A stretch of 63,630 nucleotides of DNA, counting the filler, from Rhizaria sp. SCN 62-66 (lineage: Eukaryota), in the NCBI GenBank assembly GCA_001724265.1. It is 3 parts of 3 records of this genome, joined end to end, with 100 filler letters (N's around TTAATTAATTAA, not from the genome) between each part and the next. Parts side by side here need not be neighbours in the genome. Positions count along the whole stretch, not along the records: positions 1 to 23,556 come from MEDY01000428.1; 2 more parts are not named here. One strand, 5' to 3'. A model generated the notes under the pieces. The model had not been told where the DNA came from and searched no databases. It saw nothing but the letters and a program-made list of their open reading frames with translations. Shown here piece by piece: positions 1 to 63,630 of the stretch (positions are counted from its first letter, which is position 1; each line of letters opens with the position of its first letter). Both the position numbers and the translations under genes were made by a program.

Positions 1-93
1 TCTGTCCCCGTCACTGTTGAGAACGCCGGCCCTGCCAAGCGCGTCTTCAAGAAGCCCGGCCAGAAGTTCCAGAAGAAGACCACCACCGCGTAA
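1..93 (+). CDS. 3' end of an unidentified protein gene truncated by the window edge (SVPVTVENAGPAKRVFKKPGQKFQKKTTTA*)
   Basis: Frame 1 is open with the GC3-rich codons typical of genes here and ends at TAA 91-93, followed by AT-richer DNA. Confidence 0.55.
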   Translation, partial: SVPVTVENAGPAKRVFKKPGQKFQKKTTTA

Positions 94-1793
94 ATGCGTC
101 GGCGCGTCTCTTTCTGACACCTCTATAAAGCAAAATAATACACACCAAGGCTGTTCTATCACTTATGTCTCCCGCACGCTGCGCACTTCATGCAAGTCCT
201 GTCTTCCTCTGCATGCTTTTGGAACGTCTTCTCGATATGATAGTGTGCTCCCTTTACGGTTTTATCGGAAATGGGTCTCTTCGCAGCGACTGTAGTGACG
301 ATCAGCTCGCGCCGCTGGTGATCCAATATGACTACGACTGTTTATTGATGACTCAAAACAGTCACTATTGCGCCCGTAGTCACTCACGCAGACTGATCAA
401 GAGCACAGCTCATAATGTTGCAGCTGTAGGTAATACTAGGACAGTGGACATCAGTTACTCAAGCGATTTAGTCAGCGATTCAGATTCATAATGAGACACA
501 TTTAGAGTGTCGTAAACCCGTACGTGTCATGTTGACTCGCACACTAGTCAAGGCATGTCTGCTGTCATGCCTGACACCCCAGTGGGCACAACATTAGCAC
601 TTCAGAGCATGAGTGCCTTGACGTACGTGTATGACTTAGCACGGGAACTGGACCAGAACTTGATACGGAAAACCATTCGTTTTTTCGCGTTTTATGAAGC
701 ACTCTATAATATCCGAGAGGTACATACCGAAGCGTTCAGTTAGGTCCCTGTGTTTTCGCATCGACAAACCCTAAGTGGCGGCCCCCAAGATGGAATACAC
801 AGTATTACTTTGGTTGGCTGAGTTTGTGTACAGTTTGTCTGAGATAAAAACGCATTATTTTTGTTACTGACTTTTTATGTAGTAAAACGAGGTATAATTT
901 ACTTGACATCATTTGATTTCATAAATATATTCTCATTTTATGGAGGCTACCATAGAACTTGAAGAATCGCTTGAAAAACTTCATACAAACTGATTAGTTT
1001 GGGCGAGAGGCACAAACCAGACGTACTGGAGATTTTATAATCATCACACTGACAATATTATATTTAACCATGATTGTCCGAGAGTGTGAACTTCCATAGC
1101 TAGTTTTATCTTCTGCTATGAGACCAACACAAATGCACAAAAAGTTCTGATGAGTTCACACGGATTTCTCTCTAAAACAATACGTCGATATCTCTATCAC
1201 AGCCATGTTGTACGTTTTTACACTCAAAATATGAAGATTTAACTCGTATTAGCAGTAATACACGTTTCTAGAGCAGGAAATTTACCTCATCAAGTCATAA
1301 ATGATTTTTTACTTTTTGAGAACCCTGCCAACCGCTCCAGTCCATCATCCAACGTCCGAGTCGTGAGATAAGCTCACACGAACTGTGCTTGAACTAGCTC
1401 GTCATTGAGGCACGGGTTGGAGAGGCACGCGCATATACACGTAGATATAGTATGATCATTATGAATACTTGATGTCGAGCTGTTGCATCCTTGAATTTTT
1501 GACTGGTGGGGTCCGTGTTCAAACGTTTGCGTTTGAGCACATGGATATGTGTCGCAGATTTGCATCTTCATTGGACCACATATCCCCATACTTGTCAATT
1601 ATTCTTTACTCACTTGTTATGTTTTCACACACCTTCTTTTCATGCGTATGACCTCCCATTGCTTCACTGTGCCCGCCCCCAGCACTCTTTTTCCGGACAC
1701 ACCACACCGGCTCGCTCCCCACTCCTCCCATTTCACCCCTCTCTCTTCCCCGCCTTCCGCGTTGCCGGTCAGTCGCCCGCCCGTTCCGGTGAA

Positions 1794-3524
1794 ATGAACA
1801 AGGAGGGCAAGTATATCAAGCTCAACATGCCCGAGGGCGTGGCCGAGGACGACGTCCCCGCGCGCGGCATCTCCATCGCCACGCCCGTGCTCTCCTCCGC
1901 CGCCTACGACGACGACGACGACACCAACCTCGAGCACCTTTCATCGCCCGTCGAGAAGGCCGCCGCGGCCGCCGCGCGCGCCGGCGCCGCGCCCCCGGTT
2001 CCCCTCGGCAGCAGCGGCGGCAGCGGCAGCGGTGGCAACTTCACACTGGGCCCGCTCAGCATCCCTGAGGCCAAGATGAAGTCCGTGAGCTGCGTGGTGA
2101 TGGTGATCCAGGCCGTCACGCTGGTGCTGTTCCTCAAGCGCGCACAGGCTGCGCCCGCCGAGACGCGCTTCATCAACACCACGGCCATCGTTCTGTCCGA
2201 GCTCGTCAAGTTCTGCGTCTGCCTCTACATCGTCTACGCGCAGGAGACCAGCCCCAACATGTCCCTCGGCTCGCGCTGGGCACATGTGTGGTCCTTGCTG
2301 ACCGGGGACCGGCGCGCGCTGCTGCTGATTGGCGTGCCTGCGGCGCTCTACGCGCTGCAGAACAACTTGACCTTCGTGGGCGTGGCCAACTTGCCCGCAA
2401 CCGTGTACCAGATCGTCGCCCAGGTCAAGGTGCTTACCACGGCGCTCTTCTCCGTCGTACTGCTGGGCCGCTCCATCTCGGGCTTTAAGTGGGTCTCGCT
2501 GCTCATCCTCATGCTCGGCGTCGCCATCGTTCAGGTCGGCCCGGCCCTCGCCGCCGGCGCCAAGACCAGCGCTGCGTCGAGCGCCGAGGCGGGTGACCCC
2601 GTGCTGGGCTTCGTCGCCATCCTCCTCGCCGCCACCATCTCGGGCTTCGCTGGCGTCTTCCTGGAGAAGCTGCTCAAGGATCCGTCGGTCACGATCTGGC
2701 AGCGTAACGTGCAGCTGGCATTTTTCGGCGTCATTTCCGCCTCGCTCATGTGCGTCGCCTCGGACCTGCCCAAGCTCCGCGAGCTGGGCTTCTTCCACGG
2801 CTACTCGCCGCTGGTCGCTGCGGTGGTGGTGAACCACGCGCTGGGCGGGCTTGTCGTCGCGCTCGTCGTCAAGTACGCCGACAACCTCGTCAAGGGCTTC
2901 GCAGTCTCGCTGTCGATCATCCTCTGCGCGACAATCTTCGTCGTTTTCTACGGCAACGCCGTGACCGTCTTCCTCCTCGGCGGCGGCTTCCTGGTCTTGC
3001 TGTCGAGCTGGATGTACTCGCTTCCCGACGCGCCCGCCGCTCCCGCCCCCGCTGTCAGCAGCAGCAACAGCAGCAACGGCAACGGCAACGGCACTGAGAT
3101 GGCGACGCGCGGCACGTCGCGCTCTACGGGCGAGGCGAGCGCCGACTCCGAGTCCGGCGCGCGCGGCGCCATCCACCGCGTTGTTGCAGCCGTCTCGGCC
3201 GTCACCTCGCGCCACGGCCACGGCCACAACAACGGCAACGGCAACAATAAGCGCGGCGGCAACGCGGATGAGGGCTTCGGCGAGCTGGAGACGGACGACG
3301 ACTTCGCGTACGTGGCCGCGGGCGCGGACGGCGGTGCCGAGGGCGACGGCGGGGACGACAGCGGCCGCGGCGACGGCGGCTACGGTCGGCCTGACTTCAC
3401 GCTCGGGCTCGGCGACGAGGACCTGAGCGCAATCGAGGACATGTCTACCACCTCGGCGCACCACCACCACGGCGGCGGCGCGCACTACGCGCACGCGCAC
3501 AAGAGCGCACTCGCCGACGACTAA
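1794..3524 (+). CDS. SLC35A-type nucleotide-sugar (UDP-galactose/CMP-sialic acid family) transporter
   Basis: Motifs TTAIVLSELVKF, VPAALYALQNNL, YQIVAQVKVLTTALFSVVLLGR, SGFAGVFLEKLLK, WQRNVQL and GGLVVALVVKYADNLVKGFA; about 10 hydrophobic segments. First ATG in coding-like DNA is at 1794; stop TAA. Confidence 0.93.
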   Translation: MNKEGKYIKLNMPEGVAEDDVPARGISIATPVLSSAAYDDDDDTNLEHLSSPVEKAAAAAARAGAAPPVPLGSSGGSGSGGNFTLGPLSIPEAKMKSVSCVVMVIQAVTLVLFLKRAQAAPAETRFINTTAIVLSELVKFCVCLYIVYAQETSPNMSLGSRWAHVWSLLTGDRRALLLIGVPAALYALQNNLTFVGVANLPATVYQIVAQVKVLTTALFSVVLLGRSISGFKWVSLLILMLGVAIVQVGPALAAGAKTSAASSAEAGDPVLGFVAILLAATISGFAGVFLEKLLKDPSVTIWQRNVQLAFFGVISASLMCVASDLPKLRELGFFHGYSPLVAAVVVNHALGGLVVALVVKYADNLVKGFAVSLSIILCATIFVVFYGNAVTVFLLGGGFLVLLSSWMYSLPDAPAAPAPAVSSSNSSNGNGNGTEMATRGTSRSTGEASADSESGARGAIHRVVAAVSAVTSRHGHGHNNGNGNNKRGGNADEGFGELETDDDFAYVAAGADGGAEGDGGDDSGRGDGGYGRPDFTLGLGDEDLSAIEDMSTTSAHHHHGGGAHYAHAHKSALADD

Positions 3525-4645
3525 GCTATCGACATGCACGCAGTGCCCCACTCCCGACATCCTCCGCTCTGCATACTGCAACAACACTCGCACCCTTTTC
3601 ACAACATCTCACTGCTCTATGCAGCGCGCGCTGTGAATCCTTTCACAGTGCGTTCTCAACCTATTTACGGCCGTAAGCTTACTTAAGCGCATCACGCTCA
3701 CGGTCATGCGGCGACCCACGGCTACGTCGGACACTATTAATGCTCAGTGACCGTGCGATCGCTCAGTGACCGTGTGCCATATCTGCTCCCGCCCTCCCGA
3801 CCCGTCGCGCGCCCCACATCCTGCCTTGCGCCGTCTTGCGTGTGCCGCTTTTTTTTTTGTTGCTCCGTGCGTGCCATTTGGCGGAGGTTTGTGTGGATGC
3901 TCCTGAGCGTCCCCGCCTCGGCCAAACGCTGGCACTCTTCCCCGCTGTCTTAAACGTGTCCACACACGTCCACACGCGCCCACGCGCCGACACGCACTTG
4001 TCGCACTTTCTTCATTCAGTTTTTTTTTGTTTGGTTTTCTTTTTAAATTTGTTTTTTTGCTGTTGGTGAATATGCACGTTTTGGCGTGAATTGATTTGCA
4101 AAACTCGTCTGTGACCGACCAACGTAGTGAGGTTGGTGCATATGCTTGCTTGGAATGCCGCCATGATTGCCCACATAGTTGCTTTTATCTTTGTTGACCA
4201 GCCCTTTAGTTTGTATTTGTTGTTTTATGCTATTTTCTTGTGTTTGTGTTTATTTCTCTTCGTTCTCTGACGGTTTGTCTGTTGTGACCACAGCCACAGC
4301 TACAGCTTAGCGCGGCACGCACGCACCACCGGGAGACGCACACACACACACACACCCACTTACTCGTACGTATGCCCCAGAGTTCTGCTGGATTGTCACG
4401 TGTGGCGGTGGAGGTCTGTCGCCTGTTATGACAGCGCGCTGCGCTCTTTTCGCGACACACTTCCTCAGTACGGCGTTTATATTTATGTCCAGTCTTACAT
4501 GGAGTCATGTTCAGCATTACTAAAAGTGATATAACAAGTAATCGTTTTGTATTAATACATATTCATGACAATTTAACCCTATCTCAATCAATTCTCAAAC
4601 TATACACTTTGAGTGACACTCTTATGAGGTCTTTTCATAAAAGAC

Positions 4646-7600
4646 TTAGACGAGACGAAGGACATCAACGTCGTTCTGCCTGAGTGTCTGCGGTACGAGC
4701 CCCGCGTCGGCGGCCACAATGTCGACCAGCGCAGCCTCAACCTCCAACTCTGCGTCGTCCGCGCCCAGCGCCTCGTCCGCCGCAACTGCGCTCTCAACTA
4801 ACGCCGCGCTATGCGCCAGCGAGCCAGTGGAGGAAATCGCAGTCACTGCGTCGATGTCGGCGCAGTCGAGCGAGATCTCGCCCAGCACAGCCGCCGCGCC
4901 CACAGTCACCCCCGCGCCGCCCACAGCCACACCAGCGGCACTGCGAACACTGCCGGCGGCGGCGAGACGCGCTGCGGCGGCCGCGGCGACGGCGCGCAGC
5001 GTTGAAGCAGGCAGCAGCAGCGCCCACTCCCAGCCCTCCGCGCCGTCGGCCTCCTCGCCGACTTCAATCGCAAAGCCGCTGCCGCTGCCCCGACTGCCGC
5101 TGTGACTGGCACCGGCAGAGCCTACGCTGCCGCTGAAGCTGGCGTTCGCGCTCGCGCTCGCGCTCGCAGCCGGGCTCGGCCCCATCGCAGCTGTCGCGTC
5201 GGCCGCGCTGGGGATGGCTCCGGCGACCGCAGCGGCCGCGCTCGCCGCACTTGCGGCCGCGAGCTCCGCCGCGGCGGCGTGCGCGGCGCGGAGGAGCCAG
5301 TCGCGCGCGGCCTCGAGCGCCGTCACCACAGTCGCCGTGTGCTCGACGCCAACGCCGCCACGCCAGGGCCCGTGGAAGGTCAGTCCGCCCGCGCCCGCGC
5401 TCGCCACCGCACCAACGGGCGCGTTCGCGGGCGTGTACGCCGCAGTGCCTGCACCGGCCGCGCCCGCAGTCGGCGTCGCGGGGATCGCCGACGCCGTCAC
5501 CGACGCCGCGGCGCTCGGCGCGCTGGCACCGACGGCGCCGGCCGTGGGGGCAGCGGGTGGCGGCGGCAGCGCGGCGGCGGTGGGGCCCGTGACGGGCGCG
5601 AGAGCCACCGTGGGGTGCGCGGCGAAGCGTCGCAGTAGCTTGAACGTGAGCGGCGATCCCGGCGCAAGGCTTTCAGACAGCAGGCGCAGCCAGCCCGCGG
5701 TGGTCAGCGCCGCGGCCGCCGCGCGCACAGACACGACGCCGCCAGCGCGGTGACCGGTGCCGGGCCAGGCAGAGGCCAGCAGCGGCGTTCCGGGGCCGGA
5801 GCCAGTGCCGGCGTGCGCAGCAGGACTTGCAAGCGCGGCGACAGCGACGGGTGAGACGGCAAACGCCGCCGCGGCCGCAAGCGCGCCCCCGGTGCCCGCG
5901 GCGGCGTCAGAGCCGGCGAGTACGGGTGCGGCGCCCAGCGCGGCCGGCAGCGGCTGCAGCGAGCCGGGCGGCGCGAGCGTGAGTGCCACAGCCAAGCGCG
6001 CGCCCGGGTCGCCGACCGCGGCGCTGGCGGCGGCGGCGCTGGCGGCAGAGCCCGCGGTGGCGGTGGCCGAGGCGACGACGTCGGCGAGCAGCAGCTCGAC
6101 GGCCCACCGCGGCGGGCAGCGCGAGGACAGCGAGTCGGCCAGCACGGCGCCGCGGGTGCGCAGCGCGCGCTGGCCCGTTGGCAGGCGCGCGGCGCGCTGC
6201 AGCAGTACGCGTAGCAGTGGCGCGCGCAGCGCCAGCAGCCCCGGCAGCGCGCCGGCGAGCGAGCGCAAGCGCCGCGTGGTGCCCGCGAGCAGGTGCCACT
6301 GCAGGGGCAGCCACGCCGCAGCGGGCCGCAGCGTCGCGGGCAGCCCCGTGCTCGCGGCCGCGCCGGCAGCTGCGTCGCCGTACGCCGTCGCGTCCAGAGC
6401 TGCAGATGTCAGCGCACTGTGCAACTCCGCAGCGCCCGCGGCCAACGCGGCGGCGCCCTCGGCTGCGGCGGCGTCGGCGGGCGCGGCCGCGAGTGGAACA
6501 GCGTAGGTCCCCGCTGCCACCGCGTTTGCCGCGGCCTCGCACAGCGCGCGCGTGGCAACGGTGGCGAGAGTGGGCAGCAACGGCAGGTCTGTCGCCGGCG
6601 CCGCAGTGGCGCCAGTCGTGGCGGCCGCGCACGCGCGCGCACGGCGCAGCGCCCCCGCGGCGGCAGAGCCGAACGCGGCGGTCGACGCAAAGGCGCCGCC
6701 GGGAGACAGCAACGCACTGAACGAGCCGATCGAGCCCGATGGCGTGTACGGCGACGGCGGCGCGAGCGAGCGCTGCGCGGACCCCGTTCCAGTCCCAGTT
6801 GCGGCCGCAGGGAACGCGAAGGCGCCGCGGGCCGCTGCCGCCGCCGCGGGCGGGGACTGCGCGGGCGAGTGCGTCGTTAGCGTGAGCGTGAGCGACGACA
6901 GCGCGGGGCCGGGGGCCGCGTCGCCGTCGCCGTCGCCCGCGGAGGAGGGCGCGGCGGTCGGCACGGCGGCGACGCGGCTCGACGCGGCGGGCAGCATCAG
7001 CGGCGTGAGCGACGCCGACGCCGACGCCGCGGCAGACGCGGAGACGCTGCGGCCGCTGGCGCCAACGCCCGCGCCGCTGAGCGCGTGTGTGAGCACGAGC
7101 GAGGACCCCGGCCGCGGCGAGTTGGAGCTGCCCGCGCCCGCAGCGCCGGCAACGGCCAGCGCGGGCGGGGGCCGGATGCCGAGCGCCGCGGCCTCCGTGA
7201 CCAGCGCCGCGGCGGCGGCGTCGAGCGAGCGCAGCATCAGCGTCTCCGGGTCCGCTGCGGCCGCAAAGGGCGCGCCCAGCACGGGCGCCTCCATGACCCA
7301 GAGCGGGAACACGGGGCTGGGCCGCGCGCGCACCGCGCCCGTGAGCGTGGGAAACGGCAACCACGTCAGCGGCACCGGCGACAGCGTTGGCAGCAGCAGC
7401 ACCTCGGGCGCGGCCGCCAGCAGCGCGCGCAGCGTCGCGGGCAGCGTTGTCACGCACGCCCACGGCTCCGCGCCCGCGCCGCTGCTGCCGCTGCTGTTGG
7501 CGCCGCTGTGGGAGATGGCGAGGTCCCCGGGCACAAGCGCGGGGCTCGCGCCGCTGACCGCAGGACTCAGTCCGGGGCCGGCGGCGGCGGGCACGTTCGT

Positions 7601-10600
7601 TGACAGCGCCAGCGGCAGAGAAGCCGCGGGCGCTGCTGCTGTTGCCGCGGCTCCAGAGCGCGCGGTGGGCAGCGCGAAGAGCGCGCCGCCGACCGTGATG
7701 ACTGCGTCCCGGCCCTGTCCCGCCGCCGTCGCAGTCGCGGCGGAGGCGGTGACGGCGGGCAAGCTGGAGCCCGGCGCGGAGCGGGCCAGCGCGGCGCGCG
7801 CGGCGGGAAGCATCAGCGACGAGGTGATGGGCCGAGCGAGCAGCGCGCCGGCGCCGATGGCCGCGGCCGCGAACCCAGAGGGCGTGCCGGAGAGCTGCTG
7901 CGGCGCGAGCGCGAGCGCGGTGGCCGCGGCGGGCGTGCTGGCGCCGCTGAGCGAGAGCGCGCGCACGGCGGGCGAGTGCGCGAGCGAGGCCGGCGACAGC
8001 GATGCCGCGTAGCCGTCGACGCCGGTGCCCAGTCCGCACGACGCCACCGCCGCGGCCGCAGCAGCGCCGACCGCGGCGCCCTCGAGGCCCACGCGCGCCG
8101 ACAGTGAGGCCGCCTCGGCGAGCGTTAGTGCCGCTGCCGCGCGGTGAGCCGGGACGAGCCCGAAGCCCGGCAGGGCGCGCGGCGTCGCAGCCGTCGCCTC
8201 GCTGCCACAAGTCGCCCACAACGCGTTGCCGCTGCGCGCAGCAAGCGCGGTGACCGTGGGTGAGACACGGTACCCAGCGTCGACGAGCCGGCGGTACTGC
8301 GCGTCGGCCTGGCTCTTGGCAACCGCGGCGGCGCGGGCGCTGAGTGCACGCGCGGCGAGGTAGCAGAACACAACCGTCTCCGCATAGGGCGTAGAGCGGT
8401 CGAGCAGCGCCTCGCCGACCTCGCACAGCGGGCCGAAGCGCGCCGCGGGCAGCGCGTCCAGCACTGACAGCGCGGCGTCGGCCGCGGGCGCGAGCTCGGG
8501 GCACGGGAAGGACGGCAACGCGGCAGTCAGCGCCACGAGCCGCAGCCCCAGCGCGCGCGCGGGGGCCGACTGCAGCGCGTGCACCCACGACGCGGCCGCG
8601 AACGCGGCGCCAGACGCGGTGGGCAGCTGCCGTGCGCCCGCGGAGAGCGCGCCGCCGCTTGTGGTCACCATGGCCGCGTTCGCGCCTCTACTGAAGCTAG
8701 AGCCGGAGCTAGAGCCGGGGCCGGAGCCGGAGGCAGTGACGGAGAGGTCGACGAGCTGCGTGTGCCGCATCAGTGCCGCCAGCGCGGTCGCCTCAGCCAC
8801 TGTGGCCGCTGTGCCCGGAGACGCGAGCGCGCCCGCGCCGGCGCCCGAGGCAGCAACAGCCGCAGCAGTGGCGGTAGCGCTGGGGCTTGCCGGCGACCCG
8901 GGGCCCGCAGCACCTGCAGCCACAGCAGCAGCGGTGTTGGCGGCAGCAGCTGAGGGCAGGCGCGTGGCCATGCGCGCCTGCGCGTCGGCGGCGGCGGCGC
9001 TGGCAAGCGCGGCGCGGTGGCGCGCGCGCTCGACGAAGGCTGCAGCGGCGCCGGGCGAGTGCAGCAGCGAGTGCAGCGTCGGGTCCGCGGCGGCAGCGGA
9101 GGCTGCGGCGGGCGGAAACGACGGCCGCAGCTCCGCGGTCACAGTCAGCGAGGCCACGACCACCGTCACGGACGCAGTCGCCGCAGGCTCTGGATTCGCG
9201 GCAGGCGCGCCCTCGGTCGCCGCTGCAGCAGGGCCAGCGGTCGCAGCCGCCGTCGTGGAGTCGGCGGCGGGGGCGGCATGGGCGTCGCACAGCGCCTGGG
9301 CGAGCCGCGGCGCCGCCTCAGCACCCACGATCGACGGGACTCTGGCCGTCGCCGCATCGACGTCGGCGTCGCCGCAGGGCGTGACGCGGCGCGTGACGTT
9401 GAGCACGAGCGCGTCGCCGCGCGGCAGCGGCATGAGCGGCAGATCGGCCTCGCCCAGCAGCACCCATCTCTCGCCCCCGGTAGCCACATTCGGCGGCTGT
9501 GCGGCGGGGGACGGGAGCGCGGCCCACACTGCGAAGCGCGCGGTCGTGGCGCGCCCGCCGCACGCGATGACCGCGTGTTCGCGCACAAAGCGCACTTCCG
9601 CACCGGGCGCGGCGCTCGCGCCTGCACCGCTCTGAGCGCCGGCGTCGGCGTTGGCGCTCGGCACTGTGGCGGCTGCTGCCGAGGGCGCGGGGTAGGCGAA
9701 GGACCACGCCGTGGGGCTCACCTGCCCCAGCGCGCTTGCATTCGCGGCGCCGCTGACAGATGCGGGCGGTGCAATCGCGCTCGCGGCAGCGGTGGCGCCG
9801 GTAGAAGCCGGCTGCGGCGCGCTGGGCACGAGTGCGGCGCGCGGAGGCGCCACGGGGCCGAAGAGGCCGAGGCCGACGCGCAGCAGCGGCGGCAGCAGCG
9901 CGGCAGCGGGACTAGCATTGCCAGGCACAGCGACAGCGCTGCCAGCGGCAGATGCAAGGAGGGCGTGTGCGGGCGCGAGCAGACGCAGCGAGTGCATCGC
10001 GAAGGCGGCGTGGCCAGAGAGGCCTTGCGAGGGCCGCAGCGCCGCGCCGACCCGCACCCAGCCTACCACCGGCAGCGGAGGCGCACGCGCACTCCCAGTC
10101 GCGGCTGCAGTCGTTGTAGGCGCGAGAGAGAAGAGCGGGAGCCACATCGAGGCCTCGCCGCTGGGCAGCGCGTCGCCGGGCGCGTTGCTGTCCGCGGCGG
10201 AGGCGGCGGCGAGCGCGGCGGCGAGCGAGGAAAGCGTGACTGCGGTGCGTGCGCCAGCCGTGGCCCACACACCGCCAGCGCCCGCGCCGGCACCCGCCTG
10301 TTCTGCGTCGCCGGTCGCGCCGCTGCTGCAGAGCGCGGCGTCCAGCCACAGCGTCGGCTGCCTCGTCCCGAGCGCGGCCGCGGTGTGGGCGTGGGCGCGC
10401 GCGCCGCTGTCGGGGCCGGCCGCGGCGACCGCGCCCGAGGCGGCGTCGACTGCGAGCGCGCGCAGGTCCGCGGGCGCGAGAGACCACGAGACCGTCTCGC
10501 CCAGCGCGCACCGCACGGCCCCGCGCGCGCCCGCCGCAGCCGCGCGCACCGCGGCCGGCAGCGCGCTCTCGGCGCCGTCACTCACAGTCGCAGGCTGAGG

Positions 10601-11607
10601 GTTAGTCTCGGTCGCAGTGTTGCTGAGGGAGCCGGAGACGGCCGCGGCGGCTGCGGCGGCGGCAGCGGCGGCGGCGCGCGCGTACGCGGCGGCGGGCAGC
10701 GCGGGCACGGGCCCGAGCGTGGCGGGCGCCATCACGACAGCGGCGCGGGGCGCAAACACCGCCGCGGCGGCCTCGGCGGCGACGGCGGTCAGTGCGGGCG
10801 CGGACCCGGCCGCGGCGTGGGCAGCGCCGGGCGCGGGGGCCGACGGCAGGCGGTCGTGCGAGCCCAGATGCGCGCGCAGCATAAAGCGCGGCACGGCGGG
10901 GAACGACGCGGCACTTGCACATGCACTCGCAGGCGCACTGGTACTGGCGGCGCTTTGAGTGTGTGCGAGCGGGGACGGCAGGAACAGCGCCTCGTGCAAA
11001 TGCAGACGCAGCGTGTAGGGCGCGGCGGCCGCGGCGACAGCCAGCGCGAGCGCGGCGAGGCGCGCCTTGCTCGGCTTGACCGCAACGGCGCTCGCTGCGG
11101 CGGAGGCAGCAGCGTGCGCGTGGGCGTGGCCGTGCGCGTCAGCGGTCGACAGGGCGGAGGGCACCGCCACGGGGTCCGCCGGCAGCCCCGCAGCGTTATG
11201 CGCGCCCGCATGCAGTCTAGACGGGTCGTGGCCGTCGGCGCCGCTGTGGTGTCCGTGGCCCACGGCGCTGGGGTCCGCGGCGTCGTTGGCGCTGTATGGC
11301 CGCTCGGCGTCGCTGCCGCCGTCGCTGTCCGCGTCGCTGTCGGCGTCGGAGGATACCGCGTGCGCGCCGGGGTAGGAAGACGGCAGCTCGTGCGCGCTCA
11401 TGCTCTCGCGCAGCAGCAAGAGCTTGGCTGTGGGGTGACAATGGAGACGAGATGCAATACGGGGAGCAGGATGGAGTGGCTGGGTGAGGGGGAGTACACA
11501 GAGGATTTCAAGACTAAAAAAGATACCTGCGAGGCATAAAACGAACCTGAGATGTTCGCATCAATGTGGGGAGGGCGAAAGTCCTCGCGACTTTCGGCGC
11601 AGCCCAT
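4646..11607 (-). CDS. Giant (~2280 aa) Ala-rich protein with N-terminal MGC acylation motif and possible degenerate C2-like segments
   Basis: Exon 1 11607-11547 (MGCAESREDF...), intron 11546-11428 (GTTCGT...CACAG), exon 2 11427-4646. Splicing joins exon 1 in frame to the 2257-aa ORF; stop TAA. Confidence 0.75.
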
Positions 11608-12125
11608 CTGGCGGCGGCGTTAGTTGGCAAAACAAGTAGGCCTGTCTCCTTTGGCGATTGTAACTGTTCGACAGAAAACCTTGACTGGAGCGACATTAAA
11701 GGAGAGAAAGACACGTTGGTGAGTGACTATAACACAATACATACGCGAATATACACATAAACCCGGTGTGTTGCAATCCAGCGAGCATATCTCTCGTGAT
11801 TCGTTCGAATATAATCAAGTGAGCGTTGGGGCGAACGTTGACGGAGGTCGTCACTGGAGGCGATACAAATTAGTTATTTCCCAATAAACCTGATCGTCAA
11901 ATAGGAACTCGATATATTTGATAACAGATTCTATAAAGCAAACACATTGTACTATTATTATACCTCACAAAGAAGTCATAATGACGACTTTCAGACGTGC
12001 TTTCTGAGACTACCACTAACGCAGATCTCTCACACACTGTGAGTCGTGACCCCTACAGCTGACCTCACCCACAACAACCTTCACTCGCGCAGTGCGTCGC
12101 TGCCCGGCCTGGACCCGCTCTTAAC

Positions 12126-15100
12126 ATGCTGTCCTCGCTTGCCGCGCGGCGTTTGCGCCTGATGCGCGCGCCTCTGCGCAGCTTTCCGCGCATGGCCACC
12201 GGGACTCGGCTCTTCTCGTCCGCAACCCCGGCGGGCTCGGCTGGCGCCGCCTCTGCGCCGCCCGACCTGGTGACGATGCAGTGCCCGGTTCCGATTCCCG
12301 CGGACGCGCAGCGCGCGCTGGACGCGCTGCGCGAGGCCGCCGAGCTGCACTGTCCCGGTCTGGAGCTGCGCGTCGCGGGCGGCTGGGTGCGTGACCTGCT
12401 GCGGCTGGCGCCGGAGTTCCGCTACGAGCATAACGGCGCCCGCGACGCGCTGCCGGAGGAGTACTTTGACTGCTTACGTGACGCCGACGCCGCAGCGCTG
12501 CTCGCGCAGGCCGAGGCCGAGATGATCACCGCGCGCGCCAATCATGAGAGCGGTGCAAGTGGCTGCTAGGACGACGACAGTGAACCGCCCCTGTACCCGC
12601 CACTGCCGCCTGACGCGACGCACGACGAGCTCATGGCCGCGTCTCTCTCCTTGCACCCCGCCTCGGATTCCGCCGCTGCCGCTGCGGTTGCTGCAGCTCT
12701 GCGCGCCGCGAGAGAGCGCGTGCCCCGGTCCGCGCTGCGCTTCCCCCGCGCGCCGCCGTGCCCCGCCGTTGACGTCTCCGCCCTATGCGCGCATTCCGCG
12801 ACCTCTGCGTTTACAGCGGCTGCGTGTGGACTGGGCGACGTGGACGTTGCGCTCAGCTCTATGACGGGACAGGCCTTCCTGCCGCATCTCGCAGCGTACG
12901 CCGCCGCGCGCGGGCTGCCGTGCCGCATGTCGACGGTCGAGTCGGACGCGGCGACGAGCCGTCACCTGGCCACGTGCCGCGGTTCCTTCGCGGGCTTTGA
13001 CGTCGATCTGGTGAACCTGCGCAGCGAGACCTACGCGGCTGACGCCGCGCACCGCGTGCCGACTGCGGCCGCCATCGGGACCCCGCGCGAGGACGCGCTG
13101 CGCCGCGACTTCACCGCCAACGCGCTCTTCCTCAACCTCCACACCGGGCTCGTCGAGGACTGGCACGGTGGCGCGGGCCTCGCGGACCTGCGCGCGGGCG
13201 TGCTGCGGACACCGCTGCCGCCACTGCAGACCTTTGCTGACGACCCGCTGCGCGTGCTGCGCGTCGTCCGCTTCGCAGCGCGCCTCGGCTTCCTTCCCGC
13301 GCCGGGACTCGCCGCCGCGGCCGCGACGCCTGCGGTACGCCGCGCGCTGGCCCGCAAGGTCTCGCGCGAGCGCGTGGGCATCGAGCTCGCCAAGGCGCTC
13401 GAGGCGCCCGCAGGCAACCTCGCCTACGCGCTCGCGCTGCTGCGCGCGTTGGGCACTGTGGACGCGGTCGTGCCGCGCGCGGCCGTGCGTCGCTTGGCCG
13501 CCGCAGTGGTCGCTGCAGAGGGCGCGGGCTCCGGCAAGAAAGTGAAGGCTGCGCCGACCTCACCGTCGCCCTCCACAGCGACAGCTGAAGGCACGGCAGC
13601 TGCTGCTTCCCCCGCAGGCGCCTCTGCCGCGCCGCCGGGCGACAACACCGAGGATCTGCTGGCCGCCGCGGGGCCGGCCGGCGTGGCGCGCGCGCTGCAG
13701 TCGGCGCCCAGCAAGCGGCTGCACCGGCTGGCCATGCTGCCGGGCGTGTCGGCGCCACCGCCGGGCGCGCGGCCCGCGTGGCGGCGGCGGCAGTGGGCGC
13801 GCGTTGAGGCCGTGGCCGCCGCGGTCGAGGCCGAGCTGGCCGCGTGGCAGCGAGACGACGCGGCGCTGCGCGCGCTGCTGCCGGTCACCGCGGCCACGCG
13901 CAGCGCGGCCGTGCTCGCGGCCATGGCGGACCCGCTCGTCGTTGACTACGCCGCACTACTCACAAACTTCCAGCAGACGCAGACTCAGGCGTAGACACAG
14001 ACACAGACGGCACGCGGCGCGGTCGACGACAACGCCGCTGCGCTGGCCGCACTGGGTCTACCGGCTGCGTTCCCGCTGCCCGTGCCGTGGTGGCGGCCCG
14101 CGCCCGCGCGTTCGCCGACGGCGCTGCACGCGCTGCACGCGCTGCTGCCGCCGTTCCTCGCGTCACCGCCGCCGCTGGGCGCGCTGCCCGCCGACGTTAC
14201 CGAGGGCCACGCCGCGCTTGCGCAGTCTCTTGCCCGCGCAGCCGCGCTCGCCGATGTCGGAGTTAGCAGTCAGGGCGCGGCTCGCATCATCACGGCGCCG
14301 GCGCGCAGGGGCGTGCGCGTGGCCGTGGCCGACGCGGCGCAGTTCTCCGGACTTGGCGCCATGGCTACGGGCGCGGCGGTGGGCGCGAGCGCGACGGCGA
14401 CGGCGAGCGCGACTGCGGACGCTGTGACGCCGCTCCGCGCAGTGGCGACGCTCGCCGTCAACGGCGCGCTGCGGCGCCCGCTGGCTGACGGCGACGCCGC
14501 CGCGCGCGCCGCGCAGGGCGGGGCCTGGCTCGCCGACACGGTTCCTGCCTGGGCCGCCGAGGTGGCTCGCGCGCGCGATGCGAGCGTGAACAACGCTGGC
14601 GGCGCTCAGGCGGTGGAGCAGCAGTCGGAAACGCTGTGGGGCCGCGCGCTGTCGCAGGCGCGCGCACTGAGGGCCGCGGGCAGTTTGTCCGCCTGGCGCG
14701 CGTCATCAGCGCGCAACGAGACGGGAGCAAGCGCGACTACGACCTCCGATGACAGCAGTGTTATGCACGCGTTGTTCACGGGCATCGCCGCCTGCGAGCG
14801 CGCGCGCGCCGCCTCCGAGTCCGCCTCGGCCGCCGCGCGCTCCGCCGCCAGCGTCGCGACGGCGGTCTCGCGCAAGGTCGACGCCCCGCGCCGCGCCGCG
14901 CTCGACGCCGCCGCGGCGGCCGCGCGCGCCGACGCTGACGCCGCGGCCGCCGTTCACGCCGCCGCGGAGCGCGCCGCGTTTGCGGGCGCCGTGCTGGAGA
15001 CTGCGCTGCCCGCGGAGCTCATGGCGGCCGCCGCGCTGCTGCGCGGCGTCGGCGCGGAGGGGCTTCCGGCCGCCGCGGCGCTCGCCGTCGCGGCTACTGG

Positions 15101-15533
15101 CGTTGGCAGGACCAGGGGCGGCGGCGGCGGCGGCGCGGTGAACGTGGCGGATGCGAAAGTGTGCACTGACAGCGGGCTGCGGGACACACTTCAGCGCGGA
15201 GCTGTGCGGAGGGAGGACATCAATGCACTGCTGCGCGAGCTCGACGAGACGGGGCTGCTTGCTCTGGCGCGGGAGGCTGGCCCCGCCCCAGCCTCCAGTG
15301 AGGTAGCGGTTGCAGACGGCGTTTCCGTTCCCGGAGCCGCTGGCAAGGACGGTGTCGCGATCGTGGCCGCCGTGGGCGCTGCGGTCCGCACGGCGGGCTG
15401 GACCGGGGCCACACGCGCGGACGTCGCTTTCGCCGTGCAGGGCGTCAGCGACGTGATGTCCGTGCTGGCCGCGGTGCTGCCACGGTTTGACGCGTCGGAG
15501 GCGCTCGAGGACGTCGCGGGCTGTCTTCGGTGA
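12126..15533 (+). CDS. CCA1: Class II tRNA nucleotidyltransferase (CCA-adding enzyme), 1135 aa if TAGs at 12567-12569 and 13992-13994 are read as sense; likely mitochondrial presequence
   Basis: Track ORFs at 12126, 12633 and 14082 share one frame and are separated only by single TAGs. Motifs RVAGGWVRD, GDVDVAL, VNLRSETY, EDALRRDFTANALF, DDPLRVLRVVRFAARL and KVSRERVGIEL; Arg/Leu/Ser-rich, acid-free N-terminus; ends TGA. Confidence 0.85.
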
Positions 15534-16069
15534 GAAAATCGCGATGACCCTGTTTAACACGGTTTCGCGGGTTTCTCCGCGGTATATATTTAAGTCAATT
15601 ATTTATTTTGAAATATGTTATATAGTTCTACTAGGGATATTGCATACACTAGTTAAATTTCAAATCACGTGAACATCTACCGATTTTCAAGTTGTTTCAT
15701 GCCAAGGCGATGCAAGAACTGGTGCACAGTTTTTCCGCTATCGGTTGGTGGGAGGTCAGTCAGCCACCTGACTGAGCGCGAAACACCCGTCGATTGCCAT
15801 CCTCTCGCCTTCTTCACTGCATCCTTACGAGAACGTGTGATTGAAATTGGGTAATTTGCACACTCTTATTGTACTGATATTTAATTTTCAGCCTCGGATT
15901 ATGACATCATATTCCGCATATCAACTCCAAACATCTGGCAGATGTTTGACTAGGGTCTCCCTAACTGGCACTCTCACGCGATTCAAAACGCTTCATCTTC
16001 CTTCGCTGCGATCTGTCTTACCATCTATCCCCGGTTTTCCCCGCATGACATCTACTTAAATACGTAGTC

Positions 16070-17899
16070 ATGTCGTCCAAGGCCGCGACCTCGTCGCGCT
16101 CTGGCCGCTCTTCTGCCACTGGCCGTAGTCGCGCCGTGTCCCAGTCCCCTGCTCGCGCTCCCGCCGCCCGCGGCCGTAGCCAGAGCCGCGCGCGCCCCGC
16201 CGCCCGCGCCACTGAGCCCGCATCCGAGGACGAGGAGGAGGCCCCTAAGAAGCGTGCTTCCCGTGCCAAGTCCCCCGCGCGCGCCAAGTCGCCCGCCCGC
16301 GCTAAGTCGCCCGCCCGCGGCAAGTCGCAGGCCCGCGCTAAGTCCCCTGCGCCGGCCAAGAAGTCTTCCGCCAAGGCCAAGTCCTCGGCCAAGTCCAAGT
16401 CGCCCGCGCGCAAGCCCGCGTCGCGCTCCTCTGCAGCTGCGAAGAAGGACGAGTCCGAGTCCGAGTCCGAGTCCGAGGCCGAGGAGGCTCCTAAGAAGCC
16501 CGCGGCCAAGAAGAGCTCCACCAAGGGCGCCGCGCCCGCAAAGTCGGCCTCGGGCAAGAAGGCCGCCGAGCCGGCCCCGCGCCGCTCGCGCCGCTCTATG
16601 GGCCGCGCCGTCGATGAGGAGGAGGAGGAGTCCGAGGCTGAGGCCGAGAAGCCCGCCCCCAAGAAGTCTTCCTCCAGCAAGTCTGAGGAGCCCTCGAAGC
16701 GCTCGTCGTCGACCGCGCGCACCGCCTCGCGCTCCGGCCGCACGTCCAAGGCCGGCGAGGTCATTGCCGCCATCAACGCCGTCTCCCGCTCCTCGCGCTC
16801 CTCCGCCGCTGCCGCCGAGTCCCCCGCCGCCGCCGCCGCCGCGGCCGAGGGCACTGACGAGGTTCCGGCCGAGGTCGACTCGTCCGCCGGCGTACTCGAC
16901 GCCAAGGAGGCCCCCTTCGCCGTCACCTGCGCCTCCGCGGGCTGGTTTACGCTCGCGGCCGTGCTGGGCTACATTGCCCAGGTCGTCGTCCTCCTCTCGC
17001 TGTCGCCCGCCGCCAAGAACCTCTTCCGCCACTGCGCTGCCTGCTGCCTGCCCGCGCGCGTGATCGAGCGCATCGTCGCGCCCGTGTATTCGCCGCTCGA
17101 GCTCACCGTTGTTGTCGCCATGCTCCACGTCTTCGCCACCTTCGCGCTCAAGCACGGCGCCGCCGTCGCGAACCCCGGCTCGCGCTTCGCCCAGCGCGTC
17201 GCCGTCGTGCTCTCGCGCGCGCTCGCGGGCGTCTTCGCTGCCTGCATCTTTGTTCACCACATGCGTCACGCCGACCCCACCGCCGCCTCGGCCGCGCAGG
17301 CGCTCTTTGTCTACTCGCTCGGTTTCGCCGTCCAGGACCTCGTCGCCAACTTCTGCATCTCGTCCAACGCCAACAAGGCCGAGGCCGTCATCTCCGTCGC
17401 CGCGCTCAGCTACCTCGTCTTCTTCGCGCCCTCCGCCGCCGTCGCCGCCGCTGCCGCTGCCGCTCCCGTCGCCGCTCCCGCTGCCGCTGGTGCCGCTGGT
17501 GCTGGTGCTGCTGCCGCCGCCGCCGCCGCTGCTGCTGCCGCAAAGGCCAATGCCGTCTCCGTCGCCGCGCCCGCGCTGATCGTCAAGGCCAACGTGCCCG
17601 TGTTCGTGGTGCGCGCGCTGCAGGCCGTGCTGCTGGGCCTTGTGCTCGTGGGCTCCGTCGCCTCGGGCAACAAGTCCGCCGTCGGCCGCGCCGTCTCGGC
17701 CGCGTCCATCGCGCTGGGCTGGATCTACCTCGTCGGTTCGCTCGCGTCCGTCGTGTACATCGCCTACGTCGACTTCGTTGTCCACGGCGCCACCGTCCTC
17801 GCCTCCGGCTGCGCCACCGCCGCCACCGGCTCCGCACTCGCCGTGCTCGCCGTCCTCAGCGCGCTCAACTACGCTGACGGCTTCTTCATCGGCAAGTAA
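16070..17899 (+). CDS. Multi-pass membrane protein with a long basic Ser/Arg/Lys/Ala-rich (histone H1-like) N-terminal half
   Basis: 609-aa ORF with strong codon bias; RAKSPA repeats, then about 7 hydrophobic segments from roughly aa 290; stop TAA. Confidence 0.8.
   Translation: MSSKAATSSRSGRSSATGRSRAVSQSPARAPAARGRSQSRARPAARATEPASEDEEEAPKKRASRAKSPARAKSPARAKSPARGKSQARAKSPAPAKKSSAKAKSSAKSKSPARKPASRSSAAAKKDESESESESEAEEAPKKPAAKKSSTKGAAPAKSASGKKAAEPAPRRSRRSMGRAVDEEEEESEAEAEKPAPKKSSSSKSEEPSKRSSSTARTASRSGRTSKAGEVIAAINAVSRSSRSSAAAAESPAAAAAAAEGTDEVPAEVDSSAGVLDAKEAPFAVTCASAGWFTLAAVLGYIAQVVVLLSLSPAAKNLFRHCAACCLPARVIERIVAPVYSPLELTVVVAMLHVFATFALKHGAAVANPGSRFAQRVAVVLSRALAGVFAACIFVHHMRHADPTAASAAQALFVYSLGFAVQDLVANFCISSNANKAEAVISVAALSYLVFFAPSAAVAAAAAAAPVAAPAAAGAAGAGAAAAAAAAAAAAKANAVSVAAPALIVKANVPVFVVRALQAVLLGLVLVGSVASGNKSAVGRAVSAASIALGWIYLVGSLASVVYIAYVDFVVHGATVLASGCATAATGSALAVLAVLSALNYADGFFIGK
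16261..16350 (+). repeat. Coding tandem repeat of about 5 x 18 bp (RAKSPA units)
   Basis: Translation RAKSPARAKSPARAKSPARGKSQARAKSPA. Confidence 0.85.
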
Positions 17900-18647
17900 G
17901 TGCGCGCGGCTTAACTTCCATGTGAGTGTCGACGACGCAACGACACCACATACTCTCACCGGACATGCGTCGCCCAGCACCCGCGCTTGTGGCGAGTGCT
18001 TGGTTTGCTTTGGGCGTCTGGCCGCGCGCGACAGTGCTGCGCGGACGCTTTCAAGCGTTTAACGACAAAACCACTTTTGTCGTTAGTACTCTTCGTTCTC
18101 CCGCATCTTCTCCCTTTGTCTCTTTCAGTCTCTGTCAGTCTCTGTTTCTCTCAGTCTCTGTCTGTTTGTCCGCCCGTCGGTCGCTGTGCGCGGCGCCGGG
18201 CGCGCTGGCTCGCCTTGCAGCGAATCGCGCGCCTGTCACGCCCGCCGCGCACAGTGCCGCCGTGCTGCGGCTACCCTCAGTGCTGCTCCCGCGTTTGGCG
18301 ACGCCTCTTTGTTGGTGTCACTGAATGTCCGCGCATGCGCTGAACCGCAATACATTCATTGTTTAATTCACACACACTCCATATTTTTGGAATGCTAGAT
18401 CTTATTGTAATATGAACATGAGTAACATAGAGATGGAAATGTCATTGATGTATTGCAGCGATGACGCGCTCCAGATGGAAAGAGCGCGTGTCTTCTGAGT
18501 ATTTAAAGATAAAAGAGAGCAAACTTGTTTGTCTTTGTTTGAGCGTTCATAAAAGCGCGTAAAAAATCAACTCTGTACTTTGGGAATTGAGCATATCATA
18601 CTATTGCAGTGTGTTTGCGTAGTGCGTTGCGTGTGATGTCAACGGAC

Positions 18648-20614
18648 TTAGGGCTTGGTGAGCGACATCGACAGTGACATTGCAAGCGACGGCGACCGCG
18701 AGCGTCCCCGGCCACCAACGTTGGCTCCCGACTCAACCCCAGCCTGAATGTTGCTCCCAGCGGCGGCGTCCTCCTCGTCGGCGTCTGCGCTCGCACTAAA
18801 GTCGTCGCAGCCATCGCCATGCTGACTGTACTAGTCGGAGTAGTCGTTGATGTGGATCTCCTCGTGCGAGACGTCCTCGGAGACGATGTCGCCAGTCTGC
18901 ACGCGCACCGCAGTCGCCGCAAACAGCACTGGGGGGCCTTGGTCTGCCATATTATGCGCCGGCGCAGCGTCTTGCGCGCGCGTTAGCGTTGCGCTAGTGT
19001 TGGCGTCAGCGGGAGCGTCGTAAAACTCAGGCGACGTTGCACCTGTGATCGCGTTCGTGTTGAACGCGTTGTTCACGTTGGCGGGCGAGGGCGGGCCGCG
19101 CGGATGCGGGGGCGTGGCCTGGCCGCGGCCGATCCACTATTGGTGCGGCGAGACCAGCTCATCGTCACCGTCCGCGTCGGCGTTGTGTACGTTCTTCACG
19201 GCAAGAGCGAGCTGGCGCTACTACTCGTGGCGCTCTTGGAGCCCCGCGAGAGGAAGCACAGGCACTGCGACAGCGGCGCGGCCGTGGCCCGCCTGAAACT
19301 GTGAGTGGAGTTGACTGGGCGGAGGAAAGGAGCTCTCCGGGCTCGTCAACACCTCGACGTCGTCGAGCTCGCCCGCAAGCTCAGCGTCATCGGGATGCGC
19401 GGCCTCAACACCGGCATTCCCAGCAGAGTGGCGCACATCGTCTTGTGCAGCGTTGTCCTCGAAATCGGCCTCGTAGTCGTACTCGTTGCCGTTATCAGCG
19501 AAACCCGCGTCATCGTCGTCGTTGGCGCCGAGAGGGCCACTCGCTACGTTGGGCACAGAGAGTGCGCTCACGCCACGGTCGTCAGTGTAGCCTGCACCGT
19601 CTTCTGCCTCAACGGCTGCAGCGTTCGCGGAGTCCACATTTTGCGTGCTCTGCGCCTACGTGACCGGCTCATGCACACCGACGGCGGCGTGGGCGTCGCC
19701 GTTGGGGTGGGTGTCGTAGTCGTCGTTGCTGTTGAACAGGTTGCTAACGAAGGCCGCGGCGCCGTCGCCGTTGCTATGGTCGTAGTTCCGACCGTCGCGC
19801 GCCTCAGCGCTCTGCGCGCCGGCCTCCGCCCCAGCCCTCGCCTCGGCCTCATCCTGGGCCTACGCGTCGTCGATAGTGCTGTGGTGGTCCACGGCCGTGT
19901 GGAAGGCGTTCTGCGCGCTCACGCTCACCTAGACGCCCGTGTACTCGGCCTCAACGTCAGCACGGTCATCGTCGTCGTTGCCATCGTTCTCGACCGTGCT
20001 GATAGCTTCCCCATCAACGGCTCCAACACCAGCGTCAACATCAGCGTCGGCGTCGACATCGTCGTCGTGCTCGCCGTCGTCCTCGTCGTCGGGCTCGACC
20101 GTGTGCCACCCGCCGGCGCTGCCGTTGCCGGCGCTGCCGCCGGTGCCGAGGCGCGAGCGCGAGTACGACACTGACGCCGACGACGGGGAGTTGTTCAGCG
20201 CCGCCGCAACCGCGGTCGAGGCGTCGCCCGTGCCCACAGACAGGCGCGTGCGCGAGCCGTGCGCGGCCGCGGATGCGGCGGCGGCGGCCTCGGCGGCAGC
20301 CGTGGCGGCGGCGACAGCGGCGGCAACAGCGGCCGAGAGCGAGGGCCGCTGCAGCCCCTGGTGGAAGCGCGGCGCGGGCGGCGAGTTGAGCGGCGACGGC
20401 GGCTCAAAGTCGGCACTAGCGGCAGCGGCGTCGCCGCTAGCGGGCACGGAGACGTCCAGACCCTTGAGTGCGGGGGCAGACTCGGCAGGCGCGGCAGCGG
20501 AGGCAGAGTCATTCGACGCAGGCTCGGGCACGACCGACGCGAGCACTGCGGCGACAGAAGCAGCAGCAGCGGCGGCAATGGCGGCGTCCTCGACAGACGC
20601 ACTCTGCTGCTGCT

Positions 20615-20647
<33 letters not shown>

Positions 20648-23555
20648 TCTCATGCTGCTGCGGCTGCTGTTGGGGCTGCGGCTGCGCGCGCACTGCGGCG
20701 AGCGCTGCGGGCACCGGCGCCGCGGCAGCCGCAGCAGGCGCGGGCGTGCTGGGCGCGGCCGCCGTCGTCGCTGCGGAGCCCAACGCGGACTGCGACGCAG
20801 GCAGGCCCGCAGCGGCGGTGCTGTGCGCGGCGGCCGCGGCGCTCGCAGCGGTGGACGGCGCGCCGCGGGCGGACTGCGGGTACTGGCGCTGCTGTTTCTG
20901 CGCAGACGCAGGCGCGGCCCCGATCGTAGCGGCCGGCGCAGGGGTGTACGCATGCTGCTGCTGCTGTTGCTGTTGCGGTTGCGGCGGCTGGCGGTTGGCA
21001 GACACAGGCGAGTCGAACGCGTAGTGCGGCGAGTTCTGCTGCGGTTGCTGCTGTTGTTGGTTGGCGTGCGCCACAGCCCCGTCGTCGGCGCTGGGCGGCT
21101 TATACTGCGGCCAGTCGCCGGACCCGCCGAAAACGCTGCCATCACCCGCGATCGTCACAGGCGCGGTCGCCGCGGAAGCACGCGACTGCTGCTGCTGCTG
21201 CTGCTGCTGCAGCGGGTGCTGTTGCGGACCGGGCAGAGGCAGCGGTAGCGGCAGCGGCTGCGTGTCGAAAGACGCAGAGTACGAGTAGTCGCCGGCGTTG
21301 GGAGCCGGGGCTGCGGGGTGGTTCGGGCTGAAGCCGCCACTGTAGCTGTAGCCGTTGCCGTGGCCGAACCCAGCTCTTCCGCCCTGCTGCTGTTGCTGCT
21401 GCTGTTGCTGTTGCTGTTGCGAGTTGGCCAGCTGCTCCTCGAGCTCCACGATGCGGCGCACCGCGGCGGAGCGCAGCGCCTCGTACGCGCGCGTCACGGT
21501 CGCCTCGCCCTCGGGCGCTGCAGACGCGGACGTGGACACCGTCGCAGACGAGGCCGCCGCGTGCGGCGCGTGCTGGGCCGCGTGCGGCATGTGCTGGGCC
21601 GGGACCGGGGCGGCGACAGCGGCTGCGGCGGCGGGGAGGCGCCAGTGGCTGTAGCGGTCCTCGGGCGACTGCAGCGGCTCGCCGCGCGCGGACCGTGGCG
21701 TGGCCGATGCCGGGCTGGCCGAAGAGGCCGCGGGCGCGAACGCGGTCAGCGACGCGTGCGTGGGCGCGTAGGTGTACGGCGCGGGCCTGGGCGGGCTGGC
21801 GCCGTGCATCGCGCGAAGCTTGTGCTCCATGTGCGCGAGCTGGCCCCGCGCGGCCGCGGCCTCGGCCGTCGCGGCATCGGCGCGCGCGGCGGCGGCGGCG
21901 GCGGCGCGGTCGGCGTCGTCGGCGCGGCGCTCCCACGCGGCGGCCGTGGCGCCGCAGCGTTCCAGCTCGTCGACCACGGCGCGCGTCTGCCCGGCCCACC
22001 CGGCGGCCTCGGCGCGCGCGCGGGAGAGCTCCTCGAACAGCTCCGCGGCGCGTGCGTCGGCGGCGCGCGCGCGGTCCGCGACGCCCGCCATGGCGCGCTG
22101 CGCGGCGAAGGCGGCTTCGTCGTTGCGCCGCTCCGTAGCCTCGCGCCGCAGCCGCTCCTCGACCAGCGCGGCCTCACCCGCGGCCGCGCGTGCGCTCGCG
22201 TCGCCGGCCTCGCGCGCCAGCGCCGCGGCGCGGGTCTCGGCCGCCTCCAGCGCCGCGGCCAGCACCCCGCAGCGCGCGGCCGCGGCCTCGGCCTCAGAGG
22301 CCGCAGAGCGCACGGCGGAGCACCAGCTGTTCTCCGCCGCGGCCGTCGCGGTCGCGGCCGAGGTCGCGGCGTCGGCAGCAAGCGCGCCCGCTGCGGCCTC
22401 GGCGGCGGCGCAGCGAGCCTCGGCGGCCAGACAGCGGCGCTCGGCGGCCTCGGCGGCCTCGGAGAGCGCGGCACGCTGCTGCGTCAGCAGCGACGCCTTC
22501 TGCACCAGCGCGCCCGTCTCGGCGCTGCGCTCAGCCAGCGCGCGCGACAGCAGCTGGCAGCGCGCGAACAGCTCGCGCTCCAGCGGCGATGACAGCGCCG
22601 CAGCCAGCGGGCCCGCGGTCTGTGCGCTCTCGCCAGGTGTGGCGCTGCTGCGCCCGGGCGACAGCGCGGTCGCGGAGCCCGCGCCGGCGACGGGCGCGTG
22701 TAGCGCGAGCGACAGCGGGGCCAGCTTAGCGGTCAGCGCCACGGCGCTCAGCCCGGCGTTCGCATCCCCGGCAGCGCTCTCGACGTCCTTGGCGGCGGCT
22801 GCGGCGGCGGCCGCGGCCTCAGCGGCGGCGGCAGCGGCGGCGGCGGCGGCCTCGAGCTCGTCCTTGAGCGCTGCGCGCTCGGCCTCGAGCATCGCCACAC
22901 GGCCCGCGGCCTCGGCGGCGCTCGCGGCCACGCGCGCCTCGGCGGCCTCCTCCGCGGCCGCCAGCTCAGCCTCAGCGGCGGCGCTCGCGGCGCGCGCGGC
23001 GGCGGCCTCGGCGCGCGCGTCCTCAGCGGCGGCCTGCGCTGCGGCCGCGGCAGCACTTAGCTTAGCCTCGCGCTCAGCGGCGTGGGCGGCCTCGACACGG
23101 GCGTCCTCAGCCGCGGCCTCAGCGGCGGCTTCGGCGTCCGCGGCGGCGGCCTCAGCAGCCTCCGCGGCGTCGGCCTCGGCCCTGCGCGCGGCGGCGGCCT
23201 CGAGCTCGGCGAGCCTGCGCGCATCGGCGAGCTGCTCGCGCACCGCGGCCGTCTCGGCCTTGGCACCCGCCACGGCCTGCAGCGCCGCCGCGGCGTCCCC
23301 GCGCGCGGCCGCAGCCTCAGCGCGCGCCTTGATCGTCTCCTCGGCGGCCTCGGCGGCGACGGCCTCGAGGCTCTCGGCGGCCGCGTGCGCCTCGGCCAGC
23401 GCCCGCGCGGCCGCCGCAGCCGCCGCGTCGCGCGCGGACACGGCGTCGGACAGGGAGAGCACGCGGTCCGCCTGCTGGCCGGCCGCCCCGCGCAGCGCGT
23501 CCAGGTCGCGCACGGCCGCGTCGCCCGCCGCGCGCGCGGACTCGGCGGCGGCCTC
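18648..23555 (-). CDS. Large coiled-coil, low-complexity protein, 5'-truncated at the gap, with 7 in-frame TAG codons in its C-terminal 428 codons
   Basis: Track ORFs 19929-23513, 19221-19637 and 18831-19076 share one frame. The only stops between the gap and TAA (18648-18650) are TAGs at 19929, 19860, 19656, 19221, 19218, 19137 and 18831 (lowest coordinate of each). Ala/Glu heptad region, polyQ tracts, acidic tail. Confidence 0.8.
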
Positions 23556-23556
23556 G

Positions 23557-23656
23557 NNNNNNNNNNNNNNNNNNNNNNNNNNNNNNNNNNNNNNNNNNNN
23601 TTAATTAATTAANNNNNNNNNNNNNNNNNNNNNNNNNNNNNNNNNNNNNNNNNNNN
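23557..23656. other. Artificial assembly linker (44 N + TTAATTAATTAA + 44 N)
   Basis: Exactly 100 nt; the 12-mer puts TAA in all six frames; identical to the linker at 47191-47290. Confidence 0.97.
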
Positions 23657-25271
23657 GAGCCCCGCCGCACTGGCCGCCGCCGCGGCCGCCGCGGCGACCG
23701 AGGCGGCCGCCGCCGTGGCCGCGGCGAAGGCCGCCGCGGCCGCGGCCGCCGCGCAGGCCGCCAAGGTGCCCCCGCGGCCGACGCCCAAGATCCTGCTCAA
23801 CACGGTGCGCGTGGACCACGCGGGCCCGCTGACGTCGTGCAAGCTGTACCCGTACCGGCTCACGGACATCACGATGGACATGCGCTCACTGGGCATGCGC
23901 GGCACCGCGCAGGTGGCCTCGATGCTCGCCGCCGCGGCCGCCGCCGACGCACTGGCGCCGCAGCTGGCCGAGCGCGCGCAGGCCGAGGCGCTGACGCAGC
24001 TGCTGGCCGCCATGCCGCCCTCGGCGCCGCCGCTGCCCGGGCTCGTCGCGCTCGGCCCCGTGGTCGTGCCCGACAGCGGTGCGCACGGCGCCAGCGTCCG
24101 CGCCCAGATCACGCCCTCGAGCTCCAGTGCCGGCGCTGGCGCGGGCGCGATTACGGAAGCCTCGGCGGGCGCCGTGGCCGCGGGCGCCGCGGGCGCCGCT
24201 GGCGAGACGGTGGCCATCTTCCCCACGGCGACCAACGCGGCCGCGGGCGGCGCGCGGCGGCTCGACTCGACTGCGGTGCGCGTGCTGCGCTCCGTCGGGC
24301 CCGGGCTGGGCTCGGGCTCGGGGCTCGACCCCGCGGGCATGCTGCCGCTGTGCGCGCGCCCCGGGCACAACACGGGCGGCGGCGGCAGCGGCAGCAGTCT
24401 GCTTATCGACGCGCCCACGGAGACCCCGCTGGACCCCACGGCGCTGGATCAGGCCACCTCGCTCTGGCGCGCGCCCAAGCGCCGCCGCTGCGCCGCGGCC
24501 GCGGGCAGGGCTTTCTCCGCCTTCTCTGCCGCCGAGGACGCCGGAGACGCGGATGCGGACGCGGATGCGGACGCGGACTTGGAGCCGGAGTACGCGGTGG
24601 ATCGCAGCGGCGGCGCGCGCGACCGGCGGCTGTCGCTGCCCGTGGCGCTGGTGCCCGGCACGCAGTCCGCGTCGACCTCGGCGCCGCTGGCGCAACTCAT
24701 GATGCAGCAGTACCACGCGCAGCAGGCCGCGCTGCCTCAATGGGCGTCGCCGGTGCTTACCACGGCGCCCTGCCTCATCAACATCTCGATGCTCCAGGGC
24801 ACCGACGACGTGCGCAACTCGTACTACACGCTCAACAACCACTACTCGCGCCAGTTCTTCCCCGCGCACTCGCTGTCGACCTTCGCGCGCGGCAACCACG
24901 TCGCGGGCCGCTTCCGCGCGCGCGTCGGCCGCGGCGGCCGCATCCTCTACGACAAGGTCGCACTGCGCCACACCGTCCCCGTGAAGCCATCGGCCGAACA
25001 GATCCGCGCGCAGCAGCAGGCGCAGCAGCAGGCGCAGGCGCATGCCGCCGCCGCCGCGCAAGCGCAGGCTCAAGCCCAGGCCGCCGCTCAGGCTCAGGCT
25101 CAGGCCCAGGCCCAGGCTCAGGCACAGGCGCAGGCCGCTGCGGCTCAACAGGTGCAGGCACAGGCGCAGGCGCAGCAGCAGCAGCAGCAGGCCGCCGCCG
25201 CAGGCGACGCTGCGGGCGCCGCTGGCGCGACTGCAGTGGTGGTGCCCGAGCCTGCGACAGTCAGCACGTAA
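23657..25271 (+). CDS. Enhancer of polycomb-like protein (NuA4/TIP60 subunit), C-terminal part, 5'-truncated at the gap
   Basis: GRFRARVGRGGRILYDK matches the EPC-family RRxGRGGRxxxDR motif; Gln/Ala tail; stop TAA. Only one motif is visible. Confidence 0.65.
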
Positions 25272-25843
25272 GCAGGCCTCCGGTGACTGCTGACACTAAC
25301 ACACTTTTATATAATTCACTACACTCAGTCCTGGCGTAGAGTCACAGGTGCGCGGCTTTGTCGTGCTCCTGTCTCTTTGCTATGCCATTCTTTTTCTACT
25401 CATGTCTCGGCCTCCCTCTGTTTATTGTTTTTGTCTGGCCGAGACGCCCCTCGCTACACAGTCCACATCCGTATTTTATTTGCTCGCGCACACACGCAGA
25501 CGCCGCACACACAAGAAGCGTGAAAAAATACAATCACAATTCTTTTCCTATCAATTCTATTCACGCTTTAATCGATTAGTATATTGCTATGTTTCAATGC
25601 ATTACATTTGCCAAGGTTGTGAAGTGCCGTGTTTGTGTATTGACGAGCTGACAGTTGCCATGCGCTATTTTTCTAATCTAAGGTATCTATGAAGCTAAGT
25701 ATTCGATATTGAGGCGTAATCCAGAACAAAATGTGCGGCCAATATGCATAGTTAAGGTGTTCTCAGCAAAATTATTCCGTTGCAGCTGACCGCTCGGATC
25801 AAGCAGGGCGTTACTTCGTCAATTGTAACTAGTTTGGTCGATG

Positions 25844-25940
25844 TCATTTTTTCATGACCACGCTGCCCCTATGCCCTTTCTTATCGCCAGCCTTCGTCCC
25901 TGCCACCGCCGCCGCTGAGGCTGCCGTGGCCGCCGCCGTT

Positions 25941-25993
<53 letters not shown>

Positions 25994-26131
25994 GCTGCTG
26001 CTGCTGCTGCCCGCGAGACTGCTGCGCCTGTTGCGTGCTGCGTTACCCCCCGCCACCACGGACGCGTCGGATTCGGAGCCCCGCACGCTGCTGTGGCCGC
26101 TGCTGCCCTGCCCCTGTCCTTGCTGCCCCGT

Positions 26132-26195
<64 letters not shown>

Positions 26196-27005
26196 GTGAG
26201 CGTGAGTGCGCCGGGCGCGGGCACGCGCGCGGTGAGAGCGGCGGCCAGCGCGGCGGGCTCGTCCACGTCGCGCTGCGCTGCCAGCACGGCCAGCGCGCGC
26301 GCCTCCGCGGGCGCCAGCGCCACCGCGGCCGACGCCGACGCCGACGCCGACGTGCTTGAGTTCGCTGAGTGCTTGTTTGCGTTGGTATTGTTGAGGGGCG
26401 AGTTCGCAACGAGCGCAGCTGCGGCGACGACGCGGGGGCCCAGCGAGGCGCCGCCGGAGTGGTACGTCGCGGCGCCCACGGCCATGCGCTCGGGGACGGT
26501 GCGCGCGCTCTGGATCGCGGTCACAGCGGCCGCGTCGCCCGCCGCGAGCGCCGCCGAGAGTTGCGGGTACCGCTCCGCAGCCGAGAGCGCGGTCGCCAGC
26601 ACCGTCGGCGTGAGGCGCGCGGCAACCGAGAGACTTGTGTCGGTCACCAAGTCGGCGTACTCGCGCAGCGCGATCGCGGCGCGCGGCGCGGAGACGCCCG
26701 TCGCGGTGGCGGTTGGGGCGGAGGCAGATGACAGCGGCTGCGCAGAGAGCAGATGACGCGAGAGCTGCGCGGGCGGCACAGAGTAGCCCAGCGCGGTCAA
26801 AAAGGCGCCAAGAGTTTCGACTGTGAGGGGTTAAGGATGATGGAAGACCGGGTAGTGAGCACGGGTGCGAAGCGTGGGAGCGAAGAAAGAGTAGGGCGGC
26901 GAGAGGACAAGAAGGTAACGTACCAGTGATTTCTTTCCCCCCCTGGGAGAGCACCTTAAAAGCATCAACTAAGGCAGGATTTAATTGTTTGGTTGATTGC
27001 GACAT
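25844..27005 (-). CDS. Protein with a degenerate EF-hand/calmodulin-like N-terminus and a polyQ/polyN tail
   Basis: Exon 1 27005-26924, intron 26923-26821 (GTACGT...CACAG), exon 2 26820-25844. The spliced LVDAFKVLSQGGKEITVETLGAFLTALGY resembles an EF-hand helix-loop-helix without canonical Ca ligands; stop TGA. Confidence 0.7.
25942..26194 (-). repeat. Coding microsatellites: (AAC)n polyAsn at ~25942-25995 and (CAG/CAA)n polyGln at ~26133-26194
   Basis: Runs of TTG and CTG/TTG visible on the + strand. Confidence 0.9.
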
Positions 27006-27503
27006 TTTCAAGACGAGAACACTCTCAGCAGCGCATTATTACGATCAGAATAACGCTCTAGTGGTGTGCGAAGTAAGGTCAGCACTTCGAAGACAGAGCA
27101 CTCGATATCAGCTCAGAGGAGATAATAGAGGTTGCAACAAGGTACAATACAGTGATACAAGGATACGAGCAGATGGTTTATATTAGACTAGAGTTGTATT
27201 TAGCGTCATTGGGGAAAAAAACTAAAAGAGCGAGCAGTGGTAGGGGCAAAGAGCTACCTAACGCACTGCTGGGCGCACCCGTCCTGAGCGAGACGGGAAG
27301 CGCGACTAGGCGATGCGAGCGCATTGCAAGAGGCAAAGGACGCAAGCGACACCATATTAAATCTGGAGCACAGCATAGCTGCTGCGAGGTGAGCTGTCGA
27401 GCATGAGAGAGGAGCCAGTAACAGCGCAGCGAGGGGTTGGGAGAGCGCGGCCGCCTGCAGTGTGGCGGCGGCGTGCTTTGAGGAGCACCTGTACTGCGAG
27501 CAC

Positions 27504-28155
27504 TTAAGCATCCAGGACGGGGGCGGAGGTGGAGGTGGGGTCGATGCAGTCCTTGACGACGGGAATGACGTCGAAGAGGTGGAGGTCGATAGGGGACGAG
27601 AAGAGGAACTCGAACGAGGGCTCGGTGACGGCAACGACGACGGGCTCGAACTTGTCAGTGACAGGGTTCATGACGGCGACGATATCCTCGTGCTCGACGG
27701 TGGGGTCGCAGGGGATCAGGATGCTGCGAGGAGAAGGAGCGGGGGGGGGCGACAAGACAAGGAGTAGGCAGGGCATGGCGAGCGGTGAGCGATGAGAGGA
27801 CAAGAGGGCGTCGTGAACGCAGGGAGGCGTTGTGGCAGAAGAGCAGAGGGGCTTTGGAAAAGCACGCCATTTCTGCAAAGGGCTCTGCTGGTGCAGAGCC
27901 AGGTACAGCGGGAGTATTTCGGCATCTCGACAATAAAATACAGTGTGAAATAAATTGTACCAGTATTAAACTCGCGCAGCATTGCTGGGGGCAGTGCCAC
28001 GACGGAGCCGGGAGTGGTGAACAAGGGTGGGGGACGTACTTGACGTTGAAGTCGGCCTTGTCAGACATAGCGCGACGGGGAACCGCAACCATGGGGGCAG
28101 CGCGCATGGCGGGGCGCGCGGCAACCTTAGAAAGACGGGCAAGCGAGCGGAACAT
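27504..28155 (-). CDS. Small (111 aa) mitochondrion-targeted protein, probable nucleus-encoded Cox1 C-terminal fragment (Cox1-c)
   Basis: Exon 1 28155-28040 (presequence MFRSLARLSKVAARPAMRAAPMVAVPRRAMS), intron 28039-27724 (GTACGT...CGCAG), exon 2 27723-27504. SFEFLFSSPIDLHLFDVIPVVK resembles the Cox1 tail (S/T)LEWxxxSPPxxHxFxExP; stop TAA. Confidence 0.7.
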
Positions 28156-28595
28156 TGTTTCTCACCTCCTGGGTTTGAGCAAACGACTCCTCACTTCGGC
28201 CCCTCATCCTCACTCGGTCGCCCCACAACCCAAACAGCCCACAGCCCATGGGGGAAAATTAAGCCGCTGCTCACAGTCGCTCGCTTGATTCCCGCCCAAA
28301 GTTGATCGACTGGGCAAGGGAGCAATCTTGATAGACTCGTGCATCATGTTGTTTAGTAATATGGTGTGCACACCCGCAAGAAAGAATTATTATTACGAGT
28401 TTGAGTGCGTTCTAGTTGTTTCCCTATGATAGTTATCTTTCAATTCTTGCTAGAGTGATTATACCTGCGGTGAATTCAAAGTCTGCAATGCCATAAAGAG
28501 CTCGTGCCACACCACGAAACTCAGTCCTCACGACTGCGTCGCCCACATCATATCCGCTCACTTTTTTCGTGTTTTTTTTGCAAGATCAGATCATT

Positions 28596-30380
<1,785 letters not shown>

Positions 30381-30991
30381 GAGAGCTGCGTGAGTGAGCG
30401 AGCGACTTGAACAAGTGCGAGGTGACACACTCATTAGTGCGAGCTGGCCAGAGATAATGACGCAGATCAGTTATCGAGTCATTTTTGAATGACTGAAATT
30501 AATTGTAATGTTCTTCAAATTTTTCCACTGAATAAACAAGTTCGTATTTTTCATCTTTTCCCTCTTTTGCGTGACAATGTGAGTGCTCACAGTCATCTTA
30601 CGAAGGAGCAACAAACAAATGCAATGAGACCTCGATAAAGTCTAAGGCTTTACTCCATAAGACCTCGATAAAATTGAGTGTGACTAAGTTATTCAATATA
30701 TCATAGTGACGATTATTATTTAAAAGATGTACAATGTCACATGAAAGAGTCCAGAGACGCATAATATCTTGTTAATCAGCATCATTGTGAGTTTGAGCAC
30801 ACTTGAACAAGAATAAGGATATTGATCGATAGGTCGATTCAAACTTTAGATTACACTTAAAGAACAAAATAACTAATACCATTAAGCATGTACCTACATC
30901 GACCTTTTCTACCACGCTCTTACCGCGCACTATGACGCAACAGGAGCAAGTCGACTTAAAGAGCCACAAACCTCTAGAGAGGCATCGCTTC

Positions 30992-33900
30992 ATGTCACTC
31001 AAATTCTTACCCCGCGCACGGCTTGCCGCATGGGCGTTCTCAGCAGCCGCAACGCTGTTGCTTCTAGTAACGCCGTCAGCCGCATTGTCGGCTGATCAGT
31101 CGTATGAGCTCTTCTTCGAACCCAAGTCTTCGTACGACGACGGCACGGGCGTCTTCGCACTGGGTTACAACTCACCTTACCGCTCGCTGCGCCATGTTGT
31201 GGACTCCGACACGCCCGACGCGCGCATCTCCTTCGAGGCCGTGCCGGTAATTCCGCGCGCGGCGACGCTGCACAGCTGGTCGTGGGCCGCCGTGACTGAC
31301 ACCACGACGCTGCCCGCATGGCTCGACTTCGTCGCGGGCTGGGCCGGCTCGCCCGCCTTCGCGCTCCAGTTCAACGGCGCGGCCTCCGTCGCCGCGGGCG
31401 CGGACCCCGAGCCCGTGGTGCTAAAGCTGGGCGGCGTCGTGCACTACTCGCACGGGCCCGAGCGCTACCTGGAACGGGAGGAGCGTGTGCTTTACCTCAC
31501 CGTCCACATGCACGTGCGCAAGTCCATCGCCTCGCGCGCCACCATCCTTGCAGACTACTTCGTGCAGCAGCCCACAGAGACGGCTGCGGGCGCGCCACTG
31601 TACCCTTTCCAGTTGCGCTCCGCCACGACACCCGTGCCGTCCTTCGTGGCCGAGGCCGGCGAGACGTACAGCTTCCCCTGCGGGGGCTCGCTGGCCGACC
31701 TCTCGGGCGCATGTATCCTCGGCACGGCCGACGCCGCTGACGGCACGCAGACCCCAATGTGGCTTGGCGCGGGAGCCGTGCTGTCGGTTGACACGGGCGT
31801 GCTGCGGGTGCGCGCGCCGCTGGCCGGCTGGGGCGCGATCGTGGTGCAGTCGGGCGCGACGCTGGTGCTCGAGGGCGGCACCGACACAACGCCCTTTGCG
31901 CTCATCTCCGAGGAACGCGTGCCTGCGCTCGTCAACCACGGGCAAGTGTACGTTTCGAAGGGCGTGTTTCAGCTGCATGGCACCGCCATGCTAGGCTTCG
32001 GAACCGTCTTTGTGGCCGCCAACGCCACGATGGAGCTGTCTCCGCGCCAAGAAGCTGCGTTTGGCGACGCGCCTGTGTCGACGACAAACCGCGCTGTCGT
32101 GCTTGACGTGCGCGGCACAGTCAACATTCTCTCGGGCACGGTGCACTTTCCGCGCGCGGTCATCTTCGTCGGGTTGGGCAAGCTCAACGTGGGCATGGCC
32201 GCTGCAGCGATGCTCTCGGGACCCACACGCCACGTGCTCGGCGGGCTGCAGACGGGCGCGGGCAACATTGCATCCACGGGCGGCGTCAACGCCGTCGCCG
32301 CTGTGGTCTCGGGCGCGCTTACTGTGCAGTCCAGCGCCGCACTGCTCGTCGGCGGCGGACTGCGGCTGCAGGGGCTGGGCGCCCTGACGGTGCTCGAGGA
32401 CGCGATCGTAACCGTGGACGTGGCGTGGGCCGACCCCGTGCTGCTGCCGTCTACGGGCATTGTTGCCACGGGCCCCGCAGCGGAGCGACCGGCGCCGGGC
32501 GTCACCGTGCGCGGCGGCCGCCTGCTGCTCATCAAGGGCGGGCTCACGGCTGCGACAGGCATCACCGTCGACGGGACCAACGGCTCTCTCGAAGTCGACA
32601 CGGACGGCTTCCTGCACCTCTCCGCAGCGGGCGCGAGCAACGTGCTGGGCGGCGCGGGCACGGTGAGCCGCGGCGACGTAACTCTGCTGGCGGGCGCGAG
32701 CGTCGACTTTGCGGCCCCTATCACGTCGACCACGCACGTGCGCGCGCTGGACGCCGCGTCCGTGATCTCGTTCTCATCGCCTGTGCTGAGCGTGCTATCG
32801 CGGCCGCCTGGCACTCGCGTGGCCTCAGGGCTCAGCAGCGGCGGCACCACGGCCGGCGTCACGGGGCTTGCAACCAACCCCACGCACCTGTTCGGGCTGT
32901 TCACGCCGGGCACGCTGCTGCTGCGCGACGGCGCGCGCGTGCGGCTGCTCGCCTTAAACCCTTCTGCAGCCGACGCCTCGCTGCTCGAGCGCGCGCGCTT
33001 CTTCGCGGCCGCGCTCTACAACGCTGGCACGCTTGAGCTGACCGAGAGTGCCGAGCTTGAGACCGGCGCTGCACTGCAGACCTTTGAGCCGCGCTCGCTG
33101 GCGATTAGCTCATCAGCCGCGGCAGACTTTACGGACGGCCAGATTGACGCTAAGACGGGAGCCAGCTCTTACTGGGCGCCGTCGCTGGCGCCGCGGTCCC
33201 CGCTGGCAGTGTTGCGCGTGGTACCTGAGGACCGCTACCAGTACCAGGCCACGGGCGACGCCGCGGGCACCATCGCGCAGACGCTCACGCAGGCCGACTT
33301 TACGCCCGCGCCGATCACCATCGCGCGCGGCGCGCTGGCGGGCGCGCGCGCGGGCTACGCGGCGACGCCCGTGGTCGTGGGCCCGCGCGCGTGGGCGTCC
33401 CCGGGCGCGGAGGAGCCGGTCGCTGCGCTGGCGCGGTTGGACCGCGAGGGCCGCATTGTCGGCGGCGCCTGGGTCGCGGCGGCGGCGGCGCAAAGCGTGG
33501 GCATCCTGCGCGCGCAGGCGCTCACGCTGAGCGCCGGCAGCGCGCTCAAGGTCGACGTTGTCGGCGCGGGCCCCGCTGGCGTCGGGTACGACCAGGTCGT
33601 CGTCGACGAAGACATGGTGATTGCGTCGGGCGTTGCGCTCAACCTCACGACAACGTTCGAGGCCTTCGTACGTCAGGCCGCGTCCGTGACCACGCTGCGC
33701 GCAGTCGAGTCGCGCCGCTTTGCAACGCTCTCGGATGCGGAGCTGCCCGCCGGAGTCGTTGCTGGCGGTGCTGTCCGTACACGTGCCGCTGAGGCCGCCA
33801 CAGTCGAGTCTGCCGCAGAGGTGCGCCAGTGGATTGCAACCGTCGCAGTCAGCACCACGAGTAGCGCGCGCAGCTCTAGCAGCGGCAGCCTGAGTGCAAG

Positions 33901-34546
33901 TTCCGGCTCCGGCTCGGGCGCGACCGCGCAGGAGACCACCACGGTGACTGTGCGCCCGCTGGCGAGCGCTGGCGTGGGCCGGCCACGCGGCGCCGAGGTG
34001 CTGCGCGTGCCCATTGTGCTTGCGGGTAGCGTGAGCGGCCGCTTCGACACTGTCAACGTGCTCTGGCGCCTCGCGTCGGGCTCGCAGAGCGGCTCCAGCT
34101 CCACGCCAGCTGACAGCGTGTACGTCGTGCAAAATGCCGTCACAGACATGACTGAGCGCTTCCAGGCCCGCATTAACGCCCTCGCAAGCACCGCCGGCAG
34201 CAGCAACACTGACAGCAGCAGCAGCAGCGACGACAGTGGCAGCGCGACTAGCAGCGGCGGCGTAACCGTGAGCACGCTGGGCGCGTCCGCAGGCGAGCGC
34301 GTGTGGGACTTCGGGCTCGAGTACAGCGAGGCCGCAGTAGTGCTGGTGGCGTGGGAGAACGGCGCCATGACCTCGGCCGCGGCGCCCACGAGCCGGCCCG
34401 CTTCCAGTGCGATTGCGGGCGTTGCGCTGTGGGCTATTGCCGCGGCGGGGGCGGCGCTCGCGGCTGCGGCGTGGACCGCGATGGGCACGGAGCGGGTTCA
34501 GGGGCAGTGGCGGCGGAGAAGGCTGCCGGCGGTCAAGGCTGATTAA
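30992..34546 (+). CDS. Type I cell-surface protein: signal peptide, Gly/Val/Thr-rich beta-helix-like ectodomain, C-terminal transmembrane helix
   Basis: Signal-like MSLKFLPRARLAAWAFSAAATLLLLVTPSAALS from ATG 30992; repeated beta-strand/Gly units; hydrophobic IAGVALWAIAAAGAALAAAAW followed by a basic tail; stop TAA. Confidence 0.8.
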   Translation: MSLKFLPRARLAAWAFSAAATLLLLVTPSAALSADQSYELFFEPKSSYDDGTGVFALGYNSPYRSLRHVVDSDTPDARISFEAVPVIPRAATLHSWSWAAVTDTTTLPAWLDFVAGWAGSPAFALQFNGAASVAAGADPEPVVLKLGGVVHYSHGPERYLEREERVLYLTVHMHVRKSIASRATILADYFVQQPTETAAGAPLYPFQLRSATTPVPSFVAEAGETYSFPCGGSLADLSGACILGTADAADGTQTPMWLGAGAVLSVDTGVLRVRAPLAGWGAIVVQSGATLVLEGGTDTTPFALISEERVPALVNHGQVYVSKGVFQLHGTAMLGFGTVFVAANATMELSPRQEAAFGDAPVSTTNRAVVLDVRGTVNILSGTVHFPRAVIFVGLGKLNVGMAAAAMLSGPTRHVLGGLQTGAGNIASTGGVNAVAAVVSGALTVQSSAALLVGGGLRLQGLGALTVLEDAIVTVDVAWADPVLLPSTGIVATGPAAERPAPGVTVRGGRLLLIKGGLTAATGITVDGTNGSLEVDTDGFLHLSAAGASNVLGGAGTVSRGDVTLLAGASVDFAAPITSTTHVRALDAASVISFSSPVLSVLSRPPGTRVASGLSSGGTTAGVTGLATNPTHLFGLFTPGTLLLRDGARVRLLALNPSAADASLLERARFFAAALYNAGTLELTESAELETGAALQTFEPRSLAISSSAAADFTDGQIDAKTGASSYWAPSLAPRSPLAVLRVVPEDRYQYQATGDAAGTIAQTLTQADFTPAPITIARGALAGARAGYAATPVVVGPRAWASPGAEEPVAALARLDREGRIVGGAWVAAAAAQSVGILRAQALTLSAGSALKVDVVGAGPAGVGYDQVVVDEDMVIASGVALNLTTTFEAFVRQAASVTTLRAVESRRFATLSDAELPAGVVAGGAVRTRAAEAATVESAAEVRQWIATVAVSTTSSARSSSSGSLSASSGSGSGATAQETTTVTVRPLASAGVGRPRGAEVLRVPIVLAGSVSGRFDTVNVLWRLASGSQSGSSSTPADSVYVVQNAVTDMTERFQARINALASTAGSSNTDSSSSSDDSGSATSSGGVTVSTLGASAGERVWDFGLEYSEAAVVLVAWENGAMTSAAAPTSRPASSAIAGVALWAIAAAGAALAAAAWTAMGTERVQGQWRRRRLPAVKAD

Positions 34547-35455
34547 GCATGGCAAGCGGAAGACACCAATAGTGCGTGACGCAGTTGTGCGTAACACAAC
34601 GTACGTACTGTACTTGAAAATGGTTTCATTATGTAAGTATTAAGATATCTTGATGAATACACACCAGTGACACGATTAAATAAAGACAAAACATGATTGA
34701 AACTGGGTACTGATCTGGAATCAGTCAACGGGTCAGTTGGGGAGTACCGAGAGCGCGTGATAAGAACGTCTGCAGCTGAAAATGGCGGTTACAGAGAAGT
34801 GGGGTTGACAAGTATATTTCAGGCCGTTTTAATTAAAAAAGTCAAATCTCGTACTAAAATAATAGTGCTATTAGAAAATGTTGTGATAAATCCCAAATCA
34901 TAAGGTCCTATTGAGCTGCAATTTGATTTGTGTCATTTTCGAGACCCGTTACAAGTGTGTAGAGCTAGCTCACGGTCACTTTGGACCCGAGCAATTATTG
35001 TCTTCTTCGCTTCCTAGAGACATTCAATTTGGCGTTAGCGCGGAGAGGTCGCACGAGCCTTATACGCCGTTGTACAGGTTTTGGCACACTTTTCTGATAC
35101 TTTCGTTTCTATTTATATTGTATTAATTGTTTTTGGCGCAATAAGCGCTGGGCTTGACATCATACTACGCGTCTACTTTCGCTGCTCGCGGATGGTGCCG
35201 TTGCTTGGTGAGAAACTCAAATCGCCACCCCACGGTGACTCTCAGAGACAGATTTAGTCATTGTGGTTGTACTATTTTAAAGACCAGTGTGTATCGTATT
35301 AGGATTTCTGTTGATATTCCATAACTATTCTTCCTCACTCCCATCTGTGCCTTCGTTTAAACCCCTGCCCTGGACGTGCGCCTGTTGCGCTTTCTCCACC
35401 TTTCCTTCACTCGTCTTGCCCCGATGCGCGTATCACTTCTCTTTCCAGATCACTG

Positions 35456-36277
35456 ATGGCCACTATTGACCCCAAGGAGGTGTTCACCAACGACCCCAGC
35501 AACCCCCGCGGCCTCCCCACCGCCAACTTCATTGTACGTGCGCCTTCGTGCAGCAGCTCGCACAATTACTCTCTTGCTATCTTGCAAACGCATGCTCTTT
35601 GGATGTTGTTTCCTTCTGTTGCAAGATCACACCATAACTTATGCTCACCTATTCTATATCTACTGCTTTCTTTTCCGAAACTCTACACAACCCAACTCTA
35701 TTCACAGGAGGACGTCGAGGCGTTCATCGAGAAGCTGTGGGCGGGCCAGGCACCCGACGTGCAGTACGCGCCCGACGGCAGCAAGAACCTTGTCGAGGTG
35801 ACCAACGCGCTGTTTAAGGTGCTGCAGGAGCTCTACGGCAAGTACAAGTTCATGGAGAAGCAGCTTGTGCAGCAGAAGCGCTCGCTCGTGCACAAGGTCG
35901 GCGAGATCGAGTCTGCGCTGGCCGTTCTGGGCCACGTCACGCGCACCTGCGACGCCGGTCAGGCCGTCAACGCGCAGTTTGAGCTCTCGGACGCCGTGTA
36001 CGTCAAGGCCACGATCGAGGCCACGGATAAGGTGATGCTGTGGCTTGGCGCCAACGTCATGGTCGAGTACGAGCACGCCGAGGCCGAGGCGCTGCTGTCG
36101 ACCAACCTGAAGAACGCACAGGAGACGCTGACGCAGCTGGCGGGCCACCTGGAGGTGCTTAAGGACCAGATCACGGTCAGCGAGGTCAACTTCGCGCGCG
36201 TGCACAACTACCGCGTCGCGCTCGTCCAGGCCGCCAAGAAGGCCCAGGCCGAGAACATCAAGACCAAGGGCAAGTAA
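35456..36277 (+). CDS. PFDN3: Prefoldin subunit 3 (VBP1/Pac10)
   Basis: Exons 35456-35533 and 35708-36277; intron GTACGT...CACAG. Motifs NPRGLPTANFI|EDVEAF, LQELYGKYKFME, FELSDAVYVKA, VMLWLGANVMVEY and DQITVSEVNFARVHNY; stop TAA. Confidence 0.95.
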   Translation: MATIDPKEVFTNDPSNPRGLPTANFIVRAPSCSSSHNYSLAILQTHALWMLFPSVARSHHNLCSPILYLLLSFPKLYTTQLYSQEDVEAFIEKLWAGQAPDVQYAPDGSKNLVEVTNALFKVLQELYGKYKFMEKQLVQQKRSLVHKVGEIESALAVLGHVTRTCDAGQAVNAQFELSDAVYVKATIEATDKVMLWLGANVMVEYEHAEAEALLSTNLKNAQETLTQLAGHLEVLKDQITVSEVNFARVHNYRVALVQAAKKAQAENIKTKGK

Positions 36278-37236
36278 GCAAGCGCGTTGAGAAGTCAATG
36301 AGTCAGTTAGTGACAGAGAGTCAGCCCACTTGAGATGAGTTTAGTTGAGCTGAGTCAATCATGATCGAAGCAGAGTTATTGGTGTACATTTCGTACTTAT
36401 AGTAGTAATAGTGATAATAATAATGATCAAGGGCATGCGGGTTGAGGTGGCGTTGTTGTAACAAAGAATAACAGCGTAGTATTGTATTAGTTTTGTCCTA
36501 GTTACATGTAGTGACTGTGACACTTAGTTACTTACTTTTCCAGAGCCGAACGCTTGAGACGGTTAAATAGAACCTAAGATTTGTATCATATGCGATCCGA
36601 TGAGACTGTTGAGGACAACATTTAAAATATGGCGACATGCAATAGTTTGATTGGCAGCATCGTTTGTGATAATATAGTTGCAATCAACATCAACTTGATG
36701 TGTTTGTTTTTGGTTGGTACATCGTACGTCCTATCTGAATTAATTAAACTCATGAGAGTTAAACACTCGTTGTATATAATAGTTCAGCTTATGCGGTCAG
36801 GCAACGCGCATAACCATTACACTCGTATCTAGAACGCCACAACCAAGGAGTATAGTATTTAATAATATTTTTTTTAAGAAGGTCGAATCAAAACAGCTTG
36901 CGCGTACATTAAGGGCAACATTACTTTGTTCGAGCTTTGAAAAATGAGAGCACGTGATTCGGCAGTTACGATCATACACATAGAAAAAAAATTATATAGT
37001 TTCACAGCCAGAGCCAATATTAATATCAAAACCAGCATCACACACTACATAAGTTACGTTCAACAAAGTAGCTAACGCGCGCTGTTATCATTGCCCGCTA
37101 CAAAGCGACAGACAACATTTGTTGTTGAAACAGACACACACAAGCACAAAAAAAGTTAAAGAAAGTCAAAACTAAATATTATCACGAGAATAGGAGCATC
37201 AACCACAATCAAAAGTCTTCATACCAATCACGTAAG

Positions 37237-40200
37237 TCATGCCTGGAAGAGGAACTGCAGGTCCTCATGCGAGAGCTCCGCAAAGGCAGCGATGCGCCCG
37301 TCGACAGTGCCCTGGAATACAAGGCGCTTCTTCTCCTGCAGCTCCACCATGCGCTCCTCGATCGAGCCCTTGACGACAAAGCGCACGGCCGTGACGGGCC
37401 GCGTCTGGCCGATGCGGTGCGAGCGCTGCACGGCCTGGTCCTCCACCGCCGGGTTCCACCACGGCTCGAGCGTGTACACGTGCGACGCCGCCTGCAGGTT
37501 CAGCCCTTCGCCGCCCGCGCGCAGCGACATGACGACGACGCGCACGGCCGGGTCGTGCTTGAACGCGGCGAGGATCGACCGGCGCTCGGCGATGGGCTGC
37601 GAGCCGACGAACTTGACGCACACGACGCCCGCGCGGCGTAGCGCCCATTCGACGAGGTCGATCATCATGGCGAACTGCGAGAAGACAATGGCCTTGTTGG
37701 CCGGGTCCGCGCGGCACATCTCAAGAATGTCGTCGACCAGTGCGCGCAGCTTCGCGGAGGGCGCGAATGACGCCGTGTCCACGTGCTGCATGATGCTGCG
37801 CCGGCCCAGCGTGACCTTGAATGACCCGCCGGCATTGGCGACAGCAGTGGCGGCCGTGGCGGCAGCGGCTGCGGCCATCGAGTCCGGGTCCTGTTCATCG
37901 TCACCCATAACACTCGCACCCGCACTAGCGCTCGTACCCGAGCTGGAGCTGTTATTATTAGCGGGCGCGACGTAGACGTCGATGGGGACGATCTTCTCGA
38001 TCTTTGCGCGGCACATGGTGCAGGAGCGCGACGCCAACTGCTTGGTGCACGCCATGCACGTCTGCGAGTGCCCGCACGGCACCAGCACTGCGTCGCGCGG
38101 CCGGTCCAGACACACCACGCACAACCCCACGGGCCCGCTGCCGCCGCCGCCGTCATCGCCGCCGCCGCCGTCGCCGCCCTCGGTGGCGGGCTCGAGGCCA
38201 CGGAGGTCGATGGCCAGCACCAGCGCCTGGAAACACACGGGACACGTGCCCGCAGCGGCAGCGGACGCGGAGGCAGAGGCAGCGACGGCGCCGCGCTTCT
38301 TGGCGCCTGCCTTGCCCTTGCCCTTGCCCTTGGCGCTCGCTGAAGACGAGCTGTTGTCATCGTCATCATTGCCGTTGTCTTCGTCGTGCTCGTGGTCGTG
38401 GTCGCCGTCATTAGCGGCTGCGGCCGCTGCGTTGGCCGCGGCGGCCTCGGTAATGTACCGGTGGATGCAGTCGCGGTGGAAGGTGTGCCGGCACTTGGTC
38501 ACCGCGGGGATGCCCTCGATGTCCTCGAAGCACAGCCCACACACGTCGCCCAGGCCCTGCCGCAGCCGCGCGCCCGCGGTCAGCAGCAGACTCTCGTCGC
38601 CGTCGCCGTCGGCGTCCCCGTCAGCGTCCGCGCCTTCGGGCGCGCCGCGCTTTTGCCCCTTGCCCTTGCTCTTTACACCGGCCTTGCCCTTAGGCGCGTC
38701 CGCGCCCGCGTCAGCGCCAGCAGCAGCGCCAGCAGCAGCGCCAGCAGCAGCGCCAGCAGCAGCCGCAGCGGCAGAGGCGTCAGCGCCGTCAGCAGTACCG
38801 TCAGCAGCCGCAGCGGCGGCAGCAGCCTTCTTCTTGGCCGCCGCGCCGGCCTTTTTGCCGCCCTTGGCCGAAGTCGCGCCAGCGCCAGCGTCAGCGCCGT
38901 CGCTGCCACCAGTGCCCGCGCTGAGCGCGAGCGCCTGCTGGTGCGCTGCGTCGCTGCCAGTCTGCGCGACGGCCTCGTACTGGCTGCGCGCTGCGCCGGC
39001 CTGCCGCGCGCGCACCGTGGCGCCGTGCACGACGAGCAGCGGGTGGTCCACCGCCTGCCGCAGCCGCGCCAGCAGCTCGAAGATGTGCGCGAAGTTGTGC
39101 AGCAGCGTGCCCGCGGCCACGAACGAGTTGAACTGCACGCACGACTGCGAGTAGATGGCGCGGTAAAAGTCCTCCTCGCTCTCGTCCATGACGACCTCGC
39201 GCGTGCGCACAGTCAGCGGCGGCAGCCGCAAGTCCGCGGCGCGCTCGGCCTTGTTGCGGCGCAGCATCGCCAGGTCCAGCACGTCGCGCTTGAGCCGCAG
39301 CAGCGCGCGCATGCCCTCGCCCGAGTGCCCGTAGCGCTGGATCGGGTTCACCACGAAGCGGTTGAAGTAGGAGTAGTGCTTCAGTGGCGCGTGCCCGCAC
39401 TCGGTGCAAAAGCGCGACTCGGCGCCGAAGCGCCAGCCAAAGGCGCGGCAGCGGCAGCCGTCGTGCGAGCAGAAGTATTCGGCCTGCGGGCGCATGCGAA
39501 GGAACCGGATGACTGCGTAGAGCTCGCCCACGCGGTTCTGCAGCGGCGTGCCCGACAGCGCCCACTTGAACCGCGAGCGCAGCGCGTACACGGCCTTGGC
39601 GGTCGACGACGTGCGCGACTTGATCTTGTGCGCCTCGTCCAGGATCACGCGCGCCCACTGCACGGCGTGCGGGGCCGAGCGGCTCACGTCGACGCCCTCC
39701 TCGTCCACCAGTGGCGCTGCGGCCGCCGACGCCGCGCGCCACGCCGCGGCCGCGGAGGCGGCGGCGGCCGCGGCAGACGGGCGCGGCGCGCGGCGCTTGC
39801 GGCCCGCGCCGTCCCCGCCGTCCTCGTCGTCGTCGTCGCTGTTGCGGTTCAGGGCGAGCGCCTTGTTCTTGGCGGCCACCGCGGCGGCGGCGGCGTCGTC
39901 GACCTTGCCCTTGGGCGTCGCAGCCTTCTTGCCAGGGCTCTTGCTGGCAGCAGCGCCCTTGCTCTTGCTCTTGGTTTTAGCACCATACTCCTCCTCCTCC
40001 TCCTCTTCGTCGTCGCTCTCGTCGCGCATGGAGCGACTCTTCGTCTTGGCCTTGGTGTTCTTGCCGCGGGCGCGTGATTTGGCGTCCGAGTCGGAGTCAA
40101 ACGCGGAGGAGGACGACGAGTCGGAGCTGAAGTCGTCCGATGCGCTGCCGCTGGCGTCGCTGTCAGAGAGACTGTACACCGAGGTAGAGTCGGAGTCTGA

Positions 40201-43200
40201 ACCCTTGCCCTTGCCCTTGCCGCGGCCCTTGGCCTGCGCCTTGCCCTTCGCTGGGCTCTTGACAGGGCTCTTGCTCTTAGCCTTAGCAGTCTTGGAAGGA
40301 CTCTTGGCAGCCGCCGCCTTGTTGCTTTCACTCTTGACGTCGCCGTTGTTCTTACCTTTGCTCTTGATATTGCTCTTGGTGACCGTGAACGCGTCGGGGT
40401 CAGACTCGGAGTCAGAGCTGAGCTCGATCGCGTCGTCGCCGTCCTTGCCAGCAGCAGCACTGGCGCTGGAGCTGGAGCTAGAGTTAGAGTTAGCACGGCG
40501 AGAAGGCTTGCTCGCAGCAGCCTTCGCCCCGGTGTCACCGTCTTCGTCATCGTCGTAGTCGACGTCGTTGACATCAGTCATCTCGATCTTGACGCGCGAG
40601 TGAGCGCCCGCGCCCGCGCCCGCGCTTGCACTGGCACTGGCGCTCGCACTCGAACTCGAGCTCGAGCTGGAGTTCTTGTTTGTGTTTGCGTCGTCATCAC
40701 CGTCATCATCGTCGTCATCGTCGTCCGACAGCGCGCGCGCACTCTTGCGCCCACGGCCCCTGCTCTTGCTCTTACTGCTCTCGCCGCCACCGCGCTGGGC
40801 CTTGTGCGCGGCCTCCTTGGTGGCGAAGCGCGACACAGGCACGCGGCCCGCGCTCGTCATGATGTCCTTGTAAATGTTCGTCAGCGTCGGCGGCGCGGCG
40901 CGGCGCGCGGGCGCAGGCATCGCGCTCGCACCTGCAGTGTCACGGTCATCATCGTTGTCATCAGCGTTGTCGTTGTTCGCCCTGGCGCTGGCGTCTTGCT
41001 CGGACTGCACGCGGTCCGCCGTCGCGCGTGCGACGGGGATGCCCAGCGCAAGCATGCCCTTGGCCATCGTGCGCGCGGACTGCTGCGCGCGGGCCTTGGG
41101 CGCGCCAGTGTTCGTGTCCTTGTCCTCACCCTTGCTCTTGGACTTACTCTTGCTCTTGGACTTGGTGTCCTTGCGTTTCTTGCCACGATTGTCGTCCTCC
41201 TCGTCGCTAGTGTCGACCACGAACGCGCTGCTGTCCGAGTCCGACACGTCAGAGTCTGAGCCATAGGATTCTGACTGCGACTGCGCCGCGGAGTCGGAGC
41301 CGGAACCGGAGCCAGCGCCAGCGGCGGCACCCTTCTTAGCGCGTTTGTTGAGCTTCTCGGAGCGACGCGCGCCGGGCCCGCAGAAGAACTTGAGGTGGGT
41401 GACGAGTACGCGCGGCAGGAAGCGGCGGCGGCAGTACTGGCACTGGACCTTGGCGGCCTCGGTGGCGGCGCGGTACTCGACCTCGAGCACGGGGTACGAG
41501 GTCAGCACGACGTCGTAGCTCTGCAGCTGCGCGGGCGACAGCGCGCCGCGCTGCGAGCCGTAGAAGAGGAGCACGCGCAGCGGCGGCAGCGGTAGGAGCC
41601 ACGAGAGGTCTGCGGCGTCGCCGCCCACGCCCGCGGCGGCGCAGGCGGCGGCACCGTCACCCGCGGGGGCCGCGACTAGCTCTGCGTCGCCGTCGTCGCC
41701 CGCGTCCGCGGCGAGCAGGCCGAGCTCCTCGCTCGCGCGCGCGCTCTCGCCGTCCTTTCCGCTCCTACCATTCTTGCTCTTGCCCTTGCCCTTGCAGCTG
41801 TGGCTGTGCGTGTGCTTTTTGTCGCAGCCACCGTCGTCGTCATCGTCGTCGTCGTTGTCATTGTCGCTGCCGCTACTGCTATCGCTATCATTGTCACTGC
41901 GGCTGCTCTTGCTCCTAGCGCTCTCCTGCGGCGGCGGCCGCTGCGGCGGAATGGCGACGAACGCGGTGGGCCGTTGCGACCACGGGAAGCGCTCACAGAC
42001 ACCCTCACCGTGATCGTGGTCGCCGCTGTCGTCGCCGTTGGCCGAGGCGTGGCTGTGTGCGGCGGCCAGCGCGGCGGCCGCGGCGGCGTCGGCGGCGGAC
42101 AGGCTGTTGCCGCCGCCGGGAGACATGAGTCCCCCAGCAGCGCTGCTAGCGCTGGCGCCGCCGTTAACGCTGCTGCTGTGGCTGCTGTTCTCGGCGTCGG
42201 CGTCGGCCTCGGCTTGCATGCGCGCGAGGAGCGCGGCCATGGCGACAGCGCTCACGGGCACGCCGTGCCAGACCAGTCCGCGCACGGGGTCCACGGGCCC
42301 AGCACTTACACCGACCTCGGCGGTACTTAGATCGCCCGACGCACTCGCGGCACTCGCACTAGCACTCGCAGCGGCGGCCGCAGCGGCGGCGGCGGTGGCG
42401 TTGGCTGCGGTCAGCGCGAGCGCGCCGGCCCTGTTGGCGGCGTCGGTGTCGACGAAGTGGTCGATCTCCTCGCGCCACTGCAGCACGGCGCTGGTGGGCG
42501 CCACGATCGCCGTTGGCGCCAGCGCGCGGCCGCCCGCTGCAGGCAGCAGCACGGGGAAGCACGCCGCGGGCGGCAGCGCGGCGGGGGCGGGCCCGCGGCG
42601 GCCGCCGGTGTGGTCGCGCCAGAGCCGCTCCCAGAGGCGGCGCGCGACGGAGCGGCGCCATGACACGAGCGTGCGGTTGCGGCGCGCGATGAGCAGGGAG
42701 AGCGCCTGGAGGGTCTTGCCCATGCCCATCTCGTCGGCCAGCACGCCGCCGCGCATGCCGCGCAGGCGGCACACCACAGCGGTGCTCGGGGCGCTCGCGC
42801 TCGCAGTCGCAGTCACGGGTGCCGCGACAGAGTCGGTGAGAGTTGCGGGGTTGGTGGGGGCGAGAGACGACGACACAGAAGAGTTGGGAGGCTTGTTATC
42901 TGTGTTATCTGTGTTGGTGCCAACGCTCTCCACCTTGTGACTCGCACTTGCGCTGTCATCAGCCTTGAGCTCCGTCTCGGTCTTGGTGCCGACATCCTTC
43001 GCGCTGGGCTCGTCCTTGACACTCTTCCCGGCGCTGCCAGCGCTGCCACTCCGCGCACCATCGCGGTCACCAGCGCCGCGTTCGGGCTTCACGGCGGCAC
43101 TGCTACTGCTGCTGGCGTCAACACCGCTTGTAAACGCGTCGGCATAGTGGTCGGCGGGCAGCCCCAGCGCCTCAGCCGCGGCCGAGGCGGCAGCGGCCGC

Positions 43201-44133
43201 GGCGGCCTCCAAAGCGGAGGCGGCGCTCTTGCGGCCGCCGCCGCGTCCCTTGCCCTTGACGGGGGTCGTCGCAGCGGCAGCGTCGTCGCCGTCAGCACTG
43301 GCACCGGCAGCAGCCGCAGCAGCGGTGTCGGCCTCGGTTTTGGCCTTGGCTTTGGCGGCCTCGGCCTCTGCCTTGGCGTCGGCCTTGGCCTTGGCGGCCG
43401 CAGCCTTCTTGTCCTCGGCGGCCTTCTTCTTGGCGGCCGCGGCGGCCTCGCGCGCCTCCTTCTTCGCCTTGGCGGCCTCGGCCTTGCTTGTGACGCCGCG
43501 CGCCTTGGCCGCCGCCGCGGCGGCCGCGTTGGCGGCCACGACGTCCGCAGGCACGGGCGCGGCCGCGGCCACGCGCGCGTCTCGGTCGGCCGCCGTGGCA
43601 AGCACGTCGCACTCCTGCTGCAGCATCCACGCCAGCCCCTCCTCCTGGTACGGCAGCAGCGGCGCCGAGATGCCAGCGGGGGCCGGGACGCGCAGCGAGA
43701 GCACGCGGCGCACGAAGCCCGGATCGGCAGGGTCGATCGTCGGCACGTGCGCGGGCGGCGCGGCGCAGCCCAGCTCGGCGCGCACGCGGGCCTGGTCTAC
43801 GGGGCGCAGCGCCGAGAAGTTGTAAAAGAAGTGCGCCCACGCGAAGGTTTCGGGATCCTCGGCGGGGTAGTCGTCGCGCAGGCGGCAGCACTCGACGTGC
43901 GACCAGGTCGAGATGTAGCCGAAGTGGCCAGAAGACCACTTGATGGGCAGCCCAACGCGCAGCGCGTCCTTGTCGATAAATGAGCCGCACTTGCGGCAGC
44001 GTGCTCGACCAGACTTGGCGTACTCGACGCGGTGCGTGTACACGGGCGCTGACACACGATGCGCGGCCGAGAGGAACGAGAGCGGGCACCACTCGTTCAC
44101 CTCGGGGTGGATCGTCAACTGCACGCTCGACAT
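37237..44133 (-). CDS. Rad16/Rad5-type SNF2 ATPase with an N-terminal PARP-type zinc finger and two RING fingers
   Basis: zf-PARP VEYAKSGRARCRKC...WSHVEC; SNF2 motifs LLPYQEEGLAWM, GGVLADEMGMGKT, RVILDEAHKIK and WALSGTPLQNRVGELY; two RINGs; HELICc motifs KAIVFSQF, AGGEGLNLQAASHV and PWWNPAVEDQAVQRSHRIGQ; stop TGA. Confidence 0.93.
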   Translation of the reverse strand: MSSVQLTIHPEVNEWCPLSFLSAAHRVSAPVYTHRVEYAKSGRARCRKCGSFIDKDALRVGLPIKWSSGHFGYISTWSHVECCRLRDDYPAEDPETFAWAHFFYNFSALRPVDQARVRAELGCAAPPAHVPTIDPADPGFVRRVLSLRVPAPAGISAPLLPYQEEGLAWMLQQECDVLATAADRDARVAAAAPVPADVVAANAAAAAAAKARGVTSKAEAAKAKKEAREAAAAAKKKAAEDKKAAAAKAKADAKAEAEAAKAKAKTEADTAAAAAAGASADGDDAAAATTPVKGKGRGGGRKSAASALEAAAAAAASAAAEALGLPADHYADAFTSGVDASSSSSAAVKPERGAGDRDGARSGSAGSAGKSVKDEPSAKDVGTKTETELKADDSASASHKVESVGTNTDNTDNKPPNSSVSSSLAPTNPATLTDSVAAPVTATASASAPSTAVVCRLRGMRGGVLADEMGMGKTLQALSLLIARRNRTLVSWRRSVARRLWERLWRDHTGGRRGPAPAALPPAACFPVLLPAAGGRALAPTAIVAPTSAVLQWREEIDHFVDTDAANRAGALALTAANATAAAAAAAAASASASAASASGDLSTAEVGVSAGPVDPVRGLVWHGVPVSAVAMAALLARMQAEADADAENSSHSSSVNGGASASSAAGGLMSPGGGNSLSAADAAAAAALAAAHSHASANGDDSGDHDHGEGVCERFPWSQRPTAFVAIPPQRPPPQESARSKSSRSDNDSDSSSGSDNDNDDDDDDDGGCDKKHTHSHSCKGKGKSKNGRSGKDGESARASEELGLLAADAGDDGDAELVAAPAGDGAAACAAAGVGGDAADLSWLLPLPPLRVLLFYGSQRGALSPAQLQSYDVVLTSYPVLEVEYRAATEAAKVQCQYCRRRFLPRVLVTHLKFFCGPGARRSEKLNKRAKKGAAAGAGSGSGSDSAAQSQSESYGSDSDVSDSDSSAFVVDTSDEEDDNRGKKRKDTKSKSKSKSKSKGEDKDTNTGAPKARAQQSARTMAKGMLALGIPVARATADRVQSEQDASARANNDNADDNDDDRDTAGASAMPAPARRAAPPTLTNIYKDIMTSAGRVPVSRFATKEAAHKAQRGGGESSKSKSRGRGRKSARALSDDDDDDDDGDDDANTNKNSSSSSSSSASASASASAGAGAGAHSRVKIEMTDVNDVDYDDDEDGDTGAKAAASKPSRRANSNSSSSSSASAAAGKDGDDAIELSSDSESDPDAFTVTKSNIKSKGKNNGDVKSESNKAAAAKSPSKTAKAKSKSPVKSPAKGKAQAKGRGKGKGKGSDSDSTSVYSLSDSDASGSASDDFSSDSSSSSAFDSDSDAKSRARGKNTKAKTKSRSMRDESDDEEEEEEEYGAKTKSKSKGAAASKSPGKKAATPKGKVDDAAAAAVAAKNKALALNRNSDDDDEDGGDGAGRKRRAPRPSAAAAAASAAAAWRAASAAAAPLVDEEGVDVSRSAPHAVQWARVILDEAHKIKSRTSSTAKAVYALRSRFKWALSGTPLQNRVGELYAVIRFLRMRPQAEYFCSHDGCRCRAFGWRFGAESRFCTECGHAPLKHYSYFNRFVVNPIQRYGHSGEGMRALLRLKRDVLDLAMLRRNKAERAADLRLPPLTVRTREVVMDESEEDFYRAIYSQSCVQFNSFVAAGTLLHNFAHIFELLARLRQAVDHPLLVVHGATVRARQAGAARSQYEAVAQTGSDAAHQQALALSAGTGGSDGADAGAGATSAKGGKKAGAAAKKKAAAAAAAADGTADGADASAAAAAAGAAAGAAAGAAAGADAGADAPKGKAGVKSKGKGQKRGAPEGADADGDADGDGDESLLLTAGARLRQGLGDVCGLCFEDIEGIPAVTKCRHTFHRDCIHRYITEAAAANAAAAAANDGDHDHEHDEDNGNDDDDNSSSSASAKGKGKGKAGAKKRGAVAASASASAAAAGTCPVCFQALVLAIDLRGLEPATEGGDGGGGDDGGGGSGPVGLCVVCLDRPRDAVLVPCGHSQTCMACTKQLASRSCTMCRAKIEKIVPIDVYVAPANNNSSSSGTSASAGASVMGDDEQDPDSMAAAAAATAATAVANAGGSFKVTLGRRSIMQHVDTASFAPSAKLRALVDDILEMCRADPANKAIVFSQFAMMIDLVEWALRRAGVVCVKFVGSQPIAERRSILAAFKHDPAVRVVVMSLRAGGEGLNLQAASHVYTLEPWWNPAVEDQAVQRSHRIGQTRPVTAVRFVVKGSIEERMVELQEKKRLVFQGTVDGRIAAFAELSHEDLQFLFQA

Positions 44134-44867
44134 TCGCTACTGGGGCAACACGCAAGCTGGCAAGCGGGTGGGCAACGCGGGGAGTGCGGGGAAGTAGAGG
44201 AGAAGTGGGGTTTCGCGAGTCTTGTCTTGCTTGCTCGCGAGGTGACCTCCTAGCCGATATTGTTTCGGGATGAGATAACACGCAGTGTACAGAGGGATTT
44301 GAGATGAAAAAGATGTGTAAATAAGATATTCGCGTGTTTTGTAAATGCAAGCCGTATTATTACGCGTAGGACTTTCTTGCAGCACGGGGTATTGGCGTTG
44401 CGAAGAAGCTAGGCGACTGTTGCTGTGCCATTGGTCACCGACTCTGAGATTTGCCCGGGATGTACCGCAACACACCAATCGTCATCAACAATAAAATAGT
44501 TGTCATAACTAGATATACTAGTCTTAAAATATTGTAGTTCTGTGGTTGCCGCAGAAATATCAAAATGGTGTGAGAAGTCTGCCTTAAGAAAAGTCGTGAT
44601 TCTTCTCGAACAGCGCGGGCCTCAAACCACCACAAATCACCTTGACACTCTTTCTTACAAAGATATCCCTTCATTAATAGAACCAAATGTGCATACTTTT
44701 TTAACATCTTTTACAAAAAATCTTTATATACTGTTATTCAATAAGGAATAAACAAATAGTGATGTATTCAGACATATATTGGCCTGAAAGTTTCTCGTCG
44801 GCCCGCGGGAACGAGTCTTGTTCAAGATCGCATCCTGCATGATGTGTGATAATATCACAAGCCTTGC

Positions 44868-45818
44868 TCAGGCAGCGCCGCGTGGGAAGAACTTGACGCC
44901 GACCTCCTCGATGGCAGCGCCGTCGATGACCGTTGCGCGGCCGTCGGCCTCGAGCACGCGCAGCGCCGCTAGCATGACCGCTGGAGGGAGGCCGAAGAAG
45001 GGCGCCGAGCGGGTCTCCTCGCCGGAACACAGCTCCGCCACGGTCGAGACGGAGTTGACAAGGTTGTACTTCTGCGATGCGAGCAAGCGCATGGTGAAGA
45101 ATAGCAGAGCAGAATCGAGCATAGCACGGCAAGACAGAGCGAAGTGGGGCAGTTCGGGATCAAGAGGGACAGAAACATGTGAGCTTGTTGGGTATAGTAA
45201 AGCAAGCATAAGAGGCAAATAAAAGAGTAAACAACGAAATGATGCCACTAACAAGTTTTAGGACGAAGCTGTAGCGATCCGCAGATAGCGTACCTCTGCC
45301 CACGCGTATACGTCCTCGGCGACGGCGGCCACGCGCCGGTCCGCGATGCCCATCGAGGTGCGGTTGGGGCTGAGCCAGGCGCCGAAGCCCGCCGCAACAA
45401 CGGCCGCGAGCACGTGCGACACGGCGTCTAAGTGTGGGATGCGACGATGTGAGAGAGCAAGCAAGTGAGAGAGCACGAGAGTGAAGATACAGTGAGATAC
45501 TGTGAGTCCAGTTCGAAAGATGATATAACAGCAACGATGTCGAGAACAGAGCAAGCAGAGCTGGAGTTGCAGGGTTGCGCAGCACGTACCAGGGGAAAGC
45601 GCGCGGCCGATGTTCTTGTTGGCGAAGAGTTCGAGCTTGTCGGCGGCGCTTACGTGGATCTCGGCCACGCCCGCGGCCTTGCACCAGCGCACGACGAGCT
45701 CCACCCACATCTCCAGCTGCTTGCGCCGCGTCTCCTCCACGGGCTGCAGCGTGTAAAAGGGGGGGAACGAGTGGAACTCAGGCCATTCAAAGCTCGTGGG
45801 CGCTTTGGGGGACGCCAT
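44868..45818 (-). CDS. VPS25: ESCRT-II subunit VPS25
   Basis: Exons 45818-45590, 45427-45294 and 45071-44868, with introns GTACGT..TAG and GTACGC..CAG. Motifs FEWPEFHSFPPFYTLQP, LFANKNIGRALS and C-terminal GVKFF; stop TGA. Confidence 0.93.
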
Positions 45819-46170
45819 CGACGACTGCGGGAGCAACGGCGACAGTAGGTGGCGAGGGCGTGTCAAAGGCAAGTGGTGAGGACAGGGGGTTGGGGTTCAA
45901 GCGAATTGAGGATAGTCGTGAATTTCATCGTCAAGTGAGATTTCAATATCACATCATATTTCACGTGCAAGTTTTAAGTTTAAATCCAAAATTACACTAT
46001 CAAAGAACAACGTTTAACCCTACTTTGTCGCACTTTCCATAACCCCTCAAAGAGACGTTGGTCTCGGTTGTCCCTCGCCACAGCCCCCTTCAAGACCTCT
46101 TTTTTTTTCCGACGTAGCGCGCTACGTTCGCTTTCACTCGCAGTTTCACTCCCTGGGTGCGTTAAACCGC

Positions 46171-47190
46171 ATGGAAGACGTTGTTACCCCGCCCGTTGCG
46201 GTGCCCACGCTTACATTGGAGTCGCTGGGCGCGCGTCTATCCCAGCTCGAGTCGTTACTGGTGGCGCAAGGCTTGCTCACCAAGCTCCAGCTGCCCGACG
46301 CTGTCGTCGTCAGCAACAGCGACGAGGAGGAGAAGGCCCCGCTTTCTCCGCAGCGTGCCCCCGCTGCTGTGCCACACACACATGAAGCAGAGCTCGACAC
46401 AGACCGCGTCATCGCAGTCAAGCACTCGCCCTCAGCAGGCACTCTGACGAAGACGGACCCAGCAGGTAACACACACAGCAATAGCAATCGCAGTAATATC
46501 AGCGACAGCAGTGCCAGCGACACCGTTGCGGCCACGCAGCCGGCCCTTGTGCCGCAGCAGCCCGCGCCCTTTGCCCTGCAGACGCAGGTGGACCGCCGCT
46601 TCCTCGCGGTGGCCGAGGTTCTATCGCTGCTGGTGACCGCGCTCACTGCGACGCGCGCCGACGTTGCCGCGCACGACCACCTGCTCGCGGCGCACGGCCA
46701 GCAGCTCGCGGCGCACGGCGCGCGGCTGGACGGCCACGACGAGCAGCTCGCTTCGCACGCGGCGCAGCTTGCTCAGCTCACGCCGTATGCGGGCTTCCTC
46801 GCCAAGCTCGCGCACACGCTCGAGCCGCATAATTTCCCGCTCCGCGACGGCGCCGCGCTGCCGGCCCCCGCGGGCCCCGCGGCGGCCACGGCGGCGGGCG
46901 CGAGCGGCGTCGCCTGTCTCGCCTGCGGCCACGGGTTGGCACCCGCGCCCGGCGCGTTGGGCCACGGCGGCGACCGCGACGGCGACCCCTCGCTCGTGGG
47001 CGCCGCCGACGGTCACTATGGCGCAGGTGGGGGCGAGTGGTGGCTCGCGCAGCAGCCCGCGTTTCCGTGGGGCCGCGGACTGCGCCGGGGCCGGCCGCCG
47101 CGCGGCAGCGCCAGCGCCGCAGCGGCCGCGGCGAGGGCAGCAGCTGCCGCCGCCGCTGCCGCGCGGGCCACTGCCGAGGCCGCCGCGGCT
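46171..47190 (+). CDS. Unknown protein, N-terminal part running into the gap, with His-containing heptad repeats
   Basis: ATG 46171 is open to the gap with coding-like bias; heptads LAAHGQQ/LAAHGAR/LDGHDEQ/LASHAAQ. Confidence 0.7.
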
Positions 47191-47290
47191 NNNNNNNNNN
47201 NNNNNNNNNNNNNNNNNNNNNNNNNNNNNNNNNNTTAATTAATTAANNNNNNNNNNNNNNNNNNNNNNNNNNNNNNNNNNNNNNNNNNNN
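47191..47290. other. Artificial assembly linker (44 N + TTAATTAATTAA + 44 N)
   Basis: Same 100-nt structure as 23557-23656. Confidence 0.97.
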
Positions 47291-47443
47291 GACGCCGCCA
47301 AAAGCGCGGCCCGCGGCGGGCGCGGCCGGGGCGGCGCCGGGCGCGGCGCCGGGGCGGCGGACGGGCGCCGCCGCGCCGGACGAGGGAGCGCCGGGGCGCG
47401 ACGGGCCGCTCGAGGGAACGCCGGGGGGAACTCCGCGGCGCAT
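47291..47443 (-). CDS. Probable 5' end of a gene (MRRGVPPGVPSSGPSRPG...) running into the gap
   Basis: ATG at 47443 at the shift from AT-rich to GC-rich DNA; frame open to the gap; too short to identify. Confidence 0.45.
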
Positions 47444-48376
47444 GCTGCTGAGTGGGTGCACGGGGCAAACGCAAACAAGGATACAGGGACGAAGGGTGAC
47501 AGAGTGTGCATGAGTCGGATGAGAAGTGTGTGGTGTGAATGCAGATTGGTATTTGGGAAGATATTAAATCATTTTGTTAATATTCAAAACAGCAGCTATC
47601 TATTCAAAATGGTCTAATTTCAATATGACAGGCGCAAGATGCAGAGCGGAACTTTAGATTCAAACTCCCCACATCTCACACCCGTTGTTGTGTGTGCAGC
47701 TGGCTCGGTTCGCAAAAAATTGTCAGCCACTGACCGCTCTCGGCCCAACCGACCGGATGCAAACTCAAAGGAGCGAAATGCAATAATAAACAGGAGGTAT
47801 CTCTGTGAACTTGCATCTGTAGACTCAAAGAAGACTCCTTATATGCGTATTAGATCTAGTATTAACTAAGTCCAAGAAGGTCTTAGCTTGTCTGCAGCTT
47901 GAAGCCGGGACTTTGAGGTCAAACGCAGGATTAGAGGCCGCCCAATTTGGCTTGGGACGTTGTCGGTCGGCAACCTAGAACAGTATGATGGAAACCATAC
48001 GGACCGTGACATGACCTTGTTTTTGTTTCCCCAAGTACACCGAGTTGTTTTTTGTTTTTGTTTAAAATGGTTTCTTCCTATGCGCAAAGAAATTCCGTCT
48101 TTTGACACCTTGAAAGGGCTGAACATCAACCCTCACCTCGTGCACGACTGAGTTCGACTTGTAAACCGTTTTGTTCGTGTAAAATCCCCATGTTTTGATC
48201 TTTAAACAACTTATTCACTTACAACTATACTATTCATATACTTTCTCAACTTTTATTTTTAAACTGGCGCCATTGATGCACTCAAATCTCTCTCTTTGTT
48301 GTTCGACCACGACTTCTTGATGACGAAACGACTTGCACGCCCACCCTGTCGCCGCCCCCGTCCAGCCGTTCTACTC

Positions 48377-51265
48377 ATGGGCGACAAAAAAATGCATTTG
48401 CTGACAAAGCTTGGTATTGCCGCACTTGTCCTCGGTCTTGTCGTTTTCATTGGCGGACTCGTTGGCTCTGGTGTCATCCTTCGGAAGGCCAACACCGTAC
48501 GTTTTGCTTTTCACCTATGTCGTTGTGACGCCCTCTCTCACGCTCGCCCCCACGGTCACCCTTGCCGTGATGACCCTGCTGTTTGCTCTTCTGCTTCTTA
48601 ACGCTCTCTGCTATATGCGCGCCCATTCTTCATTTCTTATCTCGCACGTTGTCCCTCTCCTGCCTCTTTCTGCTTCCCCTCGCCTCTTCCTCGGACTCGT
48701 GCCCCTTTTGTTCCATCTTCGTGTTCTTCAACGCGCAGAGCCTACACGAGGCGTCCCAGCTCCCCATCCCCTCCGAGTCAAAGTACGCGGAGTTTACCGA
48801 CACCGACGTACGTTCCTTTTTGTCGTCATTATCGGCAACAGCAGCGACAGCAGCACTTGTGTTTTCGCCGTTTTCAAGTGCCATTCAAACGGCAACTTTG
48901 CACAAAACATCTCATATCACCCTCTGCTTTCACATCTTTATGTCCAAAATCACTCATTTTGACTCGTTTGTTTTCTTTTTTACTCAATCATCTCTTTATC
49001 TTCTTTTTTTCGTTTCTGTCCTCACCATTTTGTGTCTTATGTTGTCTTGTTCTTCTTCTACCACTTGAATATGTACACATTTAACCTCCTCAGAACGCTA
49101 ACGTGGCGCGGTTGTACTACGACTACACGTTTTTCAACATCACTAACGCAAAGGACGTGGCGCTCTCCAACGCTGTGCCCGAAGTCAAGGAAGTCGGTCC
49201 TTTCTCCTACGTCGAGTTCTGCCGCCGCCGCGACGTCGTCTTCAACTCTGACAACAGCCAAGTCGAGTTCTCCGAGATGTGCTGGAAGGAGTTCCAGCCC
49301 GACCGCTCAATCGACGCCCTCACCGGCGAGCAGCTCTCCGATTCGCAGCCAATCATGACGTTCAACTTCGTGCTCTACGGCGCGCTCGCCAAGACGGGCC
49401 TCCAGGGCAAGGAGTCGTCGTTCAAGCTCGCAGTCATGTCCACCGTGTTTAAGTCCCTCGCGCTTGCCGCGCTCTTCGGCTCGACGGCCGCCACGCAGAA
49501 CTACGCCATGTACTGGGGCAACAGCGCGGCCGTCAAGGCCGGGTTCACCTGGACCGCGTCCGGCAACTTCCGTGAAGTGCTCTCCTCGGTCGCCGGCAAT
49601 GACATCGGCTTCATGTTTGAGTACGACCTCTTCTGGGCCACGACCACCGACGCCACGGCCGTCGCCTACCGCACCGCGCTCACGGGCAGCTCCGACCCGG
49701 TGACGACGTCGTTCGACAACGCCACGGCCAACGCCATCATGTTTGGCGACTACGGCCTCACCAAGACTTTCGCGGCGCCCACTCCCTTCGAGTCACTCGG
49801 TACCATCCCCGGCACACTCTTCATCGCCGCCTGCGTCTCCAACACGGCCTACCCCGAGTACTGCAAGAGCTACTACGGTTCTTCGATGACTGCGGCCGAC
49901 ATCACGCGCCTCGGCGTCTACCTCAAGTACGCGTCGATCATGTACCTCTCTGCGGCCTTCACGGCGCAGGGCGCGACCAACTTCGGTCAGGAAGCCGCGA
50001 ACCACTACTTCCTCACGCGCTCGGTCCGCGAGCTGCTCTTCGCGACGCCCGTGGACCCGCTGGCCTCGCGCCTCGGCTCGCCGTCGCCGGGCTCCTACTT
50101 CAGCTACACTGACTGCCCCGCCGAGTACAAGGCCGCGCACGCCGCGGGCCGCGCGCTGGACCCCGACACGTGCGAGACTGAGTGGCGCACCACAACCAAC
50201 TTCGCGCTGCGCTTCCGCGAAAACACAGGCCGCAGCGACCCCGAGAACACGGAACAGCTGCTCAAGTGGAACTCGCTCACTGCGCTGCCGAAGCGCAACG
50301 CCACCGCCGGGACGGGGTACTGGTGCTCGGGCGACGTGCCCATCATGGGCCGCCGCAACCCCAACGGGCCGCCCGCCACGGTCGACTGGGGCCGCTGGCG
50401 CGTCGAGTCCCAGGTCGCGCGCGACGACTTTGTCATGGAGCTGTGGAACTCCGAGGTGCTGCGCAACGTCAAGTTCAAGAAGACTGGCGAGAGCCACGTC
50501 AAGGGCGTGCCTGTGCTCGTGTTTGGCGTCGAGGAGTCGATGCTCGAGGTCGATCCCGTGCTCGACGTGGAGGACTACGGCGTCTTCAACCTCGCTTGCC
50601 CCAAGGGTGTGCCGTTTTCCCTCACGCATCAGCGCTTCATGCGGACCGCGTTCCTCAACGACAGCAGCGTCCAGCTCCCCGACGGCATGCTGCCGTACTC
50701 ATCAAAGAACGAGATTCTGCTCTATACGGAGCGCTACACGGGCAAGACGGTCGATGCCAAGCTAAAGCTGCAGCTCAACTTCGACATCCCCGCGGGCATC
50801 CCGGGCATCTCACACCTTTACACCGCGTCCGCCGCCGACGCGACTGACAAGCGCCGCATTTTCCCGCTGGCGTACCTCACCAAGGGCGCAACGCTGACGG
50901 ACTCGAACGCGAGCGACCTCAAGGCCGTCAACAACGTGCTGGGCAACGTCGTGCTCATCGTGTTCGTCATCGGCTGCGTGGTGGGCCCGCTGCTGATCAT
51001 CGCCGCCGTGGTGCTGCTCTTGCTGGGCCGCAAGAAGAGCCAGGAGGACGGCAACCGCGAGCCCGACACGCCCTCGGGTGCCAACAGCCAGAGCAGCCCC
51101 GACGAGTTCAATGGCAGCGTCAACGGCAGCGTCAATGGCAGCATCGCCAGCAGCGGTGGCAAGCAGGAGATCCAGCTGAATGCGGTCTCCTCCTCGGCGT
51201 ACGCGCCCCGCGGCACCGACGGCGACGTCGACGCCGAGGGCCAGGTGCTCTTCCGCGCCGACTAA
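48377..51265 (+). CDS. CD36/SCARB/LIMP-2 family scavenger receptor class B protein
   Basis: Exons 48377-48496, 48739-48807 and 49094-51265; both introns GTACGT...CAG. N- and C-terminal TM helices; motifs YTFFNITN, PEVKEVGPFSYVE, FLTRSVRELLF and ERYTGKTVDAKLKLQLN; stop TAA. Confidence 0.88.
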
Positions 51266-53402
51266 GGGACAACAAGACAGACACGCGTGATAAAAGATAA
51301 GACAAGACAAAACAACAACAGTTAGGCAGTGCAGCCGTCGAGTATACTATTTGTGAACCAACGGAAAGCAAGGCGAATAGCGCAGCAGTGCGAGTGTAAC
51401 TGTGTGTTGCACCGCAATGCTGTGACTGAGTCTCGGTCTCGTTGTCGTCTCATTTATACGTGTGTATAGCTGGCTCACTGTCTCTGGTCTCAGTATGGTC
51501 TACCGAGTCTGTGTCTGTGTCTGCGCGATTATTTGTATCGTTTGTTGTTTTTCGATTACGTTTATGTTTGTTTTGTCGACACTTACTTACTTTTCGTTTA
51601 TCGTACTGTACGTTTATTACCTTCTGACTGTTAAGTGATCTCTTATAATATCCCTCTAATTTTCACAACTGTGAAAATTAATCATAGTATAATTACTACA
51701 CACACGACAACACTCCGCCTCCACCTTGACTTGTTTGTCAAAATCGCAGGTTTAGGAACAACTTTGTTCTGTTCAAGTACTCGGGTTAACTTTTCGCGTT
51801 GACCGGATGCAACAATTCAGTTCCTAGATTTGTCGTTTTTGTCACAAAGGTGTTTTTTTTTTCTCCTTCTTCTCTCAGTGTCTATGTCGTTCACAGTGCA
51901 GCGCAGTCTTTCTATTTCAGTCTCAGCAATAATATTCGCTCAGCATCAACAGCTCCAACAAATACTAGCAACAGCAACAACAACAGCCACTTGTGAGCGT
52001 GCGGAATGTAACGTCGTTGTTCATCGCACGTTTCGCTTCGCACAGTGAGTGGCACAGCTGTTGATGTATGCCCATGTACAAGTACAACTTAGACTGCGTT
52101 TTCCTTACTCTATCAAATCTTGTAATTGTTTCTTATTTCGTTGTCGGTACCTATTGCCCAAAACCATCATAACAAACATAATAGCAATAGTTACATTTAA
52201 CAACAACTACCGCACTACGACATCTAACTTGAACAGCAAATTCATCGTAGCAGCAATAGTGAACAAAAAAATGTAATACCTGAACAAATCACGACACTAG
52301 TGCGTGTGTCACTCTGTCACACTGCACTGTACTTCCGTGTTGCATACGTATCATAACCGTGCAACGCTACGTGCTGTGTCTTTGTTGTTTTTTCTCTTTA
52401 CCATCTCTCTCTCACTGCATCTGAGTTCGTATGAATGCATGCACCCGCTTCTAAAGCCTACAGATCTCACTCCCGCAGTGTCCTTCAGTCTCTCACTCTC
52501 TCTCACAGCCTCAAAGTCACACATGTGTCGCGGTCACAACTCTGCCCTGTCTGCTGCCTAGCCCTGCACTGTTCCACTCCGTCTTGCCTTAGTTCCTGCT
52601 TGTGCCTTACAGCGCTTCGCTTTCTCCCGAAACCGACTGACCGACCGACCGACCCTACACTCATAGGGGGGAGTTGCCGTCTACAGTCTCGGGAGCAGCG
52701 GCGCGCTCAAACGGGCTAACGGCGGAATACAAGGCGCGGAGTGGAGCTACAGTGGCGACAGCGACAAGTACAGGAAGACTGTCGCTGCGATCGAGTGACC
52801 GTTGTGTCTTTGTTTGAGGGCTGTCTGTCACTGCGGAGGGGTGTACGGGGCTGCTCATAGTGCGAGGGATGGTCGACCGTGATTCTCCTATAATAATGAC
52901 TAAAGCTTGACTTAAAACATTATCCGTTTTCTCAAAAGTCTATATCCACCATATTTTCCTTTTTTAAACAAACAATACATCTATCGCTTAAATACACCGA
53001 AATCTACGTCTGCATTGCTCGTGTACTAGTATAAATATCCCAAATGGCGCCGTCGCTGTGGCCTTGTGTTGTCTGCGTGGTATGGCGAATTTCAGAATGC
53101 ATCGATATATATCCATGAGACTTGAGAATTCAAACAATTTTCTAGTTTTTTCAGAGATTTAAGTTGATAAAAACTTCCAGAGAAATAGAATTTATGTACA
53201 TAGTGTAAGTTAAAATTATTTTTAATGTGGTGATATCAATTTATTCTCTATTTTTATTTTACATTTTGACGGCGCCCCTCAATTTTTACACTATTTCGCA
53301 GGATTTATAGAATACAACAGAGTCAAATTCAACTTAAATTGAAGTCAATTATATAGATAATTAATTTTTACACAAATCAATTTAGTTAGATCGTTTAGAA
53401 TC

Positions 53403-54926
53403 TTATTTGCGTGTATTAACCCGTTTCGCGAGCGCATCGTCGAGTGCCTGCCGCAGCCTCTGCACCGCTGCGACGTTGGCATCGCTCTCAACCAGCAAAC
53501 TCTGCGTCGCATCCGGCTTCACACGCGTCTCCTGCGTTGAATTCGCCGCATTACAACGCAAAGGAGCGTGGAAAGCACGCTTTTCCCGCGCCCTGACAGC
53601 CTCAACAAGACCACACGCGTCAGTACCGTCTTTCACACTGCTGCCGCTCCCACTGATTCCGTTGCGATTCGCGCTCGCGCCACGAGCAACAGCGCGCGCC
53701 TCGCGCTTGGCGGCGTTAACGGCGGCGTAGTACCGCCTGAACCGCCTGCGCAGCGCGCGCGCGCGTGCCCAGCGCTGGATCTTGACCGCAGCGGCGAATC
53801 GCCATAGCCGGCGGCCCTCGCGCAGGCGCAGTGCATCGTAGGGCGCGGCGCGGCACACGGGGCAACGCGGGGGCGCGCCGCGCTGGGTCTGGGCGCGCTC
53901 GTACGCCACCACGCACGACTGCGAGAGGAAACATACCGACAGAGAGAAACGCAAGGAGAGTGGCATGAAGCGACATTTTAGAGTGAGTTTTGGTGCATAA
54001 ATCGAGTTGATCAAAATAAATCTGCGCAATTTTAAGGTAGATGTCATAATACAGATCTATAAACTGGAATACAAAAACATAAATGCAAACGTGAGGATGT
54101 GCACGCGAATATCACGGTTAATAGGCCGTACCTCGTGAAAGACGTGGGCACACGAGAGGAGCAGCTGGTCTTCGTTGGGGCCATATCCAGACTGGCAGAT
54201 GCCACACATAAGGTCGAACCCGGCCGCAGCAATCGCGTCAGCGCCACGCACGCCCTGCTGCGCTGGTCTCTGCTGCTGCTGCTGCTTCTGCCGCGAGTGT
54301 GTATGTGTATGTGTATGTGCGTGTGTGTGTTGATGTGATTGTTGTGCCTGTGCCTGCGACTGTGAAGATGCAGGTGCGAGGCCAACGCGCCGGAGCCAGA
54401 GCGCCCGTACTTGCGCCCACGCCGTCGCATCCAGCCGTGCACCGTCAATACAGCCTCCCGTGCCAGCAGCTGCACTGCCGTTACTGATTGTTCTGTCACT
54501 GGTGGTGGTGGTGGTACTGCTGCTGCTCGTGCCAGCGAAAGCAGCAGTAGCAGCAGTAGCCGGCGGCAGCGCAGGTCCCATGCCCACGCCAATTACGCCG
54601 CCATTCGCAACAGAGACTGCACTGGTGTTTGGAGCCGTGTTGCTGCTGCTGTTGCTGTTTGCAGTGCGGGGAGGTCCAAAGCGAACTGAGCCGACGAGAC
54701 GGCCAGAGCCGCCTGCCGCGGCGAGGTTGCGGCGAAGCATTGTGGCGCTAGCGGCGGCAAGCCCGGCGTCGGCGTCGGCGGGACCGGCGCCGAGCGAGCG
54801 CGCGCCCGCGGCTGACAGCGGGCCTGTGCGCGCTGCGGGGCGCGTGTAGGTCGTTGCAGTGGCGCGCGAGGCGGCCGAGGCGCGGGGCGGCGGGGCGCCG
54901 TAGGACGGGCGCGGGTGCGCGGACAT
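53403..54926 (-). CDS. RNF32-like RING finger plus IQ motif protein
   Basis: Exons 54926-54132 and 53918-53403; intron GTACGG...CGCAG. Splicing restores the RING CGIC...LLSCAHVFHE|SC...CPVCR, followed by the IQ motif AAVKIQRWARARALRR; stop TAA. Confidence 0.82.
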
Positions 54927-55918
54927 GGCGTTTGCGGATAAATTAGGTAAAGAGGGCAATAAGGGGTTAAGTTGGGGCCTGGGGTGGAGGCTGTCTTGGC
55001 AGGGCTGGAGCCGGAGAAGCGCTGAGCAAAGCAAGCTCGTGCTCGTGAACTGGGTGATAAAGGGAGCCAGTTCGCAGGGTTAATGAGGGGTTGAGGAAGC
55101 GTTAAAAAAAGAAAAGAAAGAAAACAAGTTGAATAATAAGAAAATAACAATGATAGAGTCCAATGATGACGGGAGACGTCACAGTGGCTTCGTTCAAGTT
55201 TTAACCGTTCGAGGCGGCTTATCTTTCCCGAGCGGGTTGGCCAGCCACAAATCCAGTGGGAAGTTGCAGGAGCGCGGATATCTCGGATAGTTACCCTCCG
55301 ATCAGGGGTTTAGTTCCGCTTGTTGAAAGTTCGCTTCTGTTTGTTTTCTATATCACCACTTTTCGCGCGTGAGAACGCTTGGAGTTTGCCTAGTGTGCCA
55401 TTTTATCTTTGCAGCGCCAACCAGGGTTGTGCAGCGTTTCACACACTCGTCAGCCGGGCTGTGTTCACCCTCACGCCCCACGTTGTGACGCAAGCCAGCA
55501 CTATGGGGACTAGCAACAGCTTTTATTGAGCCCCGGCGGCCTGACAACCGCGCGCCTAAACTGGATCTATGCTCTCGTTTGTCTTGTTTTGTGCTCTGAA
55601 CGAGTGTCCACCTGGTCTGCTAAACTCCATTCCCCGCGCTCACCCGATGCATTCCCCGCCTTCTCCTACCTCGTTTCTCCAGGTTTCCGACTTCCCCTTT
55701 TCCCCGGTTTGCATCCCGCAGCCTCTTCACCCCCGCTTCGGTCAGCTCCCTCAGCGCTCCCCCCGAAAGCACCGCACAAAAGCCTTTGCTTCTCTTGCCG
55801 TTCAAGCAGCAAAGCAGTCGTCACAGTCGCCGCTGGTTCTCAGACTAACGCACTGTTGACGCTCTAACCTCTCCCCTCCGCCCCGCGCGCTCCGTTCCCC
55901 AGCTGTATTTGTAACTAC

Positions 55919-57373
55919 ATGGGCAACAAGCCTGGACAGCCGCTCCCCGCTGGGGCGCAACACCCCGCTCCTGCTGCCGGCGCCGGTGCCAGCGCTGGCG
56001 CTGGCGCTGGCGCTAACTCCGCCGCTGCGCCCGCCGCGAACCAGGCCGCTCTTGCCGCTGCTGCGCCCGCCGCCGCCGCTGCCCCCGCTCAGCAGCAGCC
56101 TCAGCCCCAGCAGCAGCAGCCTCAGCAGCAGCAGCCGGCTCCCGCCCCCGTTGCCGCTGCTCCCGCCCCCGTTGCCACCCCCGCGCCCGCGTCCGCGGCC
56201 GCCGCGGCCGCCGAGGACAAGCCCGAGGGCTGCGGCGGCTGCTTCTCTGGCGGCCCCCCGACTGACCCCACGGCCGCGGGCCGGCGCAAGCGCCACGGCG
56301 CGAACCTGGGCTCCGGCATGACGCCCGAAGACTTCGAGCTGCTTAAGGTCGTTGGCAAGGGTTCCTTCGGCAAGGTGTTCATGGTGCGCAAGCGCGACTC
56401 GGGGCAGATCTACGCCATGAAGGTGCTCAAGAAGGAGCAGCTGCTCAAGCGCAAGCAGGTCGCGCACACGCAGACGGAGCGCAAGGTGCTTGAGGAGATC
56501 GACCACCCGTTCATCGTGTCGCTGCGCTTCGCGTTCCAGACGCACGACAAGCTGTACATGGTGCTCGACTACTTCAACGGCGGCGAGCTCTTCTTCCACC
56601 TCAAGGCCAACGGACGCTTCTCCGAGGAGCTGGCGCGCTTCTACGCCGCCGAGATCGTCCTCGCGCTCGAGTGCCTCCACGAGAACACGATCGTGTACCG
56701 CGACTTGAAGCCCGAGAACGTGCTGCTGGACGAAGAGGGCCACATCCGGCTCACCGACTTCGGGCTCAGCAAGGAGTCGATCACGGGCAACACGCTGACC
56801 CACACGTTCTGCGGCACCCCTGAGTACCTCGCGCCCGAGATCATCCACGGCGCCGGCTACAACAAGGCCGTCGACTGGTGGTCGCTTGGCACGCTGCTGT
56901 ACGAGATGCTCACGGGACTCCCACCCTTCTTCAACACCAACGTGCACGTCATGTACGAGAAGATCATGCGCGCGACGCTCACCTTCCCCAACTACGTGTC
57001 CCCCGAGGCACAATCGCTACTTACGGCGCTGCTCCAGCGCAACCCGCAAGTGCGCCTGGGCGGCGGCCCGCGCGACGCGGCCGACATCCGTGAGCACCCC
57101 TTCTTCGCGCCCATCGACTGGGGGCGCCTCGTGCGCAAGGAGATCGCCCCGCCGTTCCGGCCCTACACCAAGGACGGCGTCGAGGACATCTCCAACGTGC
57201 CCGACGAGTTCAAGCGCGAGGCGCCCAAGGACACCCCCGTCAACCCCTCGGCGCTCAAGGCACGCGTCAACTTCCCCGACTTCAGCTACGCGGCGCCTGA
57301 CGCGGGCGGCGTCGCTGCTGCGACGGCCGCCGGCGAGGGCGAGCACGGCGCGGACCGCGAGATCCTCGGCTGA
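55919..57373 (+). CDS. AGC-family Ser/Thr kinase (PKB/SGK/S6K-like, no PH domain)
   Basis: Motifs GKGSFGKV, YAMKVLKK, YRDLKPEN, DFG, TFCGTPEYLAPE and hydrophobic motif FPDFSY; N-terminal MGNK; stop TGA. Confidence 0.97.
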   Translation: MGNKPGQPLPAGAQHPAPAAGAGASAGAGAGANSAAAPAANQAALAAAAPAAAAAPAQQQPQPQQQQPQQQQPAPAPVAAAPAPVATPAPASAAAAAAEDKPEGCGGCFSGGPPTDPTAAGRRKRHGANLGSGMTPEDFELLKVVGKGSFGKVFMVRKRDSGQIYAMKVLKKEQLLKRKQVAHTQTERKVLEEIDHPFIVSLRFAFQTHDKLYMVLDYFNGGELFFHLKANGRFSEELARFYAAEIVLALECLHENTIVYRDLKPENVLLDEEGHIRLTDFGLSKESITGNTLTHTFCGTPEYLAPEIIHGAGYNKAVDWWSLGTLLYEMLTGLPPFFNTNVHVMYEKIMRATLTFPNYVSPEAQSLLTALLQRNPQVRLGGGPRDAADIREHPFFAPIDWGRLVRKEIAPPFRPYTKDGVEDISNVPDEFKREAPKDTPVNPSALKARVNFPDFSYAAPDAGGVAAATAAGEGEHGADREILG

Positions 57374-58565
57374 GTCACTCGTTTCACTGCTCTACTCTAT
57401 AAAAGCGTATAAAAGCGTTCTGTATGAGTTGTTGGAGGTGGATTTTTTGTTGTTGTAAAAGACGAGTTTTGTATTATGAGTTTTGTATTATTGCTTTTTA
57501 GTTCTCTTTGTTTTTTATTTGTGCCTGTTTTGTTGCTGTGTATTCATTTCTTCTTCACATCTTATAATTACTTCTCGTGTAATGACTACGTTGCACATAT
57601 ATCGCATTAGTGTCGCTGTGTTGGAAATATATGATGTAACAACAATCAGCACGTAGAAGCTGTACTCGAGTCGTCGTGGCAACGACGCTGTGCGTACAAC
57701 AAACATCGTTCCATGATCACATCAGTGTCACGACACTGACGTTGCTCTGAGCTACTCTTGCGACGTGCGACAACTATGACTGTGACTGCCGTGATTGTGA
57801 ATGCGACTGTGATCACTGCTGCACGCTACATACGCTGGAACGGCAATACATATCGAACATTTAAACCTTGTGATGACTCGTTTTGTTGATGTTCAAGTCT
57901 TTTTGGTCTTGTTCAAGCGCCCAGTGTCGTTTGAAATGCATTCTATCTTCTCCTCTACAGAGATATATCTGAGCCAAATAGTCTTATGAACCAAACAAGT
58001 GAATAGAAAATTGCATGGATACAAGATTATTAAAGTCAATACGCTAAAGACAGCATTTATGAAGCGGAATGTGAGTCACAAGAAAAAAATGGGCTTCAGG
58101 AGGGCGCGGGACTCAGGAGAGCGATAGCAACCGATGTCACGCCCGCTTGCGGAGAGAGTAAAATCTGCAAAGGCAGCTCATTCGTGTGTCATTCTGATAC
58201 AATCACGAGGACAAACACGTGATTGTCTACATTTTTTCAATTTTACAGTGCAGTAGCAAGTCATTGTACGACGCTAAGACATTTGGAAGACAGCTTCACC
58301 GATCTCGCAGGACATCCACATAGCGCACTTCTCTTTTTTGCATGCATGCTTTCCCAGCAACTTCAATGAAACTGCAGCCACTATTGGCAGACTGCAAACT
58401 TAATGGAATATCCATAGACGCTCTGAGATCCATCGTGCACTTAATTCATTGCCTTCATCTATTCAATCCCGACACTCACCTTTGTTTGCCCACTCCTTCC
58501 CCTCCGCGCCTTTCTTTCGCTGCGTCCCGCCACGGGCTTGCCCCTTTAGTTCTGCTTCTGTCCTG

Positions 58566-61500
58566 ATGTCCACCAGCGCAGACGAGAACACTGTGCCCGA
58601 TGGCACGTCCTCCTTTGTGGCGGCGCTCGTGGTGAACGCCGGTATCGGATTCCTTCTCCTGATCCTCTTTTCTTTCCTTCGTCGGAAAGTGCCGTGGTGC
58701 TACGACGCCCGCCGCGTCGACACCATCCGCAACCCTAACTACCGCTCCGGCGACGCATACTTAGAGCCACCGCCGCGCCAGGAGAAGGGTTTCTTTGCCT
58801 GGGTTCCCCAGACTCTGCGCATGACCGATGAGCAGATCCTCCACACGTCCGGCGTCGACGCTCTCGTCACGATCCGCTTCTTCTTCTACATGTTCCTCTA
58901 CTTTGGCGCCATCACCATCTTCTCCGTCGCCGTCCTGCTCCCCATCCAGTATCTCGCCGACGGTGAGCTTTCGGGCTTCAACATGCTCTCGTTCGCCAAC
59001 ATCCCCGAGCGCTCCCACCGCGCCGTGGCCAACCTCGTCTTCTGCTACGTCTTCACTTTCGGGCTCTTCTTCGTGCTCTACAAGCTCTGGAACCTCAACG
59101 TCGCCACCCAGTCCAAGTGGCTTGCCAATGAGCAGTTCTGCGGCCGCAAGCTCACCGTCCTGGTCGAGGGCCTCCCCAAGGCCTACCGCACCGACGCGGC
59201 CTTGCTTAAGTTCTTCTCGACTCTGTTCGATAGAGGCGTGTCCGGCGCGACGGTGATCAAGGTCACCGCGCGCCTGCGCGCGCTGCTCGTGGAGCGCGAC
59301 GCTGCCGTGAACGCGCTGAACCACGCGCAGGGCCTGCGCGAGACCGACTTCGGCAAGGGCTACCCGCGTCAGCAGCACAAGCTCAAGATGTGTTGCCCCG
59401 CCGAGGCCGACAAGGTCGACGCCGTCGCGCACTTCTCGCACAAGGTCGCCGAGATCGACGCCAAGATCGCCGAGGCCAAGCGCCAGTCGCTCGAGGCCGC
59501 CACGTGCGGGCTCGTCGCCTTCAGCTCCGCCGCCGCGGCGGCCACCGCATCGCAGGTCCCGCTCGTGTCGACCTTCGGCCGCTTCACCACGCGCTGGGCA
59601 CCGGAGCCGCGGGAGATCCACTGGGACGGGATGATCATGCCGCCGATGCGCAAGCACGTGATGACCGTGGTCATGGCCGTCGCGCACTTCTTCCTAGTCT
59701 TCTTCTGGGCCATTCCCATCGGTTTCATCAGCAGTTTGACGTCGCTGGAGTCGCTTTCCAAGGTGCTGCCGTTCCTAGACGATGTTGTCAACCTTGCGCC
59801 CGCCATCAAGGGCTTCCTGGAGGGTTTCCTGCCCGCGCTGGTGATGTCCATCTTTATGTCTATCTTGCCGATTATTCTGGCCGCAATGGGCCGCGCGCAG
59901 GGCATCGAGTCTGAGTCGTGGGTGCAGATGTATGTGCTCAAGAAGTACTACGTGTTCCAGATCTTCAACTTCTTCCTGCTCACGGCGCTCGCGTCGTCCG
60001 TGTTCAAGCAGATGCAGGAGATCATCGACGACCCCACTTCGATCGTCACACTGCTCGCGCAGTCCATCCCCACGTCGGCGACCGTGTTCACCTCGTACGT
60101 TATGCTGCGCGCCTTCATGGACAACTTCCTCGAGCTTGCGCAGGTTGTGCGCCAGCTGGTATGTTTCCTGCTGGGCTTCATTTCGTCTACGCCCGACGAG
60201 TTCGTCGGCAAGTGGAACCCGGACCCGTTCAAGTACGGCAAGATGATCCCGGAGGCGCTGCTCGTCTTCACTATCGGCTTCTGCTTCAGTACCATCCAGC
60301 CCATTCTCGTGCTCTTTGTTGCCGCTTTCTTCCTCTCTGGCTACCTCGTCCACGCCTACATGTTCGCCTTCATCAACGTCACCGTGTTCGAGACCGGTGG
60401 CCAGTTCTGGCCCCTGACCTTCAACCGCATGATCGTCGGCGTCCTCATCTCCCAGCTCACCATGGCCGGCCTCTTCGGCCTCAAGAAACTCCCCATCGAG
60501 GCCGCTGTCATGGTCCCGCTCATCTTCATCACGCTCTTCTTCTGGTGGTACTGCGACACCAACTACGCTGGCAAGTTCTACAACCCTTCCGTGATGGAGG
60601 CCGTGCTGACCGACAAGGACCGCGCGATGGTGTCCACCACTGACAAGGCGCTGCTCATTGCCGGCCGCCCCGTCGCGCCACTCGGCGACGACATCCTGCC
60701 TTTCCTCGTCCCGGATCGCTTCGCTGACTGCGAGCAGCGCGAGAACACGGTCATGATCATGGGGCTCGACGCCGCGACCGAGGAGGCCAAGGTCAAGAAC
60801 ATTAGCGACGCGAAGCTCACCGCCACCGACGCCGCCATCTGCGGCAACCCCGACCGCATGCGCGCCAAGTTCAACCAGAGCGAGAAGCGCTATCTGGCCG
60901 CCGCGGCCGCGGGCTCCAATGAAAACGGCGACGTCGACTCTGACGCCGAGGCCGATGCGCACGACAAGAAGCTCGCCGCGCAGGTCGCCGCCGCCGCCGC
61001 CGCCTCTCAGGCCGAGCAGAAGGACGAGCCCGTCCTGGTGTCCTCCGCATCGATCGCGCTCGCGATCGCCAAAGCCAAGGCCGACGCCGAGGCCCAGAAC
61101 AAGCCCCCCGCCGCCGCCGGCGCTTCCGGCGCTGTTGAGGGCTCTGCCGCGTCCGCCGAGGCCGCCGGCCCCGAGGACCCGCTCACCGTGCCCCCGTCTT
61201 CCTCCTCCGTCGCCCCTTCACCCTCTGCTGGCAAGGACAAGGACGCTGGCAAGGACGGCGCGCTGGACCGCGTCGACTCTGGCGTGTCAGACGCCGCCAA
61301 GGAGCGACTCGAGGAGCTGCGCGCCGACTTCCGCCGCGCCGCCGCCGCCGTCGCCGCCGCCCGCGCCAAGCGCGAGGAGGCGCGCGCGACGGTGCGCAAG
61401 AACAAGATCGCGCACCTTGAGGCCGCGGCCGCCAACGACGCCGTGGCCGCCGCGGCCGCCGCGCGCGCCGCCAAGGCCGCGATGCGCGACGCGCGCGGCT

Positions 61501-62231
61501 TGACGCCCGAGGCCGCGCACTACGGCGGCGCGATCCGCGGCGAGGGCGAGGACGAGCAGATGATGGCGCGCCTCGCGCTGCTGCGGTACAACCAGCCCGA
61601 GCTGGCCGTGGCGCGTTTTGGCGCCCGCGCGCACGCGCGCGTGTGGCCGCAGGAGTATCTCTCTGCGCAGCGTGAACGGCTGGCCACGCACAAGGGCGTC
61701 GAGTCCGTCCCCTACGAGGAGGCCGTCAGCGCCGAGGAGCGCAAGGAGGACCTCAAGGCGTTCAACGCCGCGGACCCCACCGGGCGCGCGATGCGCTCGC
61801 GCGGCACCGACACGGACATCCTCAACCCCAGCGCCAAGGACAACAAGGGCGAGCGCGACGTCGACCCCGACGCCGTGGAGGCCGAGGCTGAGGCCGCCGA
61901 CGCCGCTGCCGCTGAGGCTGAGGCCGAGGAGAAGGAGGACGGTGGCGAGACCTCTGCCCCCGGCGCCGCGGTGGCGTCCGCGTCTGGCGCGACGGCGGCG
62001 GCTAAGGAGGCCGACGCGACCAACACGATCGACCCCGAGGCCGAGGCCGCGGCCGACGCTGCGTTCGAGGCCGAGACTGCGGACTACGCCGATGAAGAGG
62101 CGCCCGCGCCCGCGCCCGCTGCCGCTGCCGCTGCTGCTGCGGAGGATAGCGCGGCGCAGGGCGGCGACATCGAGATGCAGTCCATGGACAAGAAGGCCGA
62201 CAAGAGCGAGGGCAGCGACAAGGACGAGTAA
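58566..62231 (+). CDS. OSCA/CSC1/TMEM63 (RSN1-family) channel with a long acidic/Ala C-terminal tail
   Basis: Motifs GFFAWVPQTL..DEQIL..SGVDALVTIRF, APEPREIHW, FFWAIPIGFI, LLAQSIP...FTSYVML and FETGGQFWP; about 11 TM segments; ATG 58566; stop TAA. Confidence 0.94.
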   Translation: MSTSADENTVPDGTSSFVAALVVNAGIGFLLLILFSFLRRKVPWCYDARRVDTIRNPNYRSGDAYLEPPPRQEKGFFAWVPQTLRMTDEQILHTSGVDALVTIRFFFYMFLYFGAITIFSVAVLLPIQYLADGELSGFNMLSFANIPERSHRAVANLVFCYVFTFGLFFVLYKLWNLNVATQSKWLANEQFCGRKLTVLVEGLPKAYRTDAALLKFFSTLFDRGVSGATVIKVTARLRALLVERDAAVNALNHAQGLRETDFGKGYPRQQHKLKMCCPAEADKVDAVAHFSHKVAEIDAKIAEAKRQSLEAATCGLVAFSSAAAAATASQVPLVSTFGRFTTRWAPEPREIHWDGMIMPPMRKHVMTVVMAVAHFFLVFFWAIPIGFISSLTSLESLSKVLPFLDDVVNLAPAIKGFLEGFLPALVMSIFMSILPIILAAMGRAQGIESESWVQMYVLKKYYVFQIFNFFLLTALASSVFKQMQEIIDDPTSIVTLLAQSIPTSATVFTSYVMLRAFMDNFLELAQVVRQLVCFLLGFISSTPDEFVGKWNPDPFKYGKMIPEALLVFTIGFCFSTIQPILVLFVAAFFLSGYLVHAYMFAFINVTVFETGGQFWPLTFNRMIVGVLISQLTMAGLFGLKKLPIEAAVMVPLIFITLFFWWYCDTNYAGKFYNPSVMEAVLTDKDRAMVSTTDKALLIAGRPVAPLGDDILPFLVPDRFADCEQRENTVMIMGLDAATEEAKVKNISDAKLTATDAAICGNPDRMRAKFNQSEKRYLAAAAAGSNENGDVDSDAEADAHDKKLAAQVAAAAAASQAEQKDEPVLVSSASIALAIAKAKADAEAQNKPPAAAGASGAVEGSAASAEAAGPEDPLTVPPSSSSVAPSPSAGKDKDAGKDGALDRVDSGVSDAAKERLEELRADFRRAAAAVAAARAKREEARATVRKNKIAHLEAAAANDAVAAAAAARAAKAAMRDARGLTPEAAHYGGAIRGEGEDEQMMARLALLRYNQPELAVARFGARAHARVWPQEYLSAQRERLATHKGVESVPYEEAVSAEERKEDLKAFNAADPTGRAMRSRGTDTDILNPSAKDNKGERDVDPDAVEAEAEAADAAAAEAEAEEKEDGGETSAPGAAVASASGATAAAKEADATNTIDPEAEAAADAAFEAETADYADEEAPAPAPAAAAAAAAEDSAAQGGDIEMQSMDKKADKSEGSDKDE

Positions 62232-63630
62232 GCAAACAGTCGAGCAAACAAACAAGCAGCTGTTGTGGCAGTCTGCGTGAGTTTTCTTGAGGACTTGGTT
62301 GTGTGTGCTGTCTCTGTGAGTTCTGTGTGGTGTTTTCATGCTGCTGATGATGTTCACTGTCTTGTTTGATGTTGCTGATGTTGTTGTGACTCTTGTTGCT
62401 TTTGTCTCATCTGCTCTGTTTCTGCCACTGCCGGCAGGACTTGAGTGCAGACGGACTGGAACACGAGTGCACAACTTGAGCAATTTGAATGACTCGCATT
62501 TACGCCCACGTAGTGCGATTTGACAGCAGAGACGGCATCGTGGCCGTGCTATGTTGTTACTGCGAGTCTCATCTTCACTCTTGTGCTAAGTCTTCGCTCT
62601 TGCTATTCTCTTCGTCGTCGTCATAATCTTGTTTGTGTTTGTTTTGTTCATTCATGATTGCATGGTTATCGTCGTCCTGTTCACTTTTCTTTTCGTCAAG
62701 TCGATTCGAATCGTAAATTTTGTTGTTTCTTCTTCTTTGTTACCGCGCACAACGCCAGTCACAAGTTCCACAACAATTCTATTCGCCTTGCGTGCGTGTA
62801 TATTTGAGTGATTACGCTGTGCTGTGCTAGGGTGACGAAGTGAATTTTTATTTTTTTAAAGTATGATTGTATTTTTTCTTTGTTTATCCTGTAGTACGAC
62901 ACAAAAAATGATTTTATTTTCATTTCTTTTTGTTTTTGTTTCTGTTTGAGACATGAGTAATATTTAAATTACGAATTCCTCTTTTGTGATCTCGATCGCC
63001 TTTGTTCGACTTCGATCGCCGTGTTTCGCCGTGCTTCGATTCGCCTTGCTTTGCTTTGCTTCTCTTTTGCTCTCAGCATGGTTTAGCTTTGCTTTGCTTC
63101 TTCTTGATTCTCCCTTGCCGCCCGCCGCTGCACTGCACACGCACGGCGTCGACGACGACAGAGGCGGTTTCCCGTTTCCTTCTCTCCTTCATCTACACAC
63201 ACCACCTTCATCGACTCTCTCAACTACACTCGACTATTCTCGACTACCATATGTTACACTTCATGACACTACTCTGCTCTACGCCCCACGCTACGTGAAA
63301 ACACTCTCTTGTGGCTGTGACACAAATCACAGTCGCGCGTCACAGTCACCATCTGTCACCGTCACTCGCTCTCGATTCACTGTTCTGCTCGAGCATCGCG
63401 GCACTGCGCAGCACAGCACGCAGCGCGGTAGACTGCAGTAGGGCGTGGCTTAGCATCGGACAATGCTGTGTCATATGCCTCGTTGTGATGTCTCCTGCGC
63501 TGATGTACGATCAATTGTTGCATTTTTATCAATACCCCCGATGTAGAGGTTTATGAAAAAACGTGTTTTCCGCGATTTTCGCGCCTTGGTGCGCACTTTT
63601 CTATTTCACTACGAGCGAAATAGTCCATCG

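Follow-up and report, generated by a model that had tools for sequence, protein, structure and literature searches.

Because UAA and UAG are coupled, it was long held that UAG could not be reassigned by itself. Excerpts of two papers describe such reassignment in only a handful of eukaryotic lineages (PMC5304391, PMC11687900). In Iotanema spirale, the nuclear code reads UAG as glutamine and keeps UAA and UGA as stops, with 104 UAA and 15 UGA terminators given in the excerpted sections (PMC5304391). UAG is likewise assigned to glutamine in the phyllopharyngean ciliates Hartmannula sinica and Trochilia petrani, and to leucine in uncultivated phyllopharyngean ciliates (excerpts of PMC11687900). 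Leucine is also the meaning of UAG in the rhizarian exLh, whose highly expressed genes use UAG less often and for which less efficient decoding has been proposed by the authors (excerpts of PMC5304391).

The DNA analyzed here (the window, 63,630 nt including filler) comprises three contigs of Rhizaria sp. SCN 62-66 (GCA_001724265.1) and contains nine in-frame TAG codons, two in a gene for a CCA-adding enzyme and seven in a neighboring gene (Table 1). As in the UAG=Gln codes of Iotanema, Hartmannula, and Trochilia, to the extent that the excerpts describe them, UAG occurs in frame, UAG terminators are absent, and UAA is the commonest stop. Translation of UAG as a sense codon, not as termination, is well supported by the sequence, and a code in which this sense is most likely glutamine, with UAA and UGA as stops, is considered rather probable.

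The window and its host

The window was recognized as three joined contigs because two linker blocks of the form N44-TTAATTAATTAA-N44, carrying stops in six frames, were present at positions 23557 to 23656 and 47191 to 47290. Relative codon usage was correlated pairwise among the three contigs (0.92 to 0.98). GC content was 0.65 to 0.80 in coding sequence and 0.35 to 0.45 in spacers, with a coding GC3 of about 0.85. Metagenomes of bioreactors and wastewater contained words from the window (17 rows from 9 studies, with half or more of the words in 3).

That the host is a eukaryote follows from a fused DHFR-TS gene whose thymidylate synthase (TS) domain is interrupted by a GTACGT...CAG intron, with Pfam TS positions 2 to 73 in one exon and 79 to 266 in the next. 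Two more introns of the GTACG type were found in a gene for an ESCRT-II subunit. The four introns that were read start with GTACGT or GTACGC, are GC poor and pyrimidine rich, and end with CAG or TAG. The fused DHFR-TS, as a rule, speaks against an opisthokont host, and the many genes carried by the contigs place the host outside the ciliates.

Compared with a protein database that included JGI proteins, the CCA gene reached a top identity of 56% and full-length DHFR-TS matches reached no more than 45%, with no closer relative for either. The best named matches of both genes were spread across brown and green algae, plants, fungi, and oomycetes. A metagenome scan with the full CCA protein gave 74 pattern matches with no relatives among them, and a search for long orthologues (624 to 1987 aa) gave two matches, both restricted to the core. 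Among the papers listed in literature searches, none described such an organism. The host would be a lineage new to UAG-only codes, without placement and without a close relative in the databases searched.

A CCA-adding enzyme gene with two in-frame TAG codons

Under the standard code, the CCA region consists of three abutting ORFs in the same frame (12063 to 12569, 12570 to 13994, and 13995 to 15533). With TAG read as sense, these become a single ORF of 1156 codons that ends at TGA; three in-frame ATGs are present at the N terminus, and the frame of the annotated gene is interrupted by the two TAGs only. The positions given in a preliminary description for GGWVRD, DVD, and both TAGs agreed with the sequence and its translation and are collected in Table 1.

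Table 1. Features of the two TAG-bearing genes, in window coordinates
Feature	Position	Strand	Remarks
CCA-adding enzyme gene	12126..15533	+	1135 codons plus TGA, two TAGs read through
GGWVRD, first half of catalytic motif A	12378..12395	+	aa 85-90; profile positions 36-59, E 8.5e-07
Lineage-specific insert between motif A halves	12402..12827	+	aa 93-234; coding-like, low confidence in model
TAG1	12567..12569	+	codon 148
DVD, motif A catalytic carboxylates	12837..12845	+	aa 238-240
Hexanucleotide (CAGACN) array encoding (QT)n	13973..14009	+	TRF: 6-nt unit, 6.2 copies, consensus GCAGAC
TAG2	13992..13994	+	codon 623; CAG position of one repeat unit
CCA gene terminator TGA	15531..15533	+	GC behind it: 0.74 to 0.36
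Ala/Gln-rich neighbor gene	18648..23556	-	7 in-frame TAGs; ends at TAA 18648-18650
Span of the 7 neighbor TAGs	18831..19931	-	first bases 19931, 19862, 19658, 19223, 19220, 19139, 18833

The product of this gene is, judged by its sequence, a class II CCA-adding enzyme. The Pfam family PF01743 (PolyA_pol head) matched residues 290 to 361 with 53.1 bits (cut-off, 23), and the best nonself homologues were eukaryotic CCA-adding enzymes with 48 to 56% identity across the core. Among class II CCA-adding enzymes in the PDB, the protein found a sequence match with an E value of 2.6e-38, and it shares head-domain motifs and invariant residues with those of eukaryotes (9kma; cca1/cca2 entries 9ns2/9ns4). 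An AF2 model of the protein has the head-neck-body fold of class II enzymes. It could be superposed on the Arabidopsis thaliana CCA-adding enzyme 9kma with a Z score of 23.4 and an rmsd of 2.6 (270 aligned, model range 51 to 568) and on 3h38 with a Z score of 24.8 and an rmsd of 6.3 (280 aligned); matches to solved CCA-adding enzymes run from residues 47 to 51 to about residue 568. At 1135 residues, the protein is about twice the usual length of a CCA-adding enzyme, and its C-terminal half is without a significant match.

TAG1 lies in frame between the two halves of motif A, as the preliminary description had it. Against a profile built from 31 homologues, the part of the protein preceding TAG1 matched at LRVAGGWVRDLL (E = 8.5e-07), and the part following TAG1 matched from DVD onward (E = 1.5e-89). 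Termination at TAG1 would part GGWVRD from DVD, also as described, and since the halves of motif A stand on opposite sides of the codon, the active site requires sequence from both sides. In the AF2 model, residues 41 to 100 (before TAG1) and 231 to 460 (after it) are folded together with pLDDT values of 74 to 98; the values are 83 to 98 for residues 41 to 100 and 35 to 62 in the insert, and most are low after residue 470. The piece after TAG2 corresponds to profile positions 439 to 492, a match that is colinear but nonsignificant (E = 0.087), and its pLDDT is low.

What the preliminary description did not mention is that TAG1 lies inside a lineage-specific insert. The insert is a gap in 14 of 14 aligned homologues, and 144 residues separate LRVAGGWVRDLL from DVD here, compared to 5 in 9kma. 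TAG1 therefore stands between conserved motifs, yet not at a conserved position, because the insert is without a counterpart in homologues.

The gene looks intact, because all 16 columns that are invariant in an alignment of 41 sequences are kept, a result that bears out the earlier view that the enzyme motifs are undamaged. The protein also holds the 48 invariant columns of a 15-sequence alignment; D238 and D240 are invariant in both alignments. The motifs RRD..NA, ED..G..DL, DDPLR.LR..RF, and SRER..E are all present.

Coding signal, stop usage, and independent samples

A codon model was trained on nine TAG-free genes of the window (9,348 codons). The best-scoring coding segments included both CCA TAGs (12210 to 15521) and all seven neighbor TAGs (18720 to 23555). 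The 60 codons after each of the nine TAGs scored +0.07 to +0.74 bits per codon, with a GC content of 0.63 to 0.77 and no TAA or TGA. Behind all 16 terminators, scores were -0.12 to -0.87 and GC content was 0.32 to 0.61, followed by mixed stops. In this small sample, the terminators were TAA (n = 10) and TGA (n = 6) and never TAG; with the two TAG-bearing genes excluded, 14 of 14 were TAA or TGA.

The neighbor gene, whose 5' end is missing at the contig edge, carries all seven of its TAGs in the last 427 codons, including a tandem TAG TAG at 19223 to 19218. On either side of its first TAG, the codon score was 0.44, and the GC-poor spacer behind it begins at the TAA and not at any TAG. Both TAG-bearing genes lie in contig 1, at a long distance from the linkers.

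The distribution of the TAGs is uneven and clumped: the 427 codons of the neighbor tail have 7, the 1135 codons of the CCA gene have 2, and the 9,348 codons of the nine other genes have none. All nine fall in sequence that is lineage specific or of low complexity, and only 2 of about 16 genes are affected. A fully neutral glutamine synonym would be expected to spread more evenly. The distribution suggests inefficient decoding or a recent change, and a meaning other than glutamine would fit as well. A RIP-like CpA-to-TpA source of the clumped TAGs was considered and rejected; the raised TpA/ApT ratio of the tail, 0.93, becomes about 0.68 without the seven TAGs (arithmetic on rounded figures), which leaves no general CpA-to-TpA excess.

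TAG1 was found in a contig covering 12450 to 13290 from another study's run (X4), and all seven neighbor TAGs were found in contigs from runs of other studies (X3 and X4), in each case with 0 differences. A poly(A)-library contig from X7 (18955 to 19455) carried three of the neighbor TAGs unspliced and unedited with 0 differences (the library may contain DNA), and a poly(A)-library contig covering 12798 to 13125 was colinear across a possible splice acceptor at 12816 (the library may contain DNA). Among the contigs listed from four runs, none spans TAG2 (other assemblies break within the surrounding repeat), and among the RNA contigs listed, none spans TAG1 or TAG2. At 90% likeness, most matching contigs from these runs were foreign GC-rich sequence; gaps in cover and zero depth of the poly(A) run in intergenic bins were counted as no evidence. 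The contig joints listed had sides of 20 to 31 letters and ends unlike introns and were given no weight. A loose end at 12437 (X4 and X7) was preceded by GG, not AG, and was assigned to a foreign contig, its 30 letters occurring nowhere in the window.

If UAG is read as sense, the CCA-adding enzyme would be made as a single 1135-residue protein through both TAGs. Sequence on either side of TAG1 would contribute to its catalytic head, and the GG loop and the DxD strand would be separated by some 140 disordered residues of the insert. Decoding as glutamine would be expected to use a tRNA whose anticodon is CUA, probably a descendant of tRNA-Gln, together with an eRF1 that no longer recognizes UAG. 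A tRNA and Rfam search of the 63.6-kb window gave no match, and hence no tRNA(CUA) there, and eRF1 is likewise absent from the window.

Alternative readings and comparison with known codes

Glutamine is the best guess for the residue at UAG. CAG or CAA occurs within three codons of seven of the nine TAGs; the corresponding fraction is 0.29 to 0.41 for glutamine codons and 0.21 or less for the codons of every other residue. In the tail of the neighbor gene, CAG occurs 11 times, CAA 7 times, and TAG 7 times; with a count equal to that of CAA, TAG follows the other AT-ward glutamine synonym. TAG2, in the context NFQQTQTQA*TQTQTARG, belongs to a (CAGACN)6 repeat, one unit of which has TAG where CAG is expected. 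Its placement at the glutamine position of an xQ repeat, as first proposed, thus holds for the CAG position, which the TRF array supports, but the repeat attests CAG ancestry and not meaning. The TQ repeat and the glutamine context speak for descent from CAG only, since the same pattern would result if the nonsense mutation were fresh or the reading missense. The proposal that TAG means glutamine is partly borne out, in that TAG acts as sense by every sequence-internal measure; the identity of the residue is a weaker point, with none of the nine TAGs at a conserved alignment column.

A sense codon with another meaning, such as leucine, would be kept after CAG-to-TAG changes only where the substitution is harmless, and a missense reading could be tolerated in just the kind of sequence to which all nine TAGs are confined, lineage specific or of low complexity, with none at a conserved position. 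Codes with UAG=Leu are on record (excerpts of PMC5304391 and PMC11687900). Against this stand the single step from CAG to TAG, the frequency of stop-to-Gln changes, which are the most frequent precedent, and the parallel between TAG and CAA in the neighbor tail. Positive evidence for a residue other than glutamine amounts to none, and this reading is unlikely.

It is also quite unlikely that UAG has remained a stop with partial readthrough, whether leaky or of dual meaning, and is tolerated only in low-demand genes and C-terminal tails. The clumping, with seven TAGs in the final quarter of a single gene and none in nine genes (9,348 codons), is compatible with such a stop, but none of the 16 genes ends at TAG. 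TAG1, in addition, comes early, as codon 148 out of 1135, and the function of the gene that contains it is needed by eukaryotes. A purine after the stop codon is a context of efficient termination, and the base after TAG is a purine in five of nine cases and C in one of nine. The tandem TAG TAG of the neighbor gene would rarely be passable by a leaky stop.

Under the standard code, the CCA gene would be a recent pseudogene and its neighbor truncated by nonsense mutations, with a functional CCA gene elsewhere. CAG to TAG is the main nonsense path here (TAG makes up 68% of the possible single-step nonsense changes, given codon content), a second CCA gene may exist outside the window, and the titles of PDB entries show cca1 and cca2 chains as separate entries. 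This account is nevertheless judged improbable, because all nine nonsense codons are TAG (P about 0.03) and because frameshifts, TAA, and TGA are absent across 1135 and 427 codons. The codon score is undiminished (0.44 versus 0.44), all invariant residues are kept, 7 CAG-to-TAG changes among the 25 glutamine codons of the tail occurred without general decay or a CpA-to-TpA excess, contrary to neutral erosion, and the same TAGs were found in samples from different years and studies.

The spacing within motif A, 144 residues versus 5 in 9kma, makes an intron the obvious rival for the insert. TAGs could be removed or changed in RNA by unconventional introns or by U-to-C editing; if the insert (about 140 aa) were excised precisely, motif A would regain its usual spacing, and an in-frame GT..AG pair (12478 to 12816, 339 nt) has a fair acceptor. 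However, a GC-poor, pyrimidine-rich segment was sought from 12046 to 15519 and was absent, and the in-frame GT..AG pairs around the two codons (13 for TAG1 and 52 for TAG2) all lacked a GTACG donor. This agrees with the preliminary description, which had reported no intron of the organism's type near either TAG. Two GTACG sites do occur in the CCA gene, and GC content does not drop behind them. The insert itself has exon-like GC content, and its codon bias follows the gene frame before as well as after TAG1 (codon scores of +0.39 and +0.12, respectively, with the other five frames negative). Colinearity of one poly(A)-library contig across the 12816 acceptor, the three unchanged TAGs in the other, and the need for nine separate in-frame removals leave RNA-level removal or change very improbable. 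An assembly or binning artifact, for which the concatenation of three contigs and the position of TAG2 in a breakage-prone repeat might speak, is scarcely credible given the exact recovery of TAG1 and the seven neighbor TAGs in other runs' contigs, the distance of both genes from the linkers, and the correlated codon usage of the three contigs.

Returning to UAG as glutamine, a fuller scenario has about even chances of being correct, in which a deep-branching, GC-rich, intron-poor wastewater eukaryote reassigned UAG independently of Iotanema and the ciliates and is at an early or inefficient stage, with UAG confined to disordered inserts, repeats, and tails. In that case, UAG decoding would be needed to make the very enzyme by which every tRNA is completed. 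Standard-code gene callers cut the proteins of this host, as with the database entry for the CCA gene, which is a 377-aa fragment. A further UAG-only case would be an independent data point on stop codon capture, and the value of this one would lie in a host outside the ciliates and in a very GC-rich genome in which UAG is rare and limited to unconstrained sequence.

Published UAG=Gln cases involve, as far as their excerpts go, hundreds of UAGs, many of them at conserved glutamines, whereas the window has nine TAGs in two genes and in unconstrained regions. It differs from those cases also in its GC richness (GC3 of about 0.85), its multigene contigs, its fused DHFR-TS, and the absence of a close database relative. 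With the UAG=Leu codes of exLh and the phyllopharyngeans, as excerpted, the window shares the reassignment of UAG alone and a dominant UAA stop. Nothing in the window points to leucine, however; the codon replaced by TAG2 in its repeat is CAG, and glutamine codons are the ones near which the TAGs cluster. The ambiguous codes of Condylostoma, the karyorelicts, and Blastocrithidia likewise place a stop codon inside genes, but in the parts of the sources consulted the same codon also ends genes, whereas TAG ends 0 of 16 genes here. UAG-only reassignment is of a kind already known, and the window would be a further case with far fewer codons.

Contig joins, in-frame TAGs and a diverged strain or relative

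The window comprised three contigs (positions 1-23556, 23657-47190, and 47291-63630), as shown by the presence of two linkers that carry stops in all six frames and whose edges interrupt any ORF reaching them. All nine in-frame TAGs of the CCA-adding enzyme gene (two) and its Ala/Gln-rich neighbor (seven) were found on the first contig. Two further TAGs in frame with predicted ORFs, each 5' of the first ATG, probably lie in 5' leaders and are uninformative on the genetic code. Gene 16049-17899 was overlapped at its 3' end (17579-17793) by a contig from X4, a sequencing run from another study. Over these 215 bases the contig showed 16 differences, and a diverged strain or relative was therefore present in the X4 sample; none of the contigs of this strain or relative in X4 spanned a TAG site.

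Features located in the window
Feature	Position	Strand	Details
Linker N44-TTAATTAATTAA-N44	23557-23656		six-frame stops
Linker N44-TTAATTAATTAA-N44	47191-47290		six-frame stops
TAG	30830	+	gene 30797-34546
TAG	44139	-	gene 37237-44481
Fused DHFR-TS gene	28518-30380	+	
2298-aa protein	37237-44133	-	PARP-type zinc finger, SNF2, Helicase_C, two RING fingers

Base composition and gene ends

Across the window, TAA was the most frequent terminator (10 of 16) despite a coding GC3 of ~0.85, and GC content fell steeply within ~40 nt of every stop, which is a good marker of gene ends. In the tail of the Ala/Gln-rich gene (18651-19931, minus strand), GC was reduced to 0.65 and GC3 to 0.77, and AT-ward codons for Gln, most likely including TAG, were abundant (CAG, 11; CAA, 7; TAG, 7); upstream of the tail, the counts were 72, 12, and 0, respectively.

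Protein architecture

The DHFR-TS gene contained a single GTACGT...CAG intron (about 29594-29741) within the TS domain, and its closest full-length nonself match shared only 45% identity. Very long Ala/Ser/Asp/Lys-rich inserts break up the 2298-aa SNF2 protein, and big inserts seem to be a general rule in conserved proteins of the source organism. The CCA protein opens with three in-frame ATGs (M1, M13, and M23) in an Arg/Ser/Leu-rich stretch (12126-12224, plus strand) that looks like a putative targeting presequence with alternative starts, an arrangement found in yeast CCA1.

What the first reader, a model, noticed from the sequence alone, without database searches (positions are those of the whole stretch)
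18648..19931. Seven in-frame TAG codons and no other stop over 428 codons: probable nuclear UAG-to-Gln reassignment with UAA kept as stop
Seen: the minus-strand frame that the ORF track ends at TAG 19929 continues with the same coding-like, Asp/Ala/Glu-rich composition through TAGs at 19860, 19656, 19221, 19218, 19137 and 18831. It closes at TAA 18648, where AT-richer DNA begins. Contexts read naturally as Gln: DDA*AQDE, VT*AQSTQN, ERHE**RQL, SPHQ*WI, SD*YSQH. Known: UAA and UAG usually change meaning together, and UAG-only nuclear reassignment is rare (e.g. Gln in the fornicate Iotanema, Leu in an uncultured rhizarian, a few ciliates). Inference: this GC-rich, apparently aerobic genome with 100-300 nt introns resembles neither a fornicate nor a typical ciliate, so this may be an independent case. 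The Gln assignment rests on local context, not on conserved alignment columns.
Basis: partly seen in the sequence, partly recalled or inferred. Interest (0 to 1): 0.95.

Follow-up and report, generated by a model that had tools for sequence, protein, structure and literature searches.

The report
In-frame TAG codons, probably read as sense
In an uncultured GC-rich wastewater protist, two genes carry in-frame TAG codons inside sequence that otherwise looks fully coding, which suggests that TAG is read as an amino acid (perhaps glutamine), but the missing genome-wide proof leaves this open.

Summary
The minus-strand frame 18648-19931 has 7 TAG and no TGA or TAA until TAA 18648. Contigs from two other metagenome runs reproduce the TAGs without a difference.

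The tail is gene-like. Its codon-usage score matches real genes and turns negative only after TAA 18648. Simulated neutral decay gives at least 7 TAG with no other stop in at most 0.4% of trials.

A second gene, a CCA-adding enzyme (12126-15533 +), has two in-frame TAGs. One lies between two catalytic motifs. None of 14 other genes ends in TAG: 10 end in TAA and 4 in TGA.

Against a plain genome-wide reassignment:
- 11 other ORFs (11,696 codons, 358 Gln codons) hold no TAG.
- No tRNA is in the window.
- No genome is held.
- No homologue covers a TAG site.

Gln is favoured only indirectly.

Verdict: TAG is probably translated, unevenly. My confidence is about 0.6. The main rival is truncated or dead ORFs under the standard code, at about 0.2.

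The parts
19932..23556 (-). Upstream part of the ORF. It is Ala/Glu-rich and poly-Gln and has no Pfam family. Its 5' end is cut by the contig end (an N linker starts at 23557).
   Evidence: 1208 codons with 72 CAG, 12 CAA and 0 TAG.
19929..19931 (-). First in-frame TAG, where a standard-code ORF ends.
   Evidence: The codon score is 0.42 over the 40 codons before it and 0.60 over the 40 after, and GC after it is 0.72.
18651..19928 (-). A 426-codon coding-like tail (Asp/Asn/Ala/Glu-rich) with six further in-frame TAGs at 19860, 19656, 19221, 19218, 19137 and 18831.
   Evidence: It has no homologue except the organism's own fragments P0004 and P0005. A contig from a polyA RNA library covers 18955-19455 with 0 differences.
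18648..18650 (-). TAA, the likely real terminator. AT-richer DNA with a negative codon score follows.
12126..15533 (+). CCA-adding enzyme / poly(A) polymerase-family gene, from ATG 12126 to TGA 15531-15533, with two in-frame TAGs.
   Evidence: (PF01743, E = 5.7e-14).
12567..12569 (+). In-frame TAG inside a 139-residue GC-rich insert between the GGWVRD motif and the DVDV catalytic motif.
   Evidence: The codon score is 0.45 before it and 0.39 after. An X4 contig covering 12450-13290 has 0 differences.
13992..13994 (+). In-frame TAG in the CAG slot of a six-unit CAG-ACN (Gln-Thr) repeat. It is followed by 512 more gene-like codons that end at a TGA.
   Evidence: None of the contig pieces listed covers it.

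Best explanation
In this organism UAG is not a dedicated terminator. It is translated, most likely as glutamine by a tRNA with anticodon CUA or by strong near-cognate reading. UAA and UGA end the genes. On this reading the ORF runs from the contig end (23556) through seven TAGs to TAA 18648, and the CCA-adding enzyme gene is read through two TAGs.

Use of the codon is sparse and very uneven: 2 of 16 genes in the window. That fits either a reassigned codon that is decoded poorly, or an ambiguous codon that competes with release factor and is tolerated mainly in dispensable, disordered parts.

Shown: the TAGs are real, the flanks are gene-like, and no gene here ends in TAG. Inferred: that TAG is translated, which amino acid it gives, and the mechanism.
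For: 1. The tail has the codon usage of real genes. In 30-codon windows 13 of 14 score 0.19 to 1.16 and one scores -0.08. Real genes average 0.54. The score falls below 0 only after TAA 18648, as it does after true stops.
2. Neutral-decay simulations starting from the tail's own codons give at least 7 TAG with no TAA or TGA in at most 0.4% of 1,500 trials, at every divergence from 0.02 to 1.0. At the divergences that yield several TAGs the mean score would drop to about 0.1-0.2. The observed mean is 0.466. No frameshift occurs in 427 codons.
3. The CCA-enzyme gene has TAG 12567 between residues that align to positions 81-96 and 102 onward of a solved plant enzyme, 9kma. One polypeptide must therefore span the TAG. 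Known introns here are AT-rich with GTACG...YAG ends, whereas the insert is GC-rich and coding-like.
4. The 14 other genes end TAA x10, TGA x4 and TAG x0. P = 0.044 if TAG's usual share were 20% (my arithmetic).
5. 6 of 7 TAGs have a Gln codon within 3 codons, against a 22% baseline (P = 0.0005; 5 of 6 with P = 0.003 if the tandem pair counts once). TAG 13992 replaces CAG in a CAG-ACN repeat.
6. The TAGs are identical in runs from other studies and in a JGI contig. Three of them lie in a contig from a polyA RNA library.
7. Very uneven use of in-frame stops among genes has a precedent in Amoebophrya sp. ex Karlodinium veneficum, where about half of the genes carry them (PMC12005148, passages read).
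Against: - TAG is absent from 11 other ORFs: 11,696 codons with 358 CAG/CAA. The same ORF has 0 TAG against 84 CAG/CAA upstream of 19929, and 7 against 18 downstream (Fisher p = 1.6e-5). That sharp change is just what a true stop at 19929 would give.
- In lineages with a confirmed UAG reassignment the codon is common in conserved genes, for example 384 in 71 genes of the rhizarian exLh (PMC5304391, passages read).
- No TAG here lies in a conserved column.
- The window holds no tRNA and no Rfam match.
- No genome is held, so tRNA(CUA) and eRF1 could not be checked.
- Absence of TAA and TGA in the tail is weak evidence, since only 1.6 are expected.
- 0 of 14 TAG terminators is weak if TAG is normally rare in this lineage.
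- The RNA-library contig could derive from contaminating DNA, and it would equally fit a long 3' UTR.
Confidence: 0.6

Rival explanations
1. The standard code applies. TAG 19929 is the real stop. The 1.28-kb tail is the relic of a formerly longer ORF, now a long 3' UTR, and the CCA-enzyme locus is a young pseudogene. With this codon bias almost every new nonsense codon is a TAG.
For: - TAG use changes sharply exactly at 19929: 0 of 84 upstream against 7 of 25 downstream.
- 11 other ORFs hold no TAG.
- Composition alone predicts TAG:TAA:TGA of about 5:1:0.5 in this frame, so 'TAG only' needs no special code.
- The tail has no homologue and looks disordered, so it may be dispensable.
- GC3 is somewhat lower in the tail, 0.77 against 0.87.
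Against: - Simulated decay reaches at least 7 TAG without TAA or TGA in at most 0.4% of trials. It does so only at divergences of 0.2-0.5 per site, which would lower the codon score to about 0-0.2. The observed score is 0.466.
- No indels were simulated. At that divergence several frameshifts would be expected (general knowledge), yet the frame holds for 427 and 1135 codons.
- The first 91 tail codons keep GC3 at 0.88-0.96 and still hold 3 TAGs.
- It needs two such loci among 16 genes, one of them normally an essential single-copy enzyme.
- None of the 14 true terminators is TAG.
Confidence: 0.2
2. The TAGs are removed at the RNA level. This could be editing (A-to-I turning UAG into UGG, as in sexual-stage filamentous fungi, or U-to-C giving CAG) or unusual GC-rich in-frame introns. 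The mRNA would then have an ordinary open frame under the standard code.
For: - It is specific to TAG and would explain why only a few genes carry them.
- A tandem TAG-TAG (19221/19218) recalls the edited tandem UAGs of the Fusarium PUK1 kinase.
Against: - The contig from the polyA RNA library covers 18955-19455 with 0 differences, so TAG 19221, 19218 and 19137 are unchanged and unspliced there. DNA carry-over cannot be excluded.
- No credible joint was listed over the tail.
- The only GT...AG pair framing the CCA insert spans 401 nt, which is not a multiple of 3.
- Known introns here are AT-rich.
- Clustering with Gln codons points to a CAG origin rather than TGG.
- The organism has a fused DHFR-TS, which is not the fungal arrangement as I recall it.
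Confidence: 0.07
3. It is chance. A GC-rich non-coding stretch happens to be free of TAA and TGA in one frame.
For: Only 1.6 TAA plus TGA are expected in this frame. GC-rich DNA gives many long spurious ORFs: 102 ORFs of at least 200 aa in the window.
Against: - The frame has gene-like codon usage and periodicity in every segment.
- True non-coding flanks score below 0.
- Amino-acid composition continues across 19929.
- The other two frames of the strand score much lower, at most -0.07 at the listed TAGs.
Confidence: 0.03

Closest known systems
UAG-only stop-to-sense nuclear codes: Iotanema spirale (UAG = Gln) and the rhizarian exLh (UAG = Leu) (PMC5304391, passages read); Hartmannula sinica and Trochilia petrani (UAG = Gln) and an uncultured phyllopharyngean ciliate lineage (UAG = Leu) (PMC11687900, abstract read)
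   Same: Only UAG appears in frame. UAA is the preferred terminator. Gln is a plausible meaning. The organism is uncultured and known from sequence data only.
   Different: In those lineages UAG is frequent in conserved genes and aligns with conserved Gln or Leu columns, and suppressor tRNAs were found in some. Here there are 9 TAGs in 2 of 16 genes, none at a conserved column, and no tRNA or eRF1 data. The genome is GC-rich with AT-rich introns of about 140-220 nt. It is neither fornicate-like nor ciliate-like, and it has no close relative in the databases searched.
Ambiguous, context-dependent stop codons in Amoebophrya sp. ex Karlodinium veneficum (PMC12005148, passages read)
   Same: Genes split into those without in-frame stops and those with many. 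Essential genes are among the carriers. The stops are not edited out.
   Different: That species uses all three stops in frame, in about half of its genes (13.6 per carrying gene). Here only TAG is used, in 2 of 16 genes, and UAA and UGA behave as clean terminators.
Truncated ORFs and unitary pseudogenes under the standard code
   Same: An ORF with premature stops, an orphan disordered tail, and a sharp change at the first stop.
   Different: There are no frameshifts, one stop type only, and undecayed codon usage. Two loci in 63 kb show the same signature.

Membership tests
UAG-only stop-to-sense nuclear code | In-frame UAG inside coding sequence of many genes, including conserved ones | tested here: inconclusive
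   There are 9 in-frame TAGs in 2 of 16 genes. There are none in 11 other ORFs of 11,696 codons. Only 63 kb is available.
UAG-only stop-to-sense nuclear code | UAG is not used as a terminator; UAA and/or UGA end the genes | tested here: met
   The 14 other genes end TAA x10, TGA x4 and TAG x0. Every true stop is followed by a negative codon score and lower GC. Every TAG-ended ORF listed is followed by a positive codon score (0.09-0.60) and GC of 0.64-0.76. The sample is small.
UAG-only stop-to-sense nuclear code | UAG positions align with a conserved amino acid in homologues | tested here: inconclusive
   The tail has no homologue among 1.84 billion representatives except its own fragments. 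TAG 12567 lies in a lineage-specific insert and TAG 13992 in a low-complexity repeat. The only support for Gln is indirect.
UAG-only stop-to-sense nuclear code | A cognate tRNA with anticodon CUA | not testable with these tools
   The window holds 0 tRNA genes and 0 Rfam matches. No genome is held. The organism is absent from genome contigs and viral contigs.
UAG-only stop-to-sense nuclear code | Altered eRF1 stop-recognition motifs | not testable with these tools
   eRF1 is not in the window and no genome is held.
UAG-only stop-to-sense nuclear code | The UAGs are present in mature mRNA and are translated | tested here: inconclusive
   One contig from a polyA RNA library covers 3 of the 7 TAGs unchanged. 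Contigs show no RNA ends. DNA carry-over is possible. There are no protein data.
Ambiguous codes with no dedicated stop (Amoebophrya, Condylostoma type) | All stop codons also occur in frame as sense | tested here: not met
   No in-frame TAA or TGA has gene-like sequence on both sides in a real gene frame. The TAA and TGA rows in the listing have further stops in their flanks, or lie beside an intron, or in the antisense frame of another gene.
Pseudogene or decayed ORF relic | Mixed lesions (frameshifts, several stop types) and eroded codon usage | tested here: not met
   The frame is constant over 427 and 1135 codons, only TAG occurs, and the codon score is 0.466 against a gene mean of 0.54. 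Simulated P is at most 0.004.
Stop-loss mRNA editing (UAG to UGG) | RNA differs from DNA at the TAG | tested here: inconclusive
   The RNA-library contig over 18955-19455 shows 0 differences. It is a consensus contig of low depth (3.6) and may be DNA.

The most novel reading that the evidence does not exclude
A deep, unsampled, GC-rich protist lineage from activated sludge is caught at an early or ambiguous stage of UAG reassignment. UAG has already been purged as a terminator. It is read, probably as Gln, in competition with release factor, so it survives only in dispensable disordered tails and inserts. This would be a natural 'ambiguous intermediate' of a kind not documented for a UAG-only change.
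Probability: 0.25. Interest if true: 0.85.

Novelty: new member of a known kind. Interest (0 to 1): 0.62.

Why it matters
UAG-only nuclear reassignments are few. They are known from one fornicate, one rhizarian and some ciliates (PMC5304391, PMC11687900). An independent case in a GC-rich non-ciliate with no close sequenced relative would add a data point on how UAA and UAG can be uncoupled.

The sparse, uneven use seen here could also show what an early or ambiguous stage of codon capture looks like.

There is a practical side too. Standard-code gene callers already cut this organism's proteins into pieces, as the fragments P0004, P0005 and P0006 in public protein sets show.

If the rival is right, the case is an ordinary truncated gene. 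It would then be a useful warning that in GC3-rich genomes almost all nonsense codons are TAG, which mimics a code change.

Tried and rejected
- **Whole genome:** none is held.
- **tRNA and Rfam scans of the window:** both empty.
- **Earlier findings of the scan:** nothing found by place, by words or among relatives.
- **Comparative test for selection on the tail:** not possible.
  - The JGI metagenome scan returned only an identical contig.
  - HMMER against 1.84 billion representatives returned only the organism's own fragments.
  - The runs laid showed no variant at any TAG.
- **Finding more of the genome:** the genome-contig scan gave 80 unrelated loci at 30-59% identity and none from this organism. 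The viral-contig scan gave nothing.
- **RIP-like hypermutation:** rejected. CpA o/e is 1.03, TpA o/e is 0.71 and (CA+TG)/(AC+GT) is 0.94 in the tail.
- **Duplicated or repeated origin of the tail:** no repeat family lies in 18648-19931 among those listed.
- **Intron removing TAG 12567:** rejected. The only plausible GT...AG pair spans 401 nt, and the insert is GC-rich, unlike the two clear introns.
- **TAG in the RING-finger gene (54057, minus strand):** it lies in an AT-rich in-frame intron and is not a sense codon.
- **TAG just upstream of the SNF2 gene:** it lies in the 5' leader, immediately before the ATG.
- **Giant-virus origin:** considered because of a paper on alternative codes in giant-virus MAGs (PMC13524828, passages read). 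The gene content is cellular and no viral hallmark gene was seen.
- **Taxonomic placement:** failed.
  - The best named hits for the CCA enzyme and for DHFR-TS are a mix of fungi, oomycetes, algae and plants at 40-53% identity.
  - The Atlas search gave only the protein family.
- **Read laying at 90% likeness:** it drew many false joints from GC-rich DNA of other organisms (side 20-31 letters). I disregard them.
- **Parts without listed contig cover:** 12417-12449 in both X3 and X4, and 13982-14059. These are no finding.
- **One row ('up 19932-23555'):** it was computed in the wrong frame through my slicing error and is not used. One search gives the right frame.
- **Literature search for a UAG reassignment in activated sludge:** 0 papers. 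A search for eukaryotic MAGs with code changes gave 2 papers, both on giant viruses.

Full report
**What the window is.** The 63,630 bases are three contigs joined by N runs around a short all-frame stop spacer, at 23557-23656 and 47191-47290. The genes are eukaryotic. They include:
- a fused DHFR-TS with an AT-rich GT...AG intron;
- a RING-finger gene with an AT-rich in-frame intron;
- an SNF2/RING/zf-PARP protein, an AGC-type kinase, a CD36-family protein and an RSN1/OSCA channel;
- a nucleotide-sugar transporter, a prefoldin subunit, a TFIIA-like protein and a CCA-adding enzyme.

Coding DNA is 70-80% GC, and spacers and introns are 30-55% GC. The DNA occurs in bioreactor, wastewater and activated-sludge metagenomes from several studies. 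No close relative exists in the protein sets searched. The best DHFR-TS hit is 44-45% identical and the best CCA-enzyme hits are about 50% identical over the conserved domain. No whole genome is held.

**The observation.** It is correct as written. The minus-strand frame from 19931 down to 18648 reads TAG at 19929, 19860, 19656, 19221, 19218, 19137 and 18831, and ends at TAA 18648. The other five frames carry 3-21 stops of mixed types.

The TAGs are not assembly artefacts. Contigs of run X3, from another study, cover 18105-18870 and 18843-20500 without a difference. A contig of X4 covers 18602-19820 likewise. A JGI contig is identical over 18113-20771.

**How surprising it is.** 'No other stop' is less surprising than it looks. 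This frame has little T at position 1 together with A at position 3. Independent position-specific frequencies therefore predict only 1.08 TAA and 0.50 TGA in 426 codons, but 5.0 TAG. The informative point is that TAG is not avoided in the tail (6 seen, 5.0 expected). In contrast, 10 solid genes (10,488 codons) have 0 TAG where 104 would be expected from composition.

**Is the tail coding?** I built a codon log-odds score from 11 solid ORFs against their other five frames.
- Real genes average 0.54 per codon in 40-codon windows.
- The 14 windows of 30 codons in the tail score -0.08 to 1.16, and 13 of them score at least 0.19.
- After TAA 18648 the score is negative in 5 of 6 windows (-0.44 to -0.17, one at 0.15), as it is after the true stops of other genes.

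GC periodicity keeps the same phase in every inter-TAG segment. The first 91 codons after 19929 still have GC3 of 0.88-0.96. The acidic, Asn-rich composition starts about 60 codons before TAG 19929 and continues across it. By every sequence criterion available, the reading frame ends at 18648 and not at 19929.

**Could it be a dead tail?** I simulated neutral substitution from sequences drawn from the tail's own sense codons. I used two equilibrium GC values, two transition biases and seven divergences, with 1,500 trials each. At least 7 TAG with no TAA or TGA occurred in at most 0.4% of trials. It occurred only at divergences that would pull the mean score to roughly 0-0.2, against the observed 0.466.

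Indels were not simulated. At 0.2-0.3 substitutions per site several frameshifts would be expected from general knowledge, and none is seen. There is no RIP-like dinucleotide signature.

**A second gene.** The CCA-adding enzyme gene (ATG 12126 to TGA 15533, plus strand) has in-frame TAGs at 12567 and 13992.

In the alignment to a solved plant enzyme (9kma), query residues 98-113 (the GGWVRD motif) match positions 81-96. Query residue 258 onward (the DVDV catalytic motif) matches position 102 onward. The two motifs of one catalytic core are thus in one frame, separated by a 139-residue GC-rich insert that carries the TAG.
- The insert scores as coding.
- The only GT...AG pair around it spans 401 nt, which would break the frame.
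- The two clear introns of this organism are AT-rich with GTACG...YAG ends.
- An X4 contig confirms TAG 12567.

TAG 13992 sits in the CAG slot of the fourth unit of a six-unit CAG-ACN repeat. It is followed by 512 further gene-like codons, without any stop, up to a TGA and an AT-rich spacer.

**Terminators.** Fourteen other genes end in TAA (10) or TGA (4), and none ends in TAG. Each true stop is followed by a negative codon score and GC of 0.29-0.67. Each of the four TAG-ended ORFs listed is followed by a positive codon score (0.09-0.60) and GC of 0.64-0.76. If TAG normally ended 20% of genes, 0 of 14 has P = 0.044 by my arithmetic. That is suggestive only.

**What speaks against a plain reassignment.** Use is extremely uneven. 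There are 7 TAG against 18 CAG/CAA in the tail. There are 0 against 84 in the same ORF upstream (Fisher p = 1.6e-5) and 0 against 274 in ten other genes (p = 1.2e-8).

In established UAG-sense lineages the codon is common in conserved genes. The rhizarian exLh has 384 in 71 genes, although its ribosomal protein genes often lack it (PMC5304391, passages read). A sharp switch at 19929 is what a real stop would produce.

A partial precedent for strong gene-to-gene unevenness is Amoebophrya sp. ex K. veneficum. About half of its genes carry many in-frame stops and the rest carry none (PMC12005148, passages read).

**Which amino acid?** No TAG lies in a conserved column. The tail has no homologue, and the CCA-gene sites lie in an insert and in a repeat. 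Two indirect points favour Gln, or at least an origin from CAG.
- 6 of 7 tail TAGs have a Gln codon within three codons, against a 22% baseline (P = 0.0005; 5 of 6, P = 0.003, with the tandem pair counted once). Gln stands out most among the 14 residues tested, though this is not corrected for the 14 tests.
- There is the CAG-slot TAG described above.

Both would also fit nonsense mutations of CAG.

**RNA.** A contig from a polyA metatranscriptome (X5) covers 18955-19455 with no difference, so three TAGs are present, unspliced and unedited, in that library. Contigs cannot show RNA ends, and DNA carry-over is possible. This fits both a coding tail and a long 3' UTR. It speaks weakly against editing.

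**Verdict.** The lesion spectrum is nine TAGs, no other stop, no frameshift and undecayed codon usage, at two loci in 63 kb. No gene here ends in TAG. Together these make 'TAG is translated in this organism' the best reading, at about 0.6, with Gln the likeliest meaning.

The uneven use suggests poor or ambiguous decoding rather than a mature, freely used codon. The standard-code reading (a truncated ORF plus a pseudogene) keeps about 0.2. RNA-level correction keeps about 0.07 and chance about 0.03.

His 'UAA kept as stop' should read 'UAA and UGA kept as stops'. The decisive data lie outside this window: the full assembly, tRNA(CUA), eRF1, polyA sites and peptides.

Noticed in passing
window 23557-23656 and 47191-47290: Two linkers, each 44 N, a 12-base all-frame stop spacer, then 44 N. 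The window is three separate contigs (1-23556, 23657-47190, 47291-63630). The ORF under study is therefore cut at its 5' end, and gene order across the linkers means nothing.
   Followed up: yes
window 12378-12840 (+): The CCA-adding enzyme has a 139-residue GC-rich insert between the GGWVRD motif and the DVDV catalytic motif. In a solved plant homologue these motifs are 5 residues apart. It also has a 512-codon Ala-rich C-terminal extension with no homologue.
   Followed up: partly
stop codons of the genes listed: 12 of 14 true terminators are followed by G at position +4 (TAA-G or TGA-G). The other two, the SNF2 and TFIIA-like genes, have C. This is a strong termination-context preference.
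   Followed up: no
window 17579-17793: Run X4 holds a contig that differs from the window at 16 of 215 positions in the 3' part of the gene at 16049-17899. A related strain, species or paralogue therefore exists in that sample, but nothing comparable was listed over the TAG-bearing tail.
   Followed up: no
window 53940-54130 (-): The RING-finger gene has an AT-rich intron of about 190 nt that happens to stay in frame and contains a TAG. Read naively it looks like another in-frame TAG, but it is intronic (GTACGG...CGCAG).
   Followed up: yes
window 29604-29741 (+): The fused DHFR-TS gene is interrupted by an AT-rich intron of about 135 nt inside the conserved thymidylate synthase domain. The fusion argues against an opisthokont or amoebozoan origin (a recalled rule, not tested here).
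   Followed up: partly
window 13909-14195: Word depth in X4 jumps to 128 over the CAG-ACA repeat, and loose ends continue the repeat. Similar microsatellites from other organisms pile up there, so the listed contigs break at TAG 13992.
   Followed up: no
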